NCBI GenBank assembly: GCA_902500205.1
Contig: GCA_902500205.1_4868.1
DNA from: Escherichia coli
Lineage (GTDB): Bacteria; Pseudomonadota; Gammaproteobacteria; Enterobacterales; Enterobacteriaceae
DNA length: 64,000 nt
Strand: one strand, 5' to 3'
The position numbers were made by a program, and so were the translations under genes. The number at the start of each line of letters is the position of its first letter. Positions within the stretch are counted from its first letter, which is position 1. This document shows positions 1 through 64,000 of this stretch, piece after piece. Below the pieces are notes generated by a model. It saw only the letters and a program-made list of their open reading frames with translations, did not search any database and was not told the origin of the DNA.

Positions 1-42
1 GTCGGTGGGCTGTTCGACCAACCGCGACCATGGCATCTTTGG

Positions 43-498
43 GTGATGCACCTCACTGAACTCGACACCGGTGAAATTGTAACAGAAACCGCAGTTGCCA
101 CACTTGACGATTATACTTTGGCGGACTTCTGCGAACACGCTGAGGAGTTAGTTAAATCGTTACGCCCTGAACAGGAAGAGGGGAAGTATTTCGGTTATGC
201 ATTTGTGGCTGCACCGAACGAGCGGTACGACTTCAAAGCGGAAGAAGACCAGCTCATTGAAAACTTCATGCATTCTGGACTACTTGATACGTCGTTACAT
301 CTGTCGGAAGAGCAACAGTTCGTTAGTCGTGCAGAAATGGCAAAGTTACTTGTTGGTTATACTCGGAAGTTTGACGTGACCGTTGAACATGTCAAAGAAG
401 TACCAGAGATTGTGAGCAAGAAAGACGAGGTGGTACTTCCGGTTGACGAGGTCGTCGGTAAAGTAGCGACTGCGATAGGGGCAACAGGGGATTACTGA
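43..498 (+). CDS. hypothetical protein (acidic); 5' end may lie upstream of the window
   Basis: ORF from GTG 43/ATG 46; the frame is open back to position 1 so the true start may precede the window; stop overlaps next start (ATGA at 498). Confidence 0.45.
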   Translation: MMHLTELDTGEIVTETAVATLDDYTLADFCEHAEELVKSLRPEQEEGKYFGYAFVAAPNERYDFKAEEDQLIENFMHSGLLDTSLHLSEEQQFVSRAEMAKLLVGYTRKFDVTVEHVKEVPEIVSKKDEVVLPVDEVVGKVATAIGATGDY

Positions 499-707
499 TG
501 AATCTACGTTGGCCGATCGTGGCTGCTGTGTTGTTTTGTATCTATATCGCCATCAGCACCAGTACCCGCACTGCAGAACGTCGCGAGACCGCAACCAGTA
601 CGTTCAGAATGTGTATTGATCGAGTAGACCCGAACAATAGCACTTATCCTGACGCTGTGAACGCGTGTCGCAAAGCGGTTGCTGAGATATTGAAAGAGGA
701 AAAATAA
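498..707 (+). CDS. small protein with hydrophobic N-terminal segment (putative membrane protein)
   Basis: 69-aa ORF, start overlaps upstream stop; N-terminal stretch PIVAAVLFCIYIAIS is TM-like. Confidence 0.4.
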   Translation: MNLRWPIVAAVLFCIYIAISTSTRTAERRETATSTFRMCIDRVDPNNSTYPDAVNACRKAVAEILKEEK

Positions 708-792
708 TGGAAAACCTCACGCCGATTGAGATAGTGGTGCTATTAACCCTAGGTTACATGGATTTGATTTTAACCCCATTAATTATCGAGTG
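706..792 (+). CDS. possible 28-aa hydrophobic micro-protein
   Basis: ATG 706 overlapping the upstream stop, preceded by AGAGGA; peptide MENLTPIEIVVLLTLGYMDLILTPLIIE is almost entirely hydrophobic. Too short to be sure. Confidence 0.2.
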
Positions 793-797
793 AATAA

Positions 798-1283
798 ATG
801 AAACTACAAACCGAGGTTAAGGAAATACCCGCACAAACCGTGGCATCCGCGAGTGGACTGATACTGTCTATACCGTGCGACGAATTTAAAGACTCGGCCC
901 GTCCCGACGAAACGATATCGTTAGCATTACGTCGCGGACACGTTTTCTGTGAATTCGACGCGCCTGTGATTAAACCGTGTCAATCGTTCGGGGAAGTAAA
1001 GGCCGCCATTGATCGGATACGTTGTATTGAACTCGTACGCGTTTGCGGTTATGTATCGAACGTCTGCTATGGCGTTGTCGATGGTTACTTTCAACTCCGC
1101 GGTGAATTCACACCACACGGCCCACTCAAAGCGTTAGCGATTGAAGTGATGCGTGCAGGCACCATCACGATTTCTCCACGTATAGAACTCGATGGATATG
1201 GGAAGATTGTTTGCATCCCATCTTTCGATGTTGTGGCAGAAGAAACCCCACGTTATCAATTTCTACATACGGTGAAACAATGA
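798..1283 (+). CDS. hypothetical protein
   Basis: 161-aa ORF in the plus-strand gene series; stop overlaps the next start. Confidence 0.45.
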   Translation: MKLQTEVKEIPAQTVASASGLILSIPCDEFKDSARPDETISLALRRGHVFCEFDAPVIKPCQSFGEVKAAIDRIRCIELVRVCGYVSNVCYGVVDGYFQLRGEFTPHGPLKALAIEVMRAGTITISPRIELDGYGKIVCIPSFDVVAEETPRYQFLHTVKQ

Positions 1284-2287
1284 CAAAGCTTGTTTCGTTT
1301 TCAGCAGGGTTGGATTCCACCTGGATAATGTATCAGCTGTTGTGCAAAGCACCGGCCAATGAAGCGCGACATGTCCGTCCTGCATATTTCTCCATGTGGA
1401 ATGGAGGTAACGCGAACTTCATGGAAATTCTTTGTAGTGTGGCCATTGTTGAACGGCTAATGGACAGATACCACGCACAAACCGATCGTGTTACATGGGC
1501 GGTGCTCGGGGAAGAGAACTTTCCGCCTGTCGTTAGCGCCGGATACGCTAACGGCTGGTCGCCTCTGGTTCAGCAAGGCAATGTTGTTAACGGCCTCGCT
1601 AAACTGATGTGCGACATTACACGCAAACAGCACCACGCCTATGCAGTTATTGGCTGGAATAAGCTAGATGCGTTGGAGAATAGTCTAGAGCTGGGAGATT
1701 GGACATTAGACGAGTACGCACGCTTAAAGAACCTTTATAGCGAACTGATGTATTTCCAAGATCATGCCGGCCGCGTTCCACCGCTTCTAACACCTGCGTG
1801 GGATAAAGAGAAACTGGAAATGTGGCAGGAGTTGCCGGAAGACATTCGTAGATTGGTGCAGGTCAGTAACTACAACAACTACGAATTCGCGATAGACCGT
1901 GAGAATAACATGCTCATCGTTTATGCCCATCCGTCGGCAAAGTCGCAGAATTATCGTAGTCTTGGTATTACACCGTCTGTGGGATGGGAGATTAAAATTA
2001 ACGATGCTTACAGACGGGTATGGTGCTCTGCTCTCGGTAGTGCTATTTCTGCTATGGGTTTGGACGTACCGACTTTTGCTAACTTTAAGGACCCGAAAAG
2101 AAATCACACAACCTTTACGGTAACTGAAGATACTGAAAGACTATTTATCACGTCATTTACAGCAGAAGAGTGGTGCGAATATGCACCGCATTTTAAAGCG
2201 CTTCAGGAGAAAGAAAAAGAGAGAGCGAATAATGCCAAAGCAAGTAAAGCTGTGGACGCTCCAACTGGCGAAGTGGCGGATAGCTGA
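1280..2287 (+). CDS. PP-loop (adenine nucleotide alpha-hydrolase)-like protein
   Basis: Start moved to in-frame ATG 1280 (MTKLVSF..) overlapping the upstream stop; N-terminal SFSAGLDST resembles the SGGxDS PP-loop of PAPS-reductase/QueC-type ATP pyrophosphatases. Confidence 0.45.
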   Translation: MTKLVSFSAGLDSTWIMYQLLCKAPANEARHVRPAYFSMWNGGNANFMEILCSVAIVERLMDRYHAQTDRVTWAVLGEENFPPVVSAGYANGWSPLVQQGNVVNGLAKLMCDITRKQHHAYAVIGWNKLDALENSLELGDWTLDEYARLKNLYSELMYFQDHAGRVPPLLTPAWDKEKLEMWQELPEDIRRLVQVSNYNNYEFAIDRENNMLIVYAHPSAKSQNYRSLGITPSVGWEIKINDAYRRVWCSALGSAISAMGLDVPTFANFKDPKRNHTTFTVTEDTERLFITSFTAEEWCEYAPHFKALQEKEKERANNAKASKAVDAPTGEVADS

Positions 2288-2615
2288 AAAACGGAATTTG
2301 CCAAAGCTGGATATAACGGTTAAGTCGGGGCTGAAATATTTGGCACCCGACTGGGACTTTCTGATGGACTACAAGAAGTCTGACAAAGGCCCCGACGCAG
2401 AAGCTGCGTATACCAAACGCTACCTGCAGAAACTTAGTCGGTTGTTTGATGAAGACACTGATAAGTTGATAGAGATTCTCCGCCAGGGCGAGGTCGTACT
2501 AATGTGCTATTGCCCACCGGGGAAATTCTGTCATCGCCACTTGCTAGTTTCTTACCTTATTGAAATCGGTGAGTGGTTCGGTTATGAAGTAATTTACATG
2601 GGCGAGTTATCGTAA
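2232..2615 (+). CDS. hypothetical protein with CxC...CH motif (DUF4326-like?)
   Basis: In-frame ATG 2232 chosen to limit overlap; motif LMCYCPPGKFCHRHLL recalls the conserved Cys/His signature of a small phage/bacterial family, from memory only. Confidence 0.35.
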   Translation: MPKQVKLWTLQLAKWRIAEKRNLPKLDITVKSGLKYLAPDWDFLMDYKKSDKGPDAEAAYTKRYLQKLSRLFDEDTDKLIEILRQGEVVLMCYCPPGKFCHRHLLVSYLIEIGEWFGYEVIYMGELS

Positions 2616-2626
2616 GGAGAGTCATC

Positions 2627-3022
2627 GTGAAATTGATTATGCCTAAAACCGTTCCCAATCAGGATATGGTTACGACTACACTGTTTTCTGAATCATTACG
2701 CAACTCTGTACGTCAGACCGCTTCACGTCTAGACGTGGCAGTTGAAGAACTCGACCCTGAAGTCTTCATGAAGTATGCGTTTATTGCAGAAGGTTACGCG
2801 ATCGCCCTGAGTTATGCGCGGTATGTCGATGACGTGACAGAAGCTAAACGTTATTTAGAAGGCTGTTGTCAAGTTTTCCGTGAAGAAATCACCGAGATGG
2901 AGATGGTTGACCGTGGCTTACCTGAATTTGTAAAGGTGGGTTACGATAAGCTGTTGCAATCCATCGCGGATGAGATCAAACGTCGCGGGTTAACTGTGGT
3001 GCACAGCGCTACACTACACTAA
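2627..3022 (+). CDS. hypothetical protein
   Basis: GTG start 5 nt after AAGGAGAG; followed by a strong terminator. Confidence 0.55.
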   Translation: MKLIMPKTVPNQDMVTTTLFSESLRNSVRQTASRLDVAVEELDPEVFMKYAFIAEGYAIALSYARYVDDVTEAKRYLEGCCQVFREEITEMEMVDRGLPEFVKVGYDKLLQSIADEIKRRGLTVVHSATLH

Positions 3023-3036
3023 CGGCGTACGAGTAG

Positions 3037-3077
3037 GCTACCACACGATCATATGTGTGGTAGCTTATTTTTTTTTG
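3037..3077 (+). terminator. intrinsic terminator
   Basis: 10-bp stem GCTACCACAC / GTGTGGTAGC with 8-nt loop followed by TTATTTTTTTTTG. Confidence 0.7.
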
Positions 3078-3092
3078 TTTCTGGAGGCGTTA

Positions 3093-3626
3093 ATGGCAGA
3101 CCGCTATCAGCCCGACCTAACACTCTCGTCGAAAGCGCTTGTCGTGGCGTTGATTAATCACGATAACGGCTTGTCATTATCGCCTGACGAGATTGTGATA
3201 AGCGGAGTAGGGCCAATCGACTTAGGTGTTGAAAGTGCCCGTACCTCGCAAGCGTACATTGCGAAAGCACGTAAACCTAACGGCAAGAAGGTTACCGTCT
3301 ATTACGACCGTCTAGTCGCTAATAAGATTATCGACCCGCAAGGACCGATACTGGTTACTGTAGCTCCCGGCGACACCTATGCTGATTTAGCGACAGTTGT
3401 AAACCAGTTATGCGGTTTAAACTTGTCACGTGAAGACATCTCGACAGGGGTTATTACACCAACAAACGAGCCGTTGATTGCAGCGATGAGTGACGATTCA
3501 CCGGCTTGGACGGCTACCTTTACATTCACGGCGTTTAATGAAAAAGAAGCTGTGGCAAGTCTGGATGAAGAAACTGTTTTATGCATCGGTGATGATGCAG
3601 TGTTAACCTACGGAGACGATGCATAA
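3093..3626 (+). CDS. hypothetical protein
   Basis: ATG 3093 five nt after GGAGG; the longer ORF-track start (3057) lies inside the terminator hairpin. Confidence 0.55.
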   Translation: MADRYQPDLTLSSKALVVALINHDNGLSLSPDEIVISGVGPIDLGVESARTSQAYIAKARKPNGKKVTVYYDRLVANKIIDPQGPILVTVAPGDTYADLATVVNQLCGLNLSREDISTGVITPTNEPLIAAMSDDSPAWTATFTFTAFNEKEAVASLDEETVLCIGDDAVLTYGDDA

Positions 3627-4096
3627 TGGCAACTGTAGTCAAAAAGAAACGTTTGCATGAACTCGATTCTTACGACGGTGATAAGTCGAGCGCAGTAGCG
3701 CTTATTAGCGTTGATGAAAAGGAGTACAAACTTCCTCTCAGTGAAATCGGCGGCGGGGCAGATGCAAACCCTATCCAAAACTTATCCGGTGCTGACGGTA
3801 TCGTTGAAATAGATCCCAATATTGCGGACGACTTCATTATCCGTTTAGGTGACCCCACCACTGCGCTTTCTATCACACCTATTACCGACCCGGTTCCGGG
3901 TACGCGATATGAATTATTACTGACGCTACGTCAGGGTACCGGTGCAAACAAAATCACCTGGCCGGCTTCGGTTAAATGGCCTAACGGTGCAGAACCTCCG
4001 TTATCGTACACGCTAGACGCCGAGGATGTGTTGTCTTTGTCATCTACGGATGGCGGTACAACCTGGAAAGGGGCCATTTGCGGAACAGGATACTAA
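3626..4096 (+). CDS. hypothetical protein
   Basis: 156-aa ORF, start overlaps upstream stop. Confidence 0.5.
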   Translation: MATVVKKKRLHELDSYDGDKSSAVALISVDEKEYKLPLSEIGGGADANPIQNLSGADGIVEIDPNIADDFIIRLGDPTTALSITPITDPVPGTRYELLLTLRQGTGANKITWPASVKWPNGAEPPLSYTLDAEDVLSLSSTDGGTTWKGAICGTGY

Positions 4097-4099
4097 GCC

Positions 4100-7000
4100 A
4101 TGCGCAAATTTAAAATCTCTGCTAAACGACATGCGTTGAACTATGCGATGTCGCTGGCTTACGGACATCAGGACTTTGTTCGCCGCAATACCGGTCTCAC
4201 AAATGACGCCCACAAAGACCATTATCTGATTAACCCAGAAGGGGTGCTATCTAATAACCGGCATTTCATTGCTGACTCCATGGCAGTGTATCAACCTAAT
4301 GGTGACGCCACCACAGAAGGTCAATCGTTGCTGATTATTGGTTACTGTCACATGTACATTGCTACCAAAAACCGGATGTGGTTAGATGCGGCGATTCGTG
4401 CATGGGAAGCGTACGCTACCTACTATTACGCAGGTCAGGCCATTCCTGAGTCACCGCAACGTTGGATTTGTAACTGGCTAGTTAACGGTAAAGAACCGGT
4501 GCTGGCAGACTATCCGGTGCATCCGACCGAGCCAACCCACGGTGGTTACAAGTGTGTACCGGTAACGTTTACGAACGGGCGTTGTCAGATACCCCAAGGC
4601 GCACCGTTCTTTGGTGAGTATCTGAACAATTTCTTTTCTGCGCATCGTGGCCATCCTACCTGGGGCGCGGTTAATGCTGACGTACAGAAAATTAAGGAAT
4701 CGGAAGACGGGTTAATTGACTGGTCTAAAGTCCCTGATTACTTAATCACCAATCCAGAGAAACCTTACGATGTAAAAGCGTGGGTAGACTGGAACAGGAT
4801 GTTAAACGACCCAACCGGATATACCCCAATATGGGGTGGTTCTACCTCGAAAGGTCCGCGGTACGAACCCGACTGGTTTGTTGTGTGGACGGGTGAGAAG
4901 GTTCAAGACGGCGAAGTCATCGAATCTGGTTTACCTGATGCCCAGAAAGGAACCGTACAATTAAAGGACACCAGTATTAACGGTGTGTATTTGATTAACT
5001 ACGCATCCCAGGTACCTGTAGAACACGGCGGGTATTTGTTTGGCCGCAATGAGCCGTGGCACAACCGTCCAGTTCATACCCCGTTAAAAGGGTCTGTTAA
5101 CCAGATGGGTAACGCGGCAGATGCGGAAGTGTGGTTTATTGATGCCTGTTATCTGCTCTGGCGTATCACAGGTGAACCGCGCTATAAAGCCGCACTAGAC
5201 TCTGTGTTCTATACAGCGCATGAATACACGTATATCGATGCGAAGGACAAGTTTTTCCGACGTTCTAAGCTAGCCGAAACGCCATTTACAGATGGTATCT
5301 CGTACGACTATAAATACCCCAGCACCGTTGAGGTCGCTTACAGTCGTGATGAAAATGGTGATATTGTGTTCCGTTCTGAGAAAGCTGTGCAGAACTTTAT
5401 GGAACAGCAAGCCGTGCGTTTCAGGATAAACAGTCAATCGAAGTTACGTGTGACGTATGGCGGTGTTTGCGACAACGGTGATGCGCTTGCGTGTAAAGTG
5501 ATGGTGGATATCAACCCCGTTAAAGCGGATACTGAAGAAGTAAACTGGTACGGCTGTACGCTTCCAGGATCAACGTCGATGGAAGTAAAACAGCATGACA
5601 TCGGTTTAGGGCATCTGGCCAGAATGACTAATCCGGTCAACGGTGAAGATTACATCATTGCCGATGCGCGAGCATGTTCAGATTACGGTGGGTGTACGTG
5701 GCAGGAGAAGTTTGAGAGTAACATCTACGATGGTCGTTCAGGCACAATCGTAGAAGCGTTATTCCCGAACGACGATGCGGGCTTCATTATCGGTTTCTGG
5801 TTAACCGATGCTGGAGTTGCGCCCCCACAGTCAATTGTCTATCGTGCTGATGCCGATTTCAACTTCCGTTTCGAAGATACCAACAAGTGGCGTTGGTGGT
5901 GGATGTTGCCCGCGACTAACGGGGAATGGAAACAGGTTATTATTCGCCCTGAAGACGCAACACTCTCGGGCTATCAACCTGACCACGATACCGATGTCGA
6001 AACAAAACCGTCTGCGCCAAACTACACAACTATCGATCAGGTAACCATACTGCCCGATTCGGCTGTGGAGAATGCGCACTTTAGCTGGTATTGCGTAAAC
6101 GATGTTCCGCCACTGTTTAATGCAGATGATGGCTGGACATTAACGTTTCGCATCGCAATTCGGGGAGGTTCTGCATTTACGGGTAAAGTGGGCGATTGTA
6201 CGATAAAAGATTACCGTCTTGACTCGCTCGCGTATTGTCCAGGAACGATACCGTTCTCGAACATTTATTCGGAAGGAACGTATCAGCTAGGTGCATGGCA
6301 CGGGATGCCGTATCCTGGCTATCAGTATCCGTTTATGTACACCATACACACCGATGATCGCTACAAAGTCTGGCTCTTAAATCAGATTCGGTTTATGCAC
6401 GATTCACAAACCAACTACCAGGCGCAGTTAGGTGAGTTGGGTCCAGGTTGTGCGGCGTATATTTGGAACCGTTGGGATAACTACACTTACGGACCGGTAG
6501 ATACGTGGACAACGTTCCATTGGGGAGATGGACATCCGTGGGCAGGTTATCAGCCACGCGCGTATAACGCCGCTGCGCGTTGTTGGTACGAATTAGTTGT
6601 GCGTGGTAAAGAGGTTCCACCAGAGCTAGTAGAGTACGTTGAAAATTGGGCTAAGTGGCTCGTAGGGTTCTTAGACCGCTTTGACAACCACACTCCGAAT
6701 GAATTCCCTACGGCACCAAATAAACCGGTATGGGTAGAGAATGATTTCACAGCACATATGTGTGCGCTCTGGATAGCAGGCAGCGCTTATGCGGCAATGG
6801 CTGGCTGTACAGTGGAAGGGTTGAGCCGTATTATGGATATGGGGATGAAGGAGATGGGTGACAACTTCACCGTCACCGACATTCCAGGAAAAGCCATTAA
6901 CGGTGCCTGGTCTCCGTGGGCAAACCCTACTACGGATAACGGTCAGGCTTTTGGGTTTTATACTGGAGAAGCGATGCGTGCAATCGGGTTGTATCTCCTC

Positions 7001-7117
7001 TATAAAGAACACGGCCCAGGACATGATATTTATCGTGACTTGGCAATACCCGACCACACAACAGCTTCACTCGATATAACGTTTACTATCCCAGACGATC
7101 CGCTCGAAACTAATTAA
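4100..7117 (+). CDS. large hypothetical protein (1005 aa), Trp/Tyr/Gly-rich; possibly virion-associated or carbohydrate-active
   Basis: Uninterrupted 3-kb ORF tightly coupled to upstream gene; no motif I can name with confidence. Confidence 0.65.
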   Translation: MRKFKISAKRHALNYAMSLAYGHQDFVRRNTGLTNDAHKDHYLINPEGVLSNNRHFIADSMAVYQPNGDATTEGQSLLIIGYCHMYIATKNRMWLDAAIRAWEAYATYYYAGQAIPESPQRWICNWLVNGKEPVLADYPVHPTEPTHGGYKCVPVTFTNGRCQIPQGAPFFGEYLNNFFSAHRGHPTWGAVNADVQKIKESEDGLIDWSKVPDYLITNPEKPYDVKAWVDWNRMLNDPTGYTPIWGGSTSKGPRYEPDWFVVWTGEKVQDGEVIESGLPDAQKGTVQLKDTSINGVYLINYASQVPVEHGGYLFGRNEPWHNRPVHTPLKGSVNQMGNAADAEVWFIDACYLLWRITGEPRYKAALDSVFYTAHEYTYIDAKDKFFRRSKLAETPFTDGISYDYKYPSTVEVAYSRDENGDIVFRSEKAVQNFMEQQAVRFRINSQSKLRVTYGGVCDNGDALACKVMVDINPVKADTEEVNWYGCTLPGSTSMEVKQHDIGLGHLARMTNPVNGEDYIIADARACSDYGGCTWQEKFESNIYDGRSGTIVEALFPNDDAGFIIGFWLTDAGVAPPQSIVYRADADFNFRFEDTNKWRWWWMLPATNGEWKQVIIRPEDATLSGYQPDHDTDVETKPSAPNYTTIDQVTILPDSAVENAHFSWYCVNDVPPLFNADDGWTLTFRIAIRGGSAFTGKVGDCTIKDYRLDSLAYCPGTIPFSNIYSEGTYQLGAWHGMPYPGYQYPFMYTIHTDDRYKVWLLNQIRFMHDSQTNYQAQLGELGPGCAAYIWNRWDNYTYGPVDTWTTFHWGDGHPWAGYQPRAYNAAARCWYELVVRGKEVPPELVEYVENWAKWLVGFLDRFDNHTPNEFPTAPNKPVWVENDFTAHMCALWIAGSAYAAMAGCTVEGLSRIMDMGMKEMGDNFTVTDIPGKAINGAWSPWANPTTDNGQAFGFYTGEAMRAIGLYLLYKEHGPGHDIYRDLAIPDHTTASLDITFTIPDDPLETN

Positions 7118-7122
7118 GTGTA

Positions 7123-7160
7123 TACCAGCCACCCCGAAGGATGGCTGGTACGCTTTATTT
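7123..7160 (+). terminator. intrinsic terminator
   Basis: TACCAGCCACCC-CGAA-GGATGGCTGGTA hairpin followed by CGCTTTATTTTATTT. Confidence 0.6.
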
Positions 7161-7162
7161 TA

Positions 7163-7190
7163 TTTCAGATAGATGTTATCTCAGTGAACC
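7163..7190 (+). promoter_or_regulatory. conserved intergenic motif, copy C (TTTCAGATAGATGTTATCTCAGTGAACC)
   Basis: One of five related ~30-nt motifs, all on the plus strand just upstream of plus-strand genes; contains AGATA...TATCT dyad. Confidence 0.35.
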
Positions 7191-7244
7191 TCTGAAATTT
7201 ACGTTTCAATCAGAGCTTATGTCATGTATTAAGGAGCAATTAAA

Positions 7245-7577
7245 ATGTCCAAAGTCTATCACATTGCGGTATTGCGTCAGGCAACTGACCTTGAAGGCGA
7301 CGGTGAACTTCGAATGCAGGAAGCCATTCTGAGCACCGTTAAAGAACTTAACCAAGCAAACAATTTCGATGCACGCTTCGAGGCGCTGCCTGTAAGCCGT
7401 AACGCTTTCTACGGCAGTCAAATCCTGGCAACCCAGTTTGCGATGGCTTTAAGTGACTTGCGCAATAACCCTAGTCCTGAAACCGCGACGAAGATGAACA
7501 AACTGTCGTTATGGATGAATAACCTGGACGTCCCCGCAGCATCCACTGTAAGTGGTTTGGGGGTGGTTAATGGGTAG
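7245..7577 (+). CDS. hypothetical protein
   Basis: ATG preceded by TAAGGAGCAATTAAA; 110 aa. Confidence 0.6.
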   Translation: MSKVYHIAVLRQATDLEGDGELRMQEAILSTVKELNQANNFDARFEALPVSRNAFYGSQILATQFAMALSDLRNNPSPETATKMNKLSLWMNNLDVPAASTVSGLGVVNG

Positions 7578-7905
7578 AGTAATCCGTGTTGCCAGACCAA
7601 TGCGTCTCAATAGGACGCTGATGATAAATCGTGATATCAGTGAAGCTGTAAAACAGTTGTCGAATATCGACGGTTACACCTTTAAAGTGATAACACTGTA
7701 CGACTACCCAGAAGGCAAAGTTCCGCAAGAGGCGCTGGATAAATTCGTTAATGTATTAGACGATTGCCTTAAGAGCCCAACGGACGTAAATCTTATCAAA
7801 CTAAACACCATGTCCCTTGCGCTGTACCGGCTGCGTAAAATGGGCATTCATGCTCGCATCGGTAAAGGCGACCAAACGTTAGCCGAATACTGGGCTAAAC
7901 AGTAA
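7570..7905 (+). CDS. hypothetical protein
   Basis: In-frame ATG 7570 (MGRVIRV..) overlapping upstream stop by 8 nt. Confidence 0.5.
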   Translation: MGRVIRVARPMRLNRTLMINRDISEAVKQLSNIDGYTFKVITLYDYPEGKVPQEALDKFVNVLDDCLKSPTDVNLIKLNTMSLALYRLRKMGIHARIGKGDQTLAEYWAKQ

Positions 7906-7932
7906 GCTATTTTAAATCCTAAGGAGCATTAA

Positions 7933-8451
7933 GTGAATATTATCATGAACCTGTATACCAAACGGGAACGTAACGTTTTAGAATCTGGCGTTGCCCCGGA
8001 AGTATTGGCTGCGGGGGATATTAGTATCGACCCATTGAAAGTGAAAGTCGCAGAACTGTTCCCTCGCGACGAATGGGACATCTGGTATTTCCGTTGTTCG
8101 TCGGTATTAAATGCAATCAAGCAACTGTCTGATTATCAGCCTGGTCCGTATATCGGTACCTGGCACTGGTACGTTCCACGCACACCAAACTTCCTCTACT
8201 TACACGATGACGATAAACGTACCCATATTCGCACTGTAGCGACGCCTGCGCGTTTGGAGCGTTATCTGGAGCTAATCCACGACCGGCCTCGTAACGAGCT
8301 GCAGAGCATCGTAGAGGTGCTCAGACAGGTACCTTTAGACGGTATACTGGAACTGGACATGAAAATCGCCGATCGTCCGAGACATTACTGGGAATTTTCC
8401 TGGGTAGACGCGAAGTACGAAAACCATAACGTTATCTATCTGAAGCGTTAA
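7933..8451 (+). CDS. hypothetical protein
   Basis: GTG start 6 nt after AAGGAG. Confidence 0.55.
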   Translation: MNIIMNLYTKRERNVLESGVAPEVLAAGDISIDPLKVKVAELFPRDEWDIWYFRCSSVLNAIKQLSDYQPGPYIGTWHWYVPRTPNFLYLHDDDKRTHIRTVATPARLERYLELIHDRPRNELQSIVEVLRQVPLDGILELDMKIADRPRHYWEFSWVDAKYENHNVIYLKR

Positions 8452-8461
8452 GGGGGACAGG

Positions 8462-8782
8462 ATGTTGAACTGGTTACTGGCGCTGATTAACAAGCGACAA
8501 AAACAACTGTACGAAGAAAACCGAGAATTAGCTGCCGCTAACCGTCGTGTACAGGCCGATAACTTGCAGTTAAGACACGACCTCGCGGAACTGGGCGTTA
8601 ATGCGAGTAGGCTCTGCACGCACATAAGTCGCTGTCACGACATTATCGAACGTATTGGACACTACCATCTTACGTCTCCTGCGCGTCGCGTCTATGACGC
8701 GGCCGTCCAGGGATTGAAAGATACCAGGAATGTGTACGACGAGATGTTAGAAGAGTTTAGCAAACGTGAGGATAAATACTAA
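8462..8782 (+). CDS. hypothetical protein (predicted coiled coil)
   Basis: 106-aa ORF with heptad-like Leu/Ala/Arg repeats. Confidence 0.5.
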   Translation: MLNWLLALINKRQKQLYEENRELAAANRRVQADNLQLRHDLAELGVNASRLCTHISRCHDIIERIGHYHLTSPARRVYDAAVQGLKDTRNVYDEMLEEFSKREDKY

Positions 8783-9165
8783 TGGAAATGCCAACGAACA
8801 CCGACTTAGCACTGGCAATCGAACACATGAAAAACCATCAGCTGACGTTACTGAATGCAAGCACAGAAGGGCAACGTCAAGGGTATGCGCTCGTTGCAAA
8901 AGCAGCGTTAGAACTTAACAAGATTCTACTCGCTAAACTTTACGGGCTGGAAAACAGCGTGCTCCATGCGTCGCACCTGGGCGAAGCCAGCGAGTTAGTT
9001 ACGAATGTGCGGCTGTATGCAAGTCGTGAAATGGAACGTTTAACCAACGAATGGAATGTCCAGTGTAACGGCGAGCGTGCTGATAAAGATCCGCGTAAAG
9101 TCGCACTGACGCCGGGCGTGTACATCAAAGACGGCACCATTGACGAATACAGCGGATTTAACTGA
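8782..9165 (+). CDS. hypothetical protein
   Basis: Start overlaps upstream stop; 127 aa. Confidence 0.5.
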   Translation: MEMPTNTDLALAIEHMKNHQLTLLNASTEGQRQGYALVAKAALELNKILLAKLYGLENSVLHASHLGEASELVTNVRLYASREMERLTNEWNVQCNGERADKDPRKVALTPGVYIKDGTIDEYSGFN

Positions 9166-9188
9166 TCGGCGGATAAGGGTGATTGTGA

Positions 9189-9614
9189 ATGGTAACCATA
9201 GACGTAGCTATCTCTATCGAGCTTCAACGCATCGGTGTAGGTACACTAAAACTTCGTTATCGTGATTTACCGCATTACAACAAGATGTTTGATGTTGGGG
9301 TGATAAAGTTTTATAACCGGTACGGGCCAAGAGAACTATGTCTATGGTTTGTCGAGTTAGCGATAACTTATGGCGAGTTTTATCATCCTAATGTACCGCA
9401 TGTCGAACATGTGTCAAGAGGGCACCTGGAAACTTCCAGAGAGTTCTATCAGCGATTGTATGGCGCGATGGAGGAGTCCGCACCCATCGACTACGACGTA
9501 CCACCTGAACTGTTATTAATCGACCATGAAGGAGAAGCCGGTGTCTATTTCATTACAGGGACTGACTATTCACGAGATTCAGAAATATTTACTCGAGGGC
9601 GGGAAACTGACTGA
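9189..9614 (+). CDS. hypothetical protein
   Basis: 141-aa ORF. Confidence 0.5.
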   Translation: MVTIDVAISIELQRIGVGTLKLRYRDLPHYNKMFDVGVIKFYNRYGPRELCLWFVELAITYGEFYHPNVPHVEHVSRGHLETSREFYQRLYGAMEESAPIDYDVPPELLLIDHEGEAGVYFITGTDYSRDSEIFTRGRETD

Positions 9615-9846
9615 CGACTATCAAACCGCAGATATGTTGCTACAGTCATTTGTACCGTTACGTGCTGAGTATTACGAAATCGCGTTCCTGGGCGATGAAT
9701 ATTGTGTCCGCACGCAAGGGCGTGAATACGAAGCAGTTCGCGTACCACGAACACTCGGCGGGGTGATGATACTTATCGCTAATATCGAAGCACTCAATGC
9801 GAAATGTGCGTTATACATCGCACAAGGAGGTCGCAATGGATTTTAA
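9541..9846 (+). CDS. hypothetical protein
   Basis: GTG 9541 shortly after AAGGAGAA; a longer in-frame start (9526) would overlap the upstream gene more. Confidence 0.35.
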   Translation: MSISLQGLTIHEIQKYLLEGGKLTDDYQTADMLLQSFVPLRAEYYEIAFLGDEYCVRTQGREYEAVRVPRTLGGVMILIANIEALNAKCALYIAQGGRNGF

Positions 9847-9994
9847 GTGGGAACCGTTAACGTTAGCAGAAATTCGTAACAGAATCGATAGAGCTATTGC
9901 AAGGAGAAAACATGTTCGGCCTGTTTCAGGAGAAAAAACAGTTGCGTCGCCAATTAGAAATACTGGAATTGGAACTCAGCCTATCAAAGACTGA
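9836..9994 (+). CDS. possible small protein (52 aa)
   Basis: ATG 9836 five nt after AAGGAGG, but overlaps the next, better-supported gene in another frame. Confidence 0.25.
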   Translation: MDFKWEPLTLAEIRNRIDRAIARRKHVRPVSGEKTVASPIRNTGIGTQPIKD

Positions 9995-10313
9995 GTTGGA
10001 AATTTCGAAAGAAGCGTGGAAAAGAAATCTTGATGAATCTTTCGAAGAACGCCGTAAGCTTACGCGATTACTTTCTGAGGAACAGTCTAAGAACCGGAAA
10101 CTCGAAGATGAGCTACGGGATGCCCGACGAGATGCGGATCTGCGTGACAAGATGTTAGGATGGAACCTGGGTGCCCTAATCTATTTCATAGAGCAACGTT
10201 GGGAACCAAAAACACTCCTTGAGTTGCTCTATGAAAAACTCTCCTGTGTAGGTAAACGTTCTGCGGCCATCGAGTATTTCCGTAGTCACGGTTTCGAGGT
10301 AAAAGATGAGTAA
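9912..10313 (+). CDS. coiled-coil protein
   Basis: ATG 9912 five nt after AAGGAGAAAAC; strongly charged heptad sequence (LELELSLSKTELEISKEAWKRNLDESFEERRKL). Confidence 0.5.
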   Translation: MFGLFQEKKQLRRQLEILELELSLSKTELEISKEAWKRNLDESFEERRKLTRLLSEEQSKNRKLEDELRDARRDADLRDKMLGWNLGALIYFIEQRWEPKTLLELLYEKLSCVGKRSAAIEYFRSHGFEVKDE

Positions 10314-10391
10314 ATTAGAGGTTGGCAGGCTGTTCGTTAATCCTTAAAAAACAACAGTTTCAAATTAGTTACGACCATAAGGAGTATTAAA

Positions 10392-11195
10392 ATGTTAAAG
10401 CCACGCAAACAGAAAAGATTACAGTTTGTCAAAATAGTACATCCACAGTCCCATCGTGTTACAGGTGGACGTCTCTACGTGGGTAAACACCGTAGTCGTC
10501 TTATCACCTGGTCGGCAATGGCCAACGTAGCCACCCAACTCCAGGCAATGGTTGAAGACCGTTGCCAGTTAAAAGGGGATTTCTTTCAAGAGAAGAAACC
10601 CTATCGTGATATCTTCCGTACACTAAAGGCGTGCTGGGTACTCAGCTGGGTGCCTGGCCGCGAACAACTTTATTTTCTGCGTAAGTTCCCACGCCCTATG
10701 CCGAAGGAAAACATTAACGTTTTCTTAGACAAACTAAAACGCTTTAATGACATCGGCATAAACGCTAATAAAGAGCAAGTTTCTGCTACAGTAGCAGCCC
10801 GAAAACACTTACGCGATTATGTGGCCGATCGAGATGTTGAGTTCGCTTATATGACGCCGACTGTACCGCTGCTAAACGGTGATGCATTGAAAGCGAAGAT
10901 GGAAGAGATCGCGTTGAAGTTTCCTAACATCAGACACATCGCACCAGACGCGGTACTACAGCTGAACACTGAAGGCTGCACGCGTTTACCGACAGTCTCT
11001 GACACGGTGTTAGTATCAACACCTGATGTTCCTGATGGAAAGTCGTTCCTTGAAATGATAAAGAAACGTACAGAGGGTGGATATCAACCGATCTTTCTGG
11101 ATTCCCTTTCACAACATCCTGAAGTAGAACAAGAATTTAACATGAACACTAACAGCCCTTACGACTCCCTATACAAGGACGATAATGATGCTTAA
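10392..11195 (+). CDS. hypothetical protein
   Basis: ATG preceded by TAAGGAGTATTAAA; 267 aa. Confidence 0.6.
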   Translation: MLKPRKQKRLQFVKIVHPQSHRVTGGRLYVGKHRSRLITWSAMANVATQLQAMVEDRCQLKGDFFQEKKPYRDIFRTLKACWVLSWVPGREQLYFLRKFPRPMPKENINVFLDKLKRFNDIGINANKEQVSATVAARKHLRDYVADRDVEFAYMTPTVPLLNGDALKAKMEEIALKFPNIRHIAPDAVLQLNTEGCTRLPTVSDTVLVSTPDVPDGKSFLEMIKKRTEGGYQPIFLDSLSQHPEVEQEFNMNTNSPYDSLYKDDNDA

Positions 11196-11613
11196 GCCTA
11201 AGAAACGTAAAGATGGTGCGGTCATTTTCTCTCCGAGAATCGCTGTAGCAGTTGGTAAGAAATTACTGGTCCAGGACGGTAAGTGGGTCAGTGACGGATT
11301 CAGTCAGTACACCTCGCTATGCATGTCTTCCGAGATGAATCAGATGCACGGGAAGAAAGTACGTGACCGACGATCTCAGATGCCAAAAGTTATCCGTGTT
11401 GTGGCCGGCTGGTATAAGCGATACATGAAAAAGAACTTCCCACACGCAGCGCCGCCGTTTGAAGAAGGGTCTTTTGTTCGTACAGAACCCACCGAAGCGG
11501 GTGGCGAATTACCGGTGCGTACCGGCACGGCGTATTCGACGCTGACTTCCTTGTGTCGTCAGTCGTACGAAAAGCAGAAGGCGTTGAAGGACACTCTACT
11601 CCACATCAACTAG
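11185..11613 (+). CDS. hypothetical basic protein
   Basis: 142-aa ORF overlapping upstream stop; Lys/Arg-rich N-terminus. Confidence 0.5.
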   Translation: MMLKPKKRKDGAVIFSPRIAVAVGKKLLVQDGKWVSDGFSQYTSLCMSSEMNQMHGKKVRDRRSQMPKVIRVVAGWYKRYMKKNFPHAAPPFEEGSFVRTEPTEAGGELPVRTGTAYSTLTSLCRQSYEKQKALKDTLLHIN

Positions 11614-11650
11614 GATGACGCTTATCCCAAGGGTAGCGAATAAAGCAGTA

Positions 11651-11687
11651 CCCTACTCCTTCGGGAGTAGGGTTTCTTCTTTTTTTG
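11651..11687 (+). terminator. intrinsic terminator (UUCG tetraloop)
   Basis: CCCTACTCC-TTCG-GGAGTAGGG followed by TTTCTTCTTTTTTTG. Confidence 0.75.
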
Positions 11688-11706
11688 CCTAGTCCGATTA
11701 CAATTA

Positions 11707-11740
11707 TTTTCAGATATATATTACTTAGGTGAGAGTTAAC
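11707..11740 (+). promoter_or_regulatory. conserved intergenic motif, copy A (TTTTCAGATATATATTACTTAGGTGAGAGTTAAC)
   Basis: 32 of 34 nt identical to copy B at 59957; followed by palindrome AGAGTTAAcaaTTAACTCT and then a gene with AAGGAG RBS. Confidence 0.4.
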
Positions 11741-11784
11741 AATTAACTCTTATCTAATCGACCATTATCTTAAGGAGTTTTAAC

Positions 11785-12231
11785 ATGTACATTCTGAATA
11801 ACGAACTTACTAAATACGCTAGCAAAAACCCGATTATGATTTCTTTCCTAATCGTGATGGCGGCCAACAAACAAGACCCTAGCGAATTCACTACTGAGGA
11901 CTTCGAAGAGATTATCGCCAACGCCAAAGAAGCCACGTTCCAGACCACAGAACCTACTCGCGACGAGTTCCCTCTAGGTGAAGCCGGCGATGTAATGTTT
12001 AACGACATGATTGCTTCGTACTACATCAATAGACGTGGTATGGAAATCGAATACGACGAACTTCCTACTAGCAGCTTTGCTGAAATGATTCGTGATTATC
12101 GTCGTCAAGTTGTCTCTGACGACATCGTAAAGAAATACATGGCACAAATCAGCCCATTCAGTCTTGAATTCGAAAACCGTGCAATCGCCTTAGCGACGCA
12201 TCGCCTGCGTTTAGAAAAAGAAGTACACTAA
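11785..12231 (+). CDS. hypothetical acidic protein
   Basis: ATG preceded by TTAAGGAGTTTTAAC; 148 aa. Confidence 0.6.
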   Translation: MYILNNELTKYASKNPIMISFLIVMAANKQDPSEFTTEDFEEIIANAKEATFQTTEPTRDEFPLGEAGDVMFNDMIASYYINRRGMEIEYDELPTSSFAEMIRDYRRQVVSDDIVKKYMAQISPFSLEFENRAIALATHRLRLEKEVH

Positions 12232-12292
12232 CAATAACCCGGCGGGCAAAGTCCCGCCAATCAACCTGCAATCTACAAAAAAGGAATATCCC

Positions 12293-12511
12293 ATGCGCAA
12301 CCTCTTCTCCAAATCTGAAATCAAACCTGTTGTTGAAACCACCGCCAAACGTAAGCCTGACATGATTGACCTGCTGCTGAAAATGTCTGCAGCAGAAGCC
12401 AAAGCTTTCATGAAAACAATGAAAGACGGCGATAAAATGATTGACAACGTTGAAGTAACCTACGGTGTTAAAGACCGCCCAAAGAATAACGGCCTTGTGT
12501 GGGTCTGTTAA
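12293..12511 (+). CDS. hypothetical small protein (72 aa)
   Basis: ATG preceded by AAAAGGAATATCCC. Confidence 0.5.
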   Translation: MRNLFSKSEIKPVVETTAKRKPDMIDLLLKMSAAEAKAFMKTMKDGDKMIDNVEVTYGVKDRPKNNGLVWVC

Positions 12512-12532
12512 TCGACGATTGAGGATAAAGTC

Positions 12533-12964
12533 GTGAACGTAATCAAAAAGCTGAACGGCGATACTTTCCATGCTCTGATGCCGAAGGGTGCACGTATTCG
12601 GATAAACAACAAAAACAAACCCTATAAGACGGACTACACGTTCGACACCACTGACCACGCATTCGGTATCTGCGACGAAGGGACGAACGATGTCAAATGG
12701 ATTATCGTGGTATACGAAACGTCTAGTGGGTATAAGTTCTGGGATGCCTATGAACTGCAGAAGGGCTATTGGTGGTATGTCAGTTGGGAAGCTTTCAATG
12801 ACAAGGTATCTTATTCGTGGAACGACTTCCCGCACTTTTGCTGGGATAGTTGGTTTCATGATTGCGGGGATAAGATTTCTGATCTTGTCCAGGAACTCTA
12901 CAAACACTACAAAGAACACAATGGAAACTTCGTCTATCCTGAATGGGAGCAGTCGAAGTCGTGA
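12533..12964 (+). CDS. hypothetical protein (Trp-rich)
   Basis: GTG start after GAGGATAAAGTC. Confidence 0.5.
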   Translation: MNVIKKLNGDTFHALMPKGARIRINNKNKPYKTDYTFDTTDHAFGICDEGTNDVKWIIVVYETSSGYKFWDAYELQKGYWWYVSWEAFNDKVSYSWNDFPHFCWDSWFHDCGDKISDLVQELYKHYKEHNGNFVYPEWEQSKS

Positions 12965-12968
12965 AGAA

Positions 12969-13000
12969 AAGGGAGCTTCGGCTCCCCTTCTTTTTTTGTT
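12969..13000 (+). terminator. intrinsic terminator (UUCG tetraloop)
   Basis: GGGAGC-TTCG-GCTCCC followed by CTTCTTTTTTTG. Confidence 0.7.
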
Positions 13001-13117
13001 TCCTTTTCTTTTTTGTTTGCTCTTGTTCGGATTCTGGTACGCTCTACGCTTTTAATATGCTGGCAGGAGGTCTAAAAATCTTACGACCTCAATAATCCCT
13101 TAACTCGAGTTAACGCG

Positions 13118-13915
13118 ATGTCTTTTACTTCAAAACAGAATCTGCTAAAACTCATCAACGAAGAGAATAAGATAAGCCCACCGCTTACCTTTGACGATGT
13201 TGATATCGGACTGCCGGAGGTTGTGTCAGTAGACGGTCGTGATTCGGAGGTAGTCCTTACCTCGAAGATGCGCGGTGATGAAGGTACGCAAGTGATTGTG
13301 GACTACCATCGTCGTCCATTAGAGGACTACCTTAAAGGCGATGTTGCCTTTGGAGACGAGGACGTGCAAACCACGCACGACTTACTCGCGGCGATTAACG
13401 AGCGTTTTAATCTGTCTATCTTACCTGAGGATATCGAAGATAACCCCATTGATGGACAGACGCACACAGTCGTTGCTGTTGAAACTTCCCACGAGTGGCG
13501 AAGTCAAGCGGTCATCGAGCTGAAACCTGCTACACCTCTGGCAGAAGTAATAACCAATACAGAGTTGAGCGGTCTTCTGTACCCGGATCACCAGGACATC
13601 CAGTTGGGTCAGGCGTATATCTATTCGCGCGACATCGATTGTAGCCACATCTCTCGTTTCCTGAGCCTCTTAGCGGTCGGTATCGAAGTAGATGACACGG
13701 CGTTAGCAATCGAACTCAACAAATGTGTTCCTGAGATTTGGGTGGCTGAAGATACCCCATCCCCGTATAACTTGCGTGGTGCTACTGTCGTATTCGACGG
13801 CGTACCTGCAGACTTACCGGGAGCAAATACGGCGTTCGCGAAAGTCGTGTCAGTGCAACTGACCGATAAATGTACGAACTTCCAGGGCACCCTCAACTTA
13901 CACTTTAACAACTAG
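13118..13915 (+). CDS. family-A paralog 1 (265 aa)
   Basis: Shares the N-terminal family-A pattern (..L..IN..N....P.T.......G.P......GRD...V...) and the C-terminal LHFNN-type ending with its neighbours. Confidence 0.65.
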   Translation: MSFTSKQNLLKLINEENKISPPLTFDDVDIGLPEVVSVDGRDSEVVLTSKMRGDEGTQVIVDYHRRPLEDYLKGDVAFGDEDVQTTHDLLAAINERFNLSILPEDIEDNPIDGQTHTVVAVETSHEWRSQAVIELKPATPLAEVITNTELSGLLYPDHQDIQLGQAYIYSRDIDCSHISRFLSLLAVGIEVDDTALAIELNKCVPEIWVAEDTPSPYNLRGATVVFDGVPADLPGANTAFAKVVSVQLTDKCTNFQGTLNLHFNN

Positions 13916-13925
13916 GAGGGTATAG

Positions 13926-14768
13926 GTGTCTATTTACGATAAGCCCTCGAAAGAGATGTTGTTAGATGCTATTAACCGACAGAACGGATTAACGGCCAAT
14001 CCACTCACATGGGAGCAGGTTGCAACTGGCTTCCCTGAGTCTGTCCAAACGCCTGGCGCTGACCGGAATACGCGTGTGCTCTTATACGGGTTGAACGGCA
14101 AGGGCTACAAAGGCAACGTTACGCTCGAATACGACCGTATCGAAATGGAAATTCTGTTCAGGAACGTAATACCGGTAGTCGTTGCCGACCCGGTAAATAA
14201 ACTCTCTGAGTTGTTGCCGTTTCTGAATGCGAAATACGGCTTGTCTTTAGTTGCCGACGATATCGTTGACCAGTCAGTAAAAGATTTGGGAGAAAGCTGG
14301 TTAATCGATGTGACTATTAAGCCCGGTTGCTTGGCCTGGCAAGGTGGTTTCCGTTTACGCTTTGCGAAGTTCTTCCCGAACTTGGCGGATGTGGTGACGG
14401 ATGTTGACCTCAGCGCAATTATCGCGCCGTTCGTGGTTGCTAGTAAACCACAGGCCGAGTATGTGGCGTATGGTTACGATTGGACTGAACTGCAAAAACA
14501 GTTCACCACCGATTGGGTTTACAACCGTGCAATCACTGCAGCGGATGTTGAGTTGTTGAATGAAGTGGTGCCATTAAAGTTTGCATATGTGACGGGGGCG
14601 AATGCGCAACCTGAACAAATTGCACTCCAAGGTGCACGATTTATGGGGATAACTTCAGTCACACCGAACGATAGTTACAACCCCGATTATCAGCGTGTGG
14701 CGATTATCAAGCTAGCTGCGGACAGCAACTACGCCGGTAATCTCATCCTTCATTATCTCCCGATATAA
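13926..14768 (+). CDS. family-A paralog 2 (280 aa)
   Basis: GTG start after AGGAGG; N-terminus MSIYDKPSKEMLLDAINRQN...ADRNTRVLLYG...YKGNVTLEYDRIEMEILF fits the family pattern. Confidence 0.65.
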   Translation: MSIYDKPSKEMLLDAINRQNGLTANPLTWEQVATGFPESVQTPGADRNTRVLLYGLNGKGYKGNVTLEYDRIEMEILFRNVIPVVVADPVNKLSELLPFLNAKYGLSLVADDIVDQSVKDLGESWLIDVTIKPGCLAWQGGFRLRFAKFFPNLADVVTDVDLSAIIAPFVVASKPQAEYVAYGYDWTELQKQFTTDWVYNRAITAADVELLNEVVPLKFAYVTGANAQPEQIALQGARFMGITSVTPNDSYNPDYQRVAIIKLAADSNYAGNLILHYLPI

Positions 14769-14778
14769 GGATTTTGAC

Positions 14779-15624
14779 ATGCCACTTTTAGCCACAGCTG
14801 TAAAGATTATTATCGCGGAGGTTAACGTCGAAAACAATCTCGATTTAAAAGTCGAGGATGTTGTTTTTGGTGTCCCTGCGATTCCAACGTCTGACGAAGA
14901 CTTGGCAAAAGCTAACGGTCACAACGCGATGGTGCGCATTCAGGCATTGGCCACGGCTAATGCTATCGGTGCCACTACCGTCTATTACGATCGTGTTGAC
15001 TTCGCAGACATGTTTACCGATCCGGACGGGATTCAACCTTTACGTGTTCCTGCGCGTCTCGATGCTGTTTACCAGATGCATGACGTGGTCGGGTTAATTA
15101 ACCAGTATTACGGTCTCAGCCTTAAACCTGCAGATGTGGTGAATACCGAAATCGACAGGAAGACATGGCGTGTGGATCTGATTGCCACGCCCACTTCCTT
15201 AGGTTGGATAGGGCAACAACAGGTACAGCTGTTACCAGGCGATGCGTTGCTTCCTGCAAACTTCGAACCGTTAACAGTGATGCCTTACGAGTATCCGTAT
15301 TTCAACATCAAGGTCGGTCAAGGTGCAGTTTATTCGTATCCCTGGCGCTTTGATAATTTCGCGGAGGAATTTCAACGACTAGGTGCTGCGATAACCACAG
15401 AACGTCTGGCACAGATTCTCAAAACGGTCACCGGTGATAACTGGACAACATACCGTAACCCTATCGACTTTAACCTTCGTGAAGCCGTCGTCGTCTATAA
15501 CGGGCGTAACAAAGCGGAATTACCAACCAACCCAGCAGTCGACAACGTGCTGATTGTGGAGCTGTCGTTGTACTGTCTGAATTTTGGCGGGCGTTTGTAT
15601 TTGCATTACAACGACCCTGATTAA
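14779..15624 (+). CDS. family-A paralog 3 (281 aa)
   Basis: RBS AAGGA; conserved ..YYDRVDFADMF.. segment and C-terminal ..LYLHYND. Confidence 0.65.
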   Translation: MPLLATAVKIIIAEVNVENNLDLKVEDVVFGVPAIPTSDEDLAKANGHNAMVRIQALATANAIGATTVYYDRVDFADMFTDPDGIQPLRVPARLDAVYQMHDVVGLINQYYGLSLKPADVVNTEIDRKTWRVDLIATPTSLGWIGQQQVQLLPGDALLPANFEPLTVMPYEYPYFNIKVGQGAVYSYPWRFDNFAEEFQRLGAAITTERLAQILKTVTGDNWTTYRNPIDFNLREAVVVYNGRNKAELPTNPAVDNVLIVELSLYCLNFGGRLYLHYNDPD

Positions 15625-15645
15625 TCCTGAGTAAAGGAAGTAAGA

Positions 15646-16557
15646 ATGAAACCTTTAAACAAAACGTCCGATAAGCTGGTTCTGGATTTTATTAATGAGA
15701 AAAACCCAGACGCAGAACTGGAACTTTCTAAAATAACGCTCGGCACACCGACCCCTATTAGCGATGAAGGTGCTGATCGCAATACCAGCATGACCCTGAC
15801 TGCGAAAAAGAACTCCGGGTACATCGGTACTCAGGACGTGACTTATAATCGCCTGGAAGGCGGTGCGCTGTTCCGTAATGTAACAGCATACCTCGACGTT
15901 AAACTGCCGAAAACCACCACAGACCTGCTGACGACCCTGAACACCCAATACGGATTGAAGCTGACCGAAGACGATATCGTTCCGGCGGCTATTCCGGAAA
16001 ATACCAACCCGCCGCTGACTAACCCGAACGATCCGGACCCAGCACCGGTTGACCATGTCATTACCTTCAAAGAAGACTGCTACGCTTATCTGGGCAGCAT
16101 CCCGGTTAAAATCGGTGCTAAGCCTCAGGTTGGTGAACGTCTGAGTCTGGTGGTAACACAAACCAAGCTCGACGGCCTGGTTTACCCAGATGGTCCAAGC
16201 GAAGCGAAGGGTCAGGGCTACATCTACTCTTACGGTGTAGACTGCACAGCAATCGCAGCATTCCTGAAAGTACAGGCGAAAGGTGTTATCGCTGGCGACT
16301 CTGCATTCCCGGTTGAGCTGAATAAAGTTGTGCCGGAACTGTGGGTTGCATCTGATGAGCCTGCGGATTATAACCTGAAAGGCGCTAACGTGTTGTATGT
16401 TGGTTCTACTGCTGACGATGGCACTGCTTCAGGCGACGAACCTAAGAAACCGGTTGAAGGTGCAAACACTGCTTACAACCAGGTTCTGCTGCTGCAGCTG
16501 GATGACACTCTGTGCACCAACTTCCAGGGCATCATGTACCTGCACTTTAATGCCTAA
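15646..16557 (+). CDS. family-A paralog 4 (303 aa)
   Basis: RBS AAGGAAG; N-terminus ..KLVLDFINEKNPDA...ADRNTSMTL... and C-terminal CTNFQGIMYLHFNA almost identical to paralog 1 ending. Confidence 0.7.
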   Translation: MKPLNKTSDKLVLDFINEKNPDAELELSKITLGTPTPISDEGADRNTSMTLTAKKNSGYIGTQDVTYNRLEGGALFRNVTAYLDVKLPKTTTDLLTTLNTQYGLKLTEDDIVPAAIPENTNPPLTNPNDPDPAPVDHVITFKEDCYAYLGSIPVKIGAKPQVGERLSLVVTQTKLDGLVYPDGPSEAKGQGYIYSYGVDCTAIAAFLKVQAKGVIAGDSAFPVELNKVVPELWVASDEPADYNLKGANVLYVGSTADDGTASGDEPKKPVEGANTAYNQVLLLQLDDTLCTNFQGIMYLHFNA

Positions 16558-16568
16558 TTAGGCCTCGC

Positions 16569-16610
16569 TGGGAGGAGGAAATCCTCCTCCTGGCTACTCC
16601 TTTCTTTTTT
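16569..16610 (+). terminator. intrinsic terminator
   Basis: GGGAGGAGGA-AAT-CCTCCTCC hairpin followed by a T-run. Confidence 0.6.
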
Positions 16611-16626
16611 GGCCGAGGAGGCTATT

Positions 16627-17466
16627 ATGGCTTTATATAGTCTGTCTCAGCGACAATATCTGTACGATGCGATTAATGCCGAAAACCCGGATGCTGTTCT
16701 ACCGATGGGTTTAGACAATGCTATCATCGGTACGCCGAAAGCAATCACACCGACAGCAAGCGGTGCCAACACCGAGATTATCATTCGTGGTCGTCAAGGT
16801 CGTGGCTATATCGGTCCTCAGACGTTCCGTTATAAGCGCTTGTCGCTGAACGACTTATTTAAGAACATGACACCTCAGGTAACTGCACCGAATGCCTACG
16901 GTTGGTTGAACGTGGAGTCGAAACGTACTGCGTTTGCGCAGAACCTGAACGGTCGTTATGGATTAAACCTGGTTGCAGACGATATCCCAGAACAATACGT
17001 TTATCTGAACGTAAACAACACGATGCGTATTAACGCTAGCTGTATCCAATACACTGGCAGCATCACCTTTATGTCTATCCGGGGTAAGAATAGCCTCGAA
17101 GACCTCGTGGTAAACGACATCTTGTTGGCTTTGAACCACCCTGCAGCAGCAAGCACTGGTAAGAAATACATGGGCTTCTTGACGTACGGGGAAGACTTTA
17201 CCGATGAAGTGCAGGTTATGGCCTCGTTTAAGAACGGGCGAATGGATGTAGGAAGTAACTTTGATTTGGGTTACACGTCCAATCTGATGGCCACATTGGT
17301 CGCACGTGGGGTACCGTCGTTTGATCCGACGAACTGCACAATTACCCGCTACAAAACGAGTGAGTTGGCGACCGCCAATAAAGCGTACGATAACGTATTG
17401 CTGATTACCGGCATTCAGAACGACCCGAAAGTAATCGGCGAGTGTATGTTGCACTACAACAACTAG
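16627..17466 (+). CDS. family-A paralog 5 (279 aa)
   Basis: ATG 16627 after GAGGAGG; C-terminal ..MLHYNN. Confidence 0.65.
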   Translation: MALYSLSQRQYLYDAINAENPDAVLPMGLDNAIIGTPKAITPTASGANTEIIIRGRQGRGYIGPQTFRYKRLSLNDLFKNMTPQVTAPNAYGWLNVESKRTAFAQNLNGRYGLNLVADDIPEQYVYLNVNNTMRINASCIQYTGSITFMSIRGKNSLEDLVVNDILLALNHPAAASTGKKYMGFLTYGEDFTDEVQVMASFKNGRMDVGSNFDLGYTSNLMATLVARGVPSFDPTNCTITRYKTSELATANKAYDNVLLITGIQNDPKVIGECMLHYNN

Positions 17467-17476
17467 GAATTAGCGA

Positions 17477-18364
17477 ATGGCTATTTATCAACCTTCTAAA
17501 GACGTCCTGTTGGCAGCAGTGAACGCACAGAACTCGCTTGCTGTTAAGATGACTGACATCATCTGGTCCACGCCAAAGGACATCCGTGGTACGGAGAAGG
17601 AAACGCTGACTAACCGTAACACGCAAATTAAAATTACGGCAGATGGGGTAACGGGCTCTACCTGGTCGGGTAAGAAAAATGTCTTCTACAACCGCATGAA
17701 AGTCGAAGACTTGTTAGTGCTGATCGGTGACACGTTGGCGATCGGCCCATCCAACGAAACCTTGTATGCGGCCATTCCTGGACTGAACCAACGTTACGGT
17801 TTTGTTCTGGAAGAAGCTGACCTGCAGGACGCAGATATCGAGTGGAACGGTGATAAGACCGAAGGAACTGTGCGCGTTGTTGCACATCCAGAGTCTATCG
17901 GTTGGGTTGGACAGGCGACATTTAAAGTCGTGAAAGGTGATGAGTCGTTAGTCTCTGCAGTCACCACTAACGTCCTGACCGGTCTGAAATACCCGAACGG
18001 TCAGATGGGTTCCGAAACCGTTACTGCGGTCATTGCAGAGGTTTATTCCTACCCGTACAACTTCACTAAGTACCGAGATGCTCTGCTGGCATACAAGCCG
18101 GGTATTCTGTCTGGACAGCCGTTAACGGATATGGTTAACCTGCTGAAAGATATTACGGGTACTGCATGGGTAGCGACCACTTCCGCTTCCTACGGTTTGG
18201 CGGGCGCGGAGGTTATCAGCGTTGGTCTGAATGACCCTGTTGCAATGCCGACAAACGCGAAGTACAAGTATGCGCTGGTGTTGAAACTGCCTGTTACCTG
18301 TACCACCATCGTCGGAACGTTGTATCTCCAGTTCAACGATCTGGACGATCCAAGCGAGGTATAA
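17477..18364 (+). CDS. family-A paralog 6 (295 aa)
   Basis: N-terminus MAIYQPSKDVLLAAVNAQN...NRNTQIKIT...; C-terminal ..LYLQFNDLDD. Confidence 0.65.
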   Translation: MAIYQPSKDVLLAAVNAQNSLAVKMTDIIWSTPKDIRGTEKETLTNRNTQIKITADGVTGSTWSGKKNVFYNRMKVEDLLVLIGDTLAIGPSNETLYAAIPGLNQRYGFVLEEADLQDADIEWNGDKTEGTVRVVAHPESIGWVGQATFKVVKGDESLVSAVTTNVLTGLKYPNGQMGSETVTAVIAEVYSYPYNFTKYRDALLAYKPGILSGQPLTDMVNLLKDITGTAWVATTSASYGLAGAEVISVGLNDPVAMPTNAKYKYALVLKLPVTCTTIVGTLYLQFNDLDDPSEV

Positions 18365-18367
18365 TTG

Positions 18368-19195
18368 ATGATCAACTATGCTAAGCCGTCAAACGAGTTG
18401 GTCTTTGACCTCATTAACCGGGATAACCCAAACCTACCTATTAAAGCGTCGCCGGCAAACTGCTACGTGGAGAAAGTGACACAGGTTCCCGTTAATGCAG
18501 CTTCCAACAACCGCAATACGTCGGCACGCTTGCGCGGTATTCAGGGTTCCGGATTTCGAGACGCAATCACCGTTTATTACGACCGTGTGAACTTAGCGCG
18601 GTTATTGCCGTGGGGTCCTTCTGTCCAGGCGCAGTTCGTCACGTTTGACGCTCCCAACCTCCACTCAGCCTTTTCGGTGCTCTTGGATACTTACGGAGTA
18701 AACTTCTCTGCAATCGATATCTATAACCTCCCACTGGCGGGCCCCAATACCCCAAATTACACCAATACACAGAACATCGTAGCGCTATCGACATCTCCGG
18801 CTTATATCGGTTCTGCGACGTTGCGTTATAACCGTGGTTTACCGGTACTAGACACTTCGGTGAAATCGGATGTCTTGAATGCGATTCAAGAGCCTATCTC
18901 GCCGTCTCTCGGTAAGAAGTGTATTGATTTGTTGACGTACGGTATTGACTTTACCGCGTATAAAAACCTACTGACAGTAGATGCTTCTGGCCTACCGCAG
19001 TGGGCTGGTTTGCGTAAGGTGTTGGATGACCTGGGTATTCCGAACTACGCGGGGCCACTGAACAGTAACACCGTTCAGGATGTGCCGACTTCCACCGCTC
19101 AGTTCGCTAACAAATCGTACGACCGCGTGGTTATCCAAACGGGCATCGATGAGGAAGGCGTGAAAGGCGTGGCGTACTACCACTATAACAGCTAA
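18368..19195 (+). CDS. family-A paralog 7 (275 aa)
   Basis: MINYAKPSNELVFDLINRDNPNL...NNRNTSARL...VYYDRVNLARLL; C-terminal ..YYHYNS. Confidence 0.65.
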   Translation: MINYAKPSNELVFDLINRDNPNLPIKASPANCYVEKVTQVPVNAASNNRNTSARLRGIQGSGFRDAITVYYDRVNLARLLPWGPSVQAQFVTFDAPNLHSAFSVLLDTYGVNFSAIDIYNLPLAGPNTPNYTNTQNIVALSTSPAYIGSATLRYNRGLPVLDTSVKSDVLNAIQEPISPSLGKKCIDLLTYGIDFTAYKNLLTVDASGLPQWAGLRKVLDDLGIPNYAGPLNSNTVQDVPTSTAQFANKSYDRVVIQTGIDEEGVKGVAYYHYNS

Positions 19196-19200
19196 GTGTA

Positions 19201-19226
19201 GGGGCTCTTCGGAGCCCCCTCTTTTG
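19201..19226 (+). terminator. intrinsic terminator (UUCG tetraloop, short T-run)
   Basis: GGGGCTC-TTCG-GAGCCCC followed by CTCTTTTGG. Confidence 0.5.
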
Positions 19227-19242
19227 GCGATGCGGAGTCCCT

Positions 19243-20655
19243 ATGCTATTTTACTCGAAGGAGTCGGCACTGCTTGTATACGACCAAGTCAATCGGGATA
19301 ACCCTGATTTAGTTGTTAAGCTGACGCCGGCTATCGCTGCTTTAACCGGCGGCCCAACTTCAGTTACGTTAAACCAACGTAACACCAAAGCTGTTTTCAC
19401 CGGGTATCCAGGGACAGGTGTACAAGGTAATGTTACCGTGTACTACGACCGGATTAACCTGGCCACTTTATTTAATTTTGTGCCGACTGTGGCTATCAAA
19501 GATACAGTCTTAACGGTACGAGACGCGCTACCTGCAATAAACGACGCATTGGGGCTTACATTAGTTGCTTCTGATTTGCAGTCACCTGACGCAAGTTTAC
19601 CTAAACCGAGCGCTTCGCCGCAGACGTTGAAATTAAATATCTCAGGTAATTGCCCTGCGTTTACAGGCAGCTTAACGATACGTTATACCGTCCCGAGCGG
19701 TGCAATTTACCCCGATTCTGGACCTGGCCCTAAAACGTTGCTGCAAGGTAACACTATCGCGGGTTATTTCGGAACAACCACAATTGCAGAGTTGTTTACA
19801 CACTCTCAACTTCTTAATGCCACTATATCGGCCGGTGCGTTACCACCGGTACATTCTGGTGCCGAAGGTTGGTACAAGTTCTTTTACCAGGGTAGGGTTA
19901 TTTACCTCCCGATCAGTCCTGTCGCTAGCTCCATCTCCTGGAATACGTTATATACAAACGGACTCGTTTACGGAACAGATGATAATGGTAAATACCCTGC
20001 GGCGACGCCCGTTAACCAGGGACGCATCATTAGCTTTACAGGCGCAGACAACAAAAGGTTTTACTTCCGCGTTCGTCTACCTAGTGCTGGGAAGGACCCA
20101 TACGTCAGCGGCACCCCAACTGCCGCTGAGTTAGCAGGTAGTGAGTTTGAGATGTTCAACTTTCTGTATAATGGAACGTGGGACAAACCGATTAACAGTT
20201 ACTGGACGCTGTTCTGTTTATTGAAAGATACACTGAAGACCAACGTCGCCTATCATCGCATGGCGACGTTGTCTGGAGCCAGTTGGACAAACTTAGGAAA
20301 ATCATCGAGCGCAGGCAACTACTACTGGTTCCCGGTGCTGGAGTTGGTGGATAAATCCACAGTTACCTTGGGTTTAGAAGATATCCATGGTGCGGTAGAT
20401 TACAGTCTCCAACCGTGCAGCGTGTCCGCAGAAAACACGTTTAGTCTCAAGCCGTTGGTGCTCGGTAATCCAGATACTACCGATTTCGAACCGGTAGTTG
20501 TTACTTCAGAAAACAGTTTCGCACTGCATCCGCCTGCTTTAATGCTGCCGAAGACAGTCGATTTCCAACCTATTGCGGCTACCGCTGAAATGTATACGCC
20601 CCCTGACAAGACAACGTTAACGTCTCTTAACGGTGAACTGGACGGCTTTAAGTAG
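19243..20655 (+). CDS. family-A N-terminal domain protein with extended C-terminal region, ends NGELDGFK (470 aa); cassette copy 1, gene a
   Basis: N-terminus MLFYSKESALLVYDQVNRDNPDL...NQRNTKAVF...VYYDRINLATLF; contains SGPGPKTLLQGN..GYFG; C-terminal SLNGELDGFK. Confidence 0.7.
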   Translation: MLFYSKESALLVYDQVNRDNPDLVVKLTPAIAALTGGPTSVTLNQRNTKAVFTGYPGTGVQGNVTVYYDRINLATLFNFVPTVAIKDTVLTVRDALPAINDALGLTLVASDLQSPDASLPKPSASPQTLKLNISGNCPAFTGSLTIRYTVPSGAIYPDSGPGPKTLLQGNTIAGYFGTTTIAELFTHSQLLNATISAGALPPVHSGAEGWYKFFYQGRVIYLPISPVASSISWNTLYTNGLVYGTDDNGKYPAATPVNQGRIISFTGADNKRFYFRVRLPSAGKDPYVSGTPTAAELAGSEFEMFNFLYNGTWDKPINSYWTLFCLLKDTLKTNVAYHRMATLSGASWTNLGKSSSAGNYYWFPVLELVDKSTVTLGLEDIHGAVDYSLQPCSVSAENTFSLKPLVLGNPDTTDFEPVVVTSENSFALHPPALMLPKTVDFQPIAATAEMYTPPDKTTLTSLNGELDGFK

Positions 20656-20666
20656 AGGTATCATCT

Positions 20667-21665
20667 ATGTCTTTTACTTTGCGTTGGAAAAATCCAAACG
20701 TAATCCCTACGGTAGTAAAAATCTACCGTGACGTTAAAGATATCACACCAAGCGCTTTGCCTGAACCGATTGCAACGCTCTCAAATGGCGAGACAGAATG
20801 GCGTGATGCCACCGCCAAACCAGGCGCAATCTATTATTACCTTCTAACGGTAACCGCCAACGGTAAAACAGTGGCATCGTCTAGCCAGAAATACACCATT
20901 GAGATAAAGCGTGGGATTGGCCCAATGACTATTCTAAACGGTAACGACCGTTTAGGGTTTATGGGTGCGGTTCCTTACGACGAACAATGGCTTCCGTCGC
21001 AAATGCCACCTGCATTTTTGGCGATGTTCCCTAATCTATTAACCGATCGTGTGGCGTTGTATAAATTTACCCGAAACGGGAAAATCTATTACATGCTATC
21101 TAATACGTCGCAGTTCCCGAATACGCCTGTGGACTGGGCTTCCCTCTATCAAGCCGGTTTAGTCTATGGTACAGGCGATGCTGGCCCAGAGAACGGCCAT
21201 GGAACGCTACCAGACACTCCACAAGACGCTAAGATAGTCCACAAAGGGGATACGTACATTATGCGGCTTCCTCGCGGCCTGACGATGTCTAGCGAGCCTC
21301 CTGCGTATCCTTTCGTAGCTGACTATAATGGGAAAACCCATGATGAAATCGCTTCTCTAACCAACCCGTGTGAGTATAACGATTTACTTTACACGATGGT
21401 TAACGAGGTGCCGTGGAAACAGCGTTGGGCTAACTGGGCAACGAACAGTTATACTTTTCTGGGGCAGGGTACTTTGGGAACCTTGGCAGCGTATTTCGGC
21501 GGTGGTGTTCTCTGTATGGAACACGACACCGCGGAAGACCGTGTGCTCCATCGTGGTATCTTTAACAATGCCGGTGGAACACCCGTATCAGCGATTCAGC
21601 GTATAAACTATTTATCACCCACCACGAAAGGGCGTTACTACCCTATCTTTGAACTGGTCGAGTAA
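20667..21665 (+). CDS. cassette copy 1, gene b (332 aa), structural-type protein
   Basis: Paralogous to 24121-25107 (shared IYRD..ITPSALPEP.ATL.NGETEW.D, GL.YG..GPGPE.GHG.LPD). Confidence 0.65.
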   Translation: MSFTLRWKNPNVIPTVVKIYRDVKDITPSALPEPIATLSNGETEWRDATAKPGAIYYYLLTVTANGKTVASSSQKYTIEIKRGIGPMTILNGNDRLGFMGAVPYDEQWLPSQMPPAFLAMFPNLLTDRVALYKFTRNGKIYYMLSNTSQFPNTPVDWASLYQAGLVYGTGDAGPENGHGTLPDTPQDAKIVHKGDTYIMRLPRGLTMSSEPPAYPFVADYNGKTHDEIASLTNPCEYNDLLYTMVNEVPWKQRWANWATNSYTFLGQGTLGTLAAYFGGGVLCMEHDTAEDRVLHRGIFNNAGGTPVSAIQRINYLSPTTKGRYYPIFELVE

Positions 21666-21674
21666 GGGGCAGTC

Positions 21675-22598
21675 ATGACTATACGGTTAAGCTGGCCGTC
21701 CCAAGCCAGCAAAGGTCTTACCGCGATTGAAATCTACCGCAAGGAAGGTTGGAACGCAACAATCGACGTTTACAATCCAGGCACACCCCACGCAACTTTA
21801 TCAGGCAACGCGGTAGAGTTCGTAGATAATATCGATACCCTGACGAAGAATACAACCTATCGTTATTGGGTAGCTGCTGTGAAGGACAGTGAACGACTTA
21901 TCGGCAATCCGATTACGCAAGGATTCTATCCGGACACCGGGCCGGGTCCGCAAACAATCCTGCGCGGTGACTGGGCTTCAGGTTATTTCGGTACAGTACC
22001 GAATACAGAGTTCTTTAATACTGCCGAGTTAAAACTCATGTTAACTGCGCAGCAGGGAAACATGTTTGTCTACGACCCTCAGGAATGGCACAAGTTTATT
22101 TTCCGTGGGAGAATTGTCTTCTTCCCAGCGACGATGCATTCGAAAACCAACTCGGTACAAATGGCGTATCAGTACGGTATGATGTACGGGACCGATGATG
22201 TCGGAAGTATTGTTCCGCAGGGAGCCACGGCGACTAAACAAGATTGTAAGGTCACGAAGGATGGTCGTACGTACCGTATCCGATTACCTTACGCAGTCCC
22301 GTACGACGCTGTTCTCTCAGGACAGGATTACAACAACGGTGAATGGCGAAACACAATGGGCCGTTTGTATCCTGTCGGTGCAGAGTTCGCAGCCCTCGGT
22401 CTTGGTGCGATTGACTCACTTGCAAGACAAGGCGCGACTGCGCAGCCGAATGAGTCAGGTGCCGCTGTATTAGCTCCTTTGTGGAGCAACAACATATTCG
22501 CTTATGCGTATGGCACCGTGCCTATGGGGATTAGTAACACCGCAGGTGTCGGGAACTCGGCCACGATATTCTTTGCTTTCGAATTAGTCTTACCGTAA
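21675..22598 (+). CDS. cassette copy 1, gene c (307 aa), structural-type protein
   Basis: Paralogous to 25110-26009 (IEIYRK.GWNATIDV..PGTP.ATL.G, TTYRYW.AAVKD.ER, TGPGPQ..L.GDW..GYFGTV, C-terminal ELVLP). Confidence 0.65.
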   Translation: MTIRLSWPSQASKGLTAIEIYRKEGWNATIDVYNPGTPHATLSGNAVEFVDNIDTLTKNTTYRYWVAAVKDSERLIGNPITQGFYPDTGPGPQTILRGDWASGYFGTVPNTEFFNTAELKLMLTAQQGNMFVYDPQEWHKFIFRGRIVFFPATMHSKTNSVQMAYQYGMMYGTDDVGSIVPQGATATKQDCKVTKDGRTYRIRLPYAVPYDAVLSGQDYNNGEWRNTMGRLYPVGAEFAALGLGAIDSLARQGATAQPNESGAAVLAPLWSNNIFAYAYGTVPMGISNTAGVGNSATIFFAFELVLP

Positions 22599-22611
22599 CG
22601 GAGTAAAAGCC

Positions 22612-24108
22612 ATGGGGTTGTATACAGAACCTTCAATGGAACTGCTCTGCCAACAAATTGTGCGTGACAATCCCGGTTTAGCAGGAAAAATCACCGCTGA
22701 CTCCGTTGGGGTCAGGGGTGTTCCTGTTGCGAGAAACGTTAACGGACGAAACACACAGATTACGTTGGTAGGAAAACCTGGTAAAGGATTTGCTGGGGAA
22801 ATAACGGTATATTACGACCGGTTGAATCTGGCCAGTCTGTTCAAGTCTGGCCCGAATATGGTGAGTATTCCACGTAGCGCACAAACCCATGCGGAAGCGT
22901 TACCGGCGTTCAATGAATTGAACGGGTTGAACTTAACCGCGAGTGACATCACCAGTCCAAACGTTGCATTAATGAAATACGCTACGCCGGAAACTATAAC
23001 TCTGACGGCGCACGCTAACTCCTTGTGCTATACCGGGTCATGCAAGATGACCTATGTTTACGAACCGATTGCGATGTATCCGAAGTCGGGCCCTGGGCCA
23101 AAAGGATTAATGGCCGGTAATGAGTTATACGGATTCTTTGGGCTGGTAAGCGCGGAAGAGTTATTCACATCTGATGAAATGGTGTATGCCCTCTATAACG
23201 GCACCAACTGGCCTAACCGCTACGCTATCAAGTGGCTCAAATTCTTTCTGAATGGGGCGGTAGTGTTTGTTCCGACCCGTGCGATTTGCAACGTTACCTG
23301 GGCAGACCTGTACAACAAGGGTGCAATATTTGATTCCGGAGACGCAGGACCTCGCCCGAAGTCGACTTACACACCTGTCGATGTTGAACAGTTGAAATAC
23401 ATGGTAAAACGGGATGATGAAGGAACGCATTATTTCAGAATGTCTATCCCGTATTACACCGAGAACGCCGCCGCGCCTGATTGGAGTAAACCGCCGTCAA
23501 TCACCTCTATCCTGTCACTGACCAGCAAATTGGGGTCGGTGAACGTATATGGGGAATGGGGAACTCTTAGCACGACTGATGCTAACTTCCTGGATTCCGT
23601 GTGGTTACGACACCAGTTCGGTGCCGACCAAGCGTATTACCAGTCTATCAGTGGGAGCTATCGTTCATACACCTACATCTACACCTCTTCTGGCTTTTGG
23701 CCAATCCTGGAGATGTTTGATGTTGCCAATGAACCTGTGCCGTTGATTGACGAAGGTGCAGAACTAACATGGGCACCGTCCGTGGTTACTCTGACGGACA
23801 TCGACCAAAATGAATCGCTTCGTGTGGTGCCTATTACGGAAACCTCCGCTGCAGCGAATCCACGTCCGTTAGTTTTCAACACCGACAACACCGAAACTGC
23901 CACCCCTGCCTGGGTGCGGGAAGCGTCATCAGACTCACCACGTCCTCTGCTTGCCACGACGGACAATGATGAACGTGCATATTCCGTCGCGGTAACAGGC
24001 ATGGCTAGCGTTAAGATTAGACCGATTATTCTCACGACTGACCAAATCGCCCAACCTTCAAAAATTACTCTGGGCGATACTAACGGTGAGTTGGATGGAT
24101 TCCAATAA
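22612..24108 (+). CDS. family-A N-terminal domain protein with extended C-terminal region, ends NGELDGFQ (498 aa); cassette copy 2, gene a
   Basis: N-terminus MGLYTEPSMELLCQQIVRDNPGL...NGRNTQITL...VYYDRLNLASLF; contains SGPGPKGLMAGNELYGFFG; C-terminal TNGELDGFQ. Confidence 0.7.
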   Translation: MGLYTEPSMELLCQQIVRDNPGLAGKITADSVGVRGVPVARNVNGRNTQITLVGKPGKGFAGEITVYYDRLNLASLFKSGPNMVSIPRSAQTHAEALPAFNELNGLNLTASDITSPNVALMKYATPETITLTAHANSLCYTGSCKMTYVYEPIAMYPKSGPGPKGLMAGNELYGFFGLVSAEELFTSDEMVYALYNGTNWPNRYAIKWLKFFLNGAVVFVPTRAICNVTWADLYNKGAIFDSGDAGPRPKSTYTPVDVEQLKYMVKRDDEGTHYFRMSIPYYTENAAAPDWSKPPSITSILSLTSKLGSVNVYGEWGTLSTTDANFLDSVWLRHQFGADQAYYQSISGSYRSYTYIYTSSGFWPILEMFDVANEPVPLIDEGAELTWAPSVVTLTDIDQNESLRVVPITETSAAANPRPLVFNTDNTETATPAWVREASSDSPRPLLATTDNDERAYSVAVTGMASVKIRPIILTTDQIAQPSKITLGDTNGELDGFQ

Positions 24109-24120
24109 GAGGTAACGACA

Positions 24121-25107
24121 ATGGCTTTTACAATTCGTTGGACGAACAATAACCCTGGGGCTTCGACCGTGAAGCTGTACCGCGACACCAAACCTCTGGT
24201 GCGTACGGCATTACCTGAACCTCTGGCAACGTTCACTAACGGGGAAACTGAGTATACTGACCGAACAGCGATACTGGGGACAACGTATTACTACATGACC
24301 ACTGTGACAGTGGGAAGCCGAACACTGTTCAGTCCGCAGAAATCAATTCTGATTCAGAACCGTCGCGGTATCGGCATCGTGACTCCACAGTACGGTGATG
24401 ACCGCTTTGCGTATTACGGGTATGTGGCGTACGGTGAATTGCCTAGCGCGGCTGATTATCCGCCAGGGTTTGTGGCCATTTCTGGATATGACCCAACTGT
24501 TAAGCCGGGCTTGATTAAGTTCCAGCTAGACGGTAAAATTCTGTATCTGTTTAGTGGTCTTCGTGTGAACGGCAACACGCTGTATAGCCGTGATGCGATT
24601 TATAACGCGGGTTTGCTGTACGGTGTGGAGGGACCTGGTCCGGAAGGCGGTCATGGTGATTTACCTGACGTTGACCAGGCTGGGGAGTTTACGTGGTTGG
24701 GTGACCGCTATCGGATGCGCCTGCTGCGCGGGTTAACGCTCGACAGTGAAAGCCCGGTCATGACACTCGACGCACAGTGGAACGGTAAACTCCATGACGC
24801 GTCACCGTATACTGCCGATAGCGAATACAACCGACTCATCTATGGGATAAGTAGCTGGTTCCCAGAAAAGAAAAAAGTGATGTCCCTGATAAAGTGGTCG
24901 AACACCAGCATATTCGGAAGTGGATCGCTGGTGGCAGGCCGTGGGGCGCATTGTCAGGAGTTTGACCCAGACAGTAAGTTGGGGCTGACGCGCGGATGGG
25001 CGGCGGCGGATTCCACTGATACCGTGGATAACCTCCAGCGTATACAACATGTCCCTGCGACCGTGGGCGGTATTTGGATTCCAGTAATCGAGCTTATCGA
25101 GGATTAA
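24121..25107 (+). CDS. cassette copy 2, gene b (328 aa)
   Basis: Paralog of 20667-21665. Confidence 0.65.
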   Translation: MAFTIRWTNNNPGASTVKLYRDTKPLVRTALPEPLATFTNGETEYTDRTAILGTTYYYMTTVTVGSRTLFSPQKSILIQNRRGIGIVTPQYGDDRFAYYGYVAYGELPSAADYPPGFVAISGYDPTVKPGLIKFQLDGKILYLFSGLRVNGNTLYSRDAIYNAGLLYGVEGPGPEGGHGDLPDVDQAGEFTWLGDRYRMRLLRGLTLDSESPVMTLDAQWNGKLHDASPYTADSEYNRLIYGISSWFPEKKKVMSLIKWSNTSIFGSGSLVAGRGAHCQEFDPDSKLGLTRGWAAADSTDTVDNLQRIQHVPATVGGIWIPVIELIED

Positions 25108-25109
25108 TC

Positions 25110-26009
25110 ATGCCTATTACATTAAACTTTGCACAACGGAAGCCACAGGCGCTCGATAACATTGAAATCTATCGCAAGACGCCGGGCAACGCCACCATTG
25201 ATGTTAATGCACCGGGAACGCCTCTGGCAACCCTTCCGGGTGACGCTACATCGTACGAAGACAACGCTGTGGAAAACAACACCACTTACCGTTATTGGAT
25301 AGCTGCGGTTAAAGACGGTGAGCGTGTCTTCAACACCCCTACCGCCCAAGGGTTCTTTTTAGACACCGGGCCTGGCCCCCAGAAACTGTTATACGGCGAC
25401 TGGCACGCCGGATACTTTGGAACAGTAACGCCAGCAGAGTTATTCACTAACGCGGAACTGAACAGCCTCGTGGTGAATATGTTCAGTTCCGCCGTTGGTG
25501 CCTGGCATAAGTTCATTTACAAAAACCGTATTCTGTTTATGTCCGATAACTCGATAATATACGCTAGCCCGCAGTTCATTTATAACCAGGGGCTGATGTA
25601 CGGCCAGGATGGCAACGGATATGTGCCGAGCTGGGCTAGTGCACGTAACCAACGCCGCACGGTGACGAAAAACGGTTACGAATACGTGGTGCGCTTGCCG
25701 TATTTGTTCGACTACAAATACTGGACGTCTTTCGTTGGAAGCGGTAACACCGAGTTGTATCTCGACGGTGAGTGGTTTAACACCTTCGCGCGCCTGTACA
25801 ACTACAGTGGGCAGTTTCCGCGCTTTGACGACATTCCGGTCGGTCCAATCGATTCGGTTACTGCCCAACAATCTGCATTCTTTGCGGCTATGAATAACTT
25901 GTCCGCTCAGTGGTACAACCGTCCACCCTACCCAGAGTCGCCGTCATGGGGTAACTACGGTACCGATACAATACGCTCTATTGCGGTACTTGAACTCGTT
26001 CTGCCTTAA
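25110..26009 (+). CDS. cassette copy 2, gene c (299 aa)
   Basis: ATG 25110 (MPITLNF..) chosen over the upstream in-frame start; paralog of 21675-22598. Confidence 0.6.
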   Translation: MPITLNFAQRKPQALDNIEIYRKTPGNATIDVNAPGTPLATLPGDATSYEDNAVENNTTYRYWIAAVKDGERVFNTPTAQGFFLDTGPGPQKLLYGDWHAGYFGTVTPAELFTNAELNSLVVNMFSSAVGAWHKFIYKNRILFMSDNSIIYASPQFIYNQGLMYGQDGNGYVPSWASARNQRRTVTKNGYEYVVRLPYLFDYKYWTSFVGSGNTELYLDGEWFNTFARLYNYSGQFPRFDDIPVGPIDSVTAQQSAFFAAMNNLSAQWYNRPPYPESPSWGNYGTDTIRSIAVLELVLP

Positions 26010-26029
26010 CAGGAGACTTCATGGGATTG

Positions 26030-26065
26030 TATAGCGCACTTTACCATAACAGCTAAAAATAGGCC
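26030..26065 (+). pseudogene. 11-codon remnant resembling a collapsed family-A gene (MGLYSALYHNS)
   Basis: AGGAG RBS plus ATGGGATTGTAT.. similar to the start of gene 22612 (ATGGGGTTGTATAC..); ending ..LYHNS resembles family C-termini (..YHYNS, ..LHYNN). Confidence 0.3.
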
Positions 26066-26088
26066 CTTCGGGGCCTATTTTCTTTTTT
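26056..26088 (+). terminator. intrinsic terminator (UUCG tetraloop)
   Basis: AATAGGCCC-TTCG-GGGCCTATT followed by TTCTTTTTT. Confidence 0.75.
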
Positions 26089-26099
26089 AGGACGTTGCA

Positions 26100-27419
26100 A
26101 TGATCAACTATAACAAACCTGTCATGCAACTGGTTTGGGATCAGATTAATCGTGATAACCCGCAGCTCAAGAAACCGCTCAACGCAACCAACGTGGCGTT
26201 ATTACAAGGTCCTTTAACCAATGCCTTGCGCGATGGTCGCAACAGCCGTATCGTGGTAAACGGATTACAGGGTGGTGGTTACAGCGGTAAGATGGACATC
26301 TACTACGACCGCTTAAACCTTTCGCAGTATTTTAAAGGCGTCAGCGTACCGGTTAAAGTACCTTATCGGGCGACGGTCTACCGCGACATCATCGATCGGA
26401 TTTCCGCAGCTTGTGGGTTGGTGCTTACTGCTGACGATTTAACGTATCCTGACAGCCAGTTTGCAATGATCACTGTGGCAACGGGCGATCGGACGGTGGC
26501 GATTAAATCGGATAACCCCGCATTCACGGGTTATATTCCTATTAGCTTTATTCGTGAAGAGCCCAGCTTTGCCGACTTGTACCACACCACCGAAACCGGA
26601 GCTTGGGAACCCATGGATGTTTACAGCACGGTCTATCGACTCGACTGGAGCATGTACACTCAACAGATAATCAATATCCCAATGGGTACCCCGCTGCGAC
26701 TAAACAGTAACTCGTACATGACCCAGTTCATCGCGGCGCTGTCGGCATGGTCGGGCATCCCGTTCACTATCGGTAATGCTGCTACTGATAACCCGTATGA
26801 CCTCTATGGGTATGTCGCTACACGCAATAACAACCCAGGCTTAGACCCTGATATGCGTGGGGAGTACAAATACTGCGTGAAGTTGACGCCACCTGAGGAT
26901 ATGGGTAATCTCCGCCGTCCGTTCTTCTTGCACTTTGGTCCGAAAAATAACGTGGCCTATTTGGCGCAGGAAGAGGACGTCGAGCGTTATGCGCGTTACA
27001 TGAGTTTCCGGGAAACCAGCCCAAATTCGATGAGCGTCACGTTGTATCAAAACGAGTACGTGTTGACTCGGGCAGAATCGCCTGAAACAGCGGATGATTT
27101 AACGGGTTCCCCGTATGGCACTCGATACTGTACCGGGAGTATTCGACGGCTGATGCAACACGCGTTTCCGACCGAAGAGATGTTCCAAGAAAGTATTGCT
27201 AACCGACGTCGGGTACTGTACCACACTGCTTACACCACCACGACATCAGCTATTACTTACCAGGGATTATACCGTAACGGATACCAATCCAAACAAATGA
27301 CGAGCCTCTACTCGAATTACTGTAACTATTTCATCTATTACGACCCAAGCAAAGGCGGCTATATGGTCTACAGTCCATATAGCAAAACCGCCCCGGTCCC
27401 TTGGTATCCACCGCTATAG
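26100..27419 (+). CDS. family-A N-terminal domain protein, 439 aa, C-terminal SKTAPVPW motif
   Basis: N-terminus MINYNKPVMQLVWDQINRDNPQL...DGRNSRIVV...IYYDRLNLSQYF; C-terminus YSPYSKTAPVPWYPPL related to next gene. Confidence 0.65.
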   Translation: MINYNKPVMQLVWDQINRDNPQLKKPLNATNVALLQGPLTNALRDGRNSRIVVNGLQGGGYSGKMDIYYDRLNLSQYFKGVSVPVKVPYRATVYRDIIDRISAACGLVLTADDLTYPDSQFAMITVATGDRTVAIKSDNPAFTGYIPISFIREEPSFADLYHTTETGAWEPMDVYSTVYRLDWSMYTQQIINIPMGTPLRLNSNSYMTQFIAALSAWSGIPFTIGNAATDNPYDLYGYVATRNNNPGLDPDMRGEYKYCVKLTPPEDMGNLRRPFFLHFGPKNNVAYLAQEEDVERYARYMSFRETSPNSMSVTLYQNEYVLTRAESPETADDLTGSPYGTRYCTGSIRRLMQHAFPTEEMFQESIANRRRVLYHTAYTTTTSAITYQGLYRNGYQSKQMTSLYSNYCNYFIYYDPSKGGYMVYSPYSKTAPVPWYPPL

Positions 27420-27433
27420 ACTAAGGTGCCACC

Positions 27434-29611
27434 ATGTCCTACACTCCTGATTTAGTGGCGACCGTGATTCGGTCGCTCAACCGTAAAAACGCGGTCGCCA
27501 GAGCAGTAGACCCCGCTAACGTACGCCTGGTGTCCGTGGCGCATCGTGACGAAAAAACCCTAGACGTCACACTGACAGGGGGTCCGGGGTATTCTAGTTA
27601 CGGTCAAATTACGGCCCAGGTCACGAAGCAAAATATTGCTGATTATTTCGCTAAGGTTAAGTTGGATGCCATTCCCACTTGTGCGTCCATCCACGAACTG
27701 TTGCCACATTTAGACACTCTACTAGGGATTACCTTTTTAACCGACGACTTTGAAGACCTGCCCATCACTTGGACAAACAATGCTGCGCGCATCACGTTCC
27801 AGGCGAAACAGACAAGTCTTATCTGGTACGGCAGCCAAACGCTAGATGTGATAAACGGTGACGTGGATATCAACACTGTCTACACTGTTACCAATATCAT
27901 TTTCACGCTAAAGGCTGCGAATAAACAGCAGTGGATTAACTTCTACTCTAATGCAGCCAAACGGATCGTGGATCTTGATAAAGTCGATGTCAGCGCCCCG
28001 ATGTCCCCGGAGGATATAGGCCAAACCTCTGCGTATAACAGCGTCGTAGCTTTGACCGCTAGACCGGGGAGCGGGATGTTTGGAACGAAGTATGTGTTCT
28101 TCTCACGTAACAAACTCGAGACATATGCAGGCAAAACCACATACGTCCCGGACGATTTCACCGGTAGCCTGCATGATGCTCTGGCCATCGAGACACTCGG
28201 CATTCGGAGTGTTTTTGATGTAAACGAAATTGCTCCTGTAGAGAACCTGACAGGCGAGTGGCCGAGACAAGTGCAATTGGCACCCGTAGAGGGTTCGTAC
28301 AAAGTCATGGGCAGCGCCACGTTGAATGTGGCACGCTATCAAGATAACGAGCAAACCCTTAACCTGAACTACACAACTACGTCGCAACTTTCGGACAGCT
28401 ACTGGGCCACAACGTTGATCAACCATGCGGCCTGCGGGCGTTTGTTTGTTAACGTGACCGTAGATGCGGGGGCTTTCGTTTATCGCGACAGCAACCTGAA
28501 ACCGACGTTCGTTATCGACGAATTGCCGCAAATTGGCGAGGTGGTTTGGAACTTCGTTAACCGGGGAACCATTCTTGGTCGTGGTGGTTCGGGTGTGGTC
28601 TACTCTATGCCTGCGAACACATCAGCGGACGGAGCTGACGCAATCCACATTAGCGATACCTTCCGTGGCAAAGTCACCATCGAAAACTACGGCACCATCG
28701 CCGGTGGTGGGGGTGGGGGCGACTACTATGCGTTTAGCACCACCAAGATCGGTGGAGCTGGTGGTGCGCCTCTCGGGCCAGGCGCGGCGGTGCCCAGCGA
28801 CACCAATAACCGTAACGGCTTAGCTGGGTCCCGTGACAAAGGCGGTGCTACCCAGTTAGTCGTCGCGCAATTTACCGGCTACCAGAGTCGCTACTATGGC
28901 GGTCCGGGTGGGGATTGGGGCCAGCCGGGACGTTATACAGCGTTCGAGCAATGGAACACCCCGGCTACCGGCTCGCCGGTCTATGTCTACGGTCGTGAAG
29001 ACGGGATGTCATGGACTCGCCCTGGGATGGCAGGCGAAGCCGTCGGTGGGAATAAAAGTATCGTCAACTGGGTATCCGTCGGAACGGTGAAACCGAATGT
29101 CACCGACGAGTACCAAGAGTTCCTCGACTACCTCGCAGATTTAGATGCCAACCGACTGGCTAGTGCGGATGGGATAGATAAAGTCACCGACCCAACCAAA
29201 CCTGTAGTTGTGGAGTTCTTAGGTACGATTATTTCAGGTACGCTGTTCAAAAAGCAAAACATACCCGGCGGTTTGGTGGGAACACCATACGGCGATGCTG
29301 TAGCCAACTTACCAGCCACCACATTGTTTGGTATCATGGCACACTGTGTATCGGAGTTTGATATTGTGCACGACACTTGGCGTTACAACCGCGCGGTAAT
29401 GTTCACGCTAAAACCCGCACCTACCGGGGCGATTAGCCTCGCTGTGGAACGCAACCGGGTGAAATCGGCTACCAGTAGTGCACCGGTGGAGAAGTTCTAC
29501 GTCGATCGCTTCGTGTATTACGATGCGTATCTCGGTAAAATGATGGAATGTAATCCGTATACCAAATCTGCCCCTAAACCGTGGGTGCGGCCAACGATAC
29601 CGTTATCGTAA
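27434..29611 (+). CDS. family-A-related large protein, 725 aa, Gly-rich internal segment, C-terminal TKSAPKPW motif
   Basis: Weaker N-terminal family resemblance; internal GGGGGGDYYAFSTTKIGGAGGAPLGPGAAVP; C-terminus NPYTKSAPKPWVRP parallels the preceding gene. Confidence 0.65.
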   Translation: MSYTPDLVATVIRSLNRKNAVARAVDPANVRLVSVAHRDEKTLDVTLTGGPGYSSYGQITAQVTKQNIADYFAKVKLDAIPTCASIHELLPHLDTLLGITFLTDDFEDLPITWTNNAARITFQAKQTSLIWYGSQTLDVINGDVDINTVYTVTNIIFTLKAANKQQWINFYSNAAKRIVDLDKVDVSAPMSPEDIGQTSAYNSVVALTARPGSGMFGTKYVFFSRNKLETYAGKTTYVPDDFTGSLHDALAIETLGIRSVFDVNEIAPVENLTGEWPRQVQLAPVEGSYKVMGSATLNVARYQDNEQTLNLNYTTTSQLSDSYWATTLINHAACGRLFVNVTVDAGAFVYRDSNLKPTFVIDELPQIGEVVWNFVNRGTILGRGGSGVVYSMPANTSADGADAIHISDTFRGKVTIENYGTIAGGGGGGDYYAFSTTKIGGAGGAPLGPGAAVPSDTNNRNGLAGSRDKGGATQLVVAQFTGYQSRYYGGPGGDWGQPGRYTAFEQWNTPATGSPVYVYGREDGMSWTRPGMAGEAVGGNKSIVNWVSVGTVKPNVTDEYQEFLDYLADLDANRLASADGIDKVTDPTKPVVVEFLGTIISGTLFKKQNIPGGLVGTPYGDAVANLPATTLFGIMAHCVSEFDIVHDTWRYNRAVMFTLKPAPTGAISLAVERNRVKSATSSAPVEKFYVDRFVYYDAYLGKMMECNPYTKSAPKPWVRPTIPLS

Positions 29612-29654
29612 TTTAACGAGGAACTTGACGGGTTTAAAGCCTGAAGATAAACCA

Positions 29655-29690
29655 TGCCCTCTTCCCCACGGGGAAGAGGCTTTCTTTTTA
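29655..29690 (+). terminator. intrinsic terminator
   Basis: CCTCTTCCCC..GGGGAAGAGG hairpin followed by CTTTCTTTTT. Confidence 0.7.
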
Positions 29691-29716
29691 TGACCCTATC
29701 AACTCAGGAGGTTATC

Positions 29717-30307
29717 GTGGTCGATCGTTGGAGTAAAGAGGGCATTATTCGTGCCAAAGTAAACATCGAAGCCGGTTACGTTAATAACCCGAAAGATTTG
29801 GGTAAAGCAACGAACCGTGGTGTCACCGAACTCACGGCGCGTGAATATGGCTATAAAGGGGATATGCGTGACCTGAGCTTAGAAATCGCGTTAGACATTT
29901 ACAACAAGCTCTGGTGGCAGCGAATGCGTTTAGACCAGATTATGAAAATGAATGTCCTGCTAGCTGACCGGATGTTTGACTTCGGCATTAACGCAGGACG
30001 CGGTAACTGTATCAAGTCCCTGCAACGTATTCTGAACGTATTAAACCGTCAGGGTAAACTATACGATGATATCGATGCCGATGGTGGTATCGGGCCACGT
30101 ACGTTAACAGCGTTAGAAGGCTTCATCAAAGCCCGTGGGGAAGAGGGCCTGAATCGACTGATGTTCGCTTTAACCTGTCATCAGGTTGCGTATTACACGG
30201 AAATCAGTGAAGGGCGTGAGGATAACGAAGAGTTTACTTACGGCTGGTATGGCCGCGTCTATCAGGAAATGCCAGACTACGTGGCTAAGTTGGGGATGTG
30301 CAAATGA
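29717..30307 (+). CDS. putative endolysin, glycoside hydrolase family 108-like N-terminus
   Basis: GTG 29717 five nt after AGGAGG; N-terminal EAGYVNNPKDLGKATNRGVTE resembles the GH108 signature (EGGYVNDP.D.GG.T..GIT) as I recall it; position at head of a lysis-type cassette. Confidence 0.55.
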   Translation: MVDRWSKEGIIRAKVNIEAGYVNNPKDLGKATNRGVTELTAREYGYKGDMRDLSLEIALDIYNKLWWQRMRLDQIMKMNVLLADRMFDFGINAGRGNCIKSLQRILNVLNRQGKLYDDIDADGGIGPRTLTALEGFIKARGEEGLNRLMFALTCHQVAYYTEISEGREDNEEFTYGWYGRVYQEMPDYVAKLGMCK

Positions 30308-30379
30308 AACAGAATTGGTTTGCTGCCTTAATGAAAGCTATCTGGCGCGCCCTTGTTTTTGCCGCAAGGAGAAAACGTA

Positions 30380-30532
30380 ATGACCCACCGTCCAACTCCG
30401 CCTAAGTTCCCCGAAGTACAAACCGTTCCGGAAACGTATTACGATTCTGGGTTCTTCAAACTATTACGCGCGATCTTCTGTCGGAGGGTAAAACCATGCA
30501 ATACGACAACGACGACTGGCCGAAAGGCTTAA
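30380..30532 (+). CDS. possible small lysis-associated protein (50 aa)
   Basis: ATG 7 nt after AAGGAGAAAAC; Pro-rich N-terminus, poly-Thr tail. Below ORF-track size cutoff. Confidence 0.25.
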   Translation: MTHRPTPPKFPEVQTVPETYYDSGFFKLLRAIFCRRVKPCNTTTTTGRKA

Positions 30533-30588
30533 TGCCCATTTTACTGGGATTAATGGTCCTCACGATGCTCGTGCGTTATATGACGTGA
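30496..30588 (+). CDS. possible small membrane protein (30 aa; holin/spanin-like candidate)
   Basis: ATG 7 nt after GGAGGG; single TM-like segment GLMPILLGLMVLTMLV; overlaps previous small ORF in another frame. Confidence 0.25.
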   Translation: MQYDNDDWPKGLMPILLGLMVLTMLVRYMT

Positions 30589-30595
30589 GGTCAGT

Positions 30596-31237
30596 ATGGA
30601 AGCACTTAAGTATAAGTTGTTAGAGAAGCCGTGGTTTATCCTCACGGATGATTTCCATTTCGAGTTTACGTTGCGCAGCCTCTATCGTGAACAGACCGGA
30701 ATGGATGCGATGGTAGCATTAGCAGGTGTGCATCCGGATACCCCGTTATGGGTAACGGTACCGAGAGGATTTGTGACGGACCTGGCAAGCATTCCAGAAG
30801 CGTTACGTCCTATCCTGCATCCGGATGGGCCTTGGGCTGCTGCCGCTTGTGTGCATGATTTGTTTTACCAGAAACGTTCATCGGTAGGCTTTTACCCTGA
30901 CACCGTTGAAGGTAATCTATCTCGTGCTTGCGACAAAACATTCGCTGACCTGATGTTCTTACGCATCATGGAGGCATTAGGCGTTGACACCTTTATTCGT
31001 AAGTCCTTCTACCGTGCCGTTCACGAGTTTGGTTGGCCGTCCTATGTAGACGATAACTCTAAGGTGGTTTATAGCCGGCCGGTAGAAAAGACGTTGTCCT
31101 ATAATCGCAACTACCTGTTCTTTAGAACGTCGCGTACGTTAGCGATTCCTGAACACGAACGTGTTGACATTACTAATGGGCAACCGGTAAACGTGCAGTA
31201 TTTGAATATCAAACGTGCGTTCCTGACTACCCCTTAA
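30596..31237 (+). CDS. DUF1353-like protein
   Basis: Motif VPRGFVTDLASIP matches the G.(V)TDGASIP signature of DUF1353 as I remember it. Confidence 0.45.
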   Translation: MEALKYKLLEKPWFILTDDFHFEFTLRSLYREQTGMDAMVALAGVHPDTPLWVTVPRGFVTDLASIPEALRPILHPDGPWAAAACVHDLFYQKRSSVGFYPDTVEGNLSRACDKTFADLMFLRIMEALGVDTFIRKSFYRAVHEFGWPSYVDDNSKVVYSRPVEKTLSYNRNYLFFRTSRTLAIPEHERVDITNGQPVNVQYLNIKRAFLTTP

Positions 31238-31246
31238 GGAGAGAAA

Positions 31247-31762
31247 ATGTTTCATCCGAATCCTGCCAACTTCGCGTTAAAAGAGTTGATGCCGCAGGAG
31301 TACATCGCGAAATACGGTGAAGGTGCTATTCGTTTCCTTAATCCGTTACTGTTAATCTCGCTCCAACAGATTCGTAATCGTTTTGGGCGGATGGTGATTT
31401 TAACCAGTTCCCAGCAACAGCGTAGTCTGCGTACCCTGCAGTTCTTTATTAATCAAGAGAAACCAAAGGGTGGAGATTGGCAAACTCGTGCAAACAAACT
31501 GTACGCCGAATCAGGCAGTATGCATAAATTCGGTAATGCGTTTGATGCAACAATGCTTGATACTCCGTTGCAGAAAGTACACGACTATATTGCCGCGAAC
31601 CCTAACGAGTTTCCGTTTATTCACTTTATCGAGTGCGATATTACCTGGCTACATGTTGACGTACGCAACCAGCCTGATATCACCTTCTGGTCACCGACAC
31701 GTGGTACCGTTAAAGTGGTTAAGCAACAACCCATCGATTGGAGCAAGCTAGTTAAAATCTAA
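31247..31762 (+). CDS. putative M15-family peptidoglycan peptidase-like protein
   Basis: SMHKFGNAFD fits the SxHxxGxAxD zinc-site motif of peptidase M15 (VanY / L-Ala-D-Glu peptidase type); RBS AAGGAGAGAAA. Confidence 0.4.
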   Translation: MFHPNPANFALKELMPQEYIAKYGEGAIRFLNPLLLISLQQIRNRFGRMVILTSSQQQRSLRTLQFFINQEKPKGGDWQTRANKLYAESGSMHKFGNAFDATMLDTPLQKVHDYIAANPNEFPFIHFIECDITWLHVDVRNQPDITFWSPTRGTVKVVKQQPIDWSKLVKI

Positions 31763-31842
31763 GCCACTTTAATCAAAAGTAATATCATTTATCATTTGAT
31801 ACGTTTAATGCGCTTAGAGAGCGTTTTAGAGGGTAAATAAAG

Positions 31843-31888
31843 CCCTTACCCACTCCCGTAAGGGGAGTGGGTAAGCATTATTTATTTT
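31843..31888. terminator. bidirectional intrinsic terminator
   Basis: CTTACCCACTCCC-GTAA-GGGGAGTGGGTAAG flanked by A-run upstream and T-run downstream; sits between converging plus and minus genes. Confidence 0.7.
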
Positions 31889-32369
31889 CTTCTAACGGAA
31901 CAATCGTAATCGGAGTAGGAACTTCACCGATAAACCCGCTGCTGCAGCGAAAGAATGTCATCCCTTTACCTTCGCCGGTATACGGGTTCACATCCGAAAA
32001 AGAGTAAGTGGGGCTATCGTTTACGGTTTTATTAATACGGTAATAACGCTCACCTGTGGTGGTGTTAACATTCCCGTCGATTTTGCCAATTGTATCTTTA
32101 AACATCATCGGTGACTCTAGTTTGCCACCGTCCCACGTTGCTACCCAGTTTGCACCCACATCCATTACTGTTACTGACCGCGGCATCATCTGTAGATTGT
32201 CCAGAACCGGACGGTAGTCTACAAACTTCTCCTGTGTCCCTGTGCATGTATAAATCACCAAGTCGTGATTCTTTACCGGTGTGCTGCTAAATTGTCCGAT
32301 GTTGCTTGGTGACTGGACGCAACCGGTCAACAGGCTTATAAACGCGAATACGATAAATAGACGTTTCAT
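31878..32369 (-). CDS. predicted lipoprotein (163 aa)
   Basis: N-terminus MKRLFIVFAFISLLTGCVQ: positively charged start, hydrophobic core and L-T-G-C lipobox; isolated minus-strand gene between plus-strand units. Confidence 0.6.
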   Translation of the reverse strand: MKRLFIVFAFISLLTGCVQSPSNIGQFSSTPVKNHDLVIYTCTGTQEKFVDYRPVLDNLQMMPRSVTVMDVGANWVATWDGGKLESPMMFKDTIGKIDGNVNTTTGERYYRINKTVNDSPTYSFSDVNPYTGEGKGMTFFRCSSGFIGEVPTPITIVPLEENK

Positions 32370-32492
32370 AAGGTACCTTTCAGTGTTAAAAAAATTTCTC
32401 GTTTAACGGCCAACTTTACTGTCATATTAAGCCCGCTATGTGGTTTTTGGAATGTTTAGTATGCACCGTTCGCCTACTACGAGGAAACAACC

Positions 32493-33041
32493 ATGGCAGT
32501 TATCTCTGCAAAAGACCAACTCGTCGCGCTGTTTAATGCTGCAAACAGCGGGCTGTCCAGTCCGTTAACTTCTGCTGACGTTACATTCGGCGCTGTTGCT
32601 GACTATTCACCAGCTGATTCTGGAGACACTCGCAACTCCAAACTTACCATCACCGCCACTGCGGAATCCGCTAACTTTACTGGCGAGAAAGAGCTGCATT
32701 ATACCCGTCTCAATTCATTGAACATCATCGGTGCGAAAGCAGTGACCGCTGACCAGGCAGAATGGGATACCGATGATGAAGTGCTTGCTTTTGTCAACGC
32801 AGATCTAATTGCCGCCGGTAAAACGGAAGATGCGTTTGCATTGTCTGAACTCACCATTACACGCGAGGACGGCAGCAGTGGTGAGAAAATCATCACTGTT
32901 AAGGTGAAAGAAGGCCACATTAAATACCAACCTGCCAGCCTTGCTGTTTATACAGTAACGCAGCCAATCGTTAAAACCGACCTGAGCACCACCAATGGTG
33001 AACTGGACGGATTCGACGGCAAAGGTCACGCTGTCATGTAA
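32493..33041 (+). CDS. short family-A-like protein ending TTNGELDGFDGKGHAVM (182 aa)
   Basis: N-terminal pattern (..DQLVALFNAAN...GDTRNSKLTI...HYTRLNSLNII) and C-terminal NGELDGF motif link it to the 13-29 kb array. Confidence 0.6.
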   Translation: MAVISAKDQLVALFNAANSGLSSPLTSADVTFGAVADYSPADSGDTRNSKLTITATAESANFTGEKELHYTRLNSLNIIGAKAVTADQAEWDTDDEVLAFVNADLIAAGKTEDAFALSELTITREDGSSGEKIITVKVKEGHIKYQPASLAVYTVTQPIVKTDLSTTNGELDGFDGKGHAVM

Positions 33042-33077
33042 CAGAGCAATTAGTAGTTTCTAAGAAATAAATAAAAG

Positions 33078-33118
33078 GTACCTACCTCCCTTCGGGGAGG
33101 TAGGGCCTTTATTTTCTT
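33078..33118. terminator. bidirectional intrinsic terminator (UUCG tetraloop)
   Basis: CCTACCTCCC-TTCG-GGGAGGTAGG with A-run upstream and T-run downstream; ends both the plus gene and the minus-strand operon. Confidence 0.75.
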
Positions 33119-33121
33119 TGC

Positions 33122-33793
33122 TTACATGCCGAGTGATTCGGACAATGTTTTTAAACCGGTGTAATCGCGCTTTTCAGCTAACTCACGGATTTGGCGTTTG
33201 TTATCTGCCATTGCTGAGTGCAACACCTGGTCGCGTGCAACAATAGCGCCCAACAACGCTTTACATTGGTCTACTGTAAACGGACTGTGCTTAGTATTCA
33301 GCGTATCGAGCCAGTATTCTGGTGCGGTATCTGCCTGAATGTATTGACCGAGGATGGTACGCGACGATTCATCGGCTTGAAAGTGACTACCTTCAAACTC
33401 GATATAACCATGACGCACATCTTCGTAGCGATGGTCAAGTTCCAACAGCATCTTCTGCACGTCTTCGTAAATGTAACGTGCGGTAGATTTCAGATTCCCG
33501 CGAATTTCGTCGAGGTCAATCTCCAGCACATTAGCAATAAACTCTTTCGTGCGTTTCAATGTGAAGTTAGCTTCAATCTCCGACATCTCATACAGCTTCA
33601 TGCGTGCCAGGGCTTCTTTATCAGACATCCCTTCGATGAGATGGTAATGGAGTAATGCACAAAATCCGGTACGACCCTGATCCTGCGCACCGATTCGTTC
33701 CATGAAATTGCCGTGACGATCAATCGGCAAATCACGCTGGAAATAACGGGCGCGGATCTCTTCGTTCGTTAAGCTTTTGTCAGTAACAGACAT
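33122..33793 (-). CDS. hypothetical protein, last gene of the rSAM/fibre operon
   Basis: ATG 5 nt after GAGGAGG; 223 aa; no assignable motif. Confidence 0.55.
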   Translation of the reverse strand: MSVTDKSLTNEEIRARYFQRDLPIDRHGNFMERIGAQDQGRTGFCALLHYHLIEGMSDKEALARMKLYEMSEIEANFTLKRTKEFIANVLEIDLDEIRGNLKSTARYIYEDVQKMLLELDHRYEDVRHGYIEFEGSHFQADESSRTILGQYIQADTAPEYWLDTLNTKHSPFTVDQCKALLGAIVARDQVLHSAMADNKRQIRELAEKRDYTGLKTLSESLGM

Positions 33794-34335
33794 TCGTCCT
33801 CCTCAATCAGGCCAAGTTCTAACAACAAACCGAAGTCCAGCATCTGGAAGTCCTGATCGAGGTTACCGGCCCACAACAGAGAAATGTTGTGTTGCTCTTC
33901 TTCTTCCAACTGCGGGAGCAGGTGTTCTTCGAAGATTTGACGTTCTGTGTAATAAGCGTCAACCGGGTTATTGGAGCGTAAGTTACGAATACGCATCCGC
34001 GGGAATGACAAGCCCAATGCCACTAAACTTTCAGGACTGGCTTCATCAATAGAGTGACGTAGCAGTTCGATTTTGTGGCGTGGGTATGCAAGCAGTCGCT
34101 TCTCAAAGCCAGGGTTGCGCTTTTCGATTTCCGCGACAGACTCGTGTCCTTTCTCAACGCAGTAGACCGGGATCATCACATTCAGCCCGTATTTAATCAA
34201 CAGGCTTTGGATTTCATCAGTGAAGTCTTCCCCTGCCACAATTGCGTGCACATTGTACAGCTTGCTTTTGCGCAGGAAGCGATCGACCAAGTGCAGTTTA
34301 CGCTTCGTAAAATTGTGAATCAGTATTGACTTCAT
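33769..34335 (-). CDS. hypothetical protein (188 aa) in rSAM cluster
   Basis: Start set at internal ATG (MKSILIHNF..) to limit overlap with upstream rSAM gene; acidic C-terminus. Confidence 0.45.
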   Translation of the reverse strand: MKSILIHNFTKRKLHLVDRFLRKSKLYNVHAIVAGEDFTDEIQSLLIKYGLNVMIPVYCVEKGHESVAEIEKRNPGFEKRLLAYPRHKIELLRHSIDEASPESLVALGLSFPRMRIRNLRSNNPVDAYYTERQIFEEHLLPQLEEEEQHNISLLWAGNLDQDFQMLDFGLLLELGLIEEDECLLLTKA

Positions 34336-35626
34336 TCTGGGCTCCGTTTTGTAATTTTTCTGCTTCAGCACGTTGGCGTACACAACGTGAACAATAGCAC
34401 ATGGATTTATCATGCAAATCTGATGCGCGGGTCGTACCAGTTTTCTGATACCAATATTCCGCCGCCATCAGCTTCGCAGTAGTCCAACCACACTGACGAC
34501 GTTCGGCGTGATACGCTTTACGGTCTTCCAGTGTACCTTCACCGTTTTCGTACGATGCTGCTGCGCAGCTACCGCAACTGTGTTTCATCGGACACCCTAA
34601 ACAGGTTTCTGGGTAGTTGGTGTACTGCGTTTGAATCTCTTCTAACAGCTTACCACCGTCCAGGCTCACAAACTCACGACCGACCAGTTCTGCTACAGCA
34701 GAACGGGAAGTTACCGTGGACATGAAACGGTTACAACCGTAAATCTTGCGATCAAAGCCGAGACAGGTCATGTGCGTCAACGTACCGCAGTACGGTTTCA
34801 GGCGTTCTGGGTCGAGACGAACAGAGTCGTCATGTAAGAGTTTGTCACGCCAATCCGGGTCCCAAGTTGCCATAAAGTTCAGGCCATCCGGGATGATGTG
34901 TGTAATCGTGTTACGCGGGTTGGTGTGCAGACCCTTCTCAATCCAGTAGTCCATCACGTCCATCATCTGGTTCGCGATATCCAACGCCATATGGCGCGGC
35001 AGGATATCTTCGTACGTTACGTTACCAGAGATGGTACCACCGCCGGACATGTCAATTAACGATTTCATGCTGGCGGCATAGTGCGGCAATGTATCGATCG
35101 TAAACGTCGCCTTTACGCCCAGCTCAGCGATGCCAACGCTCTTCAGGTAATTGTAACCGCGTACCGCAGCTTCGTACGACCCTTCACGCGTCGTGGTAAA
35201 GATACGATATTTGTCATGGACTTCAGGTAAACCATCGATGGAGACCCCAATAGACAGTTTGTCTTTCCAGCGCTCGATAATTTCTTTGTTCAGCGGTCGG
35301 TCCAGAAGTGTACCGTTCGTGGAGATACTGAACATATACGGGCGATTGTGTTCTGCGCATAACTTCTCTGCGGTTTCAAAGGCCGCCAAAAGAAGTTTAG
35401 GCTGCATGAACGGCTCACCACCGATGATATCGATGATGACTTCAACGTTCGGGATATCTTTATCGCGCTCGAAACAAGCGTGGATAAAATCAATCACGTC
35501 TGCTACTTTGTTGTTACGCGGATATTTACGCTCGTAGCAGTATTCGCAGTCCAGGTTACATGACAAGTTAGTCACAACCTGATACGTGCGTGGTGTGTAC
35601 TGGATTTGCTGTTCGCTATTACTCAT
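34298..35626 (-). CDS. radical SAM enzyme with SPASM-like C-terminal Cys cluster (putative peptide-modifying maturase)
   Basis: CNLDCEYC (CX3CX2C) near N-terminus, GGEP motif, and C-terminal CLGCPMKHSCGSC (Cx2Cx5Cx2C) plus further Cys, as in SPASM/twitch auxiliary cluster domains. Confidence 0.75.
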   Translation of the reverse strand: MSNSEQQIQYTPRTYQVVTNLSCNLDCEYCYERKYPRNNKVADVIDFIHACFERDKDIPNVEVIIDIIGGEPFMQPKLLLAAFETAEKLCAEHNRPYMFSISTNGTLLDRPLNKEIIERWKDKLSIGVSIDGLPEVHDKYRIFTTTREGSYEAAVRGYNYLKSVGIAELGVKATFTIDTLPHYAASMKSLIDMSGGGTISGNVTYEDILPRHMALDIANQMMDVMDYWIEKGLHTNPRNTITHIIPDGLNFMATWDPDWRDKLLHDDSVRLDPERLKPYCGTLTHMTCLGFDRKIYGCNRFMSTVTSRSAVAELVGREFVSLDGGKLLEEIQTQYTNYPETCLGCPMKHSCGSCAAASYENGEGTLEDRKAYHAERRQCGWTTAKLMAAEYWYQKTGTTRASDLHDKSMCYCSRCVRQRAEAEKLQNGAQNEVNTDSQFYEA

Positions 35627-36533
35627 TGTTCGCCGCCCGTTTACGCTTAGCAGAAATTACACGGTTGATGTAGTTATACGCATCAACGCCGATAGAACGC
35701 GCCAGGCGATTACAGCCGACTTCCAATATCTCTGGCGCGTTCTGAATTTGCTCCTGCGTACCGTCGGCGTTAAGCCACAGCACTTCACTGCACGTGTTGC
35801 ACTCGGTATCGAACATTTTACTGATCGCAAGCCCACATTCAGAATCGTTCTGCATGTTAAGGCGTTCGATATTGTCGAGTATTTTCCAATACCCGTACAT
35901 GAAGTTCATGACGTGGTCTGGCGATAACGGTTTCGGCATCATCGCATCAAACAGCAACGACATACCACCTGGACGGTAATGATAGATTGCTCGGTGCAGC
36001 TCGATGAAATCTTCGTACCAGCGTTTATCGCCTAACTGGTCACGCGTCATCACACCCCAGGTGTAATAGTTGTCCAGCTCGTACAGCACTTCCAGCGCTT
36101 CGTGATTACCACCGTTTACAAAGTTCATAAACGGACGTTCCGACTTCTTGTAGCCGTCAATGGACACAAAGATAAGGTCGAACTGTTTCAGCAACGGCAG
36201 ATGTGATTTACGCATCTTTAAACCGTTGGTGTACATGTGATGACGGAGGTTCGGATGAGACTCCTTCAACTCATTCACGAAGTCTTCAATCTTGCGCTGC
36301 GCTAACAGCGGCTCACCGCCCGTCCAATGAATCTCACCGATATCCGGATTCTTCTCTAAAATCGAGAGAATCTCTTCACGTTGAAACTCACGAGAAGTAT
36401 CTTCTCTATCCATGTAATAAGCCCCTCCACAGAAGCTACAGTCTAAGTTACACTTAGAAGTTGCGACAACCGACAGAATTGACGGTTTGTCGTACAGTTC
36501 AGACGAGATCCTGGATTCTACTTGATCTGTCAT
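35619..36533 (-). CDS. radical SAM enzyme (second, 304 aa)
   Basis: CNLDCSFC (CX3CX2C) and WTGGEPLL motifs; ATG 36533 (MTDQ..) after GGAG; C-terminal region has additional Cys (ECNTCSE). Confidence 0.7.
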   Translation of the reverse strand: MTDQVESRISSELYDKPSILSVVATSKCNLDCSFCGGAYYMDREDTSREFQREEILSILEKNPDIGEIHWTGGEPLLAQRKIEDFVNELKESHPNLRHHMYTNGLKMRKSHLPLLKQFDLIFVSIDGYKKSERPFMNFVNGGNHEALEVLYELDNYYTWGVMTRDQLGDKRWYEDFIELHRAIYHYRPGGMSLLFDAMMPKPLSPDHVMNFMYGYWKILDNIERLNMQNDSECGLAISKMFDTECNTCSEVLWLNADGTQEQIQNAPEILEVGCNRLARSIGVDAYNYINRVISAKRKRAANNE

Positions 36534-36555
36534 TGCAGGTTGCTCCAGTATATTT

Positions 36556-37443
36556 TTAAATATAATCAATGGCGAATAAAGGATCTTCGTCTACATTAGC
36601 GCCAGGCACCAGTAACATCGGGTCGTGATAGGCAGCTAAAATTTTGTTCAGGTCGGCATGTCTTTCGTTCAAGCGTTTCAAATCGGCCAACGTAACCGAA
36701 CGACTACGAATCTCAGAAACAGCTTCTGCTTCTTCTTTCGTTAAATCCACCTTCGTTAAGAGGAAGCTTACCAGCTTACTCAAATCCGCTTCTGTCGCCG
36801 GGTAATCCCCATATCGGGTTTGAACCAGGTGTTGCATCCACGGCTTACGAATACGTTTGGTGATTTCGAAATCGTCAGTCAGCGCATACCAGACAGAACG
36901 CTTTTTATCCCACACGAACTTATAGCTATACGCCATCATGTCCGCTAAACGGGTGATGCCGAGTTCTTTATATCCCTCGATATCGATGTACGGTTCGGTG
37001 TCGAAATACGTTTCCGTATCGGCAGGTACCAGTACAAAGTAGTAAGGGAATGAGCCCAGATAGTCCGGACTCCACCAACGGCGCGCCATCGGTTTTGCTT
37101 CGAGTTCGTCAAACGGTGTAAACATCAGTTCTAAATCGACACTGTTGTTCAAAATCCCTTCACTGAAGAAATACTTACCGTCGACTAACACGCCACGAGA
37201 GTTACCATCGCCGTTAAAGATAACGATGGCCTCTGCAACCATATCACGGATCTTAAACGTATTTTCTACGGTGTAGTTCTTCTTGTCGGTCAAGAAGCGA
37301 CCACGAACCTTTGGCCACTCACCAGGAATCTGTGCAATCAGTCTGACTTTGTCAGCGAGGTGTGCACGCACCGAATCTGGGGAAGATAGATGCAGCGGGT
37401 GGTTGAATGTGGTTTTATACGCAAGATGCAAATCGTTTTTCAT
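36556..37443 (-). CDS. hypothetical protein (295 aa) between precursors and rSAM genes
   Basis: ATG after GGAG; no recognisable motif; position suggests accessory or partner role. Confidence 0.5.
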   Translation of the reverse strand: MKNDLHLAYKTTFNHPLHLSSPDSVRAHLADKVRLIAQIPGEWPKVRGRFLTDKKNYTVENTFKIRDMVAEAIVIFNGDGNSRGVLVDGKYFFSEGILNNSVDLELMFTPFDELEAKPMARRWWSPDYLGSFPYYFVLVPADTETYFDTEPYIDIEGYKELGITRLADMMAYSYKFVWDKKRSVWYALTDDFEITKRIRKPWMQHLVQTRYGDYPATEADLSKLVSFLLTKVDLTKEEAEAVSEIRSRSVTLADLKRLNERHADLNKILAAYHDPMLLVPGANVDEDPLFAIDYI

Positions 37444-37465
37444 TTAATACTCCGAACGTTTTCTG

Positions 37466-37672
37466 TTATCGATTCCCCGCTCCACGGCTACAGCTTCCGC
37501 TGCAGGACCAGCTACACCCACCATTACAGTTATAGTGAGAAAGCGGTAAGCCAGCCAGGTTATTTGTGGTCGACACGGTGCCCTGGTTAGCGATATAGTT
37601 GTTTGCCTGTGCGGTTGTAATGTAACCTTCTGCCGTAACGAGACGGTTTCGAATAGTCTTGAGACTGATCAC
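37466..37672 (-). CDS. leader + Cys-rich core small protein 3 (68 aa)
   Basis: GTG start 5 nt after GGAGG; N-terminus MISLKTIRNRL.. parallels the two larger paralogs; core HYNCNGGCSWSCSGSCS. Confidence 0.55.
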   Translation of the reverse strand: MISLKTIRNRLVTAEGYITTAQANNYIANQGTVSTTNNLAGLPLSHYNCNGGCSWSCSGSCSRGAGNR

Positions 37673-37687
37673 ATAAGCCTCCGTCGG

Positions 37688-38092
37688 TTAGGAGTTAGGA
37701 CCTGAACAACCACCAGAGCACGCACCTGAGCAGTTTGCGGAGCAGGATTTACCACAACCCCCAGAACAGCTGCCTGTGCACGTGCCGCTACAACCACCAG
37801 AGCACGAAGAGCTACAGCCCGTGCAGCTGCTGCTACAGCCTGATACACAGTTTGCCGAACAAGTCGACCCACAACCGCCCGTAGCAGACCCAGTACATCC
37901 GCCAGAACAACTCGAGCAACTAAAAGAGCATGTGCCACCACAGTCATAGTGCGAACGGCCTTGACCTGCGAACAAGTCGGCGTTATTCGTAGCTTTATTG
38001 CGAATGTAGTTTTGCACATTCGTGGTGTTCTTTAAAGCGTTTGCATCGATCGCGTTTAATCGGTTATTCAGTTCTTTTAATCCAATTGCCAT
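37688..38092 (-). CDS. leader + Cys/Gly/Ser-rich core protein 2 (134 aa)
   Basis: N-terminal ~48 aa conserved with neighbours (MAIGLKELNNRLNAIDAN..); C-terminal ~85 aa is C-(S/T)-G-x-C repeats with about 20 Cys. Confidence 0.65.
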   Translation of the reverse strand: MAIGLKELNNRLNAIDANALKNTTNVQNYIRNKATNNADLFAGQGRSHYDCGGTCSFSCSSCSGGCTGSATGGCGSTCSANCVSGCSSSCTGCSSSCSGGCSGTCTGSCSGGCGKSCSANCSGACSGGCSGPNS

Positions 38093-38102
38093 TTAATCCC
38101 CC

Positions 38103-38495
38103 TTAGCGACCTGAACAGCCACCGGAGCAGGCTCCGGAACAACTGGAAGAACATGAGCCACCGCAACCACCTGTGCAGTTACCGGTACAGCTACTACTGC
38201 AACCACCAGAACAACCAGAGCAACCAGAACAGTTACCGCCACACGTCGAAGAACAGCTACCGATACAAGAAGCAGAACAGCTTCCTGAACAGCTCGAACA
38301 GCCATGCGAGCAACCGTTAGAGCACGTCCAAGAACATGTCCCGCCGCAATCTAGCTGTGTTTTCGTCCAACCCCCAAATCGGTCTGCCGCGTTATGGGCT
38401 TTAGAGGCCACTTGCGCGTCGATACGGGGGCCTGTCGCCATGTTAGCTTCGACTATCTGGACGCGGTTTCTGACGTCTTTAATAGATATCGCCAT
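38103..38495 (-). CDS. leader + Cys/Gly/Ser-rich core protein 1 (130 aa)
   Basis: ATG after AAGGAAG; MAISIKDVRNRVQIVEAN.. leader-like region, then DCGGTCSWTCSNGCSHGCSSCSGSC.. core. Confidence 0.65.
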   Translation of the reverse strand: MAISIKDVRNRVQIVEANMATGPRIDAQVASKAHNAADRFGGWTKTQLDCGGTCSWTCSNGCSHGCSSCSGSCSASCIGSCSSTCGGNCSGCSGCSGGCSSSCTGNCTGGCGGSCSSSCSGACSGGCSGR

Positions 38496-38496
38496 T

Positions 38497-38541
38497 ACGC
38501 TTCCTTAAAAAGTAGAACGAGCGGACTATGTCCATAAACAT
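38497..38541 (-). terminator. hairpin with partial T-run between fibre gene and Cys-rich genes (attenuator or partial terminator)
   Basis: On the minus strand GAGCCGGACTATG-tttatgga-CATAGTCCGCTC followed by GTTCTACTTTTT, immediately upstream of the first Cys-rich gene RBS. Confidence 0.4.
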
Positions 38542-38560
38542 AGTCCGGCTCGTAAACAAG

Positions 38561-39763
38561 TTACTTAGTACCCGCTTCAGCTTGAACATCGTCGCGCGAG
38601 GTGAGGTTGTTGTTAACGTGAACAGCAGCCTGCACAACACCGCCATACTGTTTATGGAGGTAATTCGGGTGTGGGTTATCCGCAGCCGCATGGTTCGCCA
38701 GATTCTGGTTTGCCTGCGAAATTGCGTTGGTGTTGTTTACAACCTGAGTTTTAAGACTGTTGATTTGTCCTTGCAGGTTATCAATTTGCTGTTGGAAGTC
38801 TTTGCCCTGATTCTCAAGATCCGTGACACGCTGATTTGTTTCATTCAGCGCAGACTGAAGATCGTTAACCTTCTTCTGTAATTGCAACACCAGAGAATTA
38901 AGGTTAGCTAATGCTAACGACATTTTCTGGTAATTTTGAGCAACCACGTTAAGCTGGTCGTTCCACGCGGCTAACGAAGCCACAATTGCATCGATGCGTT
39001 GCCCCAACGCTGTGTCTGCTGCTCTTAAGTCGCCGATATCTTTGATAGTGGCGTCAATGGCAGTCTGTACACTTTGAATCAGAGCACGAATCTCCGTCTC
39101 CGTCAGGCCATTAACCTGATGAATGTCGAGATTGTGTACGTTACCTTCGGCGTTGATGTGGGTATTTAAGGCGTCGAGGAAGTCGTTTTTCAGACCACCC
39201 AGAATACCTTTAATTTCTTCCAGCTGTACTGCAGAGCCGGAGTTAATCGCATCTTTAATCCCCGCGAGTACGGTAATGATATACTCAAAACCGTAGATAT
39301 CGCCAAGGTCTTTATACGTCGGTGCGGACGGGAACGTATCGGGTACGTTCCGAAGATCCTTGAAGTCCACCACGCGGTCTTCAATTTTCAACGACGCAAT
39401 CGCTTGTCGGATGCCTTCGACGTTCGCGGACTGAAAACCACCGACAACTTGCGCAGAGACTTCGATATCAGTAGGAATGGCCGTGTTAGTTACCACCACA
39501 CCCATGACCACTTCGCGGTTCTTGGTCATTTTCTGATATGCAGTATGTGCAAAAATCAGCTCGTAGTCTGTACCGCGTTTGTACGGGTAGACACCTGGTT
39601 TATTCGCAGCCGCCAAGCGGAAGGTATCCGCGTAGAAAGCTCCGTCAGGAAATGCAAAAGCCCGGTTAACTTTACCAGAACCTAACGTAATACGCCGCGT
39701 AACGGCGTTCGACGTTAATGTCCCGGTAAGGTCGAGCGGGTACTGATAAATGATTTCGGCCAT
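38561..39763 (-). CDS. tail-fibre-like coiled-coil protein (400 aa)
   Basis: ATG 39763 (MAEIIYQ..) 7 nt after AAAGGAG; N-terminal module shared with the three giant proteins (..AFYADTFRL....G.DYELIFAH); Gln/Asn/Leu heptad coiled coil in C-terminal third. Confidence 0.65.
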   Translation of the reverse strand: MAEIIYQYPLDLTGTLTSNAVTRRITLGSGKVNRAFAFPDGAFYADTFRLAAANKPGVYPYKRGTDYELIFAHTAYQKMTKNREVVMGVVVTNTAIPTDIEVSAQVVGGFQSANVEGIRQAIASLKIEDRVVDFKDLRNVPDTFPSAPTYKDLGDIYGFEYIITVLAGIKDAINSGSAVQLEEIKGILGGLKNDFLDALNTHINAEGNVHNLDIHQVNGLTETEIRALIQSVQTAIDATIKDIGDLRAADTALGQRIDAIVASLAAWNDQLNVVAQNYQKMSLALANLNSLVLQLQKKVNDLQSALNETNQRVTDLENQGKDFQQQIDNLQGQINSLKTQVVNNTNAISQANQNLANHAAADNPHPNYLHKQYGGVVQAAVHVNNNLTSRDDVQAEAGTK

Positions 39764-39810
39764 TGCCAAACTCCTTTGATTGGGGCTTCCTTGCCCCATA
39801 GCGCTAACTG

Positions 39811-42800
39811 TTAGGTACGGAACATAAGATTGACCTGGATAATATCAGGCTGTTGCCATCCTCTCTCGTTCACCCAATCGTGCGCAATCGTTAACGTAAG
39901 ATCATCGCCATCCCACGCCACGATCGGCGGTGGGAATAAACCCTGAGCGCCCGTGGTAACAACCGGAATTGCACCCGCCACATCCACAAACGTGTAGCTA
40001 CGGCTGTTCAAAACAACTGGTGTGCCGTAGGTCTCTCCCCCCAATGGTAAGATTTGAATCTTACTATCCGAAAGATCGGTGGTGATTGGTAGTCCCCCCG
40101 CGTCCGTGAAAAGCCAAGAGCAAATATGCTGGTTGGCCATCTCAAGCGCTGGGGAACTCAACACAGCAGAGAAAGTAAACGTACATGGCACGCCTGCGGG
40201 CAGAGAGTGCTGTTTGTGATACACGGTATGTGGTGTTGGCATTAGCACTTCTGGATTTTCTTCAATGTTAACATCCTTACCTTCCGCCTCGACGTTGTAT
40301 AAAAATCTATCTACCGTATCCCATGGGGCGATGTTGACATTAAAGGTCGTTTCTACTCCCGGTGTACCTGGGACGACGAATTTACTTTGTATCACCACTA
40401 TCATCATTCCTGAGGTCGGAGAGAAAGCAGGCGTAGGGATACCCACCCACTCCATTCCCAACGATGCCGCTTCACCGTTCTCATCGGCCGTTACCGTCGC
40501 AATTGTTGTAGGATGTTTCCAAAACGCCCCCGACTTGTTTGCCTGAGTAAACGCCGGCAAAGTTTTCAAGCCTTCGAAACGTTTGGAGACCATCGGTTTA
40601 CCGCGACGCTGTGCGTCAGATACGGTATAAAGCAACTGACTATCCAGATAGCCTTTCGTAGCATCGATAGACAAAGGACCCATCGCTTCTTTACGCAATG
40701 GTGCCAGTCTGCCCGTTGCCGCATCCCTTCCCACTTCCACATCATGCTTATTCTCAACCGCCGCATGTTCCAACAGTTGTTTCACCGCCCCCAATCGCTT
40801 AGCATGTTCGACGTTAGTCTCGACGACTCGCGACGAGCCCGTTTTAACATACCCGATATAGAGTTCCGTTTCAGTGTCTGGATGTTGAATCACGTCCATT
40901 ACGTACTTCGGTGTACCATTTTCTACCTTGGCGTGCAGGTAGAATGTCCGGTTCTGATGGTTTGTTGGAAATGCTGCGCTGAGGTCAATATACCACGTAG
41001 GCAGCTTATAAGTGCTCGAGCCGAAACGCAGGTCAACTTCCTCAGTCACATATACCAGCCAACCTTCAGCTGTTTCCACACCAGCAATGACAACCGATTC
41101 AGTCGGGCCACTAAAATTAGGAGCCGCGACAAAATCTCTCGACGACGTTGCGATACCACCACAATAGACGTAGTCGAGAGATGAGTTGTGTAGCATCACC
41201 TGATCACGATGAGCCAGATAAGCTGGGCTGACTGGAGTGTGTGACGGTGCCATACGTCCAACGCCGTGTGGAGCAGAAGAACGCGTCCAGGTACCATTAG
41301 ACAGCGTAAGACCAACAGCGTAGTTAAGCGCACCCAAGTCGCCAATCAGGCGCAAGGTTAACGTGTGTGGAAGATACAACCCGAACTGCGTACCATCTAC
41401 CGACACCAGTGTAGGTTGTCCCGGCCGGCGTGTTTTTCCTCCCGTTATCTCACCCAACGTAGCATAGTTCAAGTCATAGTCGAGGTTGTTATAGAAGTCA
41501 AACAAAGCCAATATCGCTGCGGGGAATGTTACCTGCCCGTTGCTGATTGTTGGTTTCAGTGTAAAGTAGTAGATATCCAACACGTTAACGTTGTTCACAG
41601 TACGCGTACATGCTACTTGTGCTAACGTGAGCGGTGTGGCCGTACCAATGCCGATGAACCAAACGGAGAACAATGCCTTTCCTGCGTTATTTGCGGCAAG
41701 GATAAATTCCGAAGCATAACCATTCGCAGCGCCTGCCGGTGCACCGTCGATGATCATCTGCTTCATCTTATTCCATTCGGCTTGTGACAGCGTCAACCGA
41801 TCGGCATGAATCGTGAAAGTGCCAGAAACGTTGTGGTAAGGGAATGTTTCTGGCCCTGTGCAATACCAGCCGTTTAACTCTGTACCAGGCGACGCCGGTG
41901 TAACAATGTGGCACATCTGCGACAGATTCTCGTACGTGGTAGAATCCACTACACGACGATTGTTAGTTGGTCCATACCCCGCTTTACCTGAGTAAGTGGT
42001 GTTCGGATCAAACTCAACTTCAATTGCCAAACGGGAACGTGGCTGTGACAACCAGATAAGTCTGGAATTCGCTCCCAGAGTCAGCGGATACGCCATACCC
42101 AGCTCGTAGATAGAACCACGACCTTGGTTTAACGTTACCGCACTAAACCTTCTGGCAGTGAAGTTGTAGTCGCACGACAGGTACTCGTACCAACTCACAC
42201 CGTCGTCTAACGTGGTAATCGTGACAATTGGCATTAGGTCACGATCGCCGGCATGTCCTTGCGAAACGATATATTTGTCTTGCGATGTTGCAAAGGTTTG
42301 GTTATTAGCTTGACCTTCGCCCCACTTCCGGCTCGGAATCCCAATCTCAGCACCACCGTTATAACGAACCGCGGTAAGATCAGCCACAATAGGGAATCGA
42401 TCAGCCCCTTCCAGCGTTACCGTCATTGAACTGCAATCAACAACAAAGCTTGACACCCATTGTTTAAAGCTAATCGTCTGCCCTGTGCTGGAGGCAAACC
42501 AGACTGTTGGCGTTAAACCAACACGAAATTTCAGCCCATCAACACCAATCGCGTGATTACACTCAGGACCATGTACAAAGTTGATTGCATTGTTCCACTT
42601 CGCTAACGCGTCTGCGTAGATCTGTGTAACTGGTGCTGGGAGCGCATCGGAAGGTGCACGTTTCTGTCCCTGTCGCAGATAAACGTTTTCACCCGACGTT
42701 AATATCCCGCCTGTTAACGCATCCGCCACAAACGTGTTGCTACCACCCGGATTAAGTTCGTTGAGTGCGATGCTACGCATACTCACGAAATAGTTACCGG

Positions 42801-44994
42801 AGGTAAGCACCGTACGCAACAGGTAGACACGTTCATTACAAACAATCAAATCGTCTGTAGAAGCGTTTGGAGCCCACGGTGCTGTCGTTACTGTGCCCGC
42901 ACCATTACCGTTCTTGTAATCACCCAACACCACTTTAACAACACGATGATGTTTTGCATGGTCAATCGTCCCATCGAAGATGACCAAGTAGTACGCACCG
43001 TCACTGCCTAAGCAGATCATTGCATCTGTACCGGTAATCACAATAGCAACCAGATTCACCCCAGGATACGCCGACATTCCAGCGGGTCGATAACGTACGG
43101 ACGTCTGCTGCATATTTTCCAGCGTATTGCTTGGCGACACATCGGCATAGGCGTAATAGATAGTCCAGTCACCTGGTGGATTCCCGTTAGAACCGTTACG
43201 GAGCGAGTAAACCTTACCAGACTCGTAACGCGCCAAACCTTTCTGCCAGGTTTGGTTTTTGGTATACCCTTCGTAGTTCCCCTGGACTGGTATAGGCAAG
43301 AAGTTATTGTTGCCGTACGATGATCCGCCGACAGTCCATGCGGGCAACAGCGTAGCAATCTTGTCATTCAGTGTGTCAATCTTTTGTTCAAGCAAGAAGC
43401 CCTGACGCGAAGTGACCATCTTATCCGAGGTAGTGTCGATTGCATCCCACAGTTTAGCCAAACCTGTAACAGACGTGGATGCGTACGGCACGTTATCGAG
43501 ATCTGCAATGGTGTGGGTGTGCGTTGTAAGCGCTTTGCCTGATAGCACGGTACGCAATGCGTTAGTAACTGGCTTTTCTAACGGTCCGGTATTGTTCATC
43601 TTCTCAATACCGAAATCTGCCGCGGTTAAGGTCAGATGCATCTGCCCGTTTGAATCTAATACAAACCCTTTACCGTTGACTGTATACGTGTCGTCCACAT
43701 ATCCGTCGAGTTTGTTCTTCAAGTCAGTAACAGCTTTTTGGGAAATCGCTGTGGACGCTGCAGCGGACGCCGAAAGGTTAGTAATCGCAAACAAACCCTG
43801 CACAGTTGTGGTTGCTGCAGGCAGCTCCGCATTCATGTAAAGTTTGTTTGTTTCTTTACCAGAGCCGTAAATCTTCAACGTGTCGCTGGACTTGAAGTAG
43901 GCGTTTGCTGGAAGTATCTTCACCGAGGTCAAGTACATCTTAACCATATCCGGTGTAACAAGATACACGCTATTATACACAGGTGCAAGCACACCCGCAT
44001 CATAATCGCCCCACTTGTCACCTGCTTTACCCGAGTGAACCCAAAGCGTGTTCAGACCAGCACTGAACTCCGTAGCGATGCCCGGTTCGTTGTTATCCTG
44101 GTCAGCTTTTAATACCAGCGGTTTTGTCGAGGTGATGATGAACTTCTCACCCTTCATGCTGATAACGTGACCAGACGTTGTTTGGAACGTAATCGCGTCG
44201 TTATTCAGAACACGCATACGGCCCAGTAAATCACCCAGGGTATTATCCAGAAGCATGTCAACGTGTTTCTGTTGGATGCCACTGGTAGACATTAACGTCA
44301 CTAGCTCTGCCAGGGTACGTCCGAATGCCTTAGTCGCATCTACGGCTTTGCCGAGTACCGGGAGAGCGCCAATGTCACCGCAGGTGTAACCATGTGCATT
44401 TTTAATCAGGTGGTGTTGATACATTTCGTCATCAAACACCTGCTTACCGTTCTGATAAATCAAATCGGTAACTTCGGCAAAAGCCTCATCCAGCTCGTGG
44501 GCGCGCTCTAAAATACCCAGACGGATATCTTCCAACGCCTTTACGATTTCATCGCGAAGAATCGCTTCTTCGAGGTCTTTTGGCGGGTCGATTGGCGAGA
44601 TAATCGGCGGATATTTCATCAGCTCAGACCAATCGCAGTTACGCGGGTCTTTCATATCTGTCTTAACCAGATACTTGCCGATTTCAGAAGCAGGGATGCG
44701 ATACTGTCGACCAACCGACAACAACTCGTATTCTACCTCTGTGGCGTTCAGCAGCATTATGCTGCCGTATATTGCATCGTTCTCAGCCTCGGCTAATTCC
44801 TGGAAGTAATGTCCTAGGAAATAATCGAGACCTTCTATTAACTTGCGTTTGGTTCCGGTTGTTTTATCGGTAACGGTTAACGTTAACCCGATGCGATAGA
44901 ACGGTGCTTCGACGGGAATGACCGCCGAATAACGGTTCGGGTAAGTAGCGGTACTGAGCGTACCGTTAAACTGCGCCGCATCTTCTCTCGGCAT
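39811..44994 (-). CDS. giant tail-fibre / receptor-binding-like protein (1727 aa)
   Basis: ATG 44994 (MPREDAAQF..) after AGGAG; shared N-terminal module (APFYRIGLTL...GLDYFL); fibre-type motifs (TTTVQGLFAIT, ISQKAVTDL, HTHTIADL). Confidence 0.75.
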   Translation of the reverse strand: MPREDAAQFNGTLSTATYPNRYSAVIPVEAPFYRIGLTLTVTDKTTGTKRKLIEGLDYFLGHYFQELAEAENDAIYGSIMLLNATEVEYELLSVGRQYRIPASEIGKYLVKTDMKDPRNCDWSELMKYPPIISPIDPPKDLEEAILRDEIVKALEDIRLGILERAHELDEAFAEVTDLIYQNGKQVFDDEMYQHHLIKNAHGYTCGDIGALPVLGKAVDATKAFGRTLAELVTLMSTSGIQQKHVDMLLDNTLGDLLGRMRVLNNDAITFQTTSGHVISMKGEKFIITSTKPLVLKADQDNNEPGIATEFSAGLNTLWVHSGKAGDKWGDYDAGVLAPVYNSVYLVTPDMVKMYLTSVKILPANAYFKSSDTLKIYGSGKETNKLYMNAELPAATTTVQGLFAITNLSASAAASTAISQKAVTDLKNKLDGYVDDTYTVNGKGFVLDSNGQMHLTLTAADFGIEKMNNTGPLEKPVTNALRTVLSGKALTTHTHTIADLDNVPYASTSVTGLAKLWDAIDTTSDKMVTSRQGFLLEQKIDTLNDKIATLLPAWTVGGSSYGNNNFLPIPVQGNYEGYTKNQTWQKGLARYESGKVYSLRNGSNGNPPGDWTIYYAYADVSPSNTLENMQQTSVRYRPAGMSAYPGVNLVAIVITGTDAMICLGSDGAYYLVIFDGTIDHAKHHRVVKVVLGDYKNGNGAGTVTTAPWAPNASTDDLIVCNERVYLLRTVLTSGNYFVSMRSIALNELNPGGSNTFVADALTGGILTSGENVYLRQGQKRAPSDALPAPVTQIYADALAKWNNAINFVHGPECNHAIGVDGLKFRVGLTPTVWFASSTGQTISFKQWVSSFVVDCSSMTVTLEGADRFPIVADLTAVRYNGGAEIGIPSRKWGEGQANNQTFATSQDKYIVSQGHAGDRDLMPIVTITTLDDGVSWYEYLSCDYNFTARRFSAVTLNQGRGSIYELGMAYPLTLGANSRLIWLSQPRSRLAIEVEFDPNTTYSGKAGYGPTNNRRVVDSTTYENLSQMCHIVTPASPGTELNGWYCTGPETFPYHNVSGTFTIHADRLTLSQAEWNKMKQMIIDGAPAGAANGYASEFILAANNAGKALFSVWFIGIGTATPLTLAQVACTRTVNNVNVLDIYYFTLKPTISNGQVTFPAAILALFDFYNNLDYDLNYATLGEITGGKTRRPGQPTLVSVDGTQFGLYLPHTLTLRLIGDLGALNYAVGLTLSNGTWTRSSAPHGVGRMAPSHTPVSPAYLAHRDQVMLHNSSLDYVYCGGIATSSRDFVAAPNFSGPTESVVIAGVETAEGWLVYVTEEVDLRFGSSTYKLPTWYIDLSAAFPTNHQNRTFYLHAKVENGTPKYVMDVIQHPDTETELYIGYVKTGSSRVVETNVEHAKRLGAVKQLLEHAAVENKHDVEVGRDAATGRLAPLRKEAMGPLSIDATKGYLDSQLLYTVSDAQRRGKPMVSKRFEGLKTLPAFTQANKSGAFWKHPTTIATVTADENGEAASLGMEWVGIPTPAFSPTSGMMIVVIQSKFVVPGTPGVETTFNVNIAPWDTVDRFLYNVEAEGKDVNIEENPEVLMPTPHTVYHKQHSLPAGVPCTFTFSAVLSSPALEMANQHICSWLFTDAGGLPITTDLSDSKIQILPLGGETYGTPVVLNSRSYTFVDVAGAIPVVTTGAQGLFPPPIVAWDGDDLTLTIAHDWVNERGWQQPDIIQVNLMFRT

Positions 44995-45026
44995 TGCAAA
45001 CACTCCTAATCTGTAATAAAACGGAG

Positions 45027-45056
45027 ACCGCCCTCCCAATAACGGAAGGGCGGTTT
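45027..45056 (-). terminator. weak intrinsic terminator between giant fibre genes
   Basis: ACCGCCCT..AGGGCGGT hairpin followed on the minus strand by CTCCGTTTTATT; likely partial read-through. Confidence 0.4.
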
Positions 45057-45089
45057 ACCTACGGACTACCCGCCCGTAGGCAGTCCGTC

Positions 45090-48000
45090 CTAAGAGGCCC
45101 ACTCACCCGAGTTGTTGCCTTCGTTTCTACGTTCAGTATCCAACGTTTGTAAAATCCAATCCCATGTCCTGGTGGGGATGTGGAATGGATTACGCTTCTC
45201 AATGAGAATCGTTTCGCCACCAGTGCGAAGTTCCACCGGTGTCGTTTCAGTAATCACGAACATCGGATTACCACTACTACCTACGCCATTAATAGTGAAC
45301 TTCGCTTGCAACGGCGGCACAGAACCTTCCGGAGGCACGAACACGATGTGAATTGGCTGCATCGGTTTCGTGCGGGCAAGAGTCCTGGATATCTGAACAG
45401 CTGTTGTCGATGCACTGAAAGGTATAACATTACCCGGAATTTTCTCACTACCCACGATGATATATCCAGGGTAGTTAGAGAGCATTGTCCCATTTACCGA
45501 CACAAAACGCTCAGTTTGAGTTGGGCGATAAGCCCGCATAAAGCCGTACTTCCATTCACCACCGTTAGACGTATAGTCTGCAGGAGCCGACTCAAGTAGC
45601 GGAGCACCACGTTTCTGCAGCCCTTTATAAAACGGCGCTGGGAGTTTACCGTTCGGTGCAAGTTCCGGATAACCCTCACTTGCAGCAGACATCGTGATGT
45701 ATTCCGTAACCGGGTGATCAACGTTATCTCCAAATGACGCAAAAGGTACCGTTGTTACTGTCATCTCCTCGTGGTCGGAAGACTGTCTATCTGGCGTCCT
45801 TTCAATATACGACTCAAACAGTGAACGTAAATAATGGAAACGATTTATATCCACATCTGAGATGATCGGCTGCATCAAACCGTGGTTAATAGTCACGTTG
45901 TCTCGAGTTTCAATACCGGAAACGTGGATGGCTAGCGCCCCACCTTTAAAGTAATCGATCGCATCAAACGGAATGTCGTATTCCATTTCGTAAACCTGCA
46001 CCAGCGGATTGGCTATCAACTTAGAAACCATTGAGATGCGCAGTACCTGCGTATCAACAATGTATCGATAACGTACAAGCCAACGATCTCCAAGCGGCGC
46101 AAGCTCACTATCGGTATGAACCGAAAGAAAATCTAAACACTCGGTAGATTGGCTCGTCAGGTTTTTAATTACCCTCGGATTTTCAAGCACCTTATTTGTA
46201 ACACTGCCCTGCGTGGTCGAGATGATGCCTCCAGTTGCTTGGTTATAAGGAGACCTGATGAAGCCACAATTCAATTCTGGACGATTGCCACTCCATCTCA
46301 GTACCCTAGTCATGCTTTTATCATCTGCAGACGGGGCCATGAAGTTTAATGTGATATCGCGAACGCGAACTGTTTGTGCTTCCGACAAATCAACATCGAC
46401 CACCACAGAACCTTCAAACGTCGCCATCCCTTTTTCTTTCGGGTTGCTTGGTGTAAACCAGCAGTACGGTGATGCGCTTTCTGTGGAGACAACCGCTCCA
46501 ACAAACACTAGGCTTGAAATGGTACTATCAAATTTATAATCGAATAACCCTCGGTCTAATCGAATATAGTGGTTACCAGAAACTGGACTATTAGGGTACG
46601 CATAAAGCCACTGTTTAGGCAACGGATCGACTTTGTTTAGCGGTAACATTTTTGGGTTATCCGTCAACGACCAGTCGGCATTACTCACTCCGTGCGCCAG
46701 ACGTGTTTCGAAGTGCCGTTTAAGTTCGGACGCCATGCCAAAATCAAACGTCGTTTCAAACTCGTAAGTCGTACCTGCAACCAATCCCGTCTCGGGTACA
46801 TCAATATGTCCGATATAGCCGCGTTCCAAGTTAATACCTTCCGTGTCCACAATAGGTTCGGCGCGCGAATATAACGCATCGGTTATCATGTTCACATAGA
46901 GGTAATGCCTTAAACCATTCGGCGTCTTAACAAACTCCTGCAGGCGGGCAACTTTGGTGTTTTTATCCGAGGCCCCAACCGCAAAGTCACCGTCGTAAAT
47001 TGTGAAACGAATTGCGGCTGCTTTAGCGCTATCGTTACACTCGGCACGGAATGCTAAGCAGTGTTGCTTCCACCCCTCCTTGACAGTCGCCTCCAGATAC
47101 CCCGCTTCTGTAATACCCGCACCGATAATTTCACCGTCCAGATAAACAGAAACAGCACCACCGCCACGAACCCAAATCCGTAGTTTACCAGAGTCGCAAC
47201 GAACCCACGTTTTCGCCAAGAGGTTAACGACTGACAAATCACCCATTCCGGTTGTCGTTAAACCAATCTGCGCACCGTAGTTCGTTTCCGGGACGGCAAC
47301 CTCAAACCCACTAAAATCAATACCGTCACCGATATTAATTACCGCGTTCTGCCACGTTCTTTCCATACGGTTATCTGGAGAGAACCACTGGAACATCGGG
47401 GTGGTTTGCAGGTCTATCGAACCAGATACCGTCCCCTCTTTACGTGCACCATTTAACAGATAGAAATAATTCAAATCCGTTACGGCGAGGGTGGTACGTG
47501 TAGATCCCACAGTCCAAGTCTTACCACGCACAGCGGCAAAATCGGTCACGGAATCCTCTTTCGCGTTTGCTAGCGCAGCTGCAACTACGTCTAAACGTTT
47601 TGACAAATCGTTCAGAACGTTCGGGGTAACGCCGCGATTACCCGACAAGCCGTTTAGGTTGGTAGAATATCGAGCGATACCGGGAACTGTTTGAGAAGCC
47701 GTTGGGATCTGTAAATCGGCGAAGTTGTGATGGTGACCTTTATCACTAAGACCGGTAACTGCTTCTGCCAACGCATCAGAAAGTGGTTTATCGACGTCAG
47801 CTGTGTTATCAGCCAAGTCTAAACCTAAATCCTTTTTCGTCAGCGTTCGACTACCAGTGTTCATCGGCTGGTTATTCAGCAGCGTTGTCTTCCTGACGTA
47901 CGAAGACAGGTCGCCCTCATACGGCAAAAGCGCCGACGGGGTGACTGCTTGTCCCTTGACTACATCGCTCGGCTTATCAGTCAGCGTCACAACGCCTGGT

Positions 48001-49220
48001 TCAGAGGTCGTCGCGGGTTTGGCTGTGACCTTCCCGGTGACGGGATCGGCTTTTGACCCTTTACCCGTGAAAGTGATGCCGTTCACCCCGCTAATGTACA
48101 GTTTGTTGTCATCCGGGTCAACGGTACCACCGCCGGTACCAGGGTCTTGTTGATAGCCCATGAGAGCAGTTGTGGTCAGTAACGTCGTGCCATTAAGCGT
48201 CAGCTTATCCATCCCCAAGGCACTGCCAGTCGACTCAATACGTAATGTATTGATGCCTGCTTTCCACTCCATAAACCGGACGGTTCCAGTAGTGTCGGCA
48301 TACCCACACGCCAACACAACAGAGCCATTAGATTTAAGAGTGAATGCCTCAGCAGAGAACACAATTTCGGATTCACCAGCAGGAGAACGGAACAGGGCAC
48401 GAGTACCAGATATCGTCGCGTTAAACACCCCTTTGGATTCTTTCGATACCCATTTAGAAATGTACTTGTCGATATCCGATTGTTGCAGACCCAGTGCACG
48501 GACCTCGCTGGTTAACTGACGCAACGTCTTTCCATACGCCAGGAAAGTATCTGGCGTTTTCAGGTTGACAGGATGCGCACCGGCCTGCGCCGCGGTAGTC
48601 CCATGAGGGTTAGTCGACGCAATGTGTCCGGGGTAGTTAAATGTGGCGATTTCAGTTCCTAAGCCCAAAACCGCATCTTTCAGCTCAGTAAGCTTTTCAC
48701 GAATCTGCTCGTTGGCCGCCCCGGCATCTAACTCCACATCATGCACTGCAGAGGCAACATACTTTTTATTCAGCATGTCTGACCAAGCTACCGCTGCAGG
48801 GGTGGCTGGGTACAGGGAAGGTCGATTACCTAAAAGCAGCCAATCTGCAGCCGTTGGATTGTTGAGTGCCTTAATTAGCTCATCTAACATCTCAATCAAA
48901 CCACTGTAAAACGTACCCCCGAGCATCTGGCCTTCAAAGACCACCGCACCACGCAGTTTAGGGTTAATAAGATGCACCCCGCAAAACACCGGGGTCGTCA
49001 CCGAGTCGTCCAACGGTGTTAAAGCATACTCCAGCTCATAGTCCGTCCCGCGGGTAAGCGGTATGGACGAGCCGGCGAGCCTTACCACCAATCCTTCGAA
49101 AAACGGGCGATGATCTAGCATCACCACCCGATCGTTAGGATTGTCGGAGTCGATGATACGTTCCTCGATGAAGTGACACTCAGGATTTACACCCCGAGGA
49201 TCGTAAGGATACGTTTTCAT
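45090..49220 (-). CDS. giant tail-fibre-like protein (1376 aa)
   Basis: ATG after AAGGAG; shared N-terminal module (..PFFEGLVVRL......GTDYELEYAL); classic fibre motif EPGVVTLTDKPSDVVKGQAVTPSAL. Confidence 0.75.
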   Translation of the reverse strand: MKTYPYDPRGVNPECHFIEERIIDSDNPNDRVVMLDHRPFFEGLVVRLAGSSIPLTRGTDYELEYALTPLDDSVTTPVFCGVHLINPKLRGAVVFEGQMLGGTFYSGLIEMLDELIKALNNPTAADWLLLGNRPSLYPATPAAVAWSDMLNKKYVASAVHDVELDAGAANEQIREKLTELKDAVLGLGTEIATFNYPGHIASTNPHGTTAAQAGAHPVNLKTPDTFLAYGKTLRQLTSEVRALGLQQSDIDKYISKWVSKESKGVFNATISGTRALFRSPAGESEIVFSAEAFTLKSNGSVVLACGYADTTGTVRFMEWKAGINTLRIESTGSALGMDKLTLNGTTLLTTTALMGYQQDPGTGGGTVDPDDNKLYISGVNGITFTGKGSKADPVTGKVTAKPATTSEPGVVTLTDKPSDVVKGQAVTPSALLPYEGDLSSYVRKTTLLNNQPMNTGSRTLTKKDLGLDLADNTADVDKPLSDALAEAVTGLSDKGHHHNFADLQIPTASQTVPGIARYSTNLNGLSGNRGVTPNVLNDLSKRLDVVAAALANAKEDSVTDFAAVRGKTWTVGSTRTTLAVTDLNYFYLLNGARKEGTVSGSIDLQTTPMFQWFSPDNRMERTWQNAVINIGDGIDFSGFEVAVPETNYGAQIGLTTTGMGDLSVVNLLAKTWVRCDSGKLRIWVRGGGAVSVYLDGEIIGAGITEAGYLEATVKEGWKQHCLAFRAECNDSAKAAAIRFTIYDGDFAVGASDKNTKVARLQEFVKTPNGLRHYLYVNMITDALYSRAEPIVDTEGINLERGYIGHIDVPETGLVAGTTYEFETTFDFGMASELKRHFETRLAHGVSNADWSLTDNPKMLPLNKVDPLPKQWLYAYPNSPVSGNHYIRLDRGLFDYKFDSTISSLVFVGAVVSTESASPYCWFTPSNPKEKGMATFEGSVVVDVDLSEAQTVRVRDITLNFMAPSADDKSMTRVLRWSGNRPELNCGFIRSPYNQATGGIISTTQGSVTNKVLENPRVIKNLTSQSTECLDFLSVHTDSELAPLGDRWLVRYRYIVDTQVLRISMVSKLIANPLVQVYEMEYDIPFDAIDYFKGGALAIHVSGIETRDNVTINHGLMQPIISDVDINRFHYLRSLFESYIERTPDRQSSDHEEMTVTTVPFASFGDNVDHPVTEYITMSAASEGYPELAPNGKLPAPFYKGLQKRGAPLLESAPADYTSNGGEWKYGFMRAYRPTQTERFVSVNGTMLSNYPGYIIVGSEKIPGNVIPFSASTTAVQISRTLARTKPMQPIHIVFVPPEGSVPPLQAKFTINGVGSSGNPMFVITETTPVELRTGGETILIEKRNPFHIPTRTWDWILQTLDTERRNEGNNSGEWAS

Positions 49221-49232
49221 TCAAAAATCTCC

Positions 49233-52200
49233 TTAATCACGAATAATAAGTGTTCGACCTGACGTGTTTTTCGGATTGAACGTCATCATCTTGGACGGGT
49301 GTGCCACCAGTGGAATTTTACCTGTATCCACTGGTCGGAACGAACTGTATGAATAGTTGCACATCGCGCTGTTCATCTCATTGATCGTTGAACCTGCATC
49401 CACCACGCCAGTAAAGAATCTTGCGCGGTTTAAGCCGGAATAGTTAATCGCATAGTCAAGGAACGTGGCGTAATAACGATTCTTTGTCGGCATCGTGTTC
49501 AGGTTAGCGTAAGTCAAACGCGCTTCTGTGTCGGAACTAAACAAACCACCCACGCCGTGATAAATCGGCGTACTCGGATCGGTAATCAGTTTCGTCAAGT
49601 CGATATAGTCAGGACGGAGACGGGTAGACAAATCCTCAGTCCACGACTCGCCGGTCGACTGCAAGGTGTATTTCAGCGTCTTTGTTGTCGCGGTTAGCGT
49701 CAGCTCAAAGTTAATCGTTTTGGAATCGATGTTAATCGTTCCCACGAACGAAATACCGTCCGCTGTTCGCGCGTGGCTGAAACGCACCGATGGATTAAGT
49801 GCCGTCCAGTCATGGCCGGCACCAGTAACGCCATTCAGACCAATAACAACCTGTGCAGCACGTCCGTAGTTAACCGCGATTCCCGCATACGTGCTCACGC
49901 CGCCTGGAGTGGTAATACGTCCTGCGGTGCGTGCGACGAGTACAGAAATACGGTGCATGAACGTGGCCGAGTGATGGCAACACCCAATTACCGTTTCTAG
50001 CACACTGTCCGCTGTTGCGGTTAAAGGTGTCCACGTTGCGGTAATGCCGTTATTCTGGAACATCGGGAATGTGTTGTGGACAAAACGATAATCGGTTACA
50101 GATAAACTGGTTGTTTTAAACGTCCATTTATCAGCAGCCGGATCGTAGTCCGCTTTCAACATAGGTGTATAGCTGCTAGCCTGCGCGTAACGCCAATCGG
50201 CATCTATACGTTTTGTACCCGGTGCGCCCGTGGACCACACAGGCCCGCCAGTACCGTAAGTAAATCCGAATTCAGCTTGCGTCATGCCCCGACGAATATG
50301 GGCGTTATCATCCTCGATATGCTCGCCTAATTCACGGAACTCACCTAAACGCGTCACGTTGCGGATTTCTACAAAAACCACACCGGTTTCACTGGTGATG
50401 ATGGAACCTATTTTGGTCATCGTCTCAGTTTCTGCCGTGTTTGGATTTTCGTAGATAATGTACTTGCCGTCATCGCCCGCCGCGTCAACATACACGCCAA
50501 ACTCAGCATCTTCGTGCGTCGCTGGGAATAGCTCCGCCAAGTTAAATGTGGAGAGAGGTACTTTGTACTCGCGACCAACGAAATAATCGTTCGCTTTAAT
50601 AGTAACCATCCAGTCGGTGTAAGTGATGCCGTTTTCAATGATGTCCGTGCCGGGTAAACCGTAACGAATAATGTTGATTGAAGCACCAGAGTCGACTGTC
50701 TTCGCAACCTTCTCTATCTCTGTGATGGCGTCCGCCTGTCGGATGACCTCACCGCCGTCTAATGCCAGCGTGGCATCGTCAACCGCGGTGCCGAACTGTA
50801 CTAAACCGAACTCCGTCGTTGTTGCACGCTTAATCCCGAGCGCAGCAGGAGTGTGTGTGTGACCGACGACTGCGTACTTGTCCAGCTCAGCTCGTTGGAG
50901 CGGGGAAATCGGCAATTGCACATCTGGGATGTTCTGTACGTTCGATAAGCCGAAGTTAGTTTTATCGATGTAAATAGAACTCGTCAGTGGCATGTCGTTG
51001 ATGTACGATTTAACAGCAACCAACTTGCCCGTAAACTGCTGATCCAATTTCTTGATGAGTGCCGGCGTTGCGGCCAAGTCCTCACGATCACCGAATTCAG
51101 TAGCCAACAAACGGACAGCCATCAGGCCAAGGTCGTCGGACTCCGGTGGAACAAAAGTACAAATGAACGGAACAGACTGAATACCGTTGCCGTTAATGGT
51201 TACAGTAGCTGTGGATGTTCCGTAAAACAGTCCATCACCACCTGACTCGTTACCCGGCAGGTACGGCCCGACCGTAGTAGGGTCCAATAGTTTCTTACCG
51301 TTGAACTCCAATCCACGGGAATCCGGATAAAGGATGAGTTGGTTAGCCCCACCTTGCCATGTAATCGGATTGTTCCCGGCGTTAACGGTTTGCGAATCGC
51401 GTCCAATAAAACGGATAACCTTCGGGTCAACCGTGAATTGTGCACCCACTCCTTCAGACTCATCGGTACCCACTGCTGACGTTATCGAAGTCAGGCCAGG
51501 CTTCATACCGAAAGTGCCGTTGATAGACTGTGCAGCCGCCGGTAAACGTAAAAGCTTATTCGCCAGCGTTGACAGTTTCGGCAACAGATTGTTAACGTAA
51601 TCTGTCAGCTGCGGTTGCGTTTTTCCGTATACCAGTGTCGCGTCCGAAGCAATACCGTTATTCTCCAAAGCACGGATTGCGCCCCACGAATCGCGATGTG
51701 GGTTATCCTTGCGCGGCACGTGCGTATGTGCCGGTGCATCACGGTACAGCTTATCGACAATCTGGTGATATTTTACCAGCAGCTGGTACACGTCGTTGTT
51801 AACGTCAGGTGCCGGTGCGCCTGGTAATGAACGAATCTGGACGTAATCGTTCTCACCTGCCCACCAGTTTAGGTTGACGCCCGATTTAAACTTCAACCAT
51901 TTTGCGACATCAGTTTTCTGATACCCTGGTGCAAATTCGCTCGGTGGGTTGTCAACGTTAAAGCTGTAGTTAACGGTTTGCTTGCTTGTTTTAACGGTAA
52001 TGTCGTAAACGCCGTTACCTTCGCGTCTGACCACGCTAAGCTCAATATCACCCGCCAACTCGGTATCGGTCAGGCCAGTCGTCAACGTATAGCTGTAATT
52101 AGACGAACCAGAACCAATCGCCGTCGTTAAGGTAAGATAAATCGCGCGTTGCTTCAACTGAAGACGCAGGATACTTGTCCCACCGTTTGCGTAACAGAGC

Positions 52201-52946
52201 ATCCAATCGATCAACTCGCCTGGGTTTAACGTTGTTTCCGGTGGAATGCTCGGTAAACGGTGTTTTACCGCTAACGAATACGCATTGAACGTCGTGTTCT
52301 GGTAAGATAACGAATAACGACGACGAGACGCGTTATACGTGTAGCCGCCAGTACCGTCGTACGTCGCATACTGCTCGGATGTGATAAGCGTGACACCGGC
52401 GCGATATTGAAGGTCTAACGTGTTACGAGCAATCGGGTCAACGCGACTGATCGCTTCACCGAGCTTAGCGCCAACCGCAACAATGGCTTCCATCAACTCG
52501 GATTCGCCACGCCAGTTTTCCCAGTCGAACTTAATATCGACCGGTGGGAAATATAAATCCCCAATGACGTTATCCCATTGGCAGTCCACGGGATAGCGAT
52601 CTTTATTCGCTTCTCGTTCTGCGGCGATCATTTCTGCAGTGGCTTCACCGATGCCAATTGCGTGGTAATCGAGTGTAAAGCCACTCTGATATTTCGGGTT
52701 GGTAATCCACACACCACCATGACAAACATGGCCAGTGCGTGCCATGCCCGTAACGTACGCATGGGTGATGACGTAATCATCACCTAATGTTAATTTCTTG
52801 CCGCCACTCTTGACCACCAGGGATGTGGTATAAAAGGGGGCGTGTGCGGGGAACAACATCCGGTACTTAGTACCGATCGGCGTTACCGCTTCACCGGTCT
52901 GCATATTCCCCGGTTCTTGATAGTGCGGGTCAGGGACGACAGCCAT
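49233..52946 (-). CDS. giant tail-fibre-like protein (1237 aa), first gene of minus-strand operon
   Basis: ATG 7 nt after AAGGAG; N-terminal module (..APFYTTSLVV.....LGDDYVITHA); VGHTHT and TTEFGLVQFGTAVDDATLALDGGEV fibre-like segments. Confidence 0.75.
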   Translation of the reverse strand: MAVVPDPHYQEPGNMQTGEAVTPIGTKYRMLFPAHAPFYTTSLVVKSGGKKLTLGDDYVITHAYVTGMARTGHVCHGGVWITNPKYQSGFTLDYHAIGIGEATAEMIAAEREANKDRYPVDCQWDNVIGDLYFPPVDIKFDWENWRGESELMEAIVAVGAKLGEAISRVDPIARNTLDLQYRAGVTLITSEQYATYDGTGGYTYNASRRRYSLSYQNTTFNAYSLAVKHRLPSIPPETTLNPGELIDWMLCYANGGTSILRLQLKQRAIYLTLTTAIGSGSSNYSYTLTTGLTDTELAGDIELSVVRREGNGVYDITVKTSKQTVNYSFNVDNPPSEFAPGYQKTDVAKWLKFKSGVNLNWWAGENDYVQIRSLPGAPAPDVNNDVYQLLVKYHQIVDKLYRDAPAHTHVPRKDNPHRDSWGAIRALENNGIASDATLVYGKTQPQLTDYVNNLLPKLSTLANKLLRLPAAAQSINGTFGMKPGLTSITSAVGTDESEGVGAQFTVDPKVIRFIGRDSQTVNAGNNPITWQGGANQLILYPDSRGLEFNGKKLLDPTTVGPYLPGNESGGDGLFYGTSTATVTINGNGIQSVPFICTFVPPESDDLGLMAVRLLATEFGDREDLAATPALIKKLDQQFTGKLVAVKSYINDMPLTSSIYIDKTNFGLSNVQNIPDVQLPISPLQRAELDKYAVVGHTHTPAALGIKRATTTEFGLVQFGTAVDDATLALDGGEVIRQADAITEIEKVAKTVDSGASINIIRYGLPGTDIIENGITYTDWMVTIKANDYFVGREYKVPLSTFNLAELFPATHEDAEFGVYVDAAGDDGKYIIYENPNTAETETMTKIGSIITSETGVVFVEIRNVTRLGEFRELGEHIEDDNAHIRRGMTQAEFGFTYGTGGPVWSTGAPGTKRIDADWRYAQASSYTPMLKADYDPAADKWTFKTTSLSVTDYRFVHNTFPMFQNNGITATWTPLTATADSVLETVIGCCHHSATFMHRISVLVARTAGRITTPGGVSTYAGIAVNYGRAAQVVIGLNGVTGAGHDWTALNPSVRFSHARTADGISFVGTINIDSKTINFELTLTATTKTLKYTLQSTGESWTEDLSTRLRPDYIDLTKLITDPSTPIYHGVGGLFSSDTEARLTYANLNTMPTKNRYYATFLDYAINYSGLNRARFFTGVVDAGSTINEMNSAMCNYSYSSFRPVDTGKIPLVAHPSKMMTFNPKNTSGRTLIIRD

Positions 52947-53013
52947 TTTACACTCCTTTTCTCTGAGGGCGTCGAGTTCATACTATGACCCGAATCCTTA
53001 GAGGAAACAGCCA

Positions 53014-54276
53014 GTGACTACTGCTTATCAAGTGCGGGCCGACAGCGCTTTTGGCTTCTCTCGAGACACCCGAACTTGGGGAACCATCGATGTCACGCAG
53101 CCCTTAAATACCCTTTGTGCTAACTACCACTTTTTCGAAGTAGGACTAGAAGCACTAGGTGCTGAATATACCTTCTATAGCCAGTATCACCTGGCTGATT
53201 TACAAAACCGTACGGACACGTTGCAAGATTGGTTAAACACCAAGTCAGGAATCGCGATTCCAACGCTTGGGAAGGGCCTACCGAAGCTCGAATTCGTTGA
53301 GGCACATTACCAGTCTATTAATGCAGATGTGCCCGTAGAAACGCACCTGTGCCCTCCTGGGTACCATTACACTCAGGACTTCAATCCCGATGATGCACAC
53401 GACGTTGTTGTAGTCTGCGACGATGAGTGGAAAGAGAAATACCGTACTGGGGTGCTGTACAACATCAACGGCCAGTGGGTACCTCACCAATCTGACCCAG
53501 TGGGCGTTCGCTTAACCGGCGCTGGTAATATCGTGCGGCGTGCCAATACACCTGACATCGGCTGTCTGGTGATGGCAAACATCGGTAAAGTAAAGACCTA
53601 CCCCATATCCGGTTTAACGATGAACAAACTCGATACTACGCGAGATTACTATTCTTCGTTAATGTTGACCTTACCCGATTCCATTACAGGGAAAACCGTT
53701 GGGTTCGTCATCGGAGGTATTCTGCATTGGTTGCCGCCGCAGGGCTATTTCAGCGACCGTGCGATTATGCTGAGTCTGCCAAACCTTAGCGTGGCGAAGA
53801 TTGTATTGGAAACCCGTCGCTATTACGATTGGGACGCCATCGGTGTAGGTGATTTAAGTACGCCTACGTCCGTTCAACGTATTCGTAACTCAGAAACGTT
53901 AAAAGCGTTGCTGACGCACGAATCCTCGTTTATCTTTACGATAGACAACCCGTATCTCGAAAAAGAGATTCACGGAATAAGCCACAACGCTATCTGGGGC
54001 CGGTTCTATTTAAAAGACCCAACTGACCCAGATGGGAAGAAAACGCTAGGTCCTATCTTTAACCGTATTGGTAAATGTGTAGGGTACTGGCCGACCTGGG
54101 AAGAAGGGGAGTGGGTCTTTAATACCACATTCTTCGACCGGGAAAACTTTTTGTTGGGGAACGCGCGTTGGTATAACCAGAATTTGGTAAACGACGCGCA
54201 GGCAATCGTCGGGCCTTTCGGGGCTTGGGGTAAGCCATTTGTTGAAATGCATCGCTACAAAGCACGAAAAAAATAA
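53014..54276 (+). CDS. hypothetical protein (420 aa)
   Basis: GTG start after AGAGGAAACAGCCA; divergent from the minus-strand fibre operon. Confidence 0.55.
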   Translation: MTTAYQVRADSAFGFSRDTRTWGTIDVTQPLNTLCANYHFFEVGLEALGAEYTFYSQYHLADLQNRTDTLQDWLNTKSGIAIPTLGKGLPKLEFVEAHYQSINADVPVETHLCPPGYHYTQDFNPDDAHDVVVVCDDEWKEKYRTGVLYNINGQWVPHQSDPVGVRLTGAGNIVRRANTPDIGCLVMANIGKVKTYPISGLTMNKLDTTRDYYSSLMLTLPDSITGKTVGFVIGGILHWLPPQGYFSDRAIMLSLPNLSVAKIVLETRRYYDWDAIGVGDLSTPTSVQRIRNSETLKALLTHESSFIFTIDNPYLEKEIHGISHNAIWGRFYLKDPTDPDGKKTLGPIFNRIGKCVGYWPTWEEGEWVFNTTFFDRENFLLGNARWYNQNLVNDAQAIVGPFGAWGKPFVEMHRYKARKK

Positions 54277-54282
54277 AAGGTA

Positions 54283-54326
54283 AACCCTACTCCCAACGGG
54301 AGTAGGGTACCTATATCTTTTTTTGC
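54283..54326. terminator. bidirectional intrinsic terminator
   Basis: CCCTACTCCC-AAC-GGGAGTAGGG with A-run upstream and T-run (TCTTTTTTTG) downstream. Confidence 0.7.
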
Positions 54327-54337
54327 CTGCAGGCCGA

Positions 54338-54547
54338 TTACGCGTTTACGTAATAGATGGCGTTGCCGAACATTTTGTTGTTGCCGCCACAAGCGGTAAC
54401 TTTAAATGCTACGCCGCCTTCAGCTTCGGCTTTCTTAGCCAGCGCTTCGGTAACTTCGGTAACGGTGCTCAGTCCAGAAACCTGAACGGTGCCTGCTTCT
54501 ACCAGACCAGAAACGTCGCTGCCTGCGGTGATTTCACGAATGCTCAT
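54338..54547 (-). CDS. DUF1471 (YhcN/BhsA family)-like small protein lacking a signal peptide
   Basis: C-terminal SGLSTVTEVTEALAKKAEAEGGVAFKVTACGGNNKMFGNAIYYV matches the DUF1471 domain pattern of enterobacterial stress proteins; RBS GGAGA. Confidence 0.5.
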   Translation of the reverse strand: MSIREITAGSDVSGLVEAGTVQVSGLSTVTEVTEALAKKAEAEGGVAFKVTACGGNNKMFGNAIYYVNA

Positions 54548-54641
54548 TTACTTATCTCCATTAACAAATGATAGCAGAAGAACCCTATGTTCAACTACTT
54601 GTACTTCGAGGCATATTAACTGCCCCGACTCGTAAATTAGT

Positions 54642-54728
54642 TGACAATAAACCGGCTTTTGTGCGAAAAAAGTGGCTAACTGTGCACAAGCGATTCGGGT
54701 TATCGTTACAGTTAGGGGTTTATTGTCA
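54642..54728. repeat. 12-bp perfect inverted repeat pair TGACAATAAACC / GGTTTATTGTCA separated by 63 bp
   Basis: Read directly from sequence at 54642-54653 and 54717-54728, in the leader region upstream of the minus-strand DUF1471-like gene; minus-strand TATAAT-like hexamer overlaps at 54731-54736. Confidence 0.5.
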
Positions 54729-54754
54729 CATTATACCCCACACACGTAAATAAC

Positions 54755-55687
54755 TTAGTGCGGTGTACTGGTGTCGTTGCCCGGACCATGGCCAGTATGT
54801 ACGTGAAGAGTAAAGGTGATGCCGCCGATAACCGATTCGGTAACTGTGAATGTGCCCTTACCTTCACCCTTGCCGTTATAGAGGAAATCTTTACCTACTT
54901 CCAGGTTACCGGTAAATAGATTCGTTGGACAATCGGTCTTCCAGTCTTCAGTCGTCCATGCCATGTTTTTCGACGCTGTAGAGTTGCGAGTTTCGCACTT
55001 CTCGTTAATCGTCTTTGTCTCGAGATTAATAGAACGTTTAGCATAAATGAAAGCGTCCTCTTTATTGATATTAATCTTCGACCGGCAGGCGTTTTCAAAC
55101 CCTAAATCATCCTCTGGAGAGTTGAGGTAGAACTTACGCCCTTCGTCATCCACCAACTGGCAAAACCCGTCACGGGTATTCAGCTGGAGCAGATACGCGT
55201 TTTTCTCACCGTTAGTCATACTGGTACGTAAAGTAACGTGACCATCCATCGGGGAGATATTCAGTACGTAGGCGTTAGAGAGGTCATCGGCCATCTGGTT
55301 TACTGGGTCAGCAGACCAGGCGTATACCCCATCTTCCAGTCGCTTAACGTTACTATTGTTTAAATCTTCCCAGAAGTACATATCGGTTTCACCGATACGC
55401 CAGATTCTTACGTAGTCTTCTTTTTTCACATCCGGAGGGTTAACCCGGTTGCTGTTGGACTTCATCCATTTTGCAGTGATGGCATTACCTTGCTTTACAG
55501 TAAGGTTGTCAGTACCACTTAAACTGTTGTGTTGCTTCTCTACAGGTGTCTCTGTTGCATCGACAGCTGTTGGATTAATAAAGTTAACTTCGATAGGGAT
55601 GACTTTAACTCGAGTGGCACCACGAGGTTTATCTTCCGCGACGATACCTATCGAGAAGATGTGCAACCCTGACTTAGATTTATTCAT
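54755..55687 (-). CDS. hypothetical protein (310 aa)
   Basis: ATG 6 nt after GGAGG on minus strand. Confidence 0.55.
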   Translation of the reverse strand: MNKSKSGLHIFSIGIVAEDKPRGATRVKVIPIEVNFINPTAVDATETPVEKQHNSLSGTDNLTVKQGNAITAKWMKSNSNRVNPPDVKKEDYVRIWRIGETDMYFWEDLNNSNVKRLEDGVYAWSADPVNQMADDLSNAYVLNISPMDGHVTLRTSMTNGEKNAYLLQLNTRDGFCQLVDDEGRKFYLNSPEDDLGFENACRSKININKEDAFIYAKRSINLETKTINEKCETRNSTASKNMAWTTEDWKTDCPTNLFTGNLEVGKDFLYNGKGEGKGTFTVTESVIGGITFTLHVHTGHGPGNDTSTPH

Positions 55688-55867
55688 ACCACCCTCCTCT
55701 CATACTACACTTTTTTACGTTTCGATCTCATCGTTTGACAATCGAGGAAAGTACGGGGGTAAGGGGGTTTATGTATTGGATGCGAACATAAACGGAGGTA
55801 TCCGTAGGATACCGACATCCTTTTTGTAGTTGACCTTGACTTCTAACCTAACGAGGAGTGCAGTACC

Positions 55868-56185
55868 ATGTCTTTATTTCAAACCATTAAAAGTGCATTA
55901 GAGCGTAATGATGCAGACAGTGCCTTTACTGCGTTACAGAAAGCCAGTAACGGGAAGCTAGACAGCGTCTTTGCTAACAATCAAAGAATGCGCTTTTACA
56001 AAGTCGGGGAAGTAGACCAGTTCTACGACGAACTGTTTACGGGAGTAGTGCAAAGCGCGGTATACGCCATACCGACTGAACAATTAAGTCAGTTTGAAAA
56101 AGGGATGCGTTACCAGCGGTTAAGTAACGACTACTCATTACTGAATCTGGCTATCGATGACTGCATCGTACTGGTTGTATACTAA
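55868..56185 (+). CDS. hypothetical protein (105 aa)
   Basis: ATG after GAGGAG. Confidence 0.5.
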   Translation: MSLFQTIKSALERNDADSAFTALQKASNGKLDSVFANNQRMRFYKVGEVDQFYDELFTGVVQSAVYAIPTEQLSQFEKGMRYQRLSNDYSLLNLAIDDCIVLVVY

Positions 56186-56187
56186 GT

Positions 56188-56217
56188 TTTTACAGATAGA
56201 TGTCATCTTAGTGAGCA
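56188..56217 (+). promoter_or_regulatory. conserved intergenic motif, copy D (TTTACAGATAGATGTCATCTTAGTGAGC)
   Basis: Related to copies C and E; followed by TGTGTATAAAC (extended -10-like) and a small hairpin before gene 56306. Confidence 0.35.
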
Positions 56218-56305
56218 TTGTGTATAAACCCACAGTCGCTTAAACACCAACTGTTCTTTAGTAACAGTTTTTGGTCACTTTAGTGTACTTTAAAGGAAAT
56301 ACCAA

Positions 56306-57544
56306 ATGTATAACGAATACGAATTAGTTTACCAGACACCGAAAGAAGCATTCTTTAATGCAGTAATTACTAACTCAATTGTACTGTTGGGAATGCAGTT
56401 CAATATTCGGAGTATGGCTTACAGCGACGTAACGTGGCAGGATTGTGCGTGCCTGCCACAAAAGCTCTCAACCGTTGTCGAAAAGCGGCTGCTTGACAAA
56501 GGGGAAGTAAAGTGCCGTTTAGGCCACCACGTCTCTGACTTAGCGCCGTGGGTTGAATTAACCATGACATTCGAAGGGGATACGCGGGTAGCTTACCTAT
56601 CGGGTAATCAAAACATCGGACGCGCCATTGCTGAGGGTAACACAATGTGGGTGCACTACATTCTTACTCTGCTGATCGATAAACCGGTGTTCGAGTTAAC
56701 ACCAGACATGCCTACACTAAGCGATAGCAACTGGTGGACTGGCGGAGAGCTGAATACAGGGTTTAATGAGAAATTACAAAACTTTAATTCAGAGCGGCTT
56801 GATGTTGATGCGGAAGTGTTGGTGCAGCAGTTCCCCGAATTCACTGCGTACCAAATTACTACCGTATGGAATAGAGCGGTAAGCAAGCGCAGATTCTACA
56901 CGAAAAACGCACCGCGTGAAGCAGCCAAACCTGTGGAAATTGACGAAGAGACCAAGGAAGCACTGCGTGATCTAGTCACCATAGCCAATGATAGCAATAT
57001 GATGTTCTGGACATCTGATGAAAACGCTAACCATTATTTCGGTGAGATGTTAGACGCCGATGTTTGGTCAGTAATGCCGATAACAGAGCCAGGAAACCTT
57101 AAAGATTACTATAAGGTCGAAAAGGATGAGGTGGTTAATGAGAAAGTCCTCACTCTTCTTGCTGTTTTCCGCGAAGTTATCCAGTCAGAAATACTGTTAA
57201 GCATCTATAAACGCAAGACCCCGGCCAGTGAAAATGACACGGCGTGGGTATTTGACTGCCGACCGACAAATACAATATCGCCTGCGTTCTGGATACAGGT
57301 GACAGGAAAGCTGCAGCGTGTGAACAGTTATGTTGTTTCTCGCCTGCCAGATTCTGAAATGCGCTCCGTTGCCGAACCTGCTTATTTGATGTCGGCGAAG
57401 GCGGTACGGGATGCGTGGGGTACCAACGAACTGAAACAATGGCATTACGACGCTATCATCAAATGGGGTGTTAACAATGGCTGGAAAGAAGTGACTAAGT
57501 ACGGCCGTCAACTGTTGTTTGTCGCTGATTTGCGTTTACTGTAA
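56306..57544 (+). CDS. hypothetical protein (412 aa)
   Basis: ATG after AAAGGAAATACCAA. Confidence 0.6.
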   Translation: MYNEYELVYQTPKEAFFNAVITNSIVLLGMQFNIRSMAYSDVTWQDCACLPQKLSTVVEKRLLDKGEVKCRLGHHVSDLAPWVELTMTFEGDTRVAYLSGNQNIGRAIAEGNTMWVHYILTLLIDKPVFELTPDMPTLSDSNWWTGGELNTGFNEKLQNFNSERLDVDAEVLVQQFPEFTAYQITTVWNRAVSKRRFYTKNAPREAAKPVEIDEETKEALRDLVTIANDSNMMFWTSDENANHYFGEMLDADVWSVMPITEPGNLKDYYKVEKDEVVNEKVLTLLAVFREVIQSEILLSIYKRKTPASENDTAWVFDCRPTNTISPAFWIQVTGKLQRVNSYVVSRLPDSEMRSVAEPAYLMSAKAVRDAWGTNELKQWHYDAIIKWGVNNGWKEVTKYGRQLLFVADLRLL

Positions 57545-57552
57545 TCTCGTCA

Positions 57553-57585
57553 TCGGGGGTCTTGTACCCCCTTCTTATTTTTTAA
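57553..57585 (+). terminator. intrinsic terminator
   Basis: GGGGGT-CTTGT-ACCCCC followed by TTCTTATTTTTT. Confidence 0.65.
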
Positions 57586-57604
57586 CCGTAAAGAGTATTT
57601 AACC

Positions 57605-58186
57605 ATGCCACAACCAATTATTGAACAACATGAAATGAACTACGAAGAACTGACCCGCCGCTATCGCGTGAAAGCCCCACGGGTAGTAGAAGGTTGCGAG
57701 AAATACAAAGAAGCAGACTTCGTGGTATTCCAACGCGAAGGTGTTCCGATGTTGGTGTTCGTAAAACACGTCACCACCGATAACGACGACCGTCTAGTGA
57801 TGCTGTATAACGTGATGGCTACCGTACTAGATACTGATATTGGGTTGTTACGTCGTTATAAATCATCCTACGAACAAAAAGCGAAGGTGGTTGCTTTTGA
57901 CTTACCACGCACGGTACTAGTAGATGGTTCCCGTCCGGCTATTCTTCGTTTTACGAAAAGCGAAGACGACAGTAACCCAGCGCATACTGTTCAGCCACTA
58001 ACGCTGTCGCAAGATACGTTACAGCAGAACGGCGGGATGGATTGGCTAAACGTCATGTTACCGGGCCTAGCTGAAGGTCAGGAACTGCATCTGGTTTGCT
58101 ACACCCCATCCGTTGAGCACACCTATGCGCGTTACCTTACCGAAGAACACGGTTTCCGTAACCACCGTGGTATTTACATTGCGTAA
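57605..58186 (+). CDS. hypothetical protein (193 aa)
   Basis: Complete ORF after the terminator. Confidence 0.5.
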   Translation: MPQPIIEQHEMNYEELTRRYRVKAPRVVEGCEKYKEADFVVFQREGVPMLVFVKHVTTDNDDRLVMLYNVMATVLDTDIGLLRRYKSSYEQKAKVVAFDLPRTVLVDGSRPAILRFTKSEDDSNPAHTVQPLTLSQDTLQQNGGMDWLNVMLPGLAEGQELHLVCYTPSVEHTYARYLTEEHGFRNHRGIYIA

Positions 58187-58195
58187 GGTGAGTGT

Positions 58196-58759
58196 ATGTC
58201 CCGTTTACTAGAAATTCGAAACGATATCTGGCAAGAGCACATCCGCAACGATCCGGAGTGGGAAGGAGTTGAAAGTGATTTACCGGATAACCCCGACCAG
58301 CTGTTGGTGTTCCTTTATAGCGATAAAGCCAAACAGATCAAGGGGATATTTGAACGCAAAACGACAAGCTTGTCGACCTTACTGAGCTGCATTTGCTGTG
58401 GCGTCAGTGAGCTTGATCCCAATCTATTCACCAACTATCTTGCGCGTAAAGTCCGTACACCGCTACTGGAGGTTACACTCCCGCCAGATATTCGTATCAG
58501 TAAAACCGTACCGACCGTTTTGCGTTTACAGGATGTGTCTGGTAGTAGCGACGACGGGGAAACAACGATTACCCTTTCCTCGTCAGAGGGTGAACTCGCA
58601 ACCGAATCGTTTCTTAGCGAAGTCGAGGCCGGATTAAAGCAGGACGTAATCGTCTATAATCTCGGCGGTGTGCCCATTGAACCCATTTTACACTTCTTTG
58701 AAAGCCAAACCTGCCATCTTGTAGAAAGCTTAACATACCACTTTAAAGGAGCTTTATGA
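58196..58759 (+). CDS. hypothetical protein (187 aa)
   Basis: ATG after AAGGTGAG. Confidence 0.5.
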   Translation: MSRLLEIRNDIWQEHIRNDPEWEGVESDLPDNPDQLLVFLYSDKAKQIKGIFERKTTSLSTLLSCICCGVSELDPNLFTNYLARKVRTPLLEVTLPPDIRISKTVPTVLRLQDVSGSSDDGETTITLSSSEGELATESFLSEVEAGLKQDVIVYNLGGVPIEPILHFFESQTCHLVESLTYHFKGAL

Positions 58760-59286
58760 TGAAACTCGAAGGCTACGTTGTTACTGATAAACCTTTTGCT
58801 GAAGCCAACCTGTCGCGTTCACAGGTTGTTTATAAAGACATCGATGTGCCTGCCGAAATCGTTAAAGCGAATCCCAGCTGGCTAATCAACCACGTTTCTT
58901 TGGAAATCACCAATCCGTTTATCAACGATCCAACCGACCCATTTGTCGACATGGGTAATTTCCGCGATATTCTTTCCCCGCATCAATACCAGACAGTGGC
59001 ACAGAAGAAAGGGAACTTGCTCACCGAAACGAATGAGTGGGAGCGTATCCAAGAGCGTCATCCTGAAAAGGGTTTAATGGAAATTTATCACCAACACCCT
59101 AAAGAGTTTGACAAATTACCCCTGTGGGCATCGGTGGCGTATAACTGCAGTGGGATATATGACCATCTGTTGCTGAGCGGATACGATGGCGCAATACACG
59201 CAGCCGAAGGCCCGCACACGCCGGTGACTGCTTATCACACATTTCACCCAGCGCGCATCACTTTCATCGAAACGTTGAGTGTGTAG
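58756..59286 (+). CDS. hypothetical protein (176 aa)
   Basis: ATG after AAAGGAG, overlaps upstream stop. Confidence 0.55.
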   Translation: MMKLEGYVVTDKPFAEANLSRSQVVYKDIDVPAEIVKANPSWLINHVSLEITNPFINDPTDPFVDMGNFRDILSPHQYQTVAQKKGNLLTETNEWERIQERHPEKGLMEIYHQHPKEFDKLPLWASVAYNCSGIYDHLLLSGYDGAIHAAEGPHTPVTAYHTFHPARITFIETLSV

Positions 59287-59291
59287 TTTAT

Positions 59292-59334
59292 CTCCAGTAA
59301 CCACGAGGGTTACTGGAGTCCTCTTATTTTTTAC
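59292..59334 (+). terminator. intrinsic terminator
   Basis: 11-bp stem CTCCAGTAACC / GGTTACTGGAG with loop ACGAG followed by TCCTCTTATTTTTT. Confidence 0.75.
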
Positions 59335-59365
59335 ACTTAACTCAAATTAATTTGAGGTGTGGTAT

Positions 59366-59953
59366 ATGACAGAACGTATTTTACGACTGCAAGAGAACAG
59401 GTTAGAAGACCTGCACGTAATGCGTAGTCGTGGCTTGTTTCCGGTGGGGCTTGATGTGAGTGGATTATTAACTGCCGCAGAGCACGGGGACAAGGTCATT
59501 ACAATGCATTCACGTGGGAACGAAGTGGTCTCTGCGATTTTCATCGATAAGGTTATTCCGGACTCGGAAAGTGGTAAGGTGGCGGGACACATCATTTACG
59601 AATACTTTCGCAGCATTCTATACGAGGAAAAGATAAATGTCAAAACTTTTATGGAGTACGCTAAGCGAAATAACTACATCGATGCGCGACTGATGGTCAC
59701 GGAAGGCACCCCAACTATAAACGGTAAAGTCCACCATCGTTTACTTGGAGCACAGTTGCCGAGACTAGGCGAGATACCAACGACGATAGAGCTGCACCAA
59801 AAAACAGATTGGCGACACAAAATCGAAGTGCTTCACAAGCTTTACGATTTATCGATCGTTCAAATCAAACTGGTGGACTTTACGCCTGCAAATATGCAAA
59901 TCGCTAAGCGCGCGTTGGGTTTTCGTATTCTTAACACAACCTTCACATTGTAA
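59366..59953 (+). CDS. hypothetical protein (195 aa)
   Basis: ATG 59366 after GAGGTG that lies inside a conserved CTCAAA..TTTGAG hairpin. Confidence 0.5.
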   Translation: MTERILRLQENRLEDLHVMRSRGLFPVGLDVSGLLTAAEHGDKVITMHSRGNEVVSAIFIDKVIPDSESGKVAGHIIYEYFRSILYEEKINVKTFMEYAKRNNYIDARLMVTEGTPTINGKVHHRLLGAQLPRLGEIPTTIELHQKTDWRHKIEVLHKLYDLSIVQIKLVDFTPANMQIAKRALGFRILNTTFTL

Positions 59954-59956
59954 AAT

Positions 59957-59990
59957 ATCTCAGATATATATTACCTAGGTGAGAGTTAAG
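59957..59990 (+). promoter_or_regulatory. conserved intergenic motif, copy B (ATCTCAGATATATATTACCTAGGTGAGAGTTAAG)
   Basis: Near-identical to copy A; followed by GAGTTAAgagaTTAACTC palindrome and then a terminator-like hairpin. Confidence 0.4.
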
Positions 59991-60002
59991 AGATTAACTC
60001 AA

Positions 60003-60033
60003 TGGCTACCTTCGGGTAGCCTATTCTTTTTTA
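60003..60033 (+). terminator. intrinsic terminator-like hairpin (UUCG tetraloop) downstream of motif B
   Basis: GGCTACC-TTCG-GGTAGCC followed by TATTCTTTTTT. Confidence 0.65.
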
Positions 60034-60057
60034 AACCAATCGACTATAGAGTAAAAC

Positions 60058-60459
60058 ATGACTATCAAGAAGTTCTTACAAACAGTAGTAGTTCTGGCCG
60101 CATGTGGCATCGCAGCAACTTATGCTTTCGATAAGCCAGACGTGACTGAATACGTATCTGCGGATTCCGATTACGGTATTGCACCGAATGAAAAACCGGA
60201 ACTGATGCGTGAGGTCGAACAGTTACAAATCTACAAACTGACGGATGGTAAGAACTGCACAGGGCTGGTTATCGCTGATAAGAAACTGAAAATGTATCAG
60301 CGATTAACCGACATATCGTGCGATCAACCAAAAGTCACTTCGGTCAGCGTATCGCCGTTGGAATTACCAGATCTGGTTGCTGTGAGTTTTTATCACAACG
60401 ATGTGCTCGTTGGTCGCATCACCCTCATTCGTGGAGATATCAAAAATGAAATGCAATAA
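60058..60459 (+). CDS. secreted protein, probable lipoprotein (133 aa)
   Basis: N-terminus MTIKKFLQTVVVLAACGIAATYA: hydrophobic core with L-A-A-C lipobox-like sequence. Confidence 0.55.
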   Translation: MTIKKFLQTVVVLAACGIAATYAFDKPDVTEYVSADSDYGIAPNEKPELMREVEQLQIYKLTDGKNCTGLVIADKKLKMYQRLTDISCDQPKVTSVSVSPLELPDLVAVSFYHNDVLVGRITLIRGDIKNEMQ

Positions 60460-60937
60460 CGTTAATCACCACTTGGCCAAAGTGGTGCTTTTTACTGTGC
60501 TGTTGATGGCACTTGTTGTTGGGCTACGGATTTCTAAGGCGCACGCTGACGAATTCAGCGGGTTCCAGGGCAGTATTAACGGCAGCATTCCAGCATATAC
60601 CCGCACCATCAATCTTAATGATAAGCCGTTCTGGTGCAATGCGCGTAAGCTGCTTAAGAAACAGTGTCGTGTAGTTGACATATCCTTCAACGGACGTGTC
60701 GCTATCGTACACCGTCCGGGCGATAAAGATTGCCCAGGTGGTTGGTGGGGTGCAGTCGACCGTCACAACGGTGACGCGTTATGGCTTATCCCTAATCGTG
60801 ATGAACTATCAGTGGAGAAAATTTGCAGCAAAGATTTCAGGGCCGGTTTTGTACAGCGACCTGATACCAAAACTCTGGCCTCCATCGCTATGTACTACGG
60901 TATGGAAACCATCAAAACAATCGACTATTCAGAATAA
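60446..60937 (+). CDS. secreted Cys-containing protein (163 aa)
   Basis: ATG 60446 after GGAGA; signal-peptide-like MKCNNVNHHLAKVVLFTVLLMALVVGLRISKAHA; six Cys in mature part. Confidence 0.5.
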   Translation: MKCNNVNHHLAKVVLFTVLLMALVVGLRISKAHADEFSGFQGSINGSIPAYTRTINLNDKPFWCNARKLLKKQCRVVDISFNGRVAIVHRPGDKDCPGGWWGAVDRHNGDALWLIPNRDELSVEKICSKDFRAGFVQRPDTKTLASIAMYYGMETIKTIDYSE

Positions 60938-60959
60938 CTCAAAAAATTGAGGTGCTATT

Positions 60960-61370
60960 ATGAAACATTTTTTATTACCAGTTTTACTTGCTACTCTGGC
61001 CATTAGCTTCTTCGCTCGTGCTGGAAGTATCGAGTTACCAAAAGTTGTTAACGATCACGAATACGGCGGAGAGTTCTGGTGCCAGAACTCTGACGTACAA
61101 GGCGGTAGCTGCCAGATCGTTGCGATGTCCGATAACAACCGTTACCTGTTAGTGAAAACGATGGGCGGTGTCGCATGTGGCGACCCTGAATACGGGGTTA
61201 TTAACATGGCAACCGGGCAAGCCGAATCCATGAACTATAATGATAACCAAGCCTGCAGTGGTGAAGCCGTTGCTGAGTTTACACGCGACCCAGGCGACAA
61301 TGCCCTGACGGTTATCATGTACGACCCTACGATTAAGAAAAACGTAGGCATCAATAAACTCGACTTTTAA
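60960..61370 (+). CDS. secreted small protein (136 aa)
   Basis: Signal-peptide-like MKHFLLPVLLATLAISFFARA; RBS GAGGTG within conserved hairpin; Cys-containing mature region. Confidence 0.55.
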   Translation: MKHFLLPVLLATLAISFFARAGSIELPKVVNDHEYGGEFWCQNSDVQGGSCQIVAMSDNNRYLLVKTMGGVACGDPEYGVINMATGQAESMNYNDNQACSGEAVAEFTRDPGDNALTVIMYDPTIKKNVGINKLDF

Positions 61371-61383
61371 GTAAGGAAACAAC

Positions 61384-61767
61384 ATGCGTGGATTTATGGG
61401 TATTATCGCGGCGGTGTTCTTGACCGCTTCCGCTTCAGCTACAACCAGCGTAGAAGATTTACTGCCGGGCACACCGTATCAGTACAACCCGCCTTCATTC
61501 GAAGTCTGTACTGGCGACGATGGCAGATGTGAAGAAGTCAGCCGTCACGACGAGTATATCCTGGTCCACGCAAAGGGCGAGGAAACTTGTCCGGCTGGTT
61601 ACTACTTCTTGTTGAACTCAAAGGCACAAGAGATTGTGCCGGTAGAGACAATAACGTGCGACCCGACGCTTCGCGCGTCGCTCGCTTACAATACGAAAAC
61701 CAAACAGCGCCTCCTGGTTATTGAACAACAAGGCGAAGTGCGTGGTTCAATAGCGCTCGACCAGTAA
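61384..61767 (+). CDS. secreted small protein (127 aa)
   Basis: Signal-peptide-like MRGFMGIIAAVFLTASASA; Cys spacing loosely parallel to the preceding gene. Confidence 0.55.
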   Translation: MRGFMGIIAAVFLTASASATTSVEDLLPGTPYQYNPPSFEVCTGDDGRCEEVSRHDEYILVHAKGEETCPAGYYFLLNSKAQEIVPVETITCDPTLRASLAYNTKTKQRLLVIEQQGEVRGSIALDQ

Positions 61768-61775
61768 CCGAAAAG

Positions 61776-61804
61776 TTTTCAGACAGATGTTATAACGTGA
61801 GATG
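61776..61804 (+). promoter_or_regulatory. conserved intergenic motif, copy E (TTTTCAGACAGATGTTATAACGTGAGATG)
   Basis: Related to copies C and D; followed by hairpin GTGAGATG-ACGACC-CATCTCAC. Confidence 0.35.
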
Positions 61805-61813
61805 ACGACCCAT

Positions 61814-61867
61814 CTCACTTTGGCCCTGCGGTGATTTCCCCAACACTTAGCCGCAGGGTCCTTTTTA
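61814..61867 (+). terminator. intrinsic terminator-like hairpin with long loop
   Basis: CCCTGCGG ... CCGCAGGG followed by TCCTTTTT. Confidence 0.5.
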
Positions 61868-61896
61868 ATCGACTATTACCCGTAAGGATTAAGCAA

Positions 61897-62397
61897 ATGA
61901 ACATGAACATTCTCGACGATACCCGTTCTTCTTTCTTTACTCAGATGAACGTTAACCCTGAACGTACCCGTGCTATTCTTTCTACTGGTTGGAAGTTGAA
62001 GTTGTTAGGCGAGTTAACCCTCAATCGCACCGACTGGCCAGCAGAAGCAACCGTACTGATTAACAGCATTCACAGCGAGTGGCTAGATGCTGCGTTGAAT
62101 GCCCCACAACTACGTCCGTACTATCGGATGCTTCACGCGGGATATGAAGTATACCGCAAAGGTTGGTACGATGCAGCCACATATTGCAACATCCCTGGAG
62201 GTCGTGAAGACAACACCGTCGACCACGTATTAGTGAATAACTTCTGGGGCGACCAAATTGAGGTCTTACAACTCTCTACCGGTGACCGTATTCCGGCCTG
62301 TGAGTTATTCGAAACTAACGCACAAATGTACGAACCGTATGCAATGATTCGTGGCCATAAGGTCCCAATCATTTCCCTTATGCATATGGGGCTGTAA
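61897..62397 (+). CDS. hypothetical protein (166 aa)
   Basis: ATG 61897 (MNMNILDD..) 8 nt after AAGGA; the longer ORF-track start lies inside the terminator region. Confidence 0.5.
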   Translation: MNMNILDDTRSSFFTQMNVNPERTRAILSTGWKLKLLGELTLNRTDWPAEATVLINSIHSEWLDAALNAPQLRPYYRMLHAGYEVYRKGWYDAATYCNIPGGREDNTVDHVLVNNFWGDQIEVLQLSTGDRIPACELFETNAQMYEPYAMIRGHKVPIISLMHMGL

Positions 62398-62404
62398 ATA
62401 CGAG

Positions 62405-62434
62405 AGGTAGCCTACGGGCTACCTTCTTTTTTTG
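62405..62434 (+). terminator. intrinsic terminator
   Basis: GGTAGCC-TACG-GGCTACC followed by TTCTTTTTTTG. Confidence 0.75.
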
Positions 62435-62451
62435 TTGAAGAAGGATTAAAC

Positions 62452-63078
62452 ATGAACGAGATTACCCTGATTCGTTTCATCGACGACATGGTGACGTGTC
62501 AGAAAGCGAATCGTCGGGATACCAAACTGCGTATCAATCTGATGGAAGAAGAGGTAGAAGGGTTTCTGGAATACCCGCGATTGGTGAAGTGGTTTAAAGA
62601 AGCACTGCCGCGTAGCTGGGAACAGCTAGAAGCGTGGTTTGCTCTACCTATTGCAGAACGTAACCCTAACAATACGATCTTTACCGGAACCACTGCATTA
62701 GATTTGGCTGGTTCGGTGGAGCAACCTAAACGTTTGGTTTTCTTCTACGTCAATGGCGATTCAATAATGGCTGATACAGTTAACTGGATTTCTGATGAGT
62801 TGACTGTAAACACCACTTTGGTCGGTAGCGCTGCTGATGCCTGGGTTGTTGGTCAGCACCAATCGCAACCGTACGAAGAAATCAAAACCGGTTATTTAAT
62901 CCCGATATATCTCGACGGCGTGGCACCCGGTCGTAGTGCCGAACTGTTCAAATTCCTGCTTACTGAAACGTTAAAGGTTGTCGATTCTGATGCCGGGCGG
63001 GCGTGGTATGAATTAACCAAAGAGCGCACCGATAGTTTTTGGGAATCACTCGGACACCGTAAGTTTATTCCGCAATAA
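62452..63078 (+). CDS. hypothetical protein (208 aa)
   Basis: ATG after GAAGGATTAAAC. Confidence 0.55.
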   Translation: MNEITLIRFIDDMVTCQKANRRDTKLRINLMEEEVEGFLEYPRLVKWFKEALPRSWEQLEAWFALPIAERNPNNTIFTGTTALDLAGSVEQPKRLVFFYVNGDSIMADTVNWISDELTVNTTLVGSAADAWVVGQHQSQPYEEIKTGYLIPIYLDGVAPGRSAELFKFLLTETLKVVDSDAGRAWYELTKERTDSFWESLGHRKFIPQ

Positions 63079-63088
63079 CTCTCCTCTC

Positions 63089-63123
63089 TGGAACCCTTCG
63101 GGGTTCCATTTCTTCTTTTTTAC
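63089..63123 (+). terminator. intrinsic terminator (UUCG tetraloop)
   Basis: GGAACCC-TTCG-GGGTTCC followed by ATTTCTTCTTTTTT. Confidence 0.75.
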
Positions 63124-63174
63124 GCATGACCTTTTGGATATGAACGACTAATACTTTCTCATTAGAAGGCAAAC

Positions 63175-64000
63175 ATGCTCAAGGTCGAACGTATCATTTT
63201 GAAAGGATTTACCGGCATGGGGTTACATGAAATCGAAACGTTTGATTTCACCCTTAAGTCAACCGTTACCATCATCCTCGGTGGCAACGGCTGCGGTAAA
63301 ACAAGCCTCCTATCTGTTTTTCTCCCCTTAGCTCCAGCAAAATCAGAATTCCGTGAAGGTGGTTCCTACACTAACTACGCGTTAGTTGGGGACGACCGTC
63401 TTAAGTTTGAAGTCCTGCGTCGTGGCTCTTCTCTGTCTTGTAGTATCTTCAACATCACTAAAGGTGTCTCCGTCGTAGACTCGGTAAACGCCAAAGTTTA
63501 CAACTCCATGGTGGAACAGTTAACCGGGATCACCAAAGAAATCAAAGAGTTAATTAACGGTGAAACCTTATTAACAGACGCCACCACTGAAGTTCGTCGT
63601 AAATGGTTTACGTTAATGTCAGAATCTGATCTGACGTACGTTGTTGGTTGTTATCGTCGTCTGCGTAAACTCGCTTCCAGTTTAAGTGGGGCCATTGAGC
63701 ACACCGGCCGTAAAATCGGTGAGGCAAAAATGCGCGTGGTGGACGATGAAGAAGATCGTGCACGTTTGGAAGTTCGTTTGAAAGAACTGGACGTTGAGCT
63801 TCAGGAACTAAACCGCACCATTGAAGCGAGACCCGGTTTAGATAACGCCGTTTCGGTTGATAGTATCCGGAAACGCATTGCTTCGTTGCAACCGGCCGTA
63901 AAACTCATTATAGAGCGTTATGGTGTTCTGCCTTCTGACGAACTGATTAACGAGTTTCAAAGTCGTGTAGTTGCCTGGCGTGAGCAAGCTGCCTCTGCTG
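63175..64000 (+). CDS. SbcC/Rad50-like ATPase (recombination/repair nuclease subunit), N-terminal part; 3' end beyond window
   Basis: Own translation of a frame absent from the ORF track: MLKVERIILKGFTGMGLHEIETFDFTLKSTVTIILGGNGCGKTSLL.. with Walker A GGNGCGKTS followed by a long charged coiled-coil-like region; open to the window end. Confidence 0.5.
   Translation, partial: MLKVERIILKGFTGMGLHEIETFDFTLKSTVTIILGGNGCGKTSLLSVFLPLAPAKSEFREGGSYTNYALVGDDRLKFEVLRRGSSLSCSIFNITKGVSVVDSVNAKVYNSMVEQLTGITKEIKELINGETLLTDATTEVRRKWFTLMSESDLTYVVGCYRRLRKLASSLSGAIEHTGRKIGEAKMRVVDDEEDRARLEVRLKELDVELQELNRTIEARPGLDNAVSVDSIRKRIASLQPAVKLIIERYGVLPSDELINEFQSRVVAWREQAASA

Follow-up and report, generated by a model that had tools for sequence, protein, structure and literature searches.

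To our knowledge, promoters of the multisubunit RNA polymerases of nucleus-forming jumbo phages are known from experiment only for Pseudomonas phages. TATG is the start motif of late and middle promoters in phiKZ (PMC4666361, PMC12809450). The late promoters consist of TATG with +1 at the G; none of the four bases is dispensable in vitro, and changes at -4 and +2 are tolerated (PMC4666361). Middle promoters add the element AAanTTACc upstream, and the promoter P78M carries both elements (PMC4666361). The A/T-rich box with TTAC is located some 20-26 nt before the start. The purified non-virion RNA polymerase (nvRNAP) of phiKZ does not transcribe middle promoters in vitro (PMC4666361, PMC7598289), and according to a review, bioinformatics fails to predict middle and late promoters (PMC7598289). 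The terminators of phiKZ have the motif BCCYCCCCHWWDGGGRRGGBYTTATKYYGT (PMC10914365). Salmonella phage SPN3US, a jumbo phage related to phiKZ, has both virion and non-virion RNA polymerases of the multisubunit type (PMC5105663, PMC7598289), and a search of the literature for a transcription start site or terminator map of SPN3US-like phages did not find one.

In this study, we analyzed a hairpin between two genes of an SPN3US-like phage. The window, the whole stretch of 64,000 nucleotides that was analyzed, comes from a Seoulvirus jumbo phage and is 98.6% identical to SPN3US; window positions convert to those of SPN3US (NC_027402) by adding about 105725. Megablast of positions 37400-39900 returned SPN3US and about 30 close relatives with 96-99% identity. 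All genes around the hairpin are carried by the minus strand, among them the gene of a 1727-aa baseplate/fibre protein (from the ORF list and the SPN3US annotation). The gene upstream of the hairpin (38561..39763, minus strand) encodes a 400-aa virion structural, fibre-like coiled-coil protein, SPN3US ACQ60_gp099, which matches phrog_2163 with an E value of 1e-107 and is the 'fibre' gene of a first-pass annotation of this DNA. The gene downstream (38103..38495, minus strand) encodes the first of three paralogous Cys-rich proteins (130 aa, phrog_6085). It is followed on the same strand by the second and third paralogues (37688-38092 and 37466-37672, phrog_6085), a 295-aa protein and two radical SAM (rSAM) genes (PF04055). 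The first-pass annotation had placed a 65-nt gap between the fibre gene and the first Cys-rich gene, and this was borne out, with the gap at 38496-38560. We favor, with moderate confidence, the reading that this gap holds a terminator with a phiKZ-type promoter nested inside it.

Some features of the neighborhood are of separate interest. The Cys-rich trio (37466-38495, minus strand) and the segment 34298-37443 (minus strand) form a module beside the fibre genes that is conserved in five genera. The Cys-rich paralogues have a conserved N-terminal part of ~57 aa and a C-terminal run of CxxxCS-type repeats, with no Pfam match, and the first of their genes is without annotation in most GenBank records of the relatives compared. 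Two strong perfect hairpins between convergent genes, one of 13 bp (31845-31875) and one of 10 bp (33081-33104), have a T-rich tail on either strand and are likely bidirectional terminators that close the downstream end of the minus-strand fibre/rSAM block.

Layout and conservation of the hairpin

Read on the minus strand, the gap and its flanking codons have the sequence TAA-CTTGTTT-ACGAGC[C]GGACTATG-TTTATGGA-CATAGTCCGCTCGT-TCTACTTTTT-AAGGAAG-CGTA-ATG. The stop codon TAA of the fibre gene is at 38563-38561 and the hairpin proper at 38517-38553, its first base being the 8th nt past the TAA. The 5' arm ACGAGC[C]GGACTATG (38539..38553, with C38547 bulged) and the 3' arm CATAGTCCGCTCGT (38517..38530), both supported by the fold and by covariation, enclose the 8-nt apical loop TTTATGGA (38531..38538). 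The T-rich tail TCTACTTTTT (38507..38516, 7 T of 10), in which the 3' ends of terminated fibre transcripts are predicted, is followed by the RBS AAGGAAG of the first Cys-rich gene (38500..38506) and by the start ATG at 38495. The first-pass annotation described a 12-bp stem with an 8-nt loop. The hairpin and the size of its loop are correct, but the stem consists of 14 rather than 12 Watson-Crick pairs (6+8), interrupted by one bulged C. RNAfold adds two further pairs, which brings the loop down to 4 nt. The range originally given for the element, 38497-38541, spans the RBS, the tail, the 3' arm and the loop and omits 12 nt of the 5' arm.

As RNA, a 52-nt segment folded with -23.7 kcal/mol, compared with -7.4 +/- 2.4 kcal/mol for dinucleotide shuffles (z -6.9, 0/200 shuffles as good); as DNA, the fold had -15.0 (z -8.3). 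When compared with the other 19 terminator-like hairpins of the window (-9.7 to -25.2, 3-9 T), the fibre/Cys-rich hairpin (-23.2, 7/10 T) was among the three most stable of the 20. Its T-run is present on the minus strand only, and the transcribed tail UCUACUUUUU has 7 U of 10, yet is interrupted (UCUAC) beside the stem. A simple scan for consensus terminators did not detect the hairpin because of the bulge. The window contains no second copy.

We compared the gap across five genera (Seoulvirus, Erskinevirus, Machinavirus, Wellingtonvirus and Derbicusvirus; 14 annotated relatives) and also looked at uncultivated contigs from IMG/VR. A stable hairpin occupies this site in every relative examined, the IMG/VR contigs included; the stem sequences largely differ between genera, and the hairpins of ten relatives gave z values of -3.0 to -7.1 in shuffle tests. 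When the 12 intergenic regions were aligned together with MAFFT, RNAalifold returned 0 pairs because the register of the hairpin shifts by as many as four bases against TATG, a conserved motif in the loop. Pairs were therefore counted within the Seoulvirus and Erwinia-phage groups, and each sequence was folded alone. In Seoulvirus, both sides had changed in 4 of the 14 pairs and 95% of the cells were paired, compared with 30-51% when the 3' partners were slid by 1-3 columns. The Erwinia-phage group had changes on both sides in 5/14 pairs and 92% paired cells, versus 35-54% after sliding, and none of 500 shuffles reached the observed covariation score. These paired substitutions show that selection acts on the pairing, and compensating mutations have preserved the hairpin in at least seven lineages. 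Inverted repeats do occur by chance, and the hairpin could in principle be such a repeat, or belong to a dispersed repeat family, and be functionless. The fold statistics (z -6.9, 0/200 shuffles), the compensatory changes in seven lineages and the single copy speak against this, and we consider its probability negligible.

The selected pairing, the position after a stop codon and the T-rich tail fit the proposal of the first-pass annotation that the hairpin is a partial terminator or a 3'-end stability element, which it probably is. The same annotation also considered an attenuator, and here we observed neither an alternative pairing nor a leader peptide nor a match in Rfam. Riboswitches, attenuators and leaders were rejected after an Rfam scan of 30000-48000 (E <= 1), which gave just one chance-level match, at another hairpin. 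None of the four Logan contigs carrying the gene had an end at the hairpin. In most relatives, a T-run or YTTAT follows the stem. TTAT is located directly 3' of the stem in pEa29, phiEaH2, pEa8, pEa43, Wellington and the IMG/VR relatives, while the window has TCTAC instead. Derbicus, Phobos and CR5 (the Derbicusvirus group) have a weaker hairpin (-13 to -15) without a T-run, and there are compensatory changes among them. Since the hairpin is kept in this group without a T-run, termination cannot be its sole or universal role.

The TTAC and TATG boxes

In the alignment of 12 sequences, the invariant positions from stop codon to start codon were the stop codon itself, the AC of a TTAC box, two bases of the stem, TATG, AAGG-A in the ribosome site and a single T ahead of the start codon. 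The TATG box lies in the loop (38533..38536, minus strand) and is invariant in all relatives, and its G38533 (about 144258 in NC_027402) is the predicted transcription start. The TTAC box (38552..38555, minus strand) corresponds to the upstream element of phiKZ middle-type promoters and has its C at -19 from this start. Counted from the C of TTAC, the G of TATG lies 19 nt away in every lineage but Wellington, where it is 20 nt away; Erskinevirus has AAAC and Derbicusvirus TAAC in place of TTAC. From the G of TATG to the start codon there are 26 to 41 nt across the relatives, with 38 nt in the window. The loop bases that flank TATG vary among relatives, matching the tolerance of phiKZ at -4 and +2. 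We read P78M, the only phiKZ middle promoter compared directly, from the phiKZ genome sequence (NC_004629) as AAAATTACC-AAATGTGTTAAATA-TATG, which is TTAC-N15-TATG. The window has the identical geometry, and its box TTGTTTACG has the C at -19, at the same position as in P78M. By their pattern of conservation, two short invariant boxes at a fixed spacing with freely changing bases between them are a promoter signature. The first-pass annotation had missed that the TATG in the loop and the TTAC 15 nt upstream are (nearly) invariant and together match a phiKZ-type promoter.

The hairpin might also be a terminator or 3'-end stability element only, with no start in the gap and with the Cys-rich/rSAM genes expressed solely by read-through; TTAC and TATG would then be kept for loop stability, for protein contact on the RNA or by slow divergence. 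Its stability, covariation and T-rich tail are typical of terminators of this phage, and the bare motif shows no genome-wide enrichment, as TTAC-N14-16-TATG has 8 matches in the window versus 6.7 expected and only its position is non-random. However, the stems diverged almost completely, yet the four loop bases and the AC at 19 nt are invariant. The geometry of the boxes equals that of a mapped phiKZ promoter, the bases flanking TATG vary as they are tolerated to at -4/+2 in phiKZ (PMC4666361), and the motif is position-enriched 24-43 nt upstream of other genes, where it has no hairpin around it. We regard a terminator alone as rather unlikely; if only the terminator were real, the finding would be routine.

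The position of the motif was assessed by a scan of 264 kb, made up of the window and the 50-kb syntenic segments of phiEaH2, Huxley, Derbicus and Wellington. This gave 18 strict matches, 8 of which (6 independent loci) are 24-43 nt upstream of same-strand annotated starts. Within 124 upstream windows the motif occurred 5 times, compared with a mean of 0.2 (maximum 2) for 143 controls with letter-permuted boxes, although such counts across genomes take in orthologous sites and are not fully independent. The spacing in these windows peaked at N15, with otherwise just 16, weakly. TATG was 1.65-fold over-represented 18-50 nt upstream of starts, and its G was 32-41 nt before the start codon in 25 of the 47 upstream occurrences, some of which are orthologous sites; the 38 nt of the fibre/Cys-rich gap falls within the peak of 33-40 nt, at the modal value. 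This suggests a preferred leader of ~35 nt for phiKZ-type starts in the five genome segments (the window and L016-L019). At the orthologous sites 7221 of the window and 4913 of phiEaH2, TGAAATTTACG and TATG are kept and the spacer is entirely different. Elsewhere, the usual order is a terminator hairpin, a T-tract running into TTAC, N15 and TATG (window 63142; Wellington 592 and 4900). In the fibre/Cys-rich gap this order is permuted: the hairpin comes after TTAC and before the downstream region.

Both the structure and the loop sequence are conserved, and this could also reflect a function of the hairpin at the RNA level, as a site for a phage or host protein (a translational operator) or as an endonuclease processing site, recognized via the UAUG loop. 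An AU-rich single-stranded stretch follows the stem, and in the Derbicusvirus group the hairpin, which lies 4-5 nt ahead of the RBS, persists with no T-run; both observations agree with such a function. But the register slides by up to 4 nt, the G of TATG being unpaired in Seoulvirus and part of the closing pair in Erwinia phages, and a fixed spacing to TTAC, which is outside or at the base of the stem, is expected of a DNA signal and not of an RNA loop epitope. There was no match to an Rfam family and no second copy in the window that would suggest a regulon. Hence, an RNA-level function appears improbable.

Alternatively, the inverted repeat could assist the promoter, by extruding or by easing melting, and offer the non-template TATG in single-stranded form to nvRNAP, with termination being secondary or absent. 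The nvRNAP of phiKZ reads TATG on the opened non-template strand (PMC12809450), the DNA hairpin is stable, and TATG is found at the apex in every lineage despite the turnover of the stem; the main support comes from the hairpin without T-run in the Derbicus group. On the other hand, hybrid promoters of phiKZ remain active when their upstream half is foreign (PMC4666361), which argues that the upstream arm is dispensable, and the other TTAC-N15-TATG sites have no inverted repeat around TATG. Neither are hairpin loops enriched for TATG: we rejected TATG in a hairpin loop as a general promoter architecture, as it was present in only 4 of 498 hairpin-strand instances in 314 kb, and the fraction of TATG in loops, 12% versus 8.5% overall (140 upstream regions), was below that of several same-letter permutations. 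We give a structure-assisted promoter little credence. If true, it would help explain how a 4-base consensus specifies phiKZ-type promoters.

Two further candidates were rejected. There is no sigma-70 promoter site near 38.5 kb, and the region has 5 such sites versus 22.9 expected from shuffles. A small ORF starting from the ATG in the loop varies in length (8-18 codons) and is not preceded by a ribosome site.

Several other sites in the window were noted during the search. The 47-nt gap before the 400-aa gene (39764-39810, minus strand) contains a TATG whose G, at 39797, precedes the ATG at 39763 by 34 nt, and a GTAC one base off the TTAC position; this TATG may mark an additional start inside the fibre operon. 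Sites of the form TTTACG-N14/15-TATG at 7199-7221 (plus strand), 63120-63142 (plus strand) and 54612-54635 (minus strand) are 24, 33 and 65 nt upstream of starts, respectively, and are candidate promoters of the phiKZ middle type. The long conserved box CAGATAGATGTTATCTCAGTGA is present at 7166-7187 and 56193-56214 (both plus strand), intergenic and upstream of genes, with 0 copies expected. It has looser copies near 11700, 59960 and 61780 and is also found in phiEaH2 (L016, about 4850) and Derbicus (L018, about 8265). The copy at 7166 is located between a terminator and a TTAC-N15-TATG site. This box resembles a second, AT-rich class of promoters, possibly of the early or virion-polymerase type. 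A second hairpin with a TATG, at 3037-3064 (plus strand), has a 10-bp stem, the loop GATCATAT and a T9 run; the TATG is at the 3' edge of the loop, 38 nt before the ATG at 3093. This hairpin is nearly base-for-base identical in pEa_SNUABM_29, SPAsTU and Erskinevirus Asesino, and the homology to these phages starts exactly at the hairpin, as if hairpin and gene had moved together as a cassette. phiEaH2 lacks the three genes at 3093-7117 at the corresponding position.

A proposed terminator with a nested promoter

In the reading that we favor, a terminator with a promoter inside it, phage RNA polymerase arriving from the baseplate/fibre operon (minus strand) would make the 14-pair hairpin and the U-rich tail after the fibre stop. 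A fraction of the transcripts would end near 38507-38510, which would leave the fibre mRNA with a protective 3' hairpin. The same bases would, as DNA, be a 'middle'-class promoter for the phage's own non-virion RNA polymerase, composed of TTAC at -22..-19, a free 15-nt spacer that also forms the 5' arm, and, in the loop, TATG at -3..+1. Polymerase recruited to TTAC/TATG would start at G38533 in the loop. Transcripts from G38533 would contain the 3' arm only and therefore would not form the hairpin or be stopped by the terminator; indeed, the leader starting at this G has no strong fold (-7.3 kcal/mol). The 38-nt leader would carry the ribosome site of the first Cys-rich gene, 27 nt downstream of G38533. 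This may explain why TATG has been kept at the apex, since in so short a gap only the unconstrained spacer and early transcribed region can supply bases for the two arms.

As a result, the expression level of the Cys-rich/rSAM module, and possibly its timing, could be set independently of the fibre genes. The first-pass annotation had likewise proposed that the hairpin decouples this module from the fibre genes. Termination fits this idea, and it would be only part of the explanation, as transcription is probably also re-initiated inside the hairpin, which that annotation did not consider. That termination and initiation occur in the fibre/Cys-rich gap, and by which polymerase, we infer from the sequence comparison.

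If this is true, the nested promoter would be a compact reset of expression between a structural operon and the Cys-rich/rSAM module. If confirmed, the element would also provide a natural part of about 55 bp to insulate and re-drive genes in jumbo-phage engineering. More generally, the phiKZ geometry TTAC-N15-TATG was recovered by comparative analysis in enterobacterial SPN3US-like phages and in Erwinia phages, which supplies candidate start sites for them.

Comparison with described promoters and terminators

The two boxes match the phiKZ middle class in every feature that can be tested on sequence. Like P78M, the site in the window has TTAC-N15-TATG with the C 19 nt from the G that is +1 in phiKZ, is A/T-rich upstream of TTAC, and lies before a gene of a phage with the same two-polymerase system. 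The differences are the phage genus and host, the T-rich TTGTTTAC upstream of TTAC in the window in contrast to AAAA in P78M, and the strong hairpin formed by spacer and early transcribed region, which P78M does not have. In addition, the start is predicted in the window and mapped in P78M.

A promoter signal displayed in a short DNA hairpin is also found in coliphage N4. The promoters of the N4 virion RNA polymerase have a hairpin of 5-7 bp with a 3-nt loop, and the template strand is read. They need the help of SSB and supercoiling, and the enzyme is an unrelated single-subunit polymerase. The structure-assisted reading considered above would, if true, make the fibre/Cys-rich hairpin a multisubunit-polymerase analogue of the N4 hairpin promoters.

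As a terminator, the hairpin looks like an ordinary member of the intrinsic kind. The terminators of phiKZ and 201phi2-1 mapped by ONT-cappable-seq (PMC10914365, PMC11512511) are likewise intergenic stem-loops on the coding strand with a T-rich tail. The TTAT of the phiKZ consensus is present in the tails of most relatives and has decayed to CTAC in the window. The stem of the consensus, CCYCCCC...GGGRRGG, is not matched by the stem in the window (ACGAGCCGGACTATG / CATAGTCCGCTCGT), and phiKZ terminators have a tetraloop, unlike the 8-nt loop in the window, where termination is predicted.

The proposed combination of the two functions has a counterpart in bacterial promoter-coupled terminators, in which a short gap between tandem genes both ends and starts transcripts with shared bases (Fletcher et al., bioRxiv 10.64898/2026.08.19.745784). 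In these, stem and T-tract supply the -35 element and the spacer for a sigma-70 promoter, and the start is about 10 bp downstream of the termination site (bioRxiv 10.64898/2026.08.19.745784). By contrast, the start predicted in the window falls in the loop, about 25 nt before the point where termination is predicted, and the putative promoter is of a phage-polymerase type. If confirmed, the fibre/Cys-rich gap would thus be a permuted form of these recently described elements.

Follow-up and report, generated by a model that had tools for sequence, protein, structure and literature searches.

A probable tail-fibre set sharing a gp131-like N-terminal module in an SPN3US-like jumbo phage

Organization of the locus

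The window (the whole stretch of DNA analysed, 64 kb) belongs to an SPN3US-like jumbo phage with 97.8% identity to coliphage EC001 over a four-gene region. The four open reading frames of 1237, 1376, 1727, and 400 aa that an earlier note on this DNA had described were found on the minus strand at exactly the same coordinates (Table 1), and they are orthologues of SPN3US gp170, gp169, gp168, and gp167, respectively. The gene order and lengths from gp167 to gp171 are identical in SPN3US and the window, and the proteins share 92-100% amino-acid identity per 100-residue block, the variable cassettes excepted. The four genes are present in SPN3US, EC001, and JN03, with 95-98% nucleotide identity over the region. 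The longest reading frame of gp168 starts at a TTG at 45039 and encodes 1742 aa (1727 from the ATG), and that of gp167 encodes 412 aa (400 from the annotated ATG). No Pfam family covered the N-terminal module or any long stretch of these proteins and their orthologues, and the neighbouring genes had no Pfam match at E≤0.01. PDB sequence searches with all four proteins returned no match for the three giants (gp168, gp169, and gp170) and only generic coiled-coil matches for the 400-aa protein.

Table 1 Features of the fibre-gene region; nucleotide positions are those of the window.
Feature	Residues	Nucleotides	Strand	Basis
gp170 orthologue, 1237 aa		49233..52946	-	orthology to SPN3US
gp170 N-module	~1-175	~52422-52946	-	profile matches
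gp170 lineage-variable insert	~200-400	~51747-52349	-	cross-genus identity
gp170 shaft	~387-723		-	similarity among giants
gp169 orthologue, 1376 aa		45090..49220	-	orthology to SPN3US
gp169 N-module		~48696-49220	-	profile matches
gp169 shaft	~190-575		-	similarity among giants
gp169 all-beta multi-domain C-terminus (predicted)	575-1376	45093-47498	-	structure model
gp169 two-allele (mosaic) cassette	~860-1200	45621..46643	-	identity drop
gp168 orthologue, 1727 aa		39811..44994	-	annotated ATG; orthology to SPN3US
gp168 N-module		~44470-44994	-	profile matches
gp168 shaft	~165-560		-	similarity among giants
gp168 mild variable segment	~1500-1700	~39895-40497	-	within long divergent C-terminus
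gp167 orthologue, 400 aa		38561..39763	-	annotated ATG; N-module and coiled coil
gp167 N-module		39209-39763	-	phrog_2163, E 1e-107
gp167 long coiled coil	~200-370		-	coiled-coil matches
gp171 orthologue, 420 aa, GTG start		53014..54276	+	phiKZ gp130 homologue

The shared N-terminal module

The earlier note had proposed that all four proteins begin with a related segment of ~60 aa. The related segment was present in all four, but its length is ~170-185 aa. When the N-termini were aligned, their similarity proved significant, with BLASTP and independent profiles giving values far beyond chance. Pairwise BLASTP connected the 1376-aa protein with the 1727-aa (E 2e-22) and 400-aa (E 3e-8) proteins and the 1237-aa with the 1727-aa protein (E 3e-4); the pairs 1237/400 and 1727/400 were not significant by BLASTP and were joined via profiles. 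The PHROG profile phrog_2163 matched the N-terminus of all four (E 4e-14, 8e-23, 8e-88, and 1e-107). An HMM built only from the N-termini of phiKZ gp131, gp133, gp134, and gp135 recovered exactly these four among the 333 six-frame open reading frames of the window (E 3e-20 to 3e-8; next-best frame 0.27), with gp167 giving the strongest match (E 3e-20) and having phiKZ gp135 as its best phiKZ match. In the reverse direction, a profile of the four window N-termini matched gp131 (2e-23), gp135 (2e-22), gp134 (4e-11), and gp133 (6e-10) and none of the remaining phiKZ proteins in a set of 17.

Homologues of the four-sequence N-terminal alignment were first sought with a word-indexed search, which yielded just nine uninformative fragments; an exhaustive HMMER scan took its place, and in it the module profile matched 2981 cluster representatives. 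In the 150 best matches of the 2981, which range from 159 to 2164 aa in length, the module was always N-terminal, starting at residue 1-39. Among cultured phages, 288 records matched the profile, and 40 of 40 among the matches listed were jumbo phages of 203-322 kb. Other members of the family join the module to PKD/Big_9 domains or to a Peptidase_S74 fibre chaperone.

The module consists of a small beta domain, a degenerate W..P..FPP.H.H-type fibre-repeat-like motif, and an amphipathic helix. An AlphaFold2 model of gp167 residues 1-185 (mean pLDDT 83) placed the beta domain at residues 20-106, followed by helices. A helix directly follows the module in all four proteins, located at residues 159-184 in the gp167 model and read from sequence in the others. 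Positions 114-159 of the family profile aligned to repeats of the 9d93 "tail collar fibers gp4" chain (E 1e-9), whereas alignment to the W..P..FPP.H.H repeat of R-type pyocin fibres was not significant (E 0.65-0.93). Foldseek found no fold match for the predicted N-domain in the PDB (best E 0.19). Taken at the sequence level, the comparisons support identification of the N-module as a ~175-aa gp131-like N-terminal domain homologous to the phiKZ domains that cryo-EM located at the fibre-attachment sites, beneath gp130 (PMC13250141); the proposed role of the shared N-terminus as an attachment module is supported by the same homology.

Shafts and distal parts of the giant proteins

An additional shaft region of ~350 aa is common to the three giants at 22-24% identity, and PHROG tail-fibre and minor-tail profiles matched on it. 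The fibre motifs noted earlier were confirmed: the 1376-aa protein contains EPGVVTLTDKPSDVVKGQAVTPSAL, the 1727-aa protein contains TTTVQGLFAIT...ISQKAVTDL, and all three giants have HTHT/HHH boxes. With regard to fibre-type motifs, namely the W..P..FPP.H.H (Phage_fiber_2-type) repeat and ATT..G..LA...A.TP..L boxes, the proteins agree with generic phage tail fibres. The Pfam family PTR was sub-threshold in the window proteins, as was Phage_fiber_2 in one orthologue. No Pfam or PHROG tape-measure or wedge profile matched the giants, in keeping with fibre or peripheral-baseplate proteins, and the tape measure of SPN3US is gp239 (PMC10052503). The coiled coil of the 400-aa protein gave a weak, non-specific tape-measure match (E 0.003).

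Across relatives, the N-terminal halves of the giants are conserved and the C-terminal halves are divergent and fast-evolving, as expected from the earlier suggestion that the distal parts differ. In gp170, an insert of ~200 aa sits between module and shaft; it shows 0-22% identity across genera and is missing from pSal-SNUABM-04. The C-terminal segment 765-883 of gp170 is homologous to gp168 residues 1297-1417. The variable segment of gp168 has 81-87% identity to SPN3US and Proteus phage 7, compared to 96-100% elsewhere in the protein.

Structure prediction, carried out for the C-terminus of gp169, modelled it as a string of beta-sandwich domains matching lectins and carbohydrate-binding modules (CBMs), which makes at least gp169 a putative receptor binder with carbohydrate ligands. 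When full-length gp169 orthologues were aligned to the C-terminal fragment of the window protein and the profile was run against the PDB, the only match was an insignificant one to a lectin (E 0.55). A gp131-like C-terminal propeller was also considered for gp169 and rejected: the model is a beta-sandwich, and BLASTP similarity to gp131 is confined to the N-module. Within this C-terminus, a cassette of ~1 kb drops to 50-84% amino-acid identity to SPN3US, compared to ~98% in its flanks. At the nucleotide level, it is at least 99% identical to SaP7, EC001, Lh1B, and JN03 and 72.6-73.5% identical to SPN3US, the intact SPFM records, the SPLA phages, 1252, SEGD1, MET_P1_082_240, and Proteus phage 7. 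SPN3US carries its own type of allele, whereas the window carries the EC001/SaP7/JN03 type. With two alleles within the species, the cassette is a candidate host-range determinant; host label and allele did not match cleanly, two of the phages with the window-type allele having been propagated on E. coli and two on Salmonella.

gp167 and the adjoining gp171 gene

The fourth protein differs in layout: gp167 has no distal globular domain beyond its coiled coil. It is uniformly conserved (~80% identity to phiEaH2 over its full length) and has been detected in SPN3US virions by mass spectrometry. Mostly coiled coil as it is, gp167 seems to be a structural partner and not a receptor binder like the giants may be.

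By tblastn, the gp171 orthologue matched PHIKZ130 (E 3e-8), and a gp171-family HMM matched phiKZ gp130 at E 2e-22. In all eight chimalliviruses scanned (phiKZ, phiEaH2, CR5, pSal-SNUABM-04, pVp-JHP1101, RAY, EL, and Goslar), a divergently transcribed gp130/gp171 homologue adjoins two to four module genes. In four genera whose hosts differ, the four-gene set is retained in the same order. Relatives nevertheless vary in how many module genes they have (two in Goslar, three in RAY and EL), so that a hetero-oligomer of four fixed parts cannot be universal. SPN3US gp171 is essential and tail-associated (PMC5105663), and, by analogy with gp130, it is likely the docking platform for the N-modules.

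Discussion

Homology, synteny, domain layout, variability pattern, and predicted fold form the established part of the explanation that we favour. It holds that an SPN3US-like (Seoulvirus) chimallivirus encodes its tail-fibre set in these four genes, with a common anchor, a co-assembled composite base, and diverged host-binding ends, and we give it a probability of about 0.6 as a whole. The core of the finding is already known. SPN3US gp168, gp169, and gp170 were described as "paralog family C, baseplate/tail fiber candidates" (PMC5694885; PMC10052503), and the virion and tail location of the family and its link to phiKZ gp131 were published in 2016-2017 (Thomas et al. 2016, PMC5105663; Ali et al. 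2017, PMC5694885). In SPN3US, the orthologues belong to the virion and are missing from or reduced in tailless particles (PMC5694885; PMC10052503), and gp168 was listed as a tail protein "expected essential" (PMC5105663). New here are gp167, which carries the same N-module, as a fourth member of a family of which the SPN3US papers name three; the predicted lectin-like fold of gp169; and the two-allele cassette within the species. The pairing of the gp130 homologue with an array of module genes across the eight chimalliviruses is an incremental point.

The arrangement in phiKZ is alike in its homologous ~175-aa N-domain, its four module paralogues in a row, and the divergent gp130 homologue adjoining them. 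The size pattern, however, is inverse, with one 771-aa and three ~460-aa proteins in phiKZ and three of 1237-1727 aa and one of 400 aa in the window. Outside the N-module, the only BLASTP similarity between the two sets was a weak extension of the gp169-gp133 match to residue ~350-376, and phiKZ gp131 ends in a seven-bladed beta-propeller, whereas lectin-like beta-sandwiches are predicted for gp169. Cryo-EM and immunogold located the gp131 family at the baseplate periphery or fibres of phiKZ. A 2026 cryo-EM atlas placed six gp131-like N-domains and a six-helix bundle beneath gp130 at each of the 12 fibre-attachment sites, the N-termini of the family lying at the fibre bases and the C-terminus of gp131 at the far end (PMC13250141). 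The composition proposed for a site, gp131x3 + gp133 + gp134 + gp135, is a candidate model from AlphaFold3 models fitted into ~6 Å density (PMC13250141).

We infer docking under gp171, co-assembly, stoichiometry, and ligands as follows. By analogy with phiKZ, the N-module would anchor each protein to the outer baseplate beneath gp171, and the N-domains and helices of different paralogues would pack six per site around a six-helix bundle. Since the phiKZ sites hold six N-domains from several paralogues, the paralogues here would be parts of one hetero-oligomeric fibre base, and packing of this kind would make the four proteins non-redundant subunits of a composite base, not interchangeable fibres. 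SPN3US spectral counts per kDa, semi-quantitative values that cannot separate 12 from 18 copies, agree with co-assembly: they are near-equal for the three giants (1.41, 1.08, and 1.00), close to that of the 12-copy portal (0.93), and 1.5-2.4 times higher for gp167. gp167 would serve as a structural partner in this base. Past the ~350-aa shaft, the three giant chains would split into different distal parts that bind host surface structures, with the recombining cassettes in gp169 and gp168 tuning specificity. SPN3US infection is flagellum-dependent, and carbohydrates are also likely ligands. SPN3US tails have been seen on flagella, attached via the baseplate or fibres (PMC7411985). Binding of multiple receptors by such a putative fibre set is plausible, but the observations lend no support to the broad host range that the earlier note had considered possible.

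The earlier note had concluded that several distinct fibres are carried on one virion, which is not borne out by the phiKZ sites, each of which holds N-domains of several paralogues. By this analogy, co-assembly into one hetero-oligomeric base is at least as likely as several separate fibres. It is still conceivable, at clearly lower odds than the composite base, that every paralogue makes a homotrimeric fibre of its own, the N-module plugging the four fibres into equivalent sockets for separate receptors. Homotrimers are the rule among phage fibres, each giant has the conserved H-x-H box and the fibre motifs in register, and the distal parts differ strongly; six N-domains per site could equal two homotrimers, and the two module genes of Goslar would fit 3+3. 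However, the phiKZ unit1 and unit2 sites look near-identical and each was modelled with four different paralogues (PMC13250141), and gp167 has a coiled coil in place of a distal globular domain. All four genes stay together in the same order across genera and hosts, and transposon insertions are tolerated in none of phiKZ gp131-135 (PMC12676376), so that all phiKZ paralogues seem essential, which is unexpected of alternative or redundant fibres.

It is improbable that the four proteins mainly build the outer baseplate, as struts or periphery, and leave host recognition to other proteins, such as the gp145/146-like fibres or DUF7941 filaments known from other chimalliviruses. The first description of gp131 as a "peripheral baseplate" protein, the term "baseplate/tail fiber candidate" in the SPN3US papers (PMC5694885; PMC5105663), the strong conservation of gp167 and of the N-terminal halves, and the extra DUF7941 system proposed for host recognition in Goslar all fit such a role. 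The fibre-base and fibre-tip positions in the phiKZ atlas (PMC13250141), the fast-evolving C-terminal halves with within-species cassettes, the lectin/CBM-like fold predicted for gp169, and the PKD and Peptidase_S74 fibre modules of relatives argue against it. A chance or compositional likeness of the N-termini, or a tape-measure or wedge function of the giants, has a negligible probability: two of the six pairwise BLASTP comparisons are not significant alone, but the PHROG and phiKZ-only profiles match all four proteins and nothing else in the window, and the giants match no tape-measure or wedge family.

The branched multi-spike systems of the CBA120/G7C type and the hyperbranched fibres of the jumbo phage phiKp24 are other modular fibres and spikes. 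They likewise combine conserved N-terminal attachment, divergent recombining distal parts, and several receptor binders per virion, but have no sequence relationship to the window proteins. Their homotrimeric spikes dock on one another via dedicated adaptor domains, whereas the paralogous N-domains of the window, by analogy with phiKZ, would lie side by side in a single base of six members.

Host recognition by chimalliviruses is poorly understood, the Goslar fibres being unresolved and those of phiKZ modelled at backbone level only, and genetic work on the group has SPN3US as its model. If the composite-fibre reading is true, host-range engineering must respect the whole four-paralogue set, and the gp169 cassette and the gp168 C-terminus would be the obvious sites for specificity swaps.

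A more specific arrangement is speculative and rather unlikely: ~12 sites, each with a gp167 homotrimer as coiled-coil core and a gp168/gp169/gp170 heterotrimer whose shaft co-folds and then splays into three lectin-like heads, would give a "three-headed" fibre reading flagellum and surface glycans at once. Read as such a heterotrimer, the size pattern is that of phiKZ reversed, the candidate phiKZ site having three copies of its long protein and a single copy of each short one.

The four fibre genes and their common N-terminal module

The 14.4-kb fibre region shared 97.8% identity with Escherichia phage vB_EcoM_EC001 and 95.2% with Salmonella phage SPN3US (species Seoulvirus SPN3US), a nucleus-forming jumbo phage of ~240 kb. 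The four minus-strand ORFs corresponded one to one to SPN3US genes and are named accordingly; lengths were taken from the annotated starts, favoured over slightly longer mechanical ORFs because homologues start at the same residues.

Features of the window around and outside the fibre cluster
Feature	Position	Strand	Remark
gp170 orthologue	49233-52946	-	1237 aa
gp169 orthologue	45090-49220	-	1376 aa
gp168 orthologue	39811-44994	-	1727 aa
gp167 orthologue	38561-39763	-	400 aa
gp171 orthologue	53014-54276	+	divergent; phiKZ gp130 homologue, tblastn E 3e-8
Gene between gp171 and the 310-aa gene	~54330-54550	-	~69 aa; annotated DUF1471 in SPN3US and pSal-SNUABM-04
310-aa gene	54755-55687	-	elsewhere annotated baseplate assembly or Mu gp45-like spike
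Radical-SAM gene	34298-35626	-	
Radical-SAM gene	35619-36569	-	
Counterpart of SPN3US DUF4376-annotated gene	33122-33793	-	near the radical-SAM pair
Tandem head-protein array	~13118-26009	+	ORFs of ~265-500 aa
Junction relative to SPN3US	~26031-26039		~3.45 kb of SPN3US (~128.3-131.7 kb) missing
Indel and replacement relative to SPN3US	10314-11621		10314-10375 replaced; 10832-11621 (~0.8 kb) without equivalent in the SPN3US segment compared

The N-termini of all four proteins could be aligned. In pairwise BLASTP, gp169 matched gp168 (E 2e-22, spanning ~540 residues) and gp167 (E 3e-8), and gp170 matched gp168 (E 3e-4); gp170 and gp168 showed no significant similarity to gp167. Profiles settle the relatedness: the independent PHROG family phrog_2163 matched all four N-termini (E 4e-14 to 1e-107), and an HMM built from the N-termini of phiKZ gp131, gp133, gp134, and gp135 picked precisely the four fibre ORFs (E 3e-20, 6e-13, 8e-11, and 3e-8; next-best ORF, 0.27) from the 333 six-frame ORFs of the window, the module being absent from every other ORF of the 64 kb. 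Alignment, phrog_2163, and the phiKZ-only HMM agree on the common module proposed in the earlier note, which measures about 175 aa instead of the ~60 aa given there; the fibre-type motifs it quoted were found in the sequences.

Of 17 phiKZ proteins tested, a profile of the window N-termini alone matched gp131 (2e-23), gp135 (2e-22), gp134 (4e-11), and gp133 (6e-10) but not the other 13; a deeper profile matched the phiKZ paralogues across residues 3-182 with E 4e-47 to 3e-23. In the 2026 phiKZ structural atlas (PMC13250141), these modules go by the name "gp131-like N-terminal domains". Among 1.84 billion cluster representatives, the window profile matched 2981 proteins, 1845 of them at E<=1e-10; in the best 150 of the 2981 the match always lay at the N-terminus (start residue 1-39) of proteins of 159 to 2164 aa. 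A family member's module was present in 288 cultured-phage records, and the matches listed (40 of the 288 records) were all jumbo phages of 203-322 kb with at most four copies each. Other members carry PKD/Big_9 arrays or a Peptidase_S74 fibre chaperone behind the module, which no Pfam family covers. In the AF2 model of the gp167 module, residues 20-106 fold into a small beta domain (pLDDT >90) with helices after it; the model matched no solved structure. Family-profile positions ~114-159 aligned to the tail-fibre repeat W..P..FPP.H.H, significantly in gp4, the tail collar fibre of 9d93 (E 1e-9), and without significance in R-type pyocin fibres (E 0.65-0.93).

SPN3US gp168, gp169, and gp170 have been named "paralog family C", found in virions and absent or depleted in tailless particles, and termed baseplate/tail-fibre candidates because of their similarity to phiKZ gp131 (PMC5105663, PMC5694885, PMC10052503). 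Our finding repeats this published family and therefore has little novelty; gp167, included in the SPN3US virion proteome without assignment to paralog family C, is a small addition of this analysis. SPN3US gp168 was "expected essential" and gp171 essential (PMC5105663). Infection by SPN3US depends on the flagellum, and tails were observed on flagella via baseplate or fibres (PMC7411985).

Conserved shafts and variable distal parts

Beyond the module, the three giant proteins (gp170, gp169, and gp168) have a "shaft" of ~350 aa in common (22-24% identity), with an NPH box, a globular segment, ATT..G..LA/A.TP..L boxes, and an H-x-H box conserved in register; in gp170, an additional ~200-aa insert separates it from the module. 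By block-wise identity, module and shaft were kept across genera (75-90% to phiEaH2, 35-50% to CR5), and the C-terminal halves dropped to 15-35%. gp167, a coiled coil after the module, was evenly conserved (about 80% to phiEaH2 along its entire length). Compared with phiKZ, BLASTP similarity was limited to the module, save that a weak gp169-gp133 match ran on to residue ~350-376, and showed no propeller of the gp131 type.

Within the species, gp169 residues ~860-1200 formed a sharp-edged cassette with 50-84% amino acid identity to SPN3US, against ~98% on either side. Its nucleotide sequences fell into two allele classes: the window type (>=99% identity) in SaP7, EC001, Lh1B, and JN03, and the other (72.6-73.5% to the window) in SPN3US, the intact SPFM records, the SPLA phages, 1252, SEGD1, MET_P1_082_240, and Proteus phage 7. 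One database variant had a second cassette (residues ~651-750), and gp168 residues ~1500-1700 varied more mildly (81-87% identity). Receptor-binding parts that are swapped by recombination would be expected to leave such a pattern. The AF2 model of gp169 residues 575-1376 (25-sequence alignment; mean pLDDT 79.6, pTM 0.68) was all-beta and multi-domain; Foldseek returned legume lectins (prob 0.98-0.99), the phage Chi tail-tip distal tail protein, and PA14-containing toxins, with no catalytic domain found in the model.

Orthologues of gp169 with ~1393 aa formed more than 100 distinct clusters at 90% identity; their C-terminal part shared 34-36% identity with the window protein. They lie on contigs up to ~222-227 kb long from isolate assemblies and sequencing runs of Salmonella, E. 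coli, and Shigella. This suggests that a widespread jumbo-phage lineage, apparently not yet described, accompanies enterobacterial isolates and has a strongly diversified gp169. In SPFM1, 5-10, 12, 14, 15, and 20 (LR535901, LR535903-LR535908, LR535911-LR535913, and LR535917), but not in the remaining SPFM records, the fibre genes matched only as 3-7 short pieces (88-93% identity); this looks like error-rich assembly (frameshifted ORFs, e.g. SPFM12_00113/114) and not biology.

Conserved layout and probable fibre assembly

The window has the phiKZ layout, a gp130 homologue followed by a module-gene array on the opposite strand; the gp171-gp130 homology also appears in Table 4 of PMC5105663. HMMs for both families found this layout in all eight chimalliviruses scanned (four module genes beside the gp130 homologue in phiKZ, phiEaH2, CR5, pSal-SNUABM-04, and Vibrio pVp-JHP1101, three in RAY and EL, two in Goslar). 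Beyond gp171, unannotated ORFs occupy the position of the ~69-aa gene at the same size in phiEaH2 and CR5, and the 310-aa protein had no Pfam match at E<=0.01. Just downstream of the fibre genes, two small ORFs separate them from the radical-SAM genes; the block 33122-36569 also stays beside the fibre genes in phiEaH2, CR5, and pSal-SNUABM-04 and might conceivably serve to mature or modify the fibres.

It is nearly certain that the four proteins belong to the fibres or the peripheral baseplate and have a common anchor. In phiKZ, fibres dock beneath gp130, where each of 12 attachment sites holds six gp131-like domains and a six-helix bundle, read by the authors as a candidate hetero-hexamer of three gp131 with gp133, gp134, and gp135 (PMC13250141). 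By analogy, the module and its following helix would anchor each chain beneath gp171 at the baseplate rim, six modules of different paralogues making one fibre base. We favour such a composite, co-assembled fibre (probability about 0.6). The phiKZ map supports it over four independent fibres, as do the retention of the complete four-gene set, in unchanged order, by four genera that infect different hosts and the lack of transposon insertions in each of phiKZ gp131-135. SPN3US spectral counts per kDa, near-equal and portal-like for the three giants (1.41, 1.08, and 1.00; 12-copy portal, 0.93) and 1.5-2.4-fold higher for gp167, also support co-assembly, yet are too coarse to tell 12 from 18 copies. 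Against co-assembly, the composition given for phiKZ is a candidate model at low resolution, and relatives carry 2 to 4 paralogues, so two homotrimers per site would fit too. Separate homotrimeric fibres, one per paralogue, are a less likely arrangement. A three-headed gp168-gp169-gp170 heterotrimer beside a gp167 trimer seems improbable. Of the earlier note's interpretation, the anchor module with diverse distal parts is supported; that a virion bears several distinct fibres, or has a broad host range, is not established.

Differences from SPN3US and the head-protein array

The sequence missing at the junction spans three neighbouring "virion structural protein" genes, paralogues from the head array, and its flanks meet with a 9-nt overlap, which suggests deletion through recombination between paralogues. 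The tandem array itself corresponds to the SPN3US "paralog family B" of head proteins, which has about 20 members in SPN3US and is much larger than the fibre family.

Follow-up and report, generated by a model that had tools for sequence, protein, structure and literature searches.

We confirm that positions 54338–54547 (minus strand) of the window, i.e., of the whole stretch of 64,000 nucleotides analyzed here, constitute a real gene, which encodes a DUF1471 protein without a signal peptide. This signal-less form is fixed in the SPN3US-like jumbo phages, of which it covers at least five genera. Public annotation already contains the protein and its domain assignment: RefSeq names YP_009153466.1 a “DUF1471 domain-containing protein,” and several Erwinia and Salmonella phage records contain a “putative multiple stress resistance protein BhsA.” Four points appear to be unreported in the literature searched: the loss of the signal throughout the clade, the insulation of the transcription unit, the extreme codon adaptation and the exchange of the coding cassette.

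The open reading frame runs from an ATG start to a TAA stop and occupies exactly these positions. Its product of 69 amino acids (MSIREITAGSDVSGLVEAGTVQVSGLSTVTEVTEALAKKAEAEGGVAFKVTACGGNNKMFGNAIYYVNA) is a 7-kDa acidic protein made of one DUF1471 (BhsA/YbiJ/McbA-like) domain. The gene is nucleotide-identical to SPN3US_0172, and the protein is identical to gp172 of that phage (AEP84005.1/YP_009153466.1); we use the latter name in the following. Comparison with orthologues yielded dN/dS values of 0.12–0.46; thus, the frame is under purifying selection. For the identical SPN3US protein, peptides detected by mass spectrometry cover 81% of the sequence (PMC5694885, Supplementary Table 1). A longer ORF lies antisense to the gene (54323–54571, plus strand). 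It was rejected as a gene, since purifying selection acts on the minus-strand frame and peptides of the identical protein have been observed. The features of the locus are compiled in Table 1.

Table 1. Features at the DUF1471 locus. Positions refer to the window.
Feature	Position	Strand	Basis or context
gp171 gene, tail-associated, convergent with the DUF1471 gene	53014..54276	+	synteny in all related phages
Intrinsic terminator	54274..54308	-	directly after the gene, faces the end of the convergent gp171 gene; terminator scan
Gene for signal-peptide-less DUF1471 protein	54338..54547	-	SPN3US gp172 orthologue; coordinates take in the TAA stop
Shine-Dalgarno sequence GGAGA	54555..54559	-	7 nt 5′ of the ATG; read directly from the sequence
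Predicted phage-RNA-polymerase promoter, TTTACG-N15-TATG	54612..54636	-	motif conserved 5′ of the gene in 9 of 11 phages
Conserved intergenic unit, from the spike gene to the DUF1471 promoter	54640..54753	-	alignments of 7–11 phages
gp173 gene, central tail spike (cell-puncturing device)	54755..55687	-	immediately upstream, same strand

SPN3US-like jumbo phages of Salmonella and Escherichia (genus Seoulvirus) match the region with 95.5–98.9% identity. Using tblastn, the gene was found in 62 phage records, which belong to Seoulvirus, Machinavirus, Erskinevirus, Wellingtonvirus and Derbicusvirus; in IMG/VR, it occurs on jumbo contigs of 107–248 kb only. The hosts of the carrier phages (Salmonella, Escherichia, Proteus, Erwinia and Cronobacter) are all Enterobacterales, to which the DUF1471 family itself is confined (PMC12096828, PMC11705850). 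The first-pass annotation, made from the sequence alone, had taken the domain as a hint of an enterobacterial host. This was correct: the identity of the window to SPN3US-like Salmonella jumbo phages is about 99%, and Enterobacterales are the hosts of all carriers. At least one GenBank record, MT799840, leaves the locus unannotated. Outside the SPN3US-like phages, two chimallivirus relatives, Aeromonas phage PS1 and Erwinia phage Joad, which is more distant, possess the spike gene and nothing at the DUF1471 position, and 201phi2-1 has the spike gene followed by a PAAR gene at that position. As a DUF1471 gene is absent from this locus in the Aeromonas and Pseudomonas chimallivirus relatives and in Joad, it is an insertion that only the SPN3US-like enterobacterial lineage has.

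A Pfam scan detected PF07338 (YdgH_BhsA-like) with 43.5 bits and an e-value of 3.3e-11, above the curated cut-off of 27 bits, and the match spans residues 16–66, equal to positions 2–54 of the 55 profile positions. Hence, the domain that had been recognized by eye in the first-pass annotation is present. The PHROG of the gene is phrog_8068, of unknown function. Among NCBIfam models, the best matches were McbA (40.9 against a cut-off of 110), BhsA (NF047859; 39.4 against 90) and YbiJ (29.6 against 110). Because each of these scores is below the respective equivalog cut-off, the label “BhsA” in some phage records is over-specific and not justified. An AlphaFold2 model based on nine homologs (pLDDT 87.8) has the order beta-alpha-beta-beta and agrees with solved DUF1471 structures, in that the fold is compact alpha+beta as in SrfN, YahO and the YdgH domains. 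Residues 10–66 align to positions 29–85 of the 86-position McbA model and to residues 28–84 of BhsA, which puts residue 1 of gp172 approximately five residues N-terminal to the point at which BhsA is cleaved. E. coli K-12 BhsA is only 30% identical to gp172, and the nearest cellular representatives, which are BhsA/YbiJ/McbA-like, reach 44–57% over the domain. The family motifs G-V-S-x-S-G, L-x-x-K-A, G-A and G-G-N-N-K-x-x-G-x-A-x-x-Y are kept in the phage copies, although they may be purely structural. The single cysteine of gp172, Cys53, is replaced by alanine in relatives. The same fold is found in cytoplasmic proteins (YbjQ/DUF74, selenium-binding protein, dodecin). However, judged by sequence membership and by the homo-oligomer with an interface ligand site, gp172 is not of the YbjQ/DUF74, selenium-binding or dodecin type. 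We conclude that gp172 is a member of PF07338 by sequence and fold, but not an equivalog of BhsA, McbA or YbiJ.

The missing export signal distinguishes the phage copies from the rest of the DUF1471 family, in which the domain is accompanied by a Sec signal peptide. Within residues 1–30 of gp172, the most hydrophobic stretch of nine residues belongs to the domain and has a score of 1.13, whereas cellular representatives have an N-terminal hydrophobic stretch of at least 2.0 at positions 3–13. Neither a lipobox nor a twin-arginine motif was found in the gp172 sequence. An upstream start that could supply a signal peptide, which the first-pass annotation had named as one of two findings that would overturn its reading, is impossible, since the codon immediately 5′ of the ATG is TAA. 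A hydrophobic N-terminus was absent from all ten phage copies and all seven metagenomic copies inspected; the in-frame stretches upstream are short and cannot add a signal peptide to any of them. Further, a profile of the phage homologs was searched exhaustively against 1.84 billion representative proteins, resulting in 71 matches. The best four of the 71 are signal-less proteins of 68–78 amino acids, three of which match SPN3US-like jumbo-phage genomes by tblastn or sequence. Nearly all others are cellular, 75–92 amino acids long, and have a clear N-terminal hydrophobic segment; the few cellular exceptions seem to be gene calls that are truncated or have a wrong start. Three long matches (P0016, P0019 and P0062) were discarded as repeat-driven false positives (cadherin, FG-GAP, fn3). 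A word-index protein search reached close phage relatives only, and cellular homologs were retrieved solely by the exhaustive profile search.

An origin from a host gene followed by repurposing, as envisaged in the first-pass annotation, is plausible. A recent capture is not, given the low identity to BhsA, the single locus shared by at least five genera, and a codon usage far more optimized than that of bhsA (see below). The suggested phylogeny against host DUF1471 proteins was of little help: a neighbor-joining tree of phage and cellular domains (54 columns, 500 bootstraps) was unresolved, with a support of 0.10 for monophyly of the phage copies, and the smallest clade holding all core phage copies also takes in four cellular sequences. 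Identical synteny and shared N-termini, rather than the tree, argue for one old acquisition.

Two types of the protein occur in these phages. Type A (SPN3US, pEa_SNUABM_29, Caitlin) has a mutual identity of 72–84% and type B (Asesino, phiEaH2, SPAsTU, Machina, pEa_SNUABM_9) of 74–97%, but only 41–49% of the residues are identical between the types. By the flanking genes, in contrast, SPAsTU belongs with SPN3US and pEa29, whereas Caitlin belongs with pEa9 and Machina. In a sliding window, nucleotide identity switches at the edges of the ORF. This discordance between allele and flanks, together with the position of the switch, shows that phage lineages have exchanged the coding cassette, the breakpoints coinciding with the ORF edges, as is common for phage-host interface genes. 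A C-terminal alanine has been reported as a DegP-activating signal for YjfN (PMC12096828). We did not adopt it as a conserved mechanism of the phage proteins, as alanine ends only the SPN3US-type and CR5 alleles, the others having Glu or Asp.

All phages examined share one arrangement: central spike gene, a gap of 207–310 nt, DUF1471 gene, terminator and convergent gp171-like tail gene. The product of the spike gene, gp173, matches phiKZ gp164 (PDB 6orj) with an e-value of 3.3e-27, and its C-terminus, in which HVH within LHVHTGHG forms an HxH motif, matches the Mu gp45 spike apex (3vto, 9ki1; e-values of 3e-4 to 1e-3). It belongs to PHROG 3216 (baseplate assembly protein), and mass spectrometry counted it among the tail proteins (PMC10052503 Table S2). 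On the other side of the gene, gp171 is essential (PMC5105663) and was likewise assigned to the tail (PMC10052503).

We infer that the gene forms a transcription unit of its own, with a phage-type promoter motif, a strong ribosome binding site and an intrinsic terminator. The putative promoter consists of TTTACG (54636–54631), a spacer of 15 nt and TATG (54615–54612); transcription is predicted to start at the G at 54612, which would give a leader of 65 nt. The form TTTAC(A/G)-N15-TATG is located 45–69 nt before the ATG in nine of the eleven phages, and in most relatives a GC hairpin with a U-run directly precedes the motif, closing the upstream unit. In the distant relative phiKZ, middle promoters have the motif AAanTTACc at about −24 and late promoters have TATG, of which G is +1 (PMC4666361; PMC7598289). 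The motif of the DUF1471 gene resembles the phiKZ middle motif combined with the late TATG, and expression of a middle or late type from its own promoter would be consistent with this analogy. TTAC-N15-17-TATG occurs 11 times in the window (6.9 times in shuffles), and five of the 11 copies are in intergenic DNA, which makes up roughly 6% of the window. A candidate early motif, the AT-rich GATATATATTAC, was found at 11713 and 59963 but not at the DUF1471 gene. Scanning for sigma-70 promoters upstream of the gene gave no hit; such promoters are not expected in phages which use their own RNA polymerases.

Downstream, the terminator has an 11-bp stem with seven G-C pairs followed by a T-rich tail (RNAfold, −28.5 kcal/mol for the segment). 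From the spike gene to the promoter extends the conserved intergenic unit, which contains a second promoter-like element (TTTACG-N14-TGTG) and the conserved blocks CGCTTG and GCCACTTTTTTCGCACAAAAG. It ends with a hairpin and a U-run in relatives, and in the window with an inverted repeat (54728–54717/54653–54642). A small RNA of about 90 nt (about 54727–54640) is a candidate product of this unit. No Rfam family was detected at the locus, the intergenic unit included, and RNA structure in the leader was not significant (z −1.57). The sequence GATAACCC was considered as a regulatory motif and dropped: the window has 12 copies compared to 1.5 expected, and all the others are inside predicted genes.

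The codon adaptation of the gene is exceptional. Using weights built from 25 ribosomal protein genes of E. coli K-12, its CAI is 0.73, which is rank 1 of the 65 genes in the window (others 0.40 ± 0.07; z 4.5) and within the range of the ribosomal protein genes themselves (0.59–0.81), compared to 0.43 for E. coli bhsA. With Sharp-Li weights, the orthologues in 11 phages reach 0.50–0.68 against 0.29–0.39 for the flanking genes, and essentially none of 5,000 random 69-codon windows taken from other genes scored as high as gp172. Both sets of weights led to the same conclusion. The genes next in rank in the window include those of gp141, gp143 and gp160, proteins that count among the most abundant ones of the virion; therefore, CAI tracks abundance in this phage. 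Thus, codon usage suggests that the gene has been selected for very high translation, and it would argue for an abundant protein, though not for a particular site of action.

Given these properties, we can assess whether the ORF is functionless, either as a recently captured bhsA-like fragment (a passenger or “moron”) which lost its signal by accident, or as no gene at all. Its small size, the promoter-like and terminator sequences of its own at the flanks, the longer antisense ORF and the missing annotation in MT799840 might be taken in this way. Nevertheless, a stray fragment should neither recur at one locus throughout 62 phage records of at least five genera and on metagenomic jumbo contigs, nor be under purifying selection, nor differ so much from E. 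coli BhsA, nor have a codon adaptation far above that of bhsA in all orthologues. Further, peptides have been observed, and it is the minus-strand frame that matches Pfam. A functionless remnant is, therefore, very improbable and essentially excluded.

The published proteomics of SPN3US gives conflicting results concerning gp172. In 2017, the protein was detected in CsCl-purified virions (single gradient) with four unique peptides, six spectra and 81% coverage at low abundance; it was called the “smallest SPN3US virion protein” with “unknown function,” was not labeled a head protein, was missing from 47(am1) particles, and it was stated that “further experiments are required” (PMC5694885). The 2023 study, which used a double CsCl gradient, triplicates, and both trypsin and chymotrypsin (PMC10052503), has no gp172 in its tables, while gp168–171 and gp173 are listed as tail proteins (PMC10052503 Table S2). 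Due to this discrepancy, virion membership is doubtful. The absence of a 7-kDa protein from the 2023 tables could be a technical loss, but gp172 is probably not a stable part of the virion.

If the 2017 detection is taken at face value, gp172 might be a minor, loosely held tail protein on the central spike or baseplate, which the tail delivers to the outer membrane or periplasm, so that no signal would be needed. The position of the gene fits this idea, as it is directly downstream of the spike gene and inside the tail cluster in every related phage, and 201phi2-1 has a PAAR spike-tip gene at the same place; the periplasm and outer membrane are, moreover, the natural sites of action of DUF1471 proteins. 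However, gene order is broadly conserved in these phages, which makes position weak evidence, and the promoter motif of the gene together with the terminator upstream of it in relatives insulates it from the spike gene. The apex of gp173 with its HxH motif should need no tip protein. All neighboring tail proteins were found in the 2023 proteome, which does not list gp172, and the 47(am1) particles did not contain it either. A few copies per virion would not need codon adaptation at the level of ribosomal proteins, with which such a copy number fits poorly. We regard a tail protein as unlikely.

All DUF1471 biology known so far takes place in the envelope (PMC11705850, PMC12096828): BhsA is associated with the outer membrane, YjfN acts on DegP (PMC12096828), and YdgH without its signal fails to complement (PMC11705850). 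We tentatively propose, as our preferred reading, that gp172 may be a “mature” domain made in the cytoplasm, abundant and non-structural, which keeps envelope-directed binding and meets envelope targets only at lysis. The retained family motifs, the predicted high expression of a middle or late type and the exchange of alleles also speak for this reading. This is possible, although we would not call it probable. In detail, the non-virion RNA polymerase of the phage would transcribe the gene in the middle or late phase, with very high translation, and the ready-folded “mature” domain would build up in the cytoplasm and would not be a stable component of the virion. Gp172 would retain the envelope-directed binding known from its cellular relatives, and the target, an outer-membrane or periplasmic component, would be met only once the inner membrane is breached, i.e., upon holin triggering or lysis. 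Then gp172 would act in bulk on the lysing cell, debris or neighboring cells. Direct membrane disruption by gp172 is not suggested by its acidic pI (4.6–5.8 among the phage copies), and no lysis genes were recognized next to the DUF1471 gene. Accordingly, the description as a “cytoplasmic version” in the first-pass annotation is true of the site of synthesis, but the site of action may differ, since the protein was once found in virions and the envelope is reachable at lysis.

On the other hand, gp172 may never reach the envelope and work as an abundant cytoplasmic binder in which the DUF1471 fold has taken on a new function, be it a stoichiometric inhibitor, a sponge for small molecules or proteins (e.g., against a host defense) or a chaperone of tail assembly. 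The lack of an export signal in every copy, the very high codon adaptation and the absence of gp172 from the stringent 2023 virion tables are what such a role would predict. The same is true of the swapping of alleles, which is typical of arms-race genes, and of the uniform acidity of the phage copies, which is not seen in the cellular relatives. In addition, cytoplasmic proteins of the same fold exist, as mentioned above. However, the sequence is clearly DUF1471 of the BhsA/McbA/YbiJ type and not YbjQ-like, the conserved family motifs are retained, and the promoter motif resembles middle or late phiKZ promoters, while counter-defense genes are usually early. To our knowledge, no DUF1471 domain has a known partner or ligand in the cytoplasm, which also counts against a cytoplasmic binder. 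On balance, we consider a purely cytoplasmic role somewhat doubtful in itself but about equally likely as release at lysis, and an accessory role at the tail spike less likely.

DUF1471 proteins (BhsA, McbA, YhcN, YahO, SrfN, YdgH and others) are present in about 5–10 copies per enterobacterial genome and are induced by many stresses, but most have no known molecular function or confirmed ligand. The phage copy is a bare mature domain, strongly expressed and exchanged between lineages. Therefore, it represents a naturally simplified member of the family whose partner could be found and might give the function of the family. It is quite unlikely, though conceivable, that a lytic jumbo-phage lineage has domesticated an Enterobacterales-specific envelope-stress domain as a new kind of effector by removing the export signal, expressing it like a ribosomal protein and keeping two exchangeable alleles. 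If true, gp172 could be a bulk “public-good” protein, released by lysis, which binds outer-membrane components and thereby, for example, masks receptors on debris or alters the surfaces of neighboring cells. Alternatively, the DUF1471 fold could serve as the scaffold of a sponge or inhibitor in the cytoplasm. The partner of gp172 would then reveal the long-sought molecular ligand of the DUF1471 family. The finding would be ordinary if gp172 were a soluble protein at contaminant level without a phenotype. In any case, the analysis clarifies the doubtful standing of the “smallest SPN3US virion protein” and presents gp172 as a candidate for an abundant non-structural effector in SPN3US, a genetically tractable, nucleus-forming jumbo phage.

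Compared to known systems, the closest counterpart is SPN3US gp172 itself, from which the gene in the window does not differ in sequence and with which it shares the neighbors gp171 and gp173. Host DUF1471 proteins in their mature form have the same size as the phage protein, but the phage copies are acidic and occupy a fixed locus in the tail module of lytic jumbo phages, unlike host DUF1471 genes, and the SPN3US-type allele ends with YYV(N/E/A)A instead of the IYK or IYR usual in the family. The C-terminal domain of RcsF, the outer-membrane stress sensor lipoprotein, is similar in fold only (identity to gp172 approximately 11%), and gp172 has, unlike RcsF, neither a lipobox nor paired cysteines. 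PAAR spike-tip proteins such as 201phi2-1 gp248 are, like gp172, encoded by a small gene directly downstream of a phiKZ gp164-type spike gene. However, gp172 gave no match to a PAAR family in Pfam at e-values up to 10, has the DUF1471 fold, and is encoded by a gene with a promoter motif of its own, which in relatives is preceded by a terminator. Further, a Mu gp45-like apex is already part of the SPN3US-type spike itself. Finally, canonical endolysins and free tailspike or depolymerase proteins have no signal peptide, build up late in the cytoplasm, and act after membrane breach on targets that are part of the envelope or extracellular. Although gp172 differs from them in having no enzymatic domain and no lysis-cassette context, it would, by analogy from general phage biology, be like endolysins and free tailspikes in its signal-less synthesis, its late build-up in the cytoplasm and the place of its target.

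The stretch between the central tail spike gene gp173 and the predicted phage-RNA-polymerase promoter of the DUF1471 gene has the appearance of a small transcription unit in its own right. Immediately 3′ of the gp173 stop codon lies TTTACG-N14-TGTG, a promoter-like sequence, followed by the conserved blocks GACAA, CGCTTG and GCCACTTTTTTCGCACAAAAG. In relatives the unit closes with a hairpin and a U-run that show compensatory changes; in the window, the inverted repeat TGACAATAAACC / GGTTTATTGTCA (54728-54717 / 54653-54642) stands in place of this hairpin. A search of Rfam gave no match for the unit, which we regard as a candidate small RNA.

Features at the DUF1471 locus, elsewhere in the window and at relatives' loci (L006, Erwinia phage Wellington; L031, 201phi2-1)
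Feature	Position	Strand	Description
35-nt intergenic element, copy 1	window 11708-11743	+	CAGATATATATTACYTAGGTGAGAGTTAA
gp163	window 34298-35626	-	radical-SAM-like, non-virion
Antisense ORF	window 54323-54571	+	82 aa, TTG start
Spike gene-to-promoter gap	window 54640-54753	-	promoter-like motif, conserved blocks, inverted repeat
gp173, central spike	window 54755-55687	-	phiKZ gp164-type, with Mu gp45-like apex
35-nt intergenic element, near-identical copy 2	window 59958-59994	+	CAGATATATATTACYTAGGTGAGAGTTAA
Wellington gp189	L006:3787-4347		signal-less DUF1471 gene, the phage's second, immediately behind the first
PAAR protein gene	L031:3825-4091		separate gene, 201phi2-1

The DUF1471 gene itself is spanned completely by an antisense ORF which exceeds it in length, and a length-based gene caller would therefore choose the latter. 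Among related records, at least MT799840 has no annotation at this locus. Several of the SPFM phage records (GenBank LR535901, LR535903-LR535908, LR535911-LR535913) match the locus only as 14-16 shuffled pieces and encode chimeric 61-aa “proteins” composed of rearranged gp172 segments (P0009-P0011); both look like assembly artefacts in the records rather than biology.

The N-terminal domain of Wellington gp189 scores above the Pfam cut-off (29.7 vs. 27 bits) and is followed by a charged, low-complexity and probably disordered tail of approximately 120 residues. The codon adaptation index of this gene is 0.50. In the window, the radical-SAM-like gene (SPN3US gp163) ranks third by codon adaptation (0.56).

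Compared to SPN3US, approx. 3.4 kb of tandem paralog-family-B head genes are missing at window position ~25074-26100. In SPN3US, gp148-150 are followed by the similar gp151-153, whereas in the window a 311-aa gene directly adjoins gp154. This shortfall indicates copy-number variation via recombination between tandem paralogues.

The 35-nt element is present in two near-identical intergenic copies in the window, and its AT-rich core is similar to the type of early promoter, used by the virion RNA polymerase, that has been described as conserved in phiKZ-like phages.

The Mu gp45-like apex of gp173 carries an HxH motif in LHVHTGHG. It appears to be absent from the spikes of the Pseudomonas relatives, since their match is confined to the first 65-80% of gp173. 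In 201phi2-1, a separate PAAR gene instead occupies the site where SPN3US-like phages carry the DUF1471 gene.

Follow-up and report, generated by a model that had tools for sequence, protein, structure and literature searches.

A perfect inverted repeat upstream of a DUF1471-like gene in an SPN3US-like jumbo phage as the probable closing helix of a conserved structured RNA

Introduction

What could be the role of a perfect inverted repeat between two genes of a jumbo phage? The stretch of DNA analysed here (64,000 nt in total, called the window in the following) carries the 12-mer TGACAATAAACC at 54642-54653 of the plus strand and, 63 nt apart from it, the exact reverse complement at 54717-54728. 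Both copies are situated in the 207-nt intergenic gap 54548-54754, which separates two genes of the minus strand. An earlier note on this DNA described the repeat and its spacer correctly and left two alternatives for its function, namely operator half-sites for a repressor that loops the DNA or the base of a long RNA stem. The second alternative was supported by our analysis and the first was not. With a probability of roughly 65%, we regard the repeat as the terminal (closing) helix of a conserved structured RNA that is encoded on the minus strand.

The repeat and its genomic setting

Taken alone, the repeat is a modest feature. By direct reading it can be extended neither inward nor outward. 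The window contains six perfect inverted repeats of at least 12 bp with spacers of 3-150 nt compared to 0.54 expected from Markov-2 shuffles; one such repeat in 64 kb is not rare by chance and by itself not compelling. Other perfect repeats (12-14 bp, spacers 15-134 nt) are found at positions 10184-10236, 25452-25492, 35694-35743 and 59724-59883, at least two of them inside coding regions, and the short-loop repeats at 26056, 31845, 54284 and 59292 resemble ordinary terminators.

The 551 bp around the repeat share 99.3% identity with SPN3US, and judged from its sequence the window represents an SPN3US-like jumbo Salmonella phage (Seoulvirus). Near the repeat, subtraction of 105,725 from the SPN3US position gives the window position. 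The window phage differs from SPN3US itself: only 57% of the sampled 30-mers are identical, approximately 3.46 kb of SPN3US are missing (window ~25100-26200; SPN3US ~127.4-131.9 kb, an array of virion-protein paralogues), and further smaller indels occur elsewhere in the window before 36600. In the 240,413-bp SPN3US genome the 12-mer is present in exactly two copies, which correspond to both arms, and the single match with one mismatch elsewhere is at the estimated chance level. The earlier note had named frequent occurrence of the 12-mer throughout the genome as the observation that would speak against a special role; the opposite was found. Since the 12-mer is restricted to the two arms, it does not represent a dispersed operator.

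The earlier placement of the repeat upstream of a minus-strand DUF1471-like gene could be verified by a Pfam match (Table 1). The Pfam domain of this protein, gp172, begins at residue 16, so that an N-terminal signal peptide would not fit; bacterial members of the DUF1471 family usually possess a signal peptide. The numbering of gp172 and its upstream neighbour gp173 was deduced from the neighbouring fibre proteins of 188, 149 and 135 kDa, which were matched to the published masses of gp168-170 (PMC5694885). Orthologues of gp172 are found in synteny beside baseplate genes in several jumbo-phage genera (loci L002-L005, L008-L016 and L033-L036 of our collection).

Table 1. Features around the inverted repeat (window coordinates; promoters and RNA parts are predictions).
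Feature	Position	Strand	Remarks
gp173, upstream gene	54755..55687	-	baseplate assembly protein
Predicted promoter P1	54727..54750	-	TTTAC (54750..54746), 15-nt spacer including TATAAT, TGTG (54730..54727)
5' arm	54717..54728	-	5' strand of H1, UGACAAUAAACC on the RNA; bases 2-12 correspond to nt +1..+11 if transcription starts as predicted for P1
H2 inner helix, 5' strand	54708..54715	-	CUAACUGU
H2 inner helix, 3' strand	54676..54683	-	ACAGUUAG; ACGGUUAG in Lh1B, MET_P1 and Proteus phage 7, giving a U·G pair
Core	54663..54676	-	GCCACUUUUUUCGC, near-invariant, mostly single-stranded in the fold
H4 small hairpin	54656..54672	-	CUUUU, loop UUCGCAC, AAAAG
3' arm	54642..54653	-	3' strand of H1, GGUUUAUUGUCA; nt +75..+86 of the P1 transcript; ends 5 nt before TTTAC of P2
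Predicted promoter P2	54612..54636	-	TTTAC, 16-nt spacer, TATG; starts 5 nt past the 3' arm
gp172, downstream gene	54338..54547	-	69-aa YdgH/BhsA/McbA-like (DUF1471) protein; Pfam PF07338, E 3e-11
Intrinsic terminator	54284..54308	-	after gp172; the sole canonical one downstream of P1/P2 (scan of 53800-56400, this strand)

Phage-type promoters on both sides of the repeat

Phages of the phiKZ type use their own RNA polymerases for transcription, and according to a review the middle and late promoters of such phages are not predictable bioinformatically (PMC7598289). In phiKZ itself, a TAC motif near -22 has been reported for middle promoters (PMC8244752) and T-3ATG+1 for late promoters, and the nvRNAP strictly needs TATG in vitro (PMC7598289). 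Inspection of the upstream regions of all SPN3US genes revealed two recurrent motifs, the phiKZ-like early motif TTTCAGATATATATTACCTAGGTGA and a second one, TTTAC(G/A)-N15-T(A/G)TG, which often directly follows the T-run of a terminator. TTTAC-N15-T[AG]TG is strongly enriched in non-coding DNA: it matches the SPN3US genome 26 times, and 19 of these matches are located in the non-coding 6.4% of the genome, most of them 24-99 nt upstream of a start codon on the same strand. With a spacing of 12, 14 or 20 nt, the motif has no non-coding match in the SPN3US genome. Regarding gene classes, it mainly precedes non-structural SPN3US genes, often after terminators, and inspection by eye indicates that the structural genes are apparently preceded by AGTATGA-like sites instead.

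Two sites of this kind, P1 and P2, flank the repeat. If a phiKZ-type promoter is described as a TAC-containing AT-rich box near -22 together with T-A-T-G at -3..+1 (PMC7598289, PMC8244752), P1 (TTTAC-N15-TGTG, with the TGTG variant) and P2 (TTTAC-N16-TATG) both agree with it. The TTTAC box of P1 begins 4 nt past the stop codon of gp173. By analogy to T-3ATG+1 of phiKZ (PMC7598289), P1 is predicted to start transcription within the 5' arm, at its second base (G 54727), and the predicted start of P2, at 54612, precedes the ATG of gp172 by 65 nt. The resulting positions of TTTAC (-23..-19) and T(A/G)TG (-3..+1) resemble the middle and late promoters of phiKZ, and SPN3US likewise encodes both phiKZ-type multisubunit RNA polymerase sets (PMC7598289). 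However, the two elements represent separate classes in phiKZ, whereas SPN3US joins them at a fixed spacing of 15 nt. Moreover, SPN3US tolerates TGTG as far as motif matches indicate, and it must be mentioned as a point against our interpretation that P1 hereby departs from the TATG required by the phiKZ nvRNAP in vitro (PMC7598289).

All lineages that carry the element described below have kept P1, namely Seoulvirus, Machinavirus, Wellingtonvirus, phiEaH2-like and metagenomic lineages, and its end reads T[AG]T[AG] with AC or GC behind it in each of them. P2 is conserved in pEa_SNUABM_29 (pEa29), SPAsTU, Caitlin, pEa9, Machina, Kwan and the phiEaH2-like loci L008/L013. Among the SPN3US-like phages, the P1 spacer is the most variable stretch (substitutions at 4 of 15 positions). 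We also considered that 5'-terminal helices might be a general trait of this promoter class, which was rejected: among the 19 predicted transcripts only that of P1 combines a long 5'-terminal helix with the lack of an ORF within 100 nt.

For the same bases, the earlier note had pointed to two hexamers that imply host-type promoter elements, a minus-strand TATAAT-like one overlapping the right copy of the repeat and a plus-strand TTGACA overlapping the left copy. The position of TTGACA (54641-54646) is as described; TATAAT (54735..54730) lies upstream of the right arm, stops 1 nt short of it and does not overlap it. Both hexamers match the sigma-70 consensus perfectly, and one could imagine divergent host promoters, with TATAAT directing transcription of gp172, TTGACA that of an antisense RNA and the repeat being a by-product. 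However, neither hexamer has a partner, and a scan of 53800-56400 for -35 and -10 hexamers spaced by 16-18 nt with at least 9 of 12 matches found no site in the intergenic region. TATAAT is part of the variable 15-nt spacer of P1 and is not conserved in relatives, where the position reads TATATT (5 of 7 SPN3US-like phages) or, in other genera, GATAAT, GATAGT or GGTATA. Furthermore, phiKZ-like phages transcribe independently of the host RNA polymerase (PMC7598289), and the phage-type motifs explain the same bases. Both hexamers are incidental, the repeat is probably not a host-type promoter, and a pair of divergent sigma-70 promoters at this place is extremely improbable.

Folding of the predicted transcript

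The 88 nt from the predicted P1 start fold into a three-way junction with an MFE of -23.5 kcal/mol, which is more stable than can be explained by composition (z -4.66; none of 200 shuffles was as stable). The closing helix H1, 11 bp beginning at nt +1, is retained when 208 nt reaching into gp172 are folded. The core GCCACUUUUUUCGC is unique in the SPN3US genome and is found 54-65 nt from the predicted transcription start in the lineages measured. The small hairpin H4 appears as CUAUUU/AAAUAG in Caitlin and as CUUUUUU/AAAAAAG in pEa9, L008 and Kwan; pEa29, Machina and the L009 group lack it.

The plus strand gives an almost equally good fold (z -4.25); hence, the assignment of the strand rests on the promoters and on G·U pairs. 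Such pairs occur in SPAsTU as G1·U, in H2 of pEa29 and L008, and in the variant form of H2 that MET_P1, Lh1B and Proteus phage 7 share. On the plus strand they would be A·C mismatches, which together with the orientation of the promoters points to the minus strand as the RNA; a plus-strand transcript was rejected on this basis.

The element belongs to no curated RNA family: Rfam gave no match with E <= 1 in seven related loci, and the matches of the window were at chance level, far below the gathering scores. Small ORFs were considered as well, a 32-aa ORF with TTG start (54591-54689) and a 61-aa ORF of the plus strand, and were rejected, since their frames are not conserved and a ribosome-binding site is lacking. 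By direct reading, window and pEa29 have different frames over the core, so that no conserved ORF runs across the element.

Two further observations concern the leader of gp172. Its 5' UTR contains a hairpin at 54580-54592 of the minus strand, GAAC-AUAGG-GUUC, which reads AGAC-AUAGG-GUCU in pEa29, SPAsTU and L008 and AGAC-AUGGG-GUCU in CR5. With a conserved loop and compensatory changes in the stem, it is a second candidate RNA element approximately 20 nt past the predicted P2 start. In addition, the outer half of the 3' arm and its flank (UAUUGUCAACUAAUU, 54635-54649) can engage AAGUAGUUGAACAUA of the gp172 leader (54586-54600) in another pairing, with 12 of 15 positions matched. This pairing overlaps the conserved UTR hairpin and could be an alternative conformer or a coincidence.

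Conservation and covariation in related phages

The order of baseplate gene, long spacer and DUF1471 gene is kept in Erwinia, Salmonella and uncultured relatives, which were drawn from phage records, IMG/VR and metagenomes. When pEa_SNUABM_29, SPAsTU and the phiEaH2-like L008/L013 were folded independently (MFE), they gave the same topology as the window. In these folds, the outermost 5' nucleotides find their partners immediately 3' of the U-run region, as GACAAC/GUUGUC in pEa_SNUABM_29, GACAACA/UGUUGUU in SPAsTU and GCAACAU/AUGUUGC in L008/L013 (p of the complementarity against shuffles 0.13, 0.013 and 0.03 for pEa29, SPAsTU and L008, respectively). The proposed base of a long RNA stem is thereby supported: the arms close an independently folding domain, and their pairing is kept with different sequences in these relatives.

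Plain MAFFT misplaced the 3' arms and was replaced by an N-padded alignment. In this structure alignment 89% of the cells are paired, compared to 29-44% when the partners are slid, and both sides have changed in 5 of 22 pairs; these counts are biased toward the structure by the hand-guided alignment, and only approximately four independent lineages share the topology. The covariation score is 0.262 versus 0.149, and 0 of 500 shuffles reach the observed value. In H1, columns 6-97 switch between UA and CG and columns 8-95 between AU and UA; in H2, three to four types of pair occur at columns 18-59 and 19-58. Compensatory changes and G·U pairs, as expected for a structured RNA, were thus found on the basis of approximately four independent lineages and a hand-guided alignment. 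The outer ~6-8 bp of H1 are conserved and the inner 3-4 bp are found in the SPN3US group alone; the perfect 12 bp of the window can therefore be seen as the extended form of a conserved terminal helix of 6-8 bp. L008 has apparently lost one whole base pair of H1.

Not all relatives fit equally well. In Caitlin, pEa9, Machina, Kwan and the L009 group, P1 and the core are kept, and the 5' end seems to be paired differently or weakly, which in the case of Machinavirus, Kwan and the L009 group counts against the terminal helix. Furthermore, the most conserved part, GCCACUUUUUUCGC, is kept as sequence rather than as structure. In the Derbicusvirus phages CR5 and EarlPhillipIV the core is absent. 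The covariance model R1, for which three near-identical SPN3US-type sequences were used and which is hence too narrow, found one copy in the SPN3US genome, SPAsTU at E 1.6e-7 and pEa29 weakly, and did not recover the phiEaH2-like and Machinavirus elements. An exact-pattern scan of viral contigs for the core at fixed spacing returned SPN3US alone, as the relatives differ by indels. A host origin of the leader was discarded, since 5,426 E. coli genomes contained nothing similar.

The relatives also differ in what follows the element. A canonical terminator, i.e. hairpin plus U-tract, lies between element and P2 in L008, pEa29, Kwan and Caitlin (L008, L002, L034 and L003), and such a terminator is absent in the window and SPAsTU. 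In the Erwinia phage Kwan, an additional annotated ORF of 159 nt (gp192; L034 2436-2594) is inserted between the baseplate gene and P1 plus element; it is therefore P1 and the DUF1471 gene, and not the stop codon of the baseplate gene, that the element accompanies.

Alternative explanations

The repeat could also be a chance product without own function in a conserved intergenic region, in which the two promoters and the GCCACTTTTTTCGC core would be the real signals. The expectation of 0.54 such repeats per window fits this, as do the TGAC within the 5' arm, which is constrained by P1 anyway, and the inner 3-4 bp, which are not conserved beyond the SPN3US group. However, three further lineages show, with compensatory changes, that the first 6-9 nt of the predicted transcript are complementary to the segment which follows the U-run hairpin directly on its 3' side, in a homologous position, the z score of the element is low, and both arms are invariant in all 7 aligned SPN3US-like phages while nearby positions of the promoter spacer vary. 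Hence, we consider chance unlikely. A pair of operators, at which a dimeric or tetrameric phage regulator binds both arms, loops the DNA and controls P1 and P2, would be in line with the location of the perfect arms, which overlap or abut both predicted promoters: the P1 start is inside one arm and the -23 box of P2 is 5 bp from the other. The centres of the arms are 75 bp apart, arithmetically about seven helical turns, and would thus face the same side of the helix; SPN3US encodes at least one annotated HTH protein, and a symmetric binding site would also show symmetric co-variation of its arms. But the 240-kb genome contains no further copy of the 12-mer and only the chance-level match with one mismatch, and in pEa29, SPAsTU and L008 it is the complementarity and not the sequence of the arms that is conserved. 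Moreover, G·U pairs and the shortening by one pair in L008 are meaningful for an RNA and not for a protein site, and H2 co-varies likewise, for which a two-site operator gives no explanation. The repeat is therefore probably not a repressor operator, and the looping-repressor half-sites of the earlier note are very unlikely.

The third function that one might assign to the region is that of a terminator or insulator of the gp173 operon, in which the large hairpin, or H2 with CCAC-UUUUUU, stops the phage RNA polymerase before gp172. In most lineages a stem adjoins GCCAC-U6 at a fixed distance from P1, and U6 is nearly invariant. However, an intrinsic terminator consists of a GC-rich stem with a short loop and a U-tract 0-2 nt from the stem, and the element looks different: the 3' arm is followed by ACUAAUUUAC and no U-tract, and H2 is AU-rich with a loop of 24 nt, and 4 nt (CCAC) lie between this helix and the U-run. 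Consistently, the terminator scan made no call at 54548-54754. In relatives with the extra canonical terminator downstream, such a function would be redundant, and a stop at U6 would leave the 3' arm untranscribed and its conserved pairing unexplained. A terminator function is thus highly improbable.

Possible function and significance

Given the structured RNA on the minus strand as our preferred reading, a scenario can be outlined. Transcription from P1 would start at the second base of the 5' arm, and the first 11 nt of the transcript would pair with nt 75-85, which closes a three-way junction of ~85 nt (H1, H2 with apical loop, and H4) that would present the near-invariant GCCACUUUUUUCGC. 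Since no terminator follows the element in SPN3US-type phages, the domain would there form the 5'-terminal part of a leader of 180 nt, carried by a long gp172 mRNA isoform. Transcripts from P1 and read-through transcripts from gp173 would, in phages of the window/SPAsTU type, enter gp172 and stop at 54308..54284; the read-through RNA would contain the element as well, in its 3' part. In the sister genera, the terminator after the element would release it as a small RNA of ~120-180 nt. The fully paired 5' end would be expected to protect against 5'-end-dependent decay of the RNA, and the U-rich motif on display may be the working site, at which a protein such as Hfq binds or base-pairing takes place. 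We are much less confident about these specific functions than about the structured RNA as such.

Most likely, the element is a previously undescribed RNA of a familiar kind, either a phage leader or a small RNA. With respect to RNase E and RppH, a paired nt +1 without unpaired 5' nucleotides blocks 5'-end-dependent decay. As in stabiliser stem-loops of the ompA 5' UTR type, the predicted helix begins at nt +1 without unpaired 5' nucleotides; in contrast to them, it closes a large three-way junction instead of a simple hairpin, and the leader has a second predicted promoter downstream. Type I 3'UTR-derived sRNAs such as MicL and DapZ have their own promoter and share the terminator with the upstream mRNA. 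Reminiscent of these sRNAs and of the Hfq-type sRNA architecture, pEa29, phiEaH2-like, Machinavirus and Kwan phages show the order of stop codon, predicted promoter, predicted structured RNA with a conserved single-stranded U-rich segment, and intrinsic terminator. However, the window phage lacks the terminator. The terminator of several relatives suggests a discrete small RNA. More tentatively, P1 and the element could represent an independent small-RNA gene that is conserved across the SPN3US-like chimalliviruses (Seoulvirus, Machinavirus, Wellingtonvirus, phiEaH2-like and uncultured relatives), has its own terminator in most genera and uses the single-stranded GCCACUUUUUUCGC as working site; we regard this as possible, although the odds are against it.

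If true, such a conserved family of regulatory sRNAs would be the first in nucleus-forming jumbo phages; it would possibly act on host or phage mRNAs or bind Hfq or a phage protein. To our knowledge, regulation at the RNA level is almost unexplored in these phages. For phiKZ, only one sRNA has been predicted, without confirmation (PMC8244752). The locus offers a candidate structured RNA with its own predicted promoter that is conserved over several genera, and a promoter motif with fixed spacing, TTTAC-N15-TRTG, which is open to 5'-end mapping. SPN3US is a genetically tractable model phage.

Another locus of the window deserves mention. At 37466-38495 of the minus strand, three tandem paralogous small ORFs encode 68, 134 and 130 aa, of which the SPN3US RefSeq record annotates one. 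They share a leader-like N-terminus, MAI[SG][IL]K..NR.., and long repeats rich in Cys, Gly and Ser (CSGGCSG...), and are preceded by TTTAC-N15-TATG (predicted start at SPN3US 144258). Two radical-SAM genes are located just downstream on the same strand (SPN3US 140024-142139, approximately window 34300-36415). Together, these ORFs and the radical-SAM genes look like a RiPP-precursor cassette in a jumbo phage.
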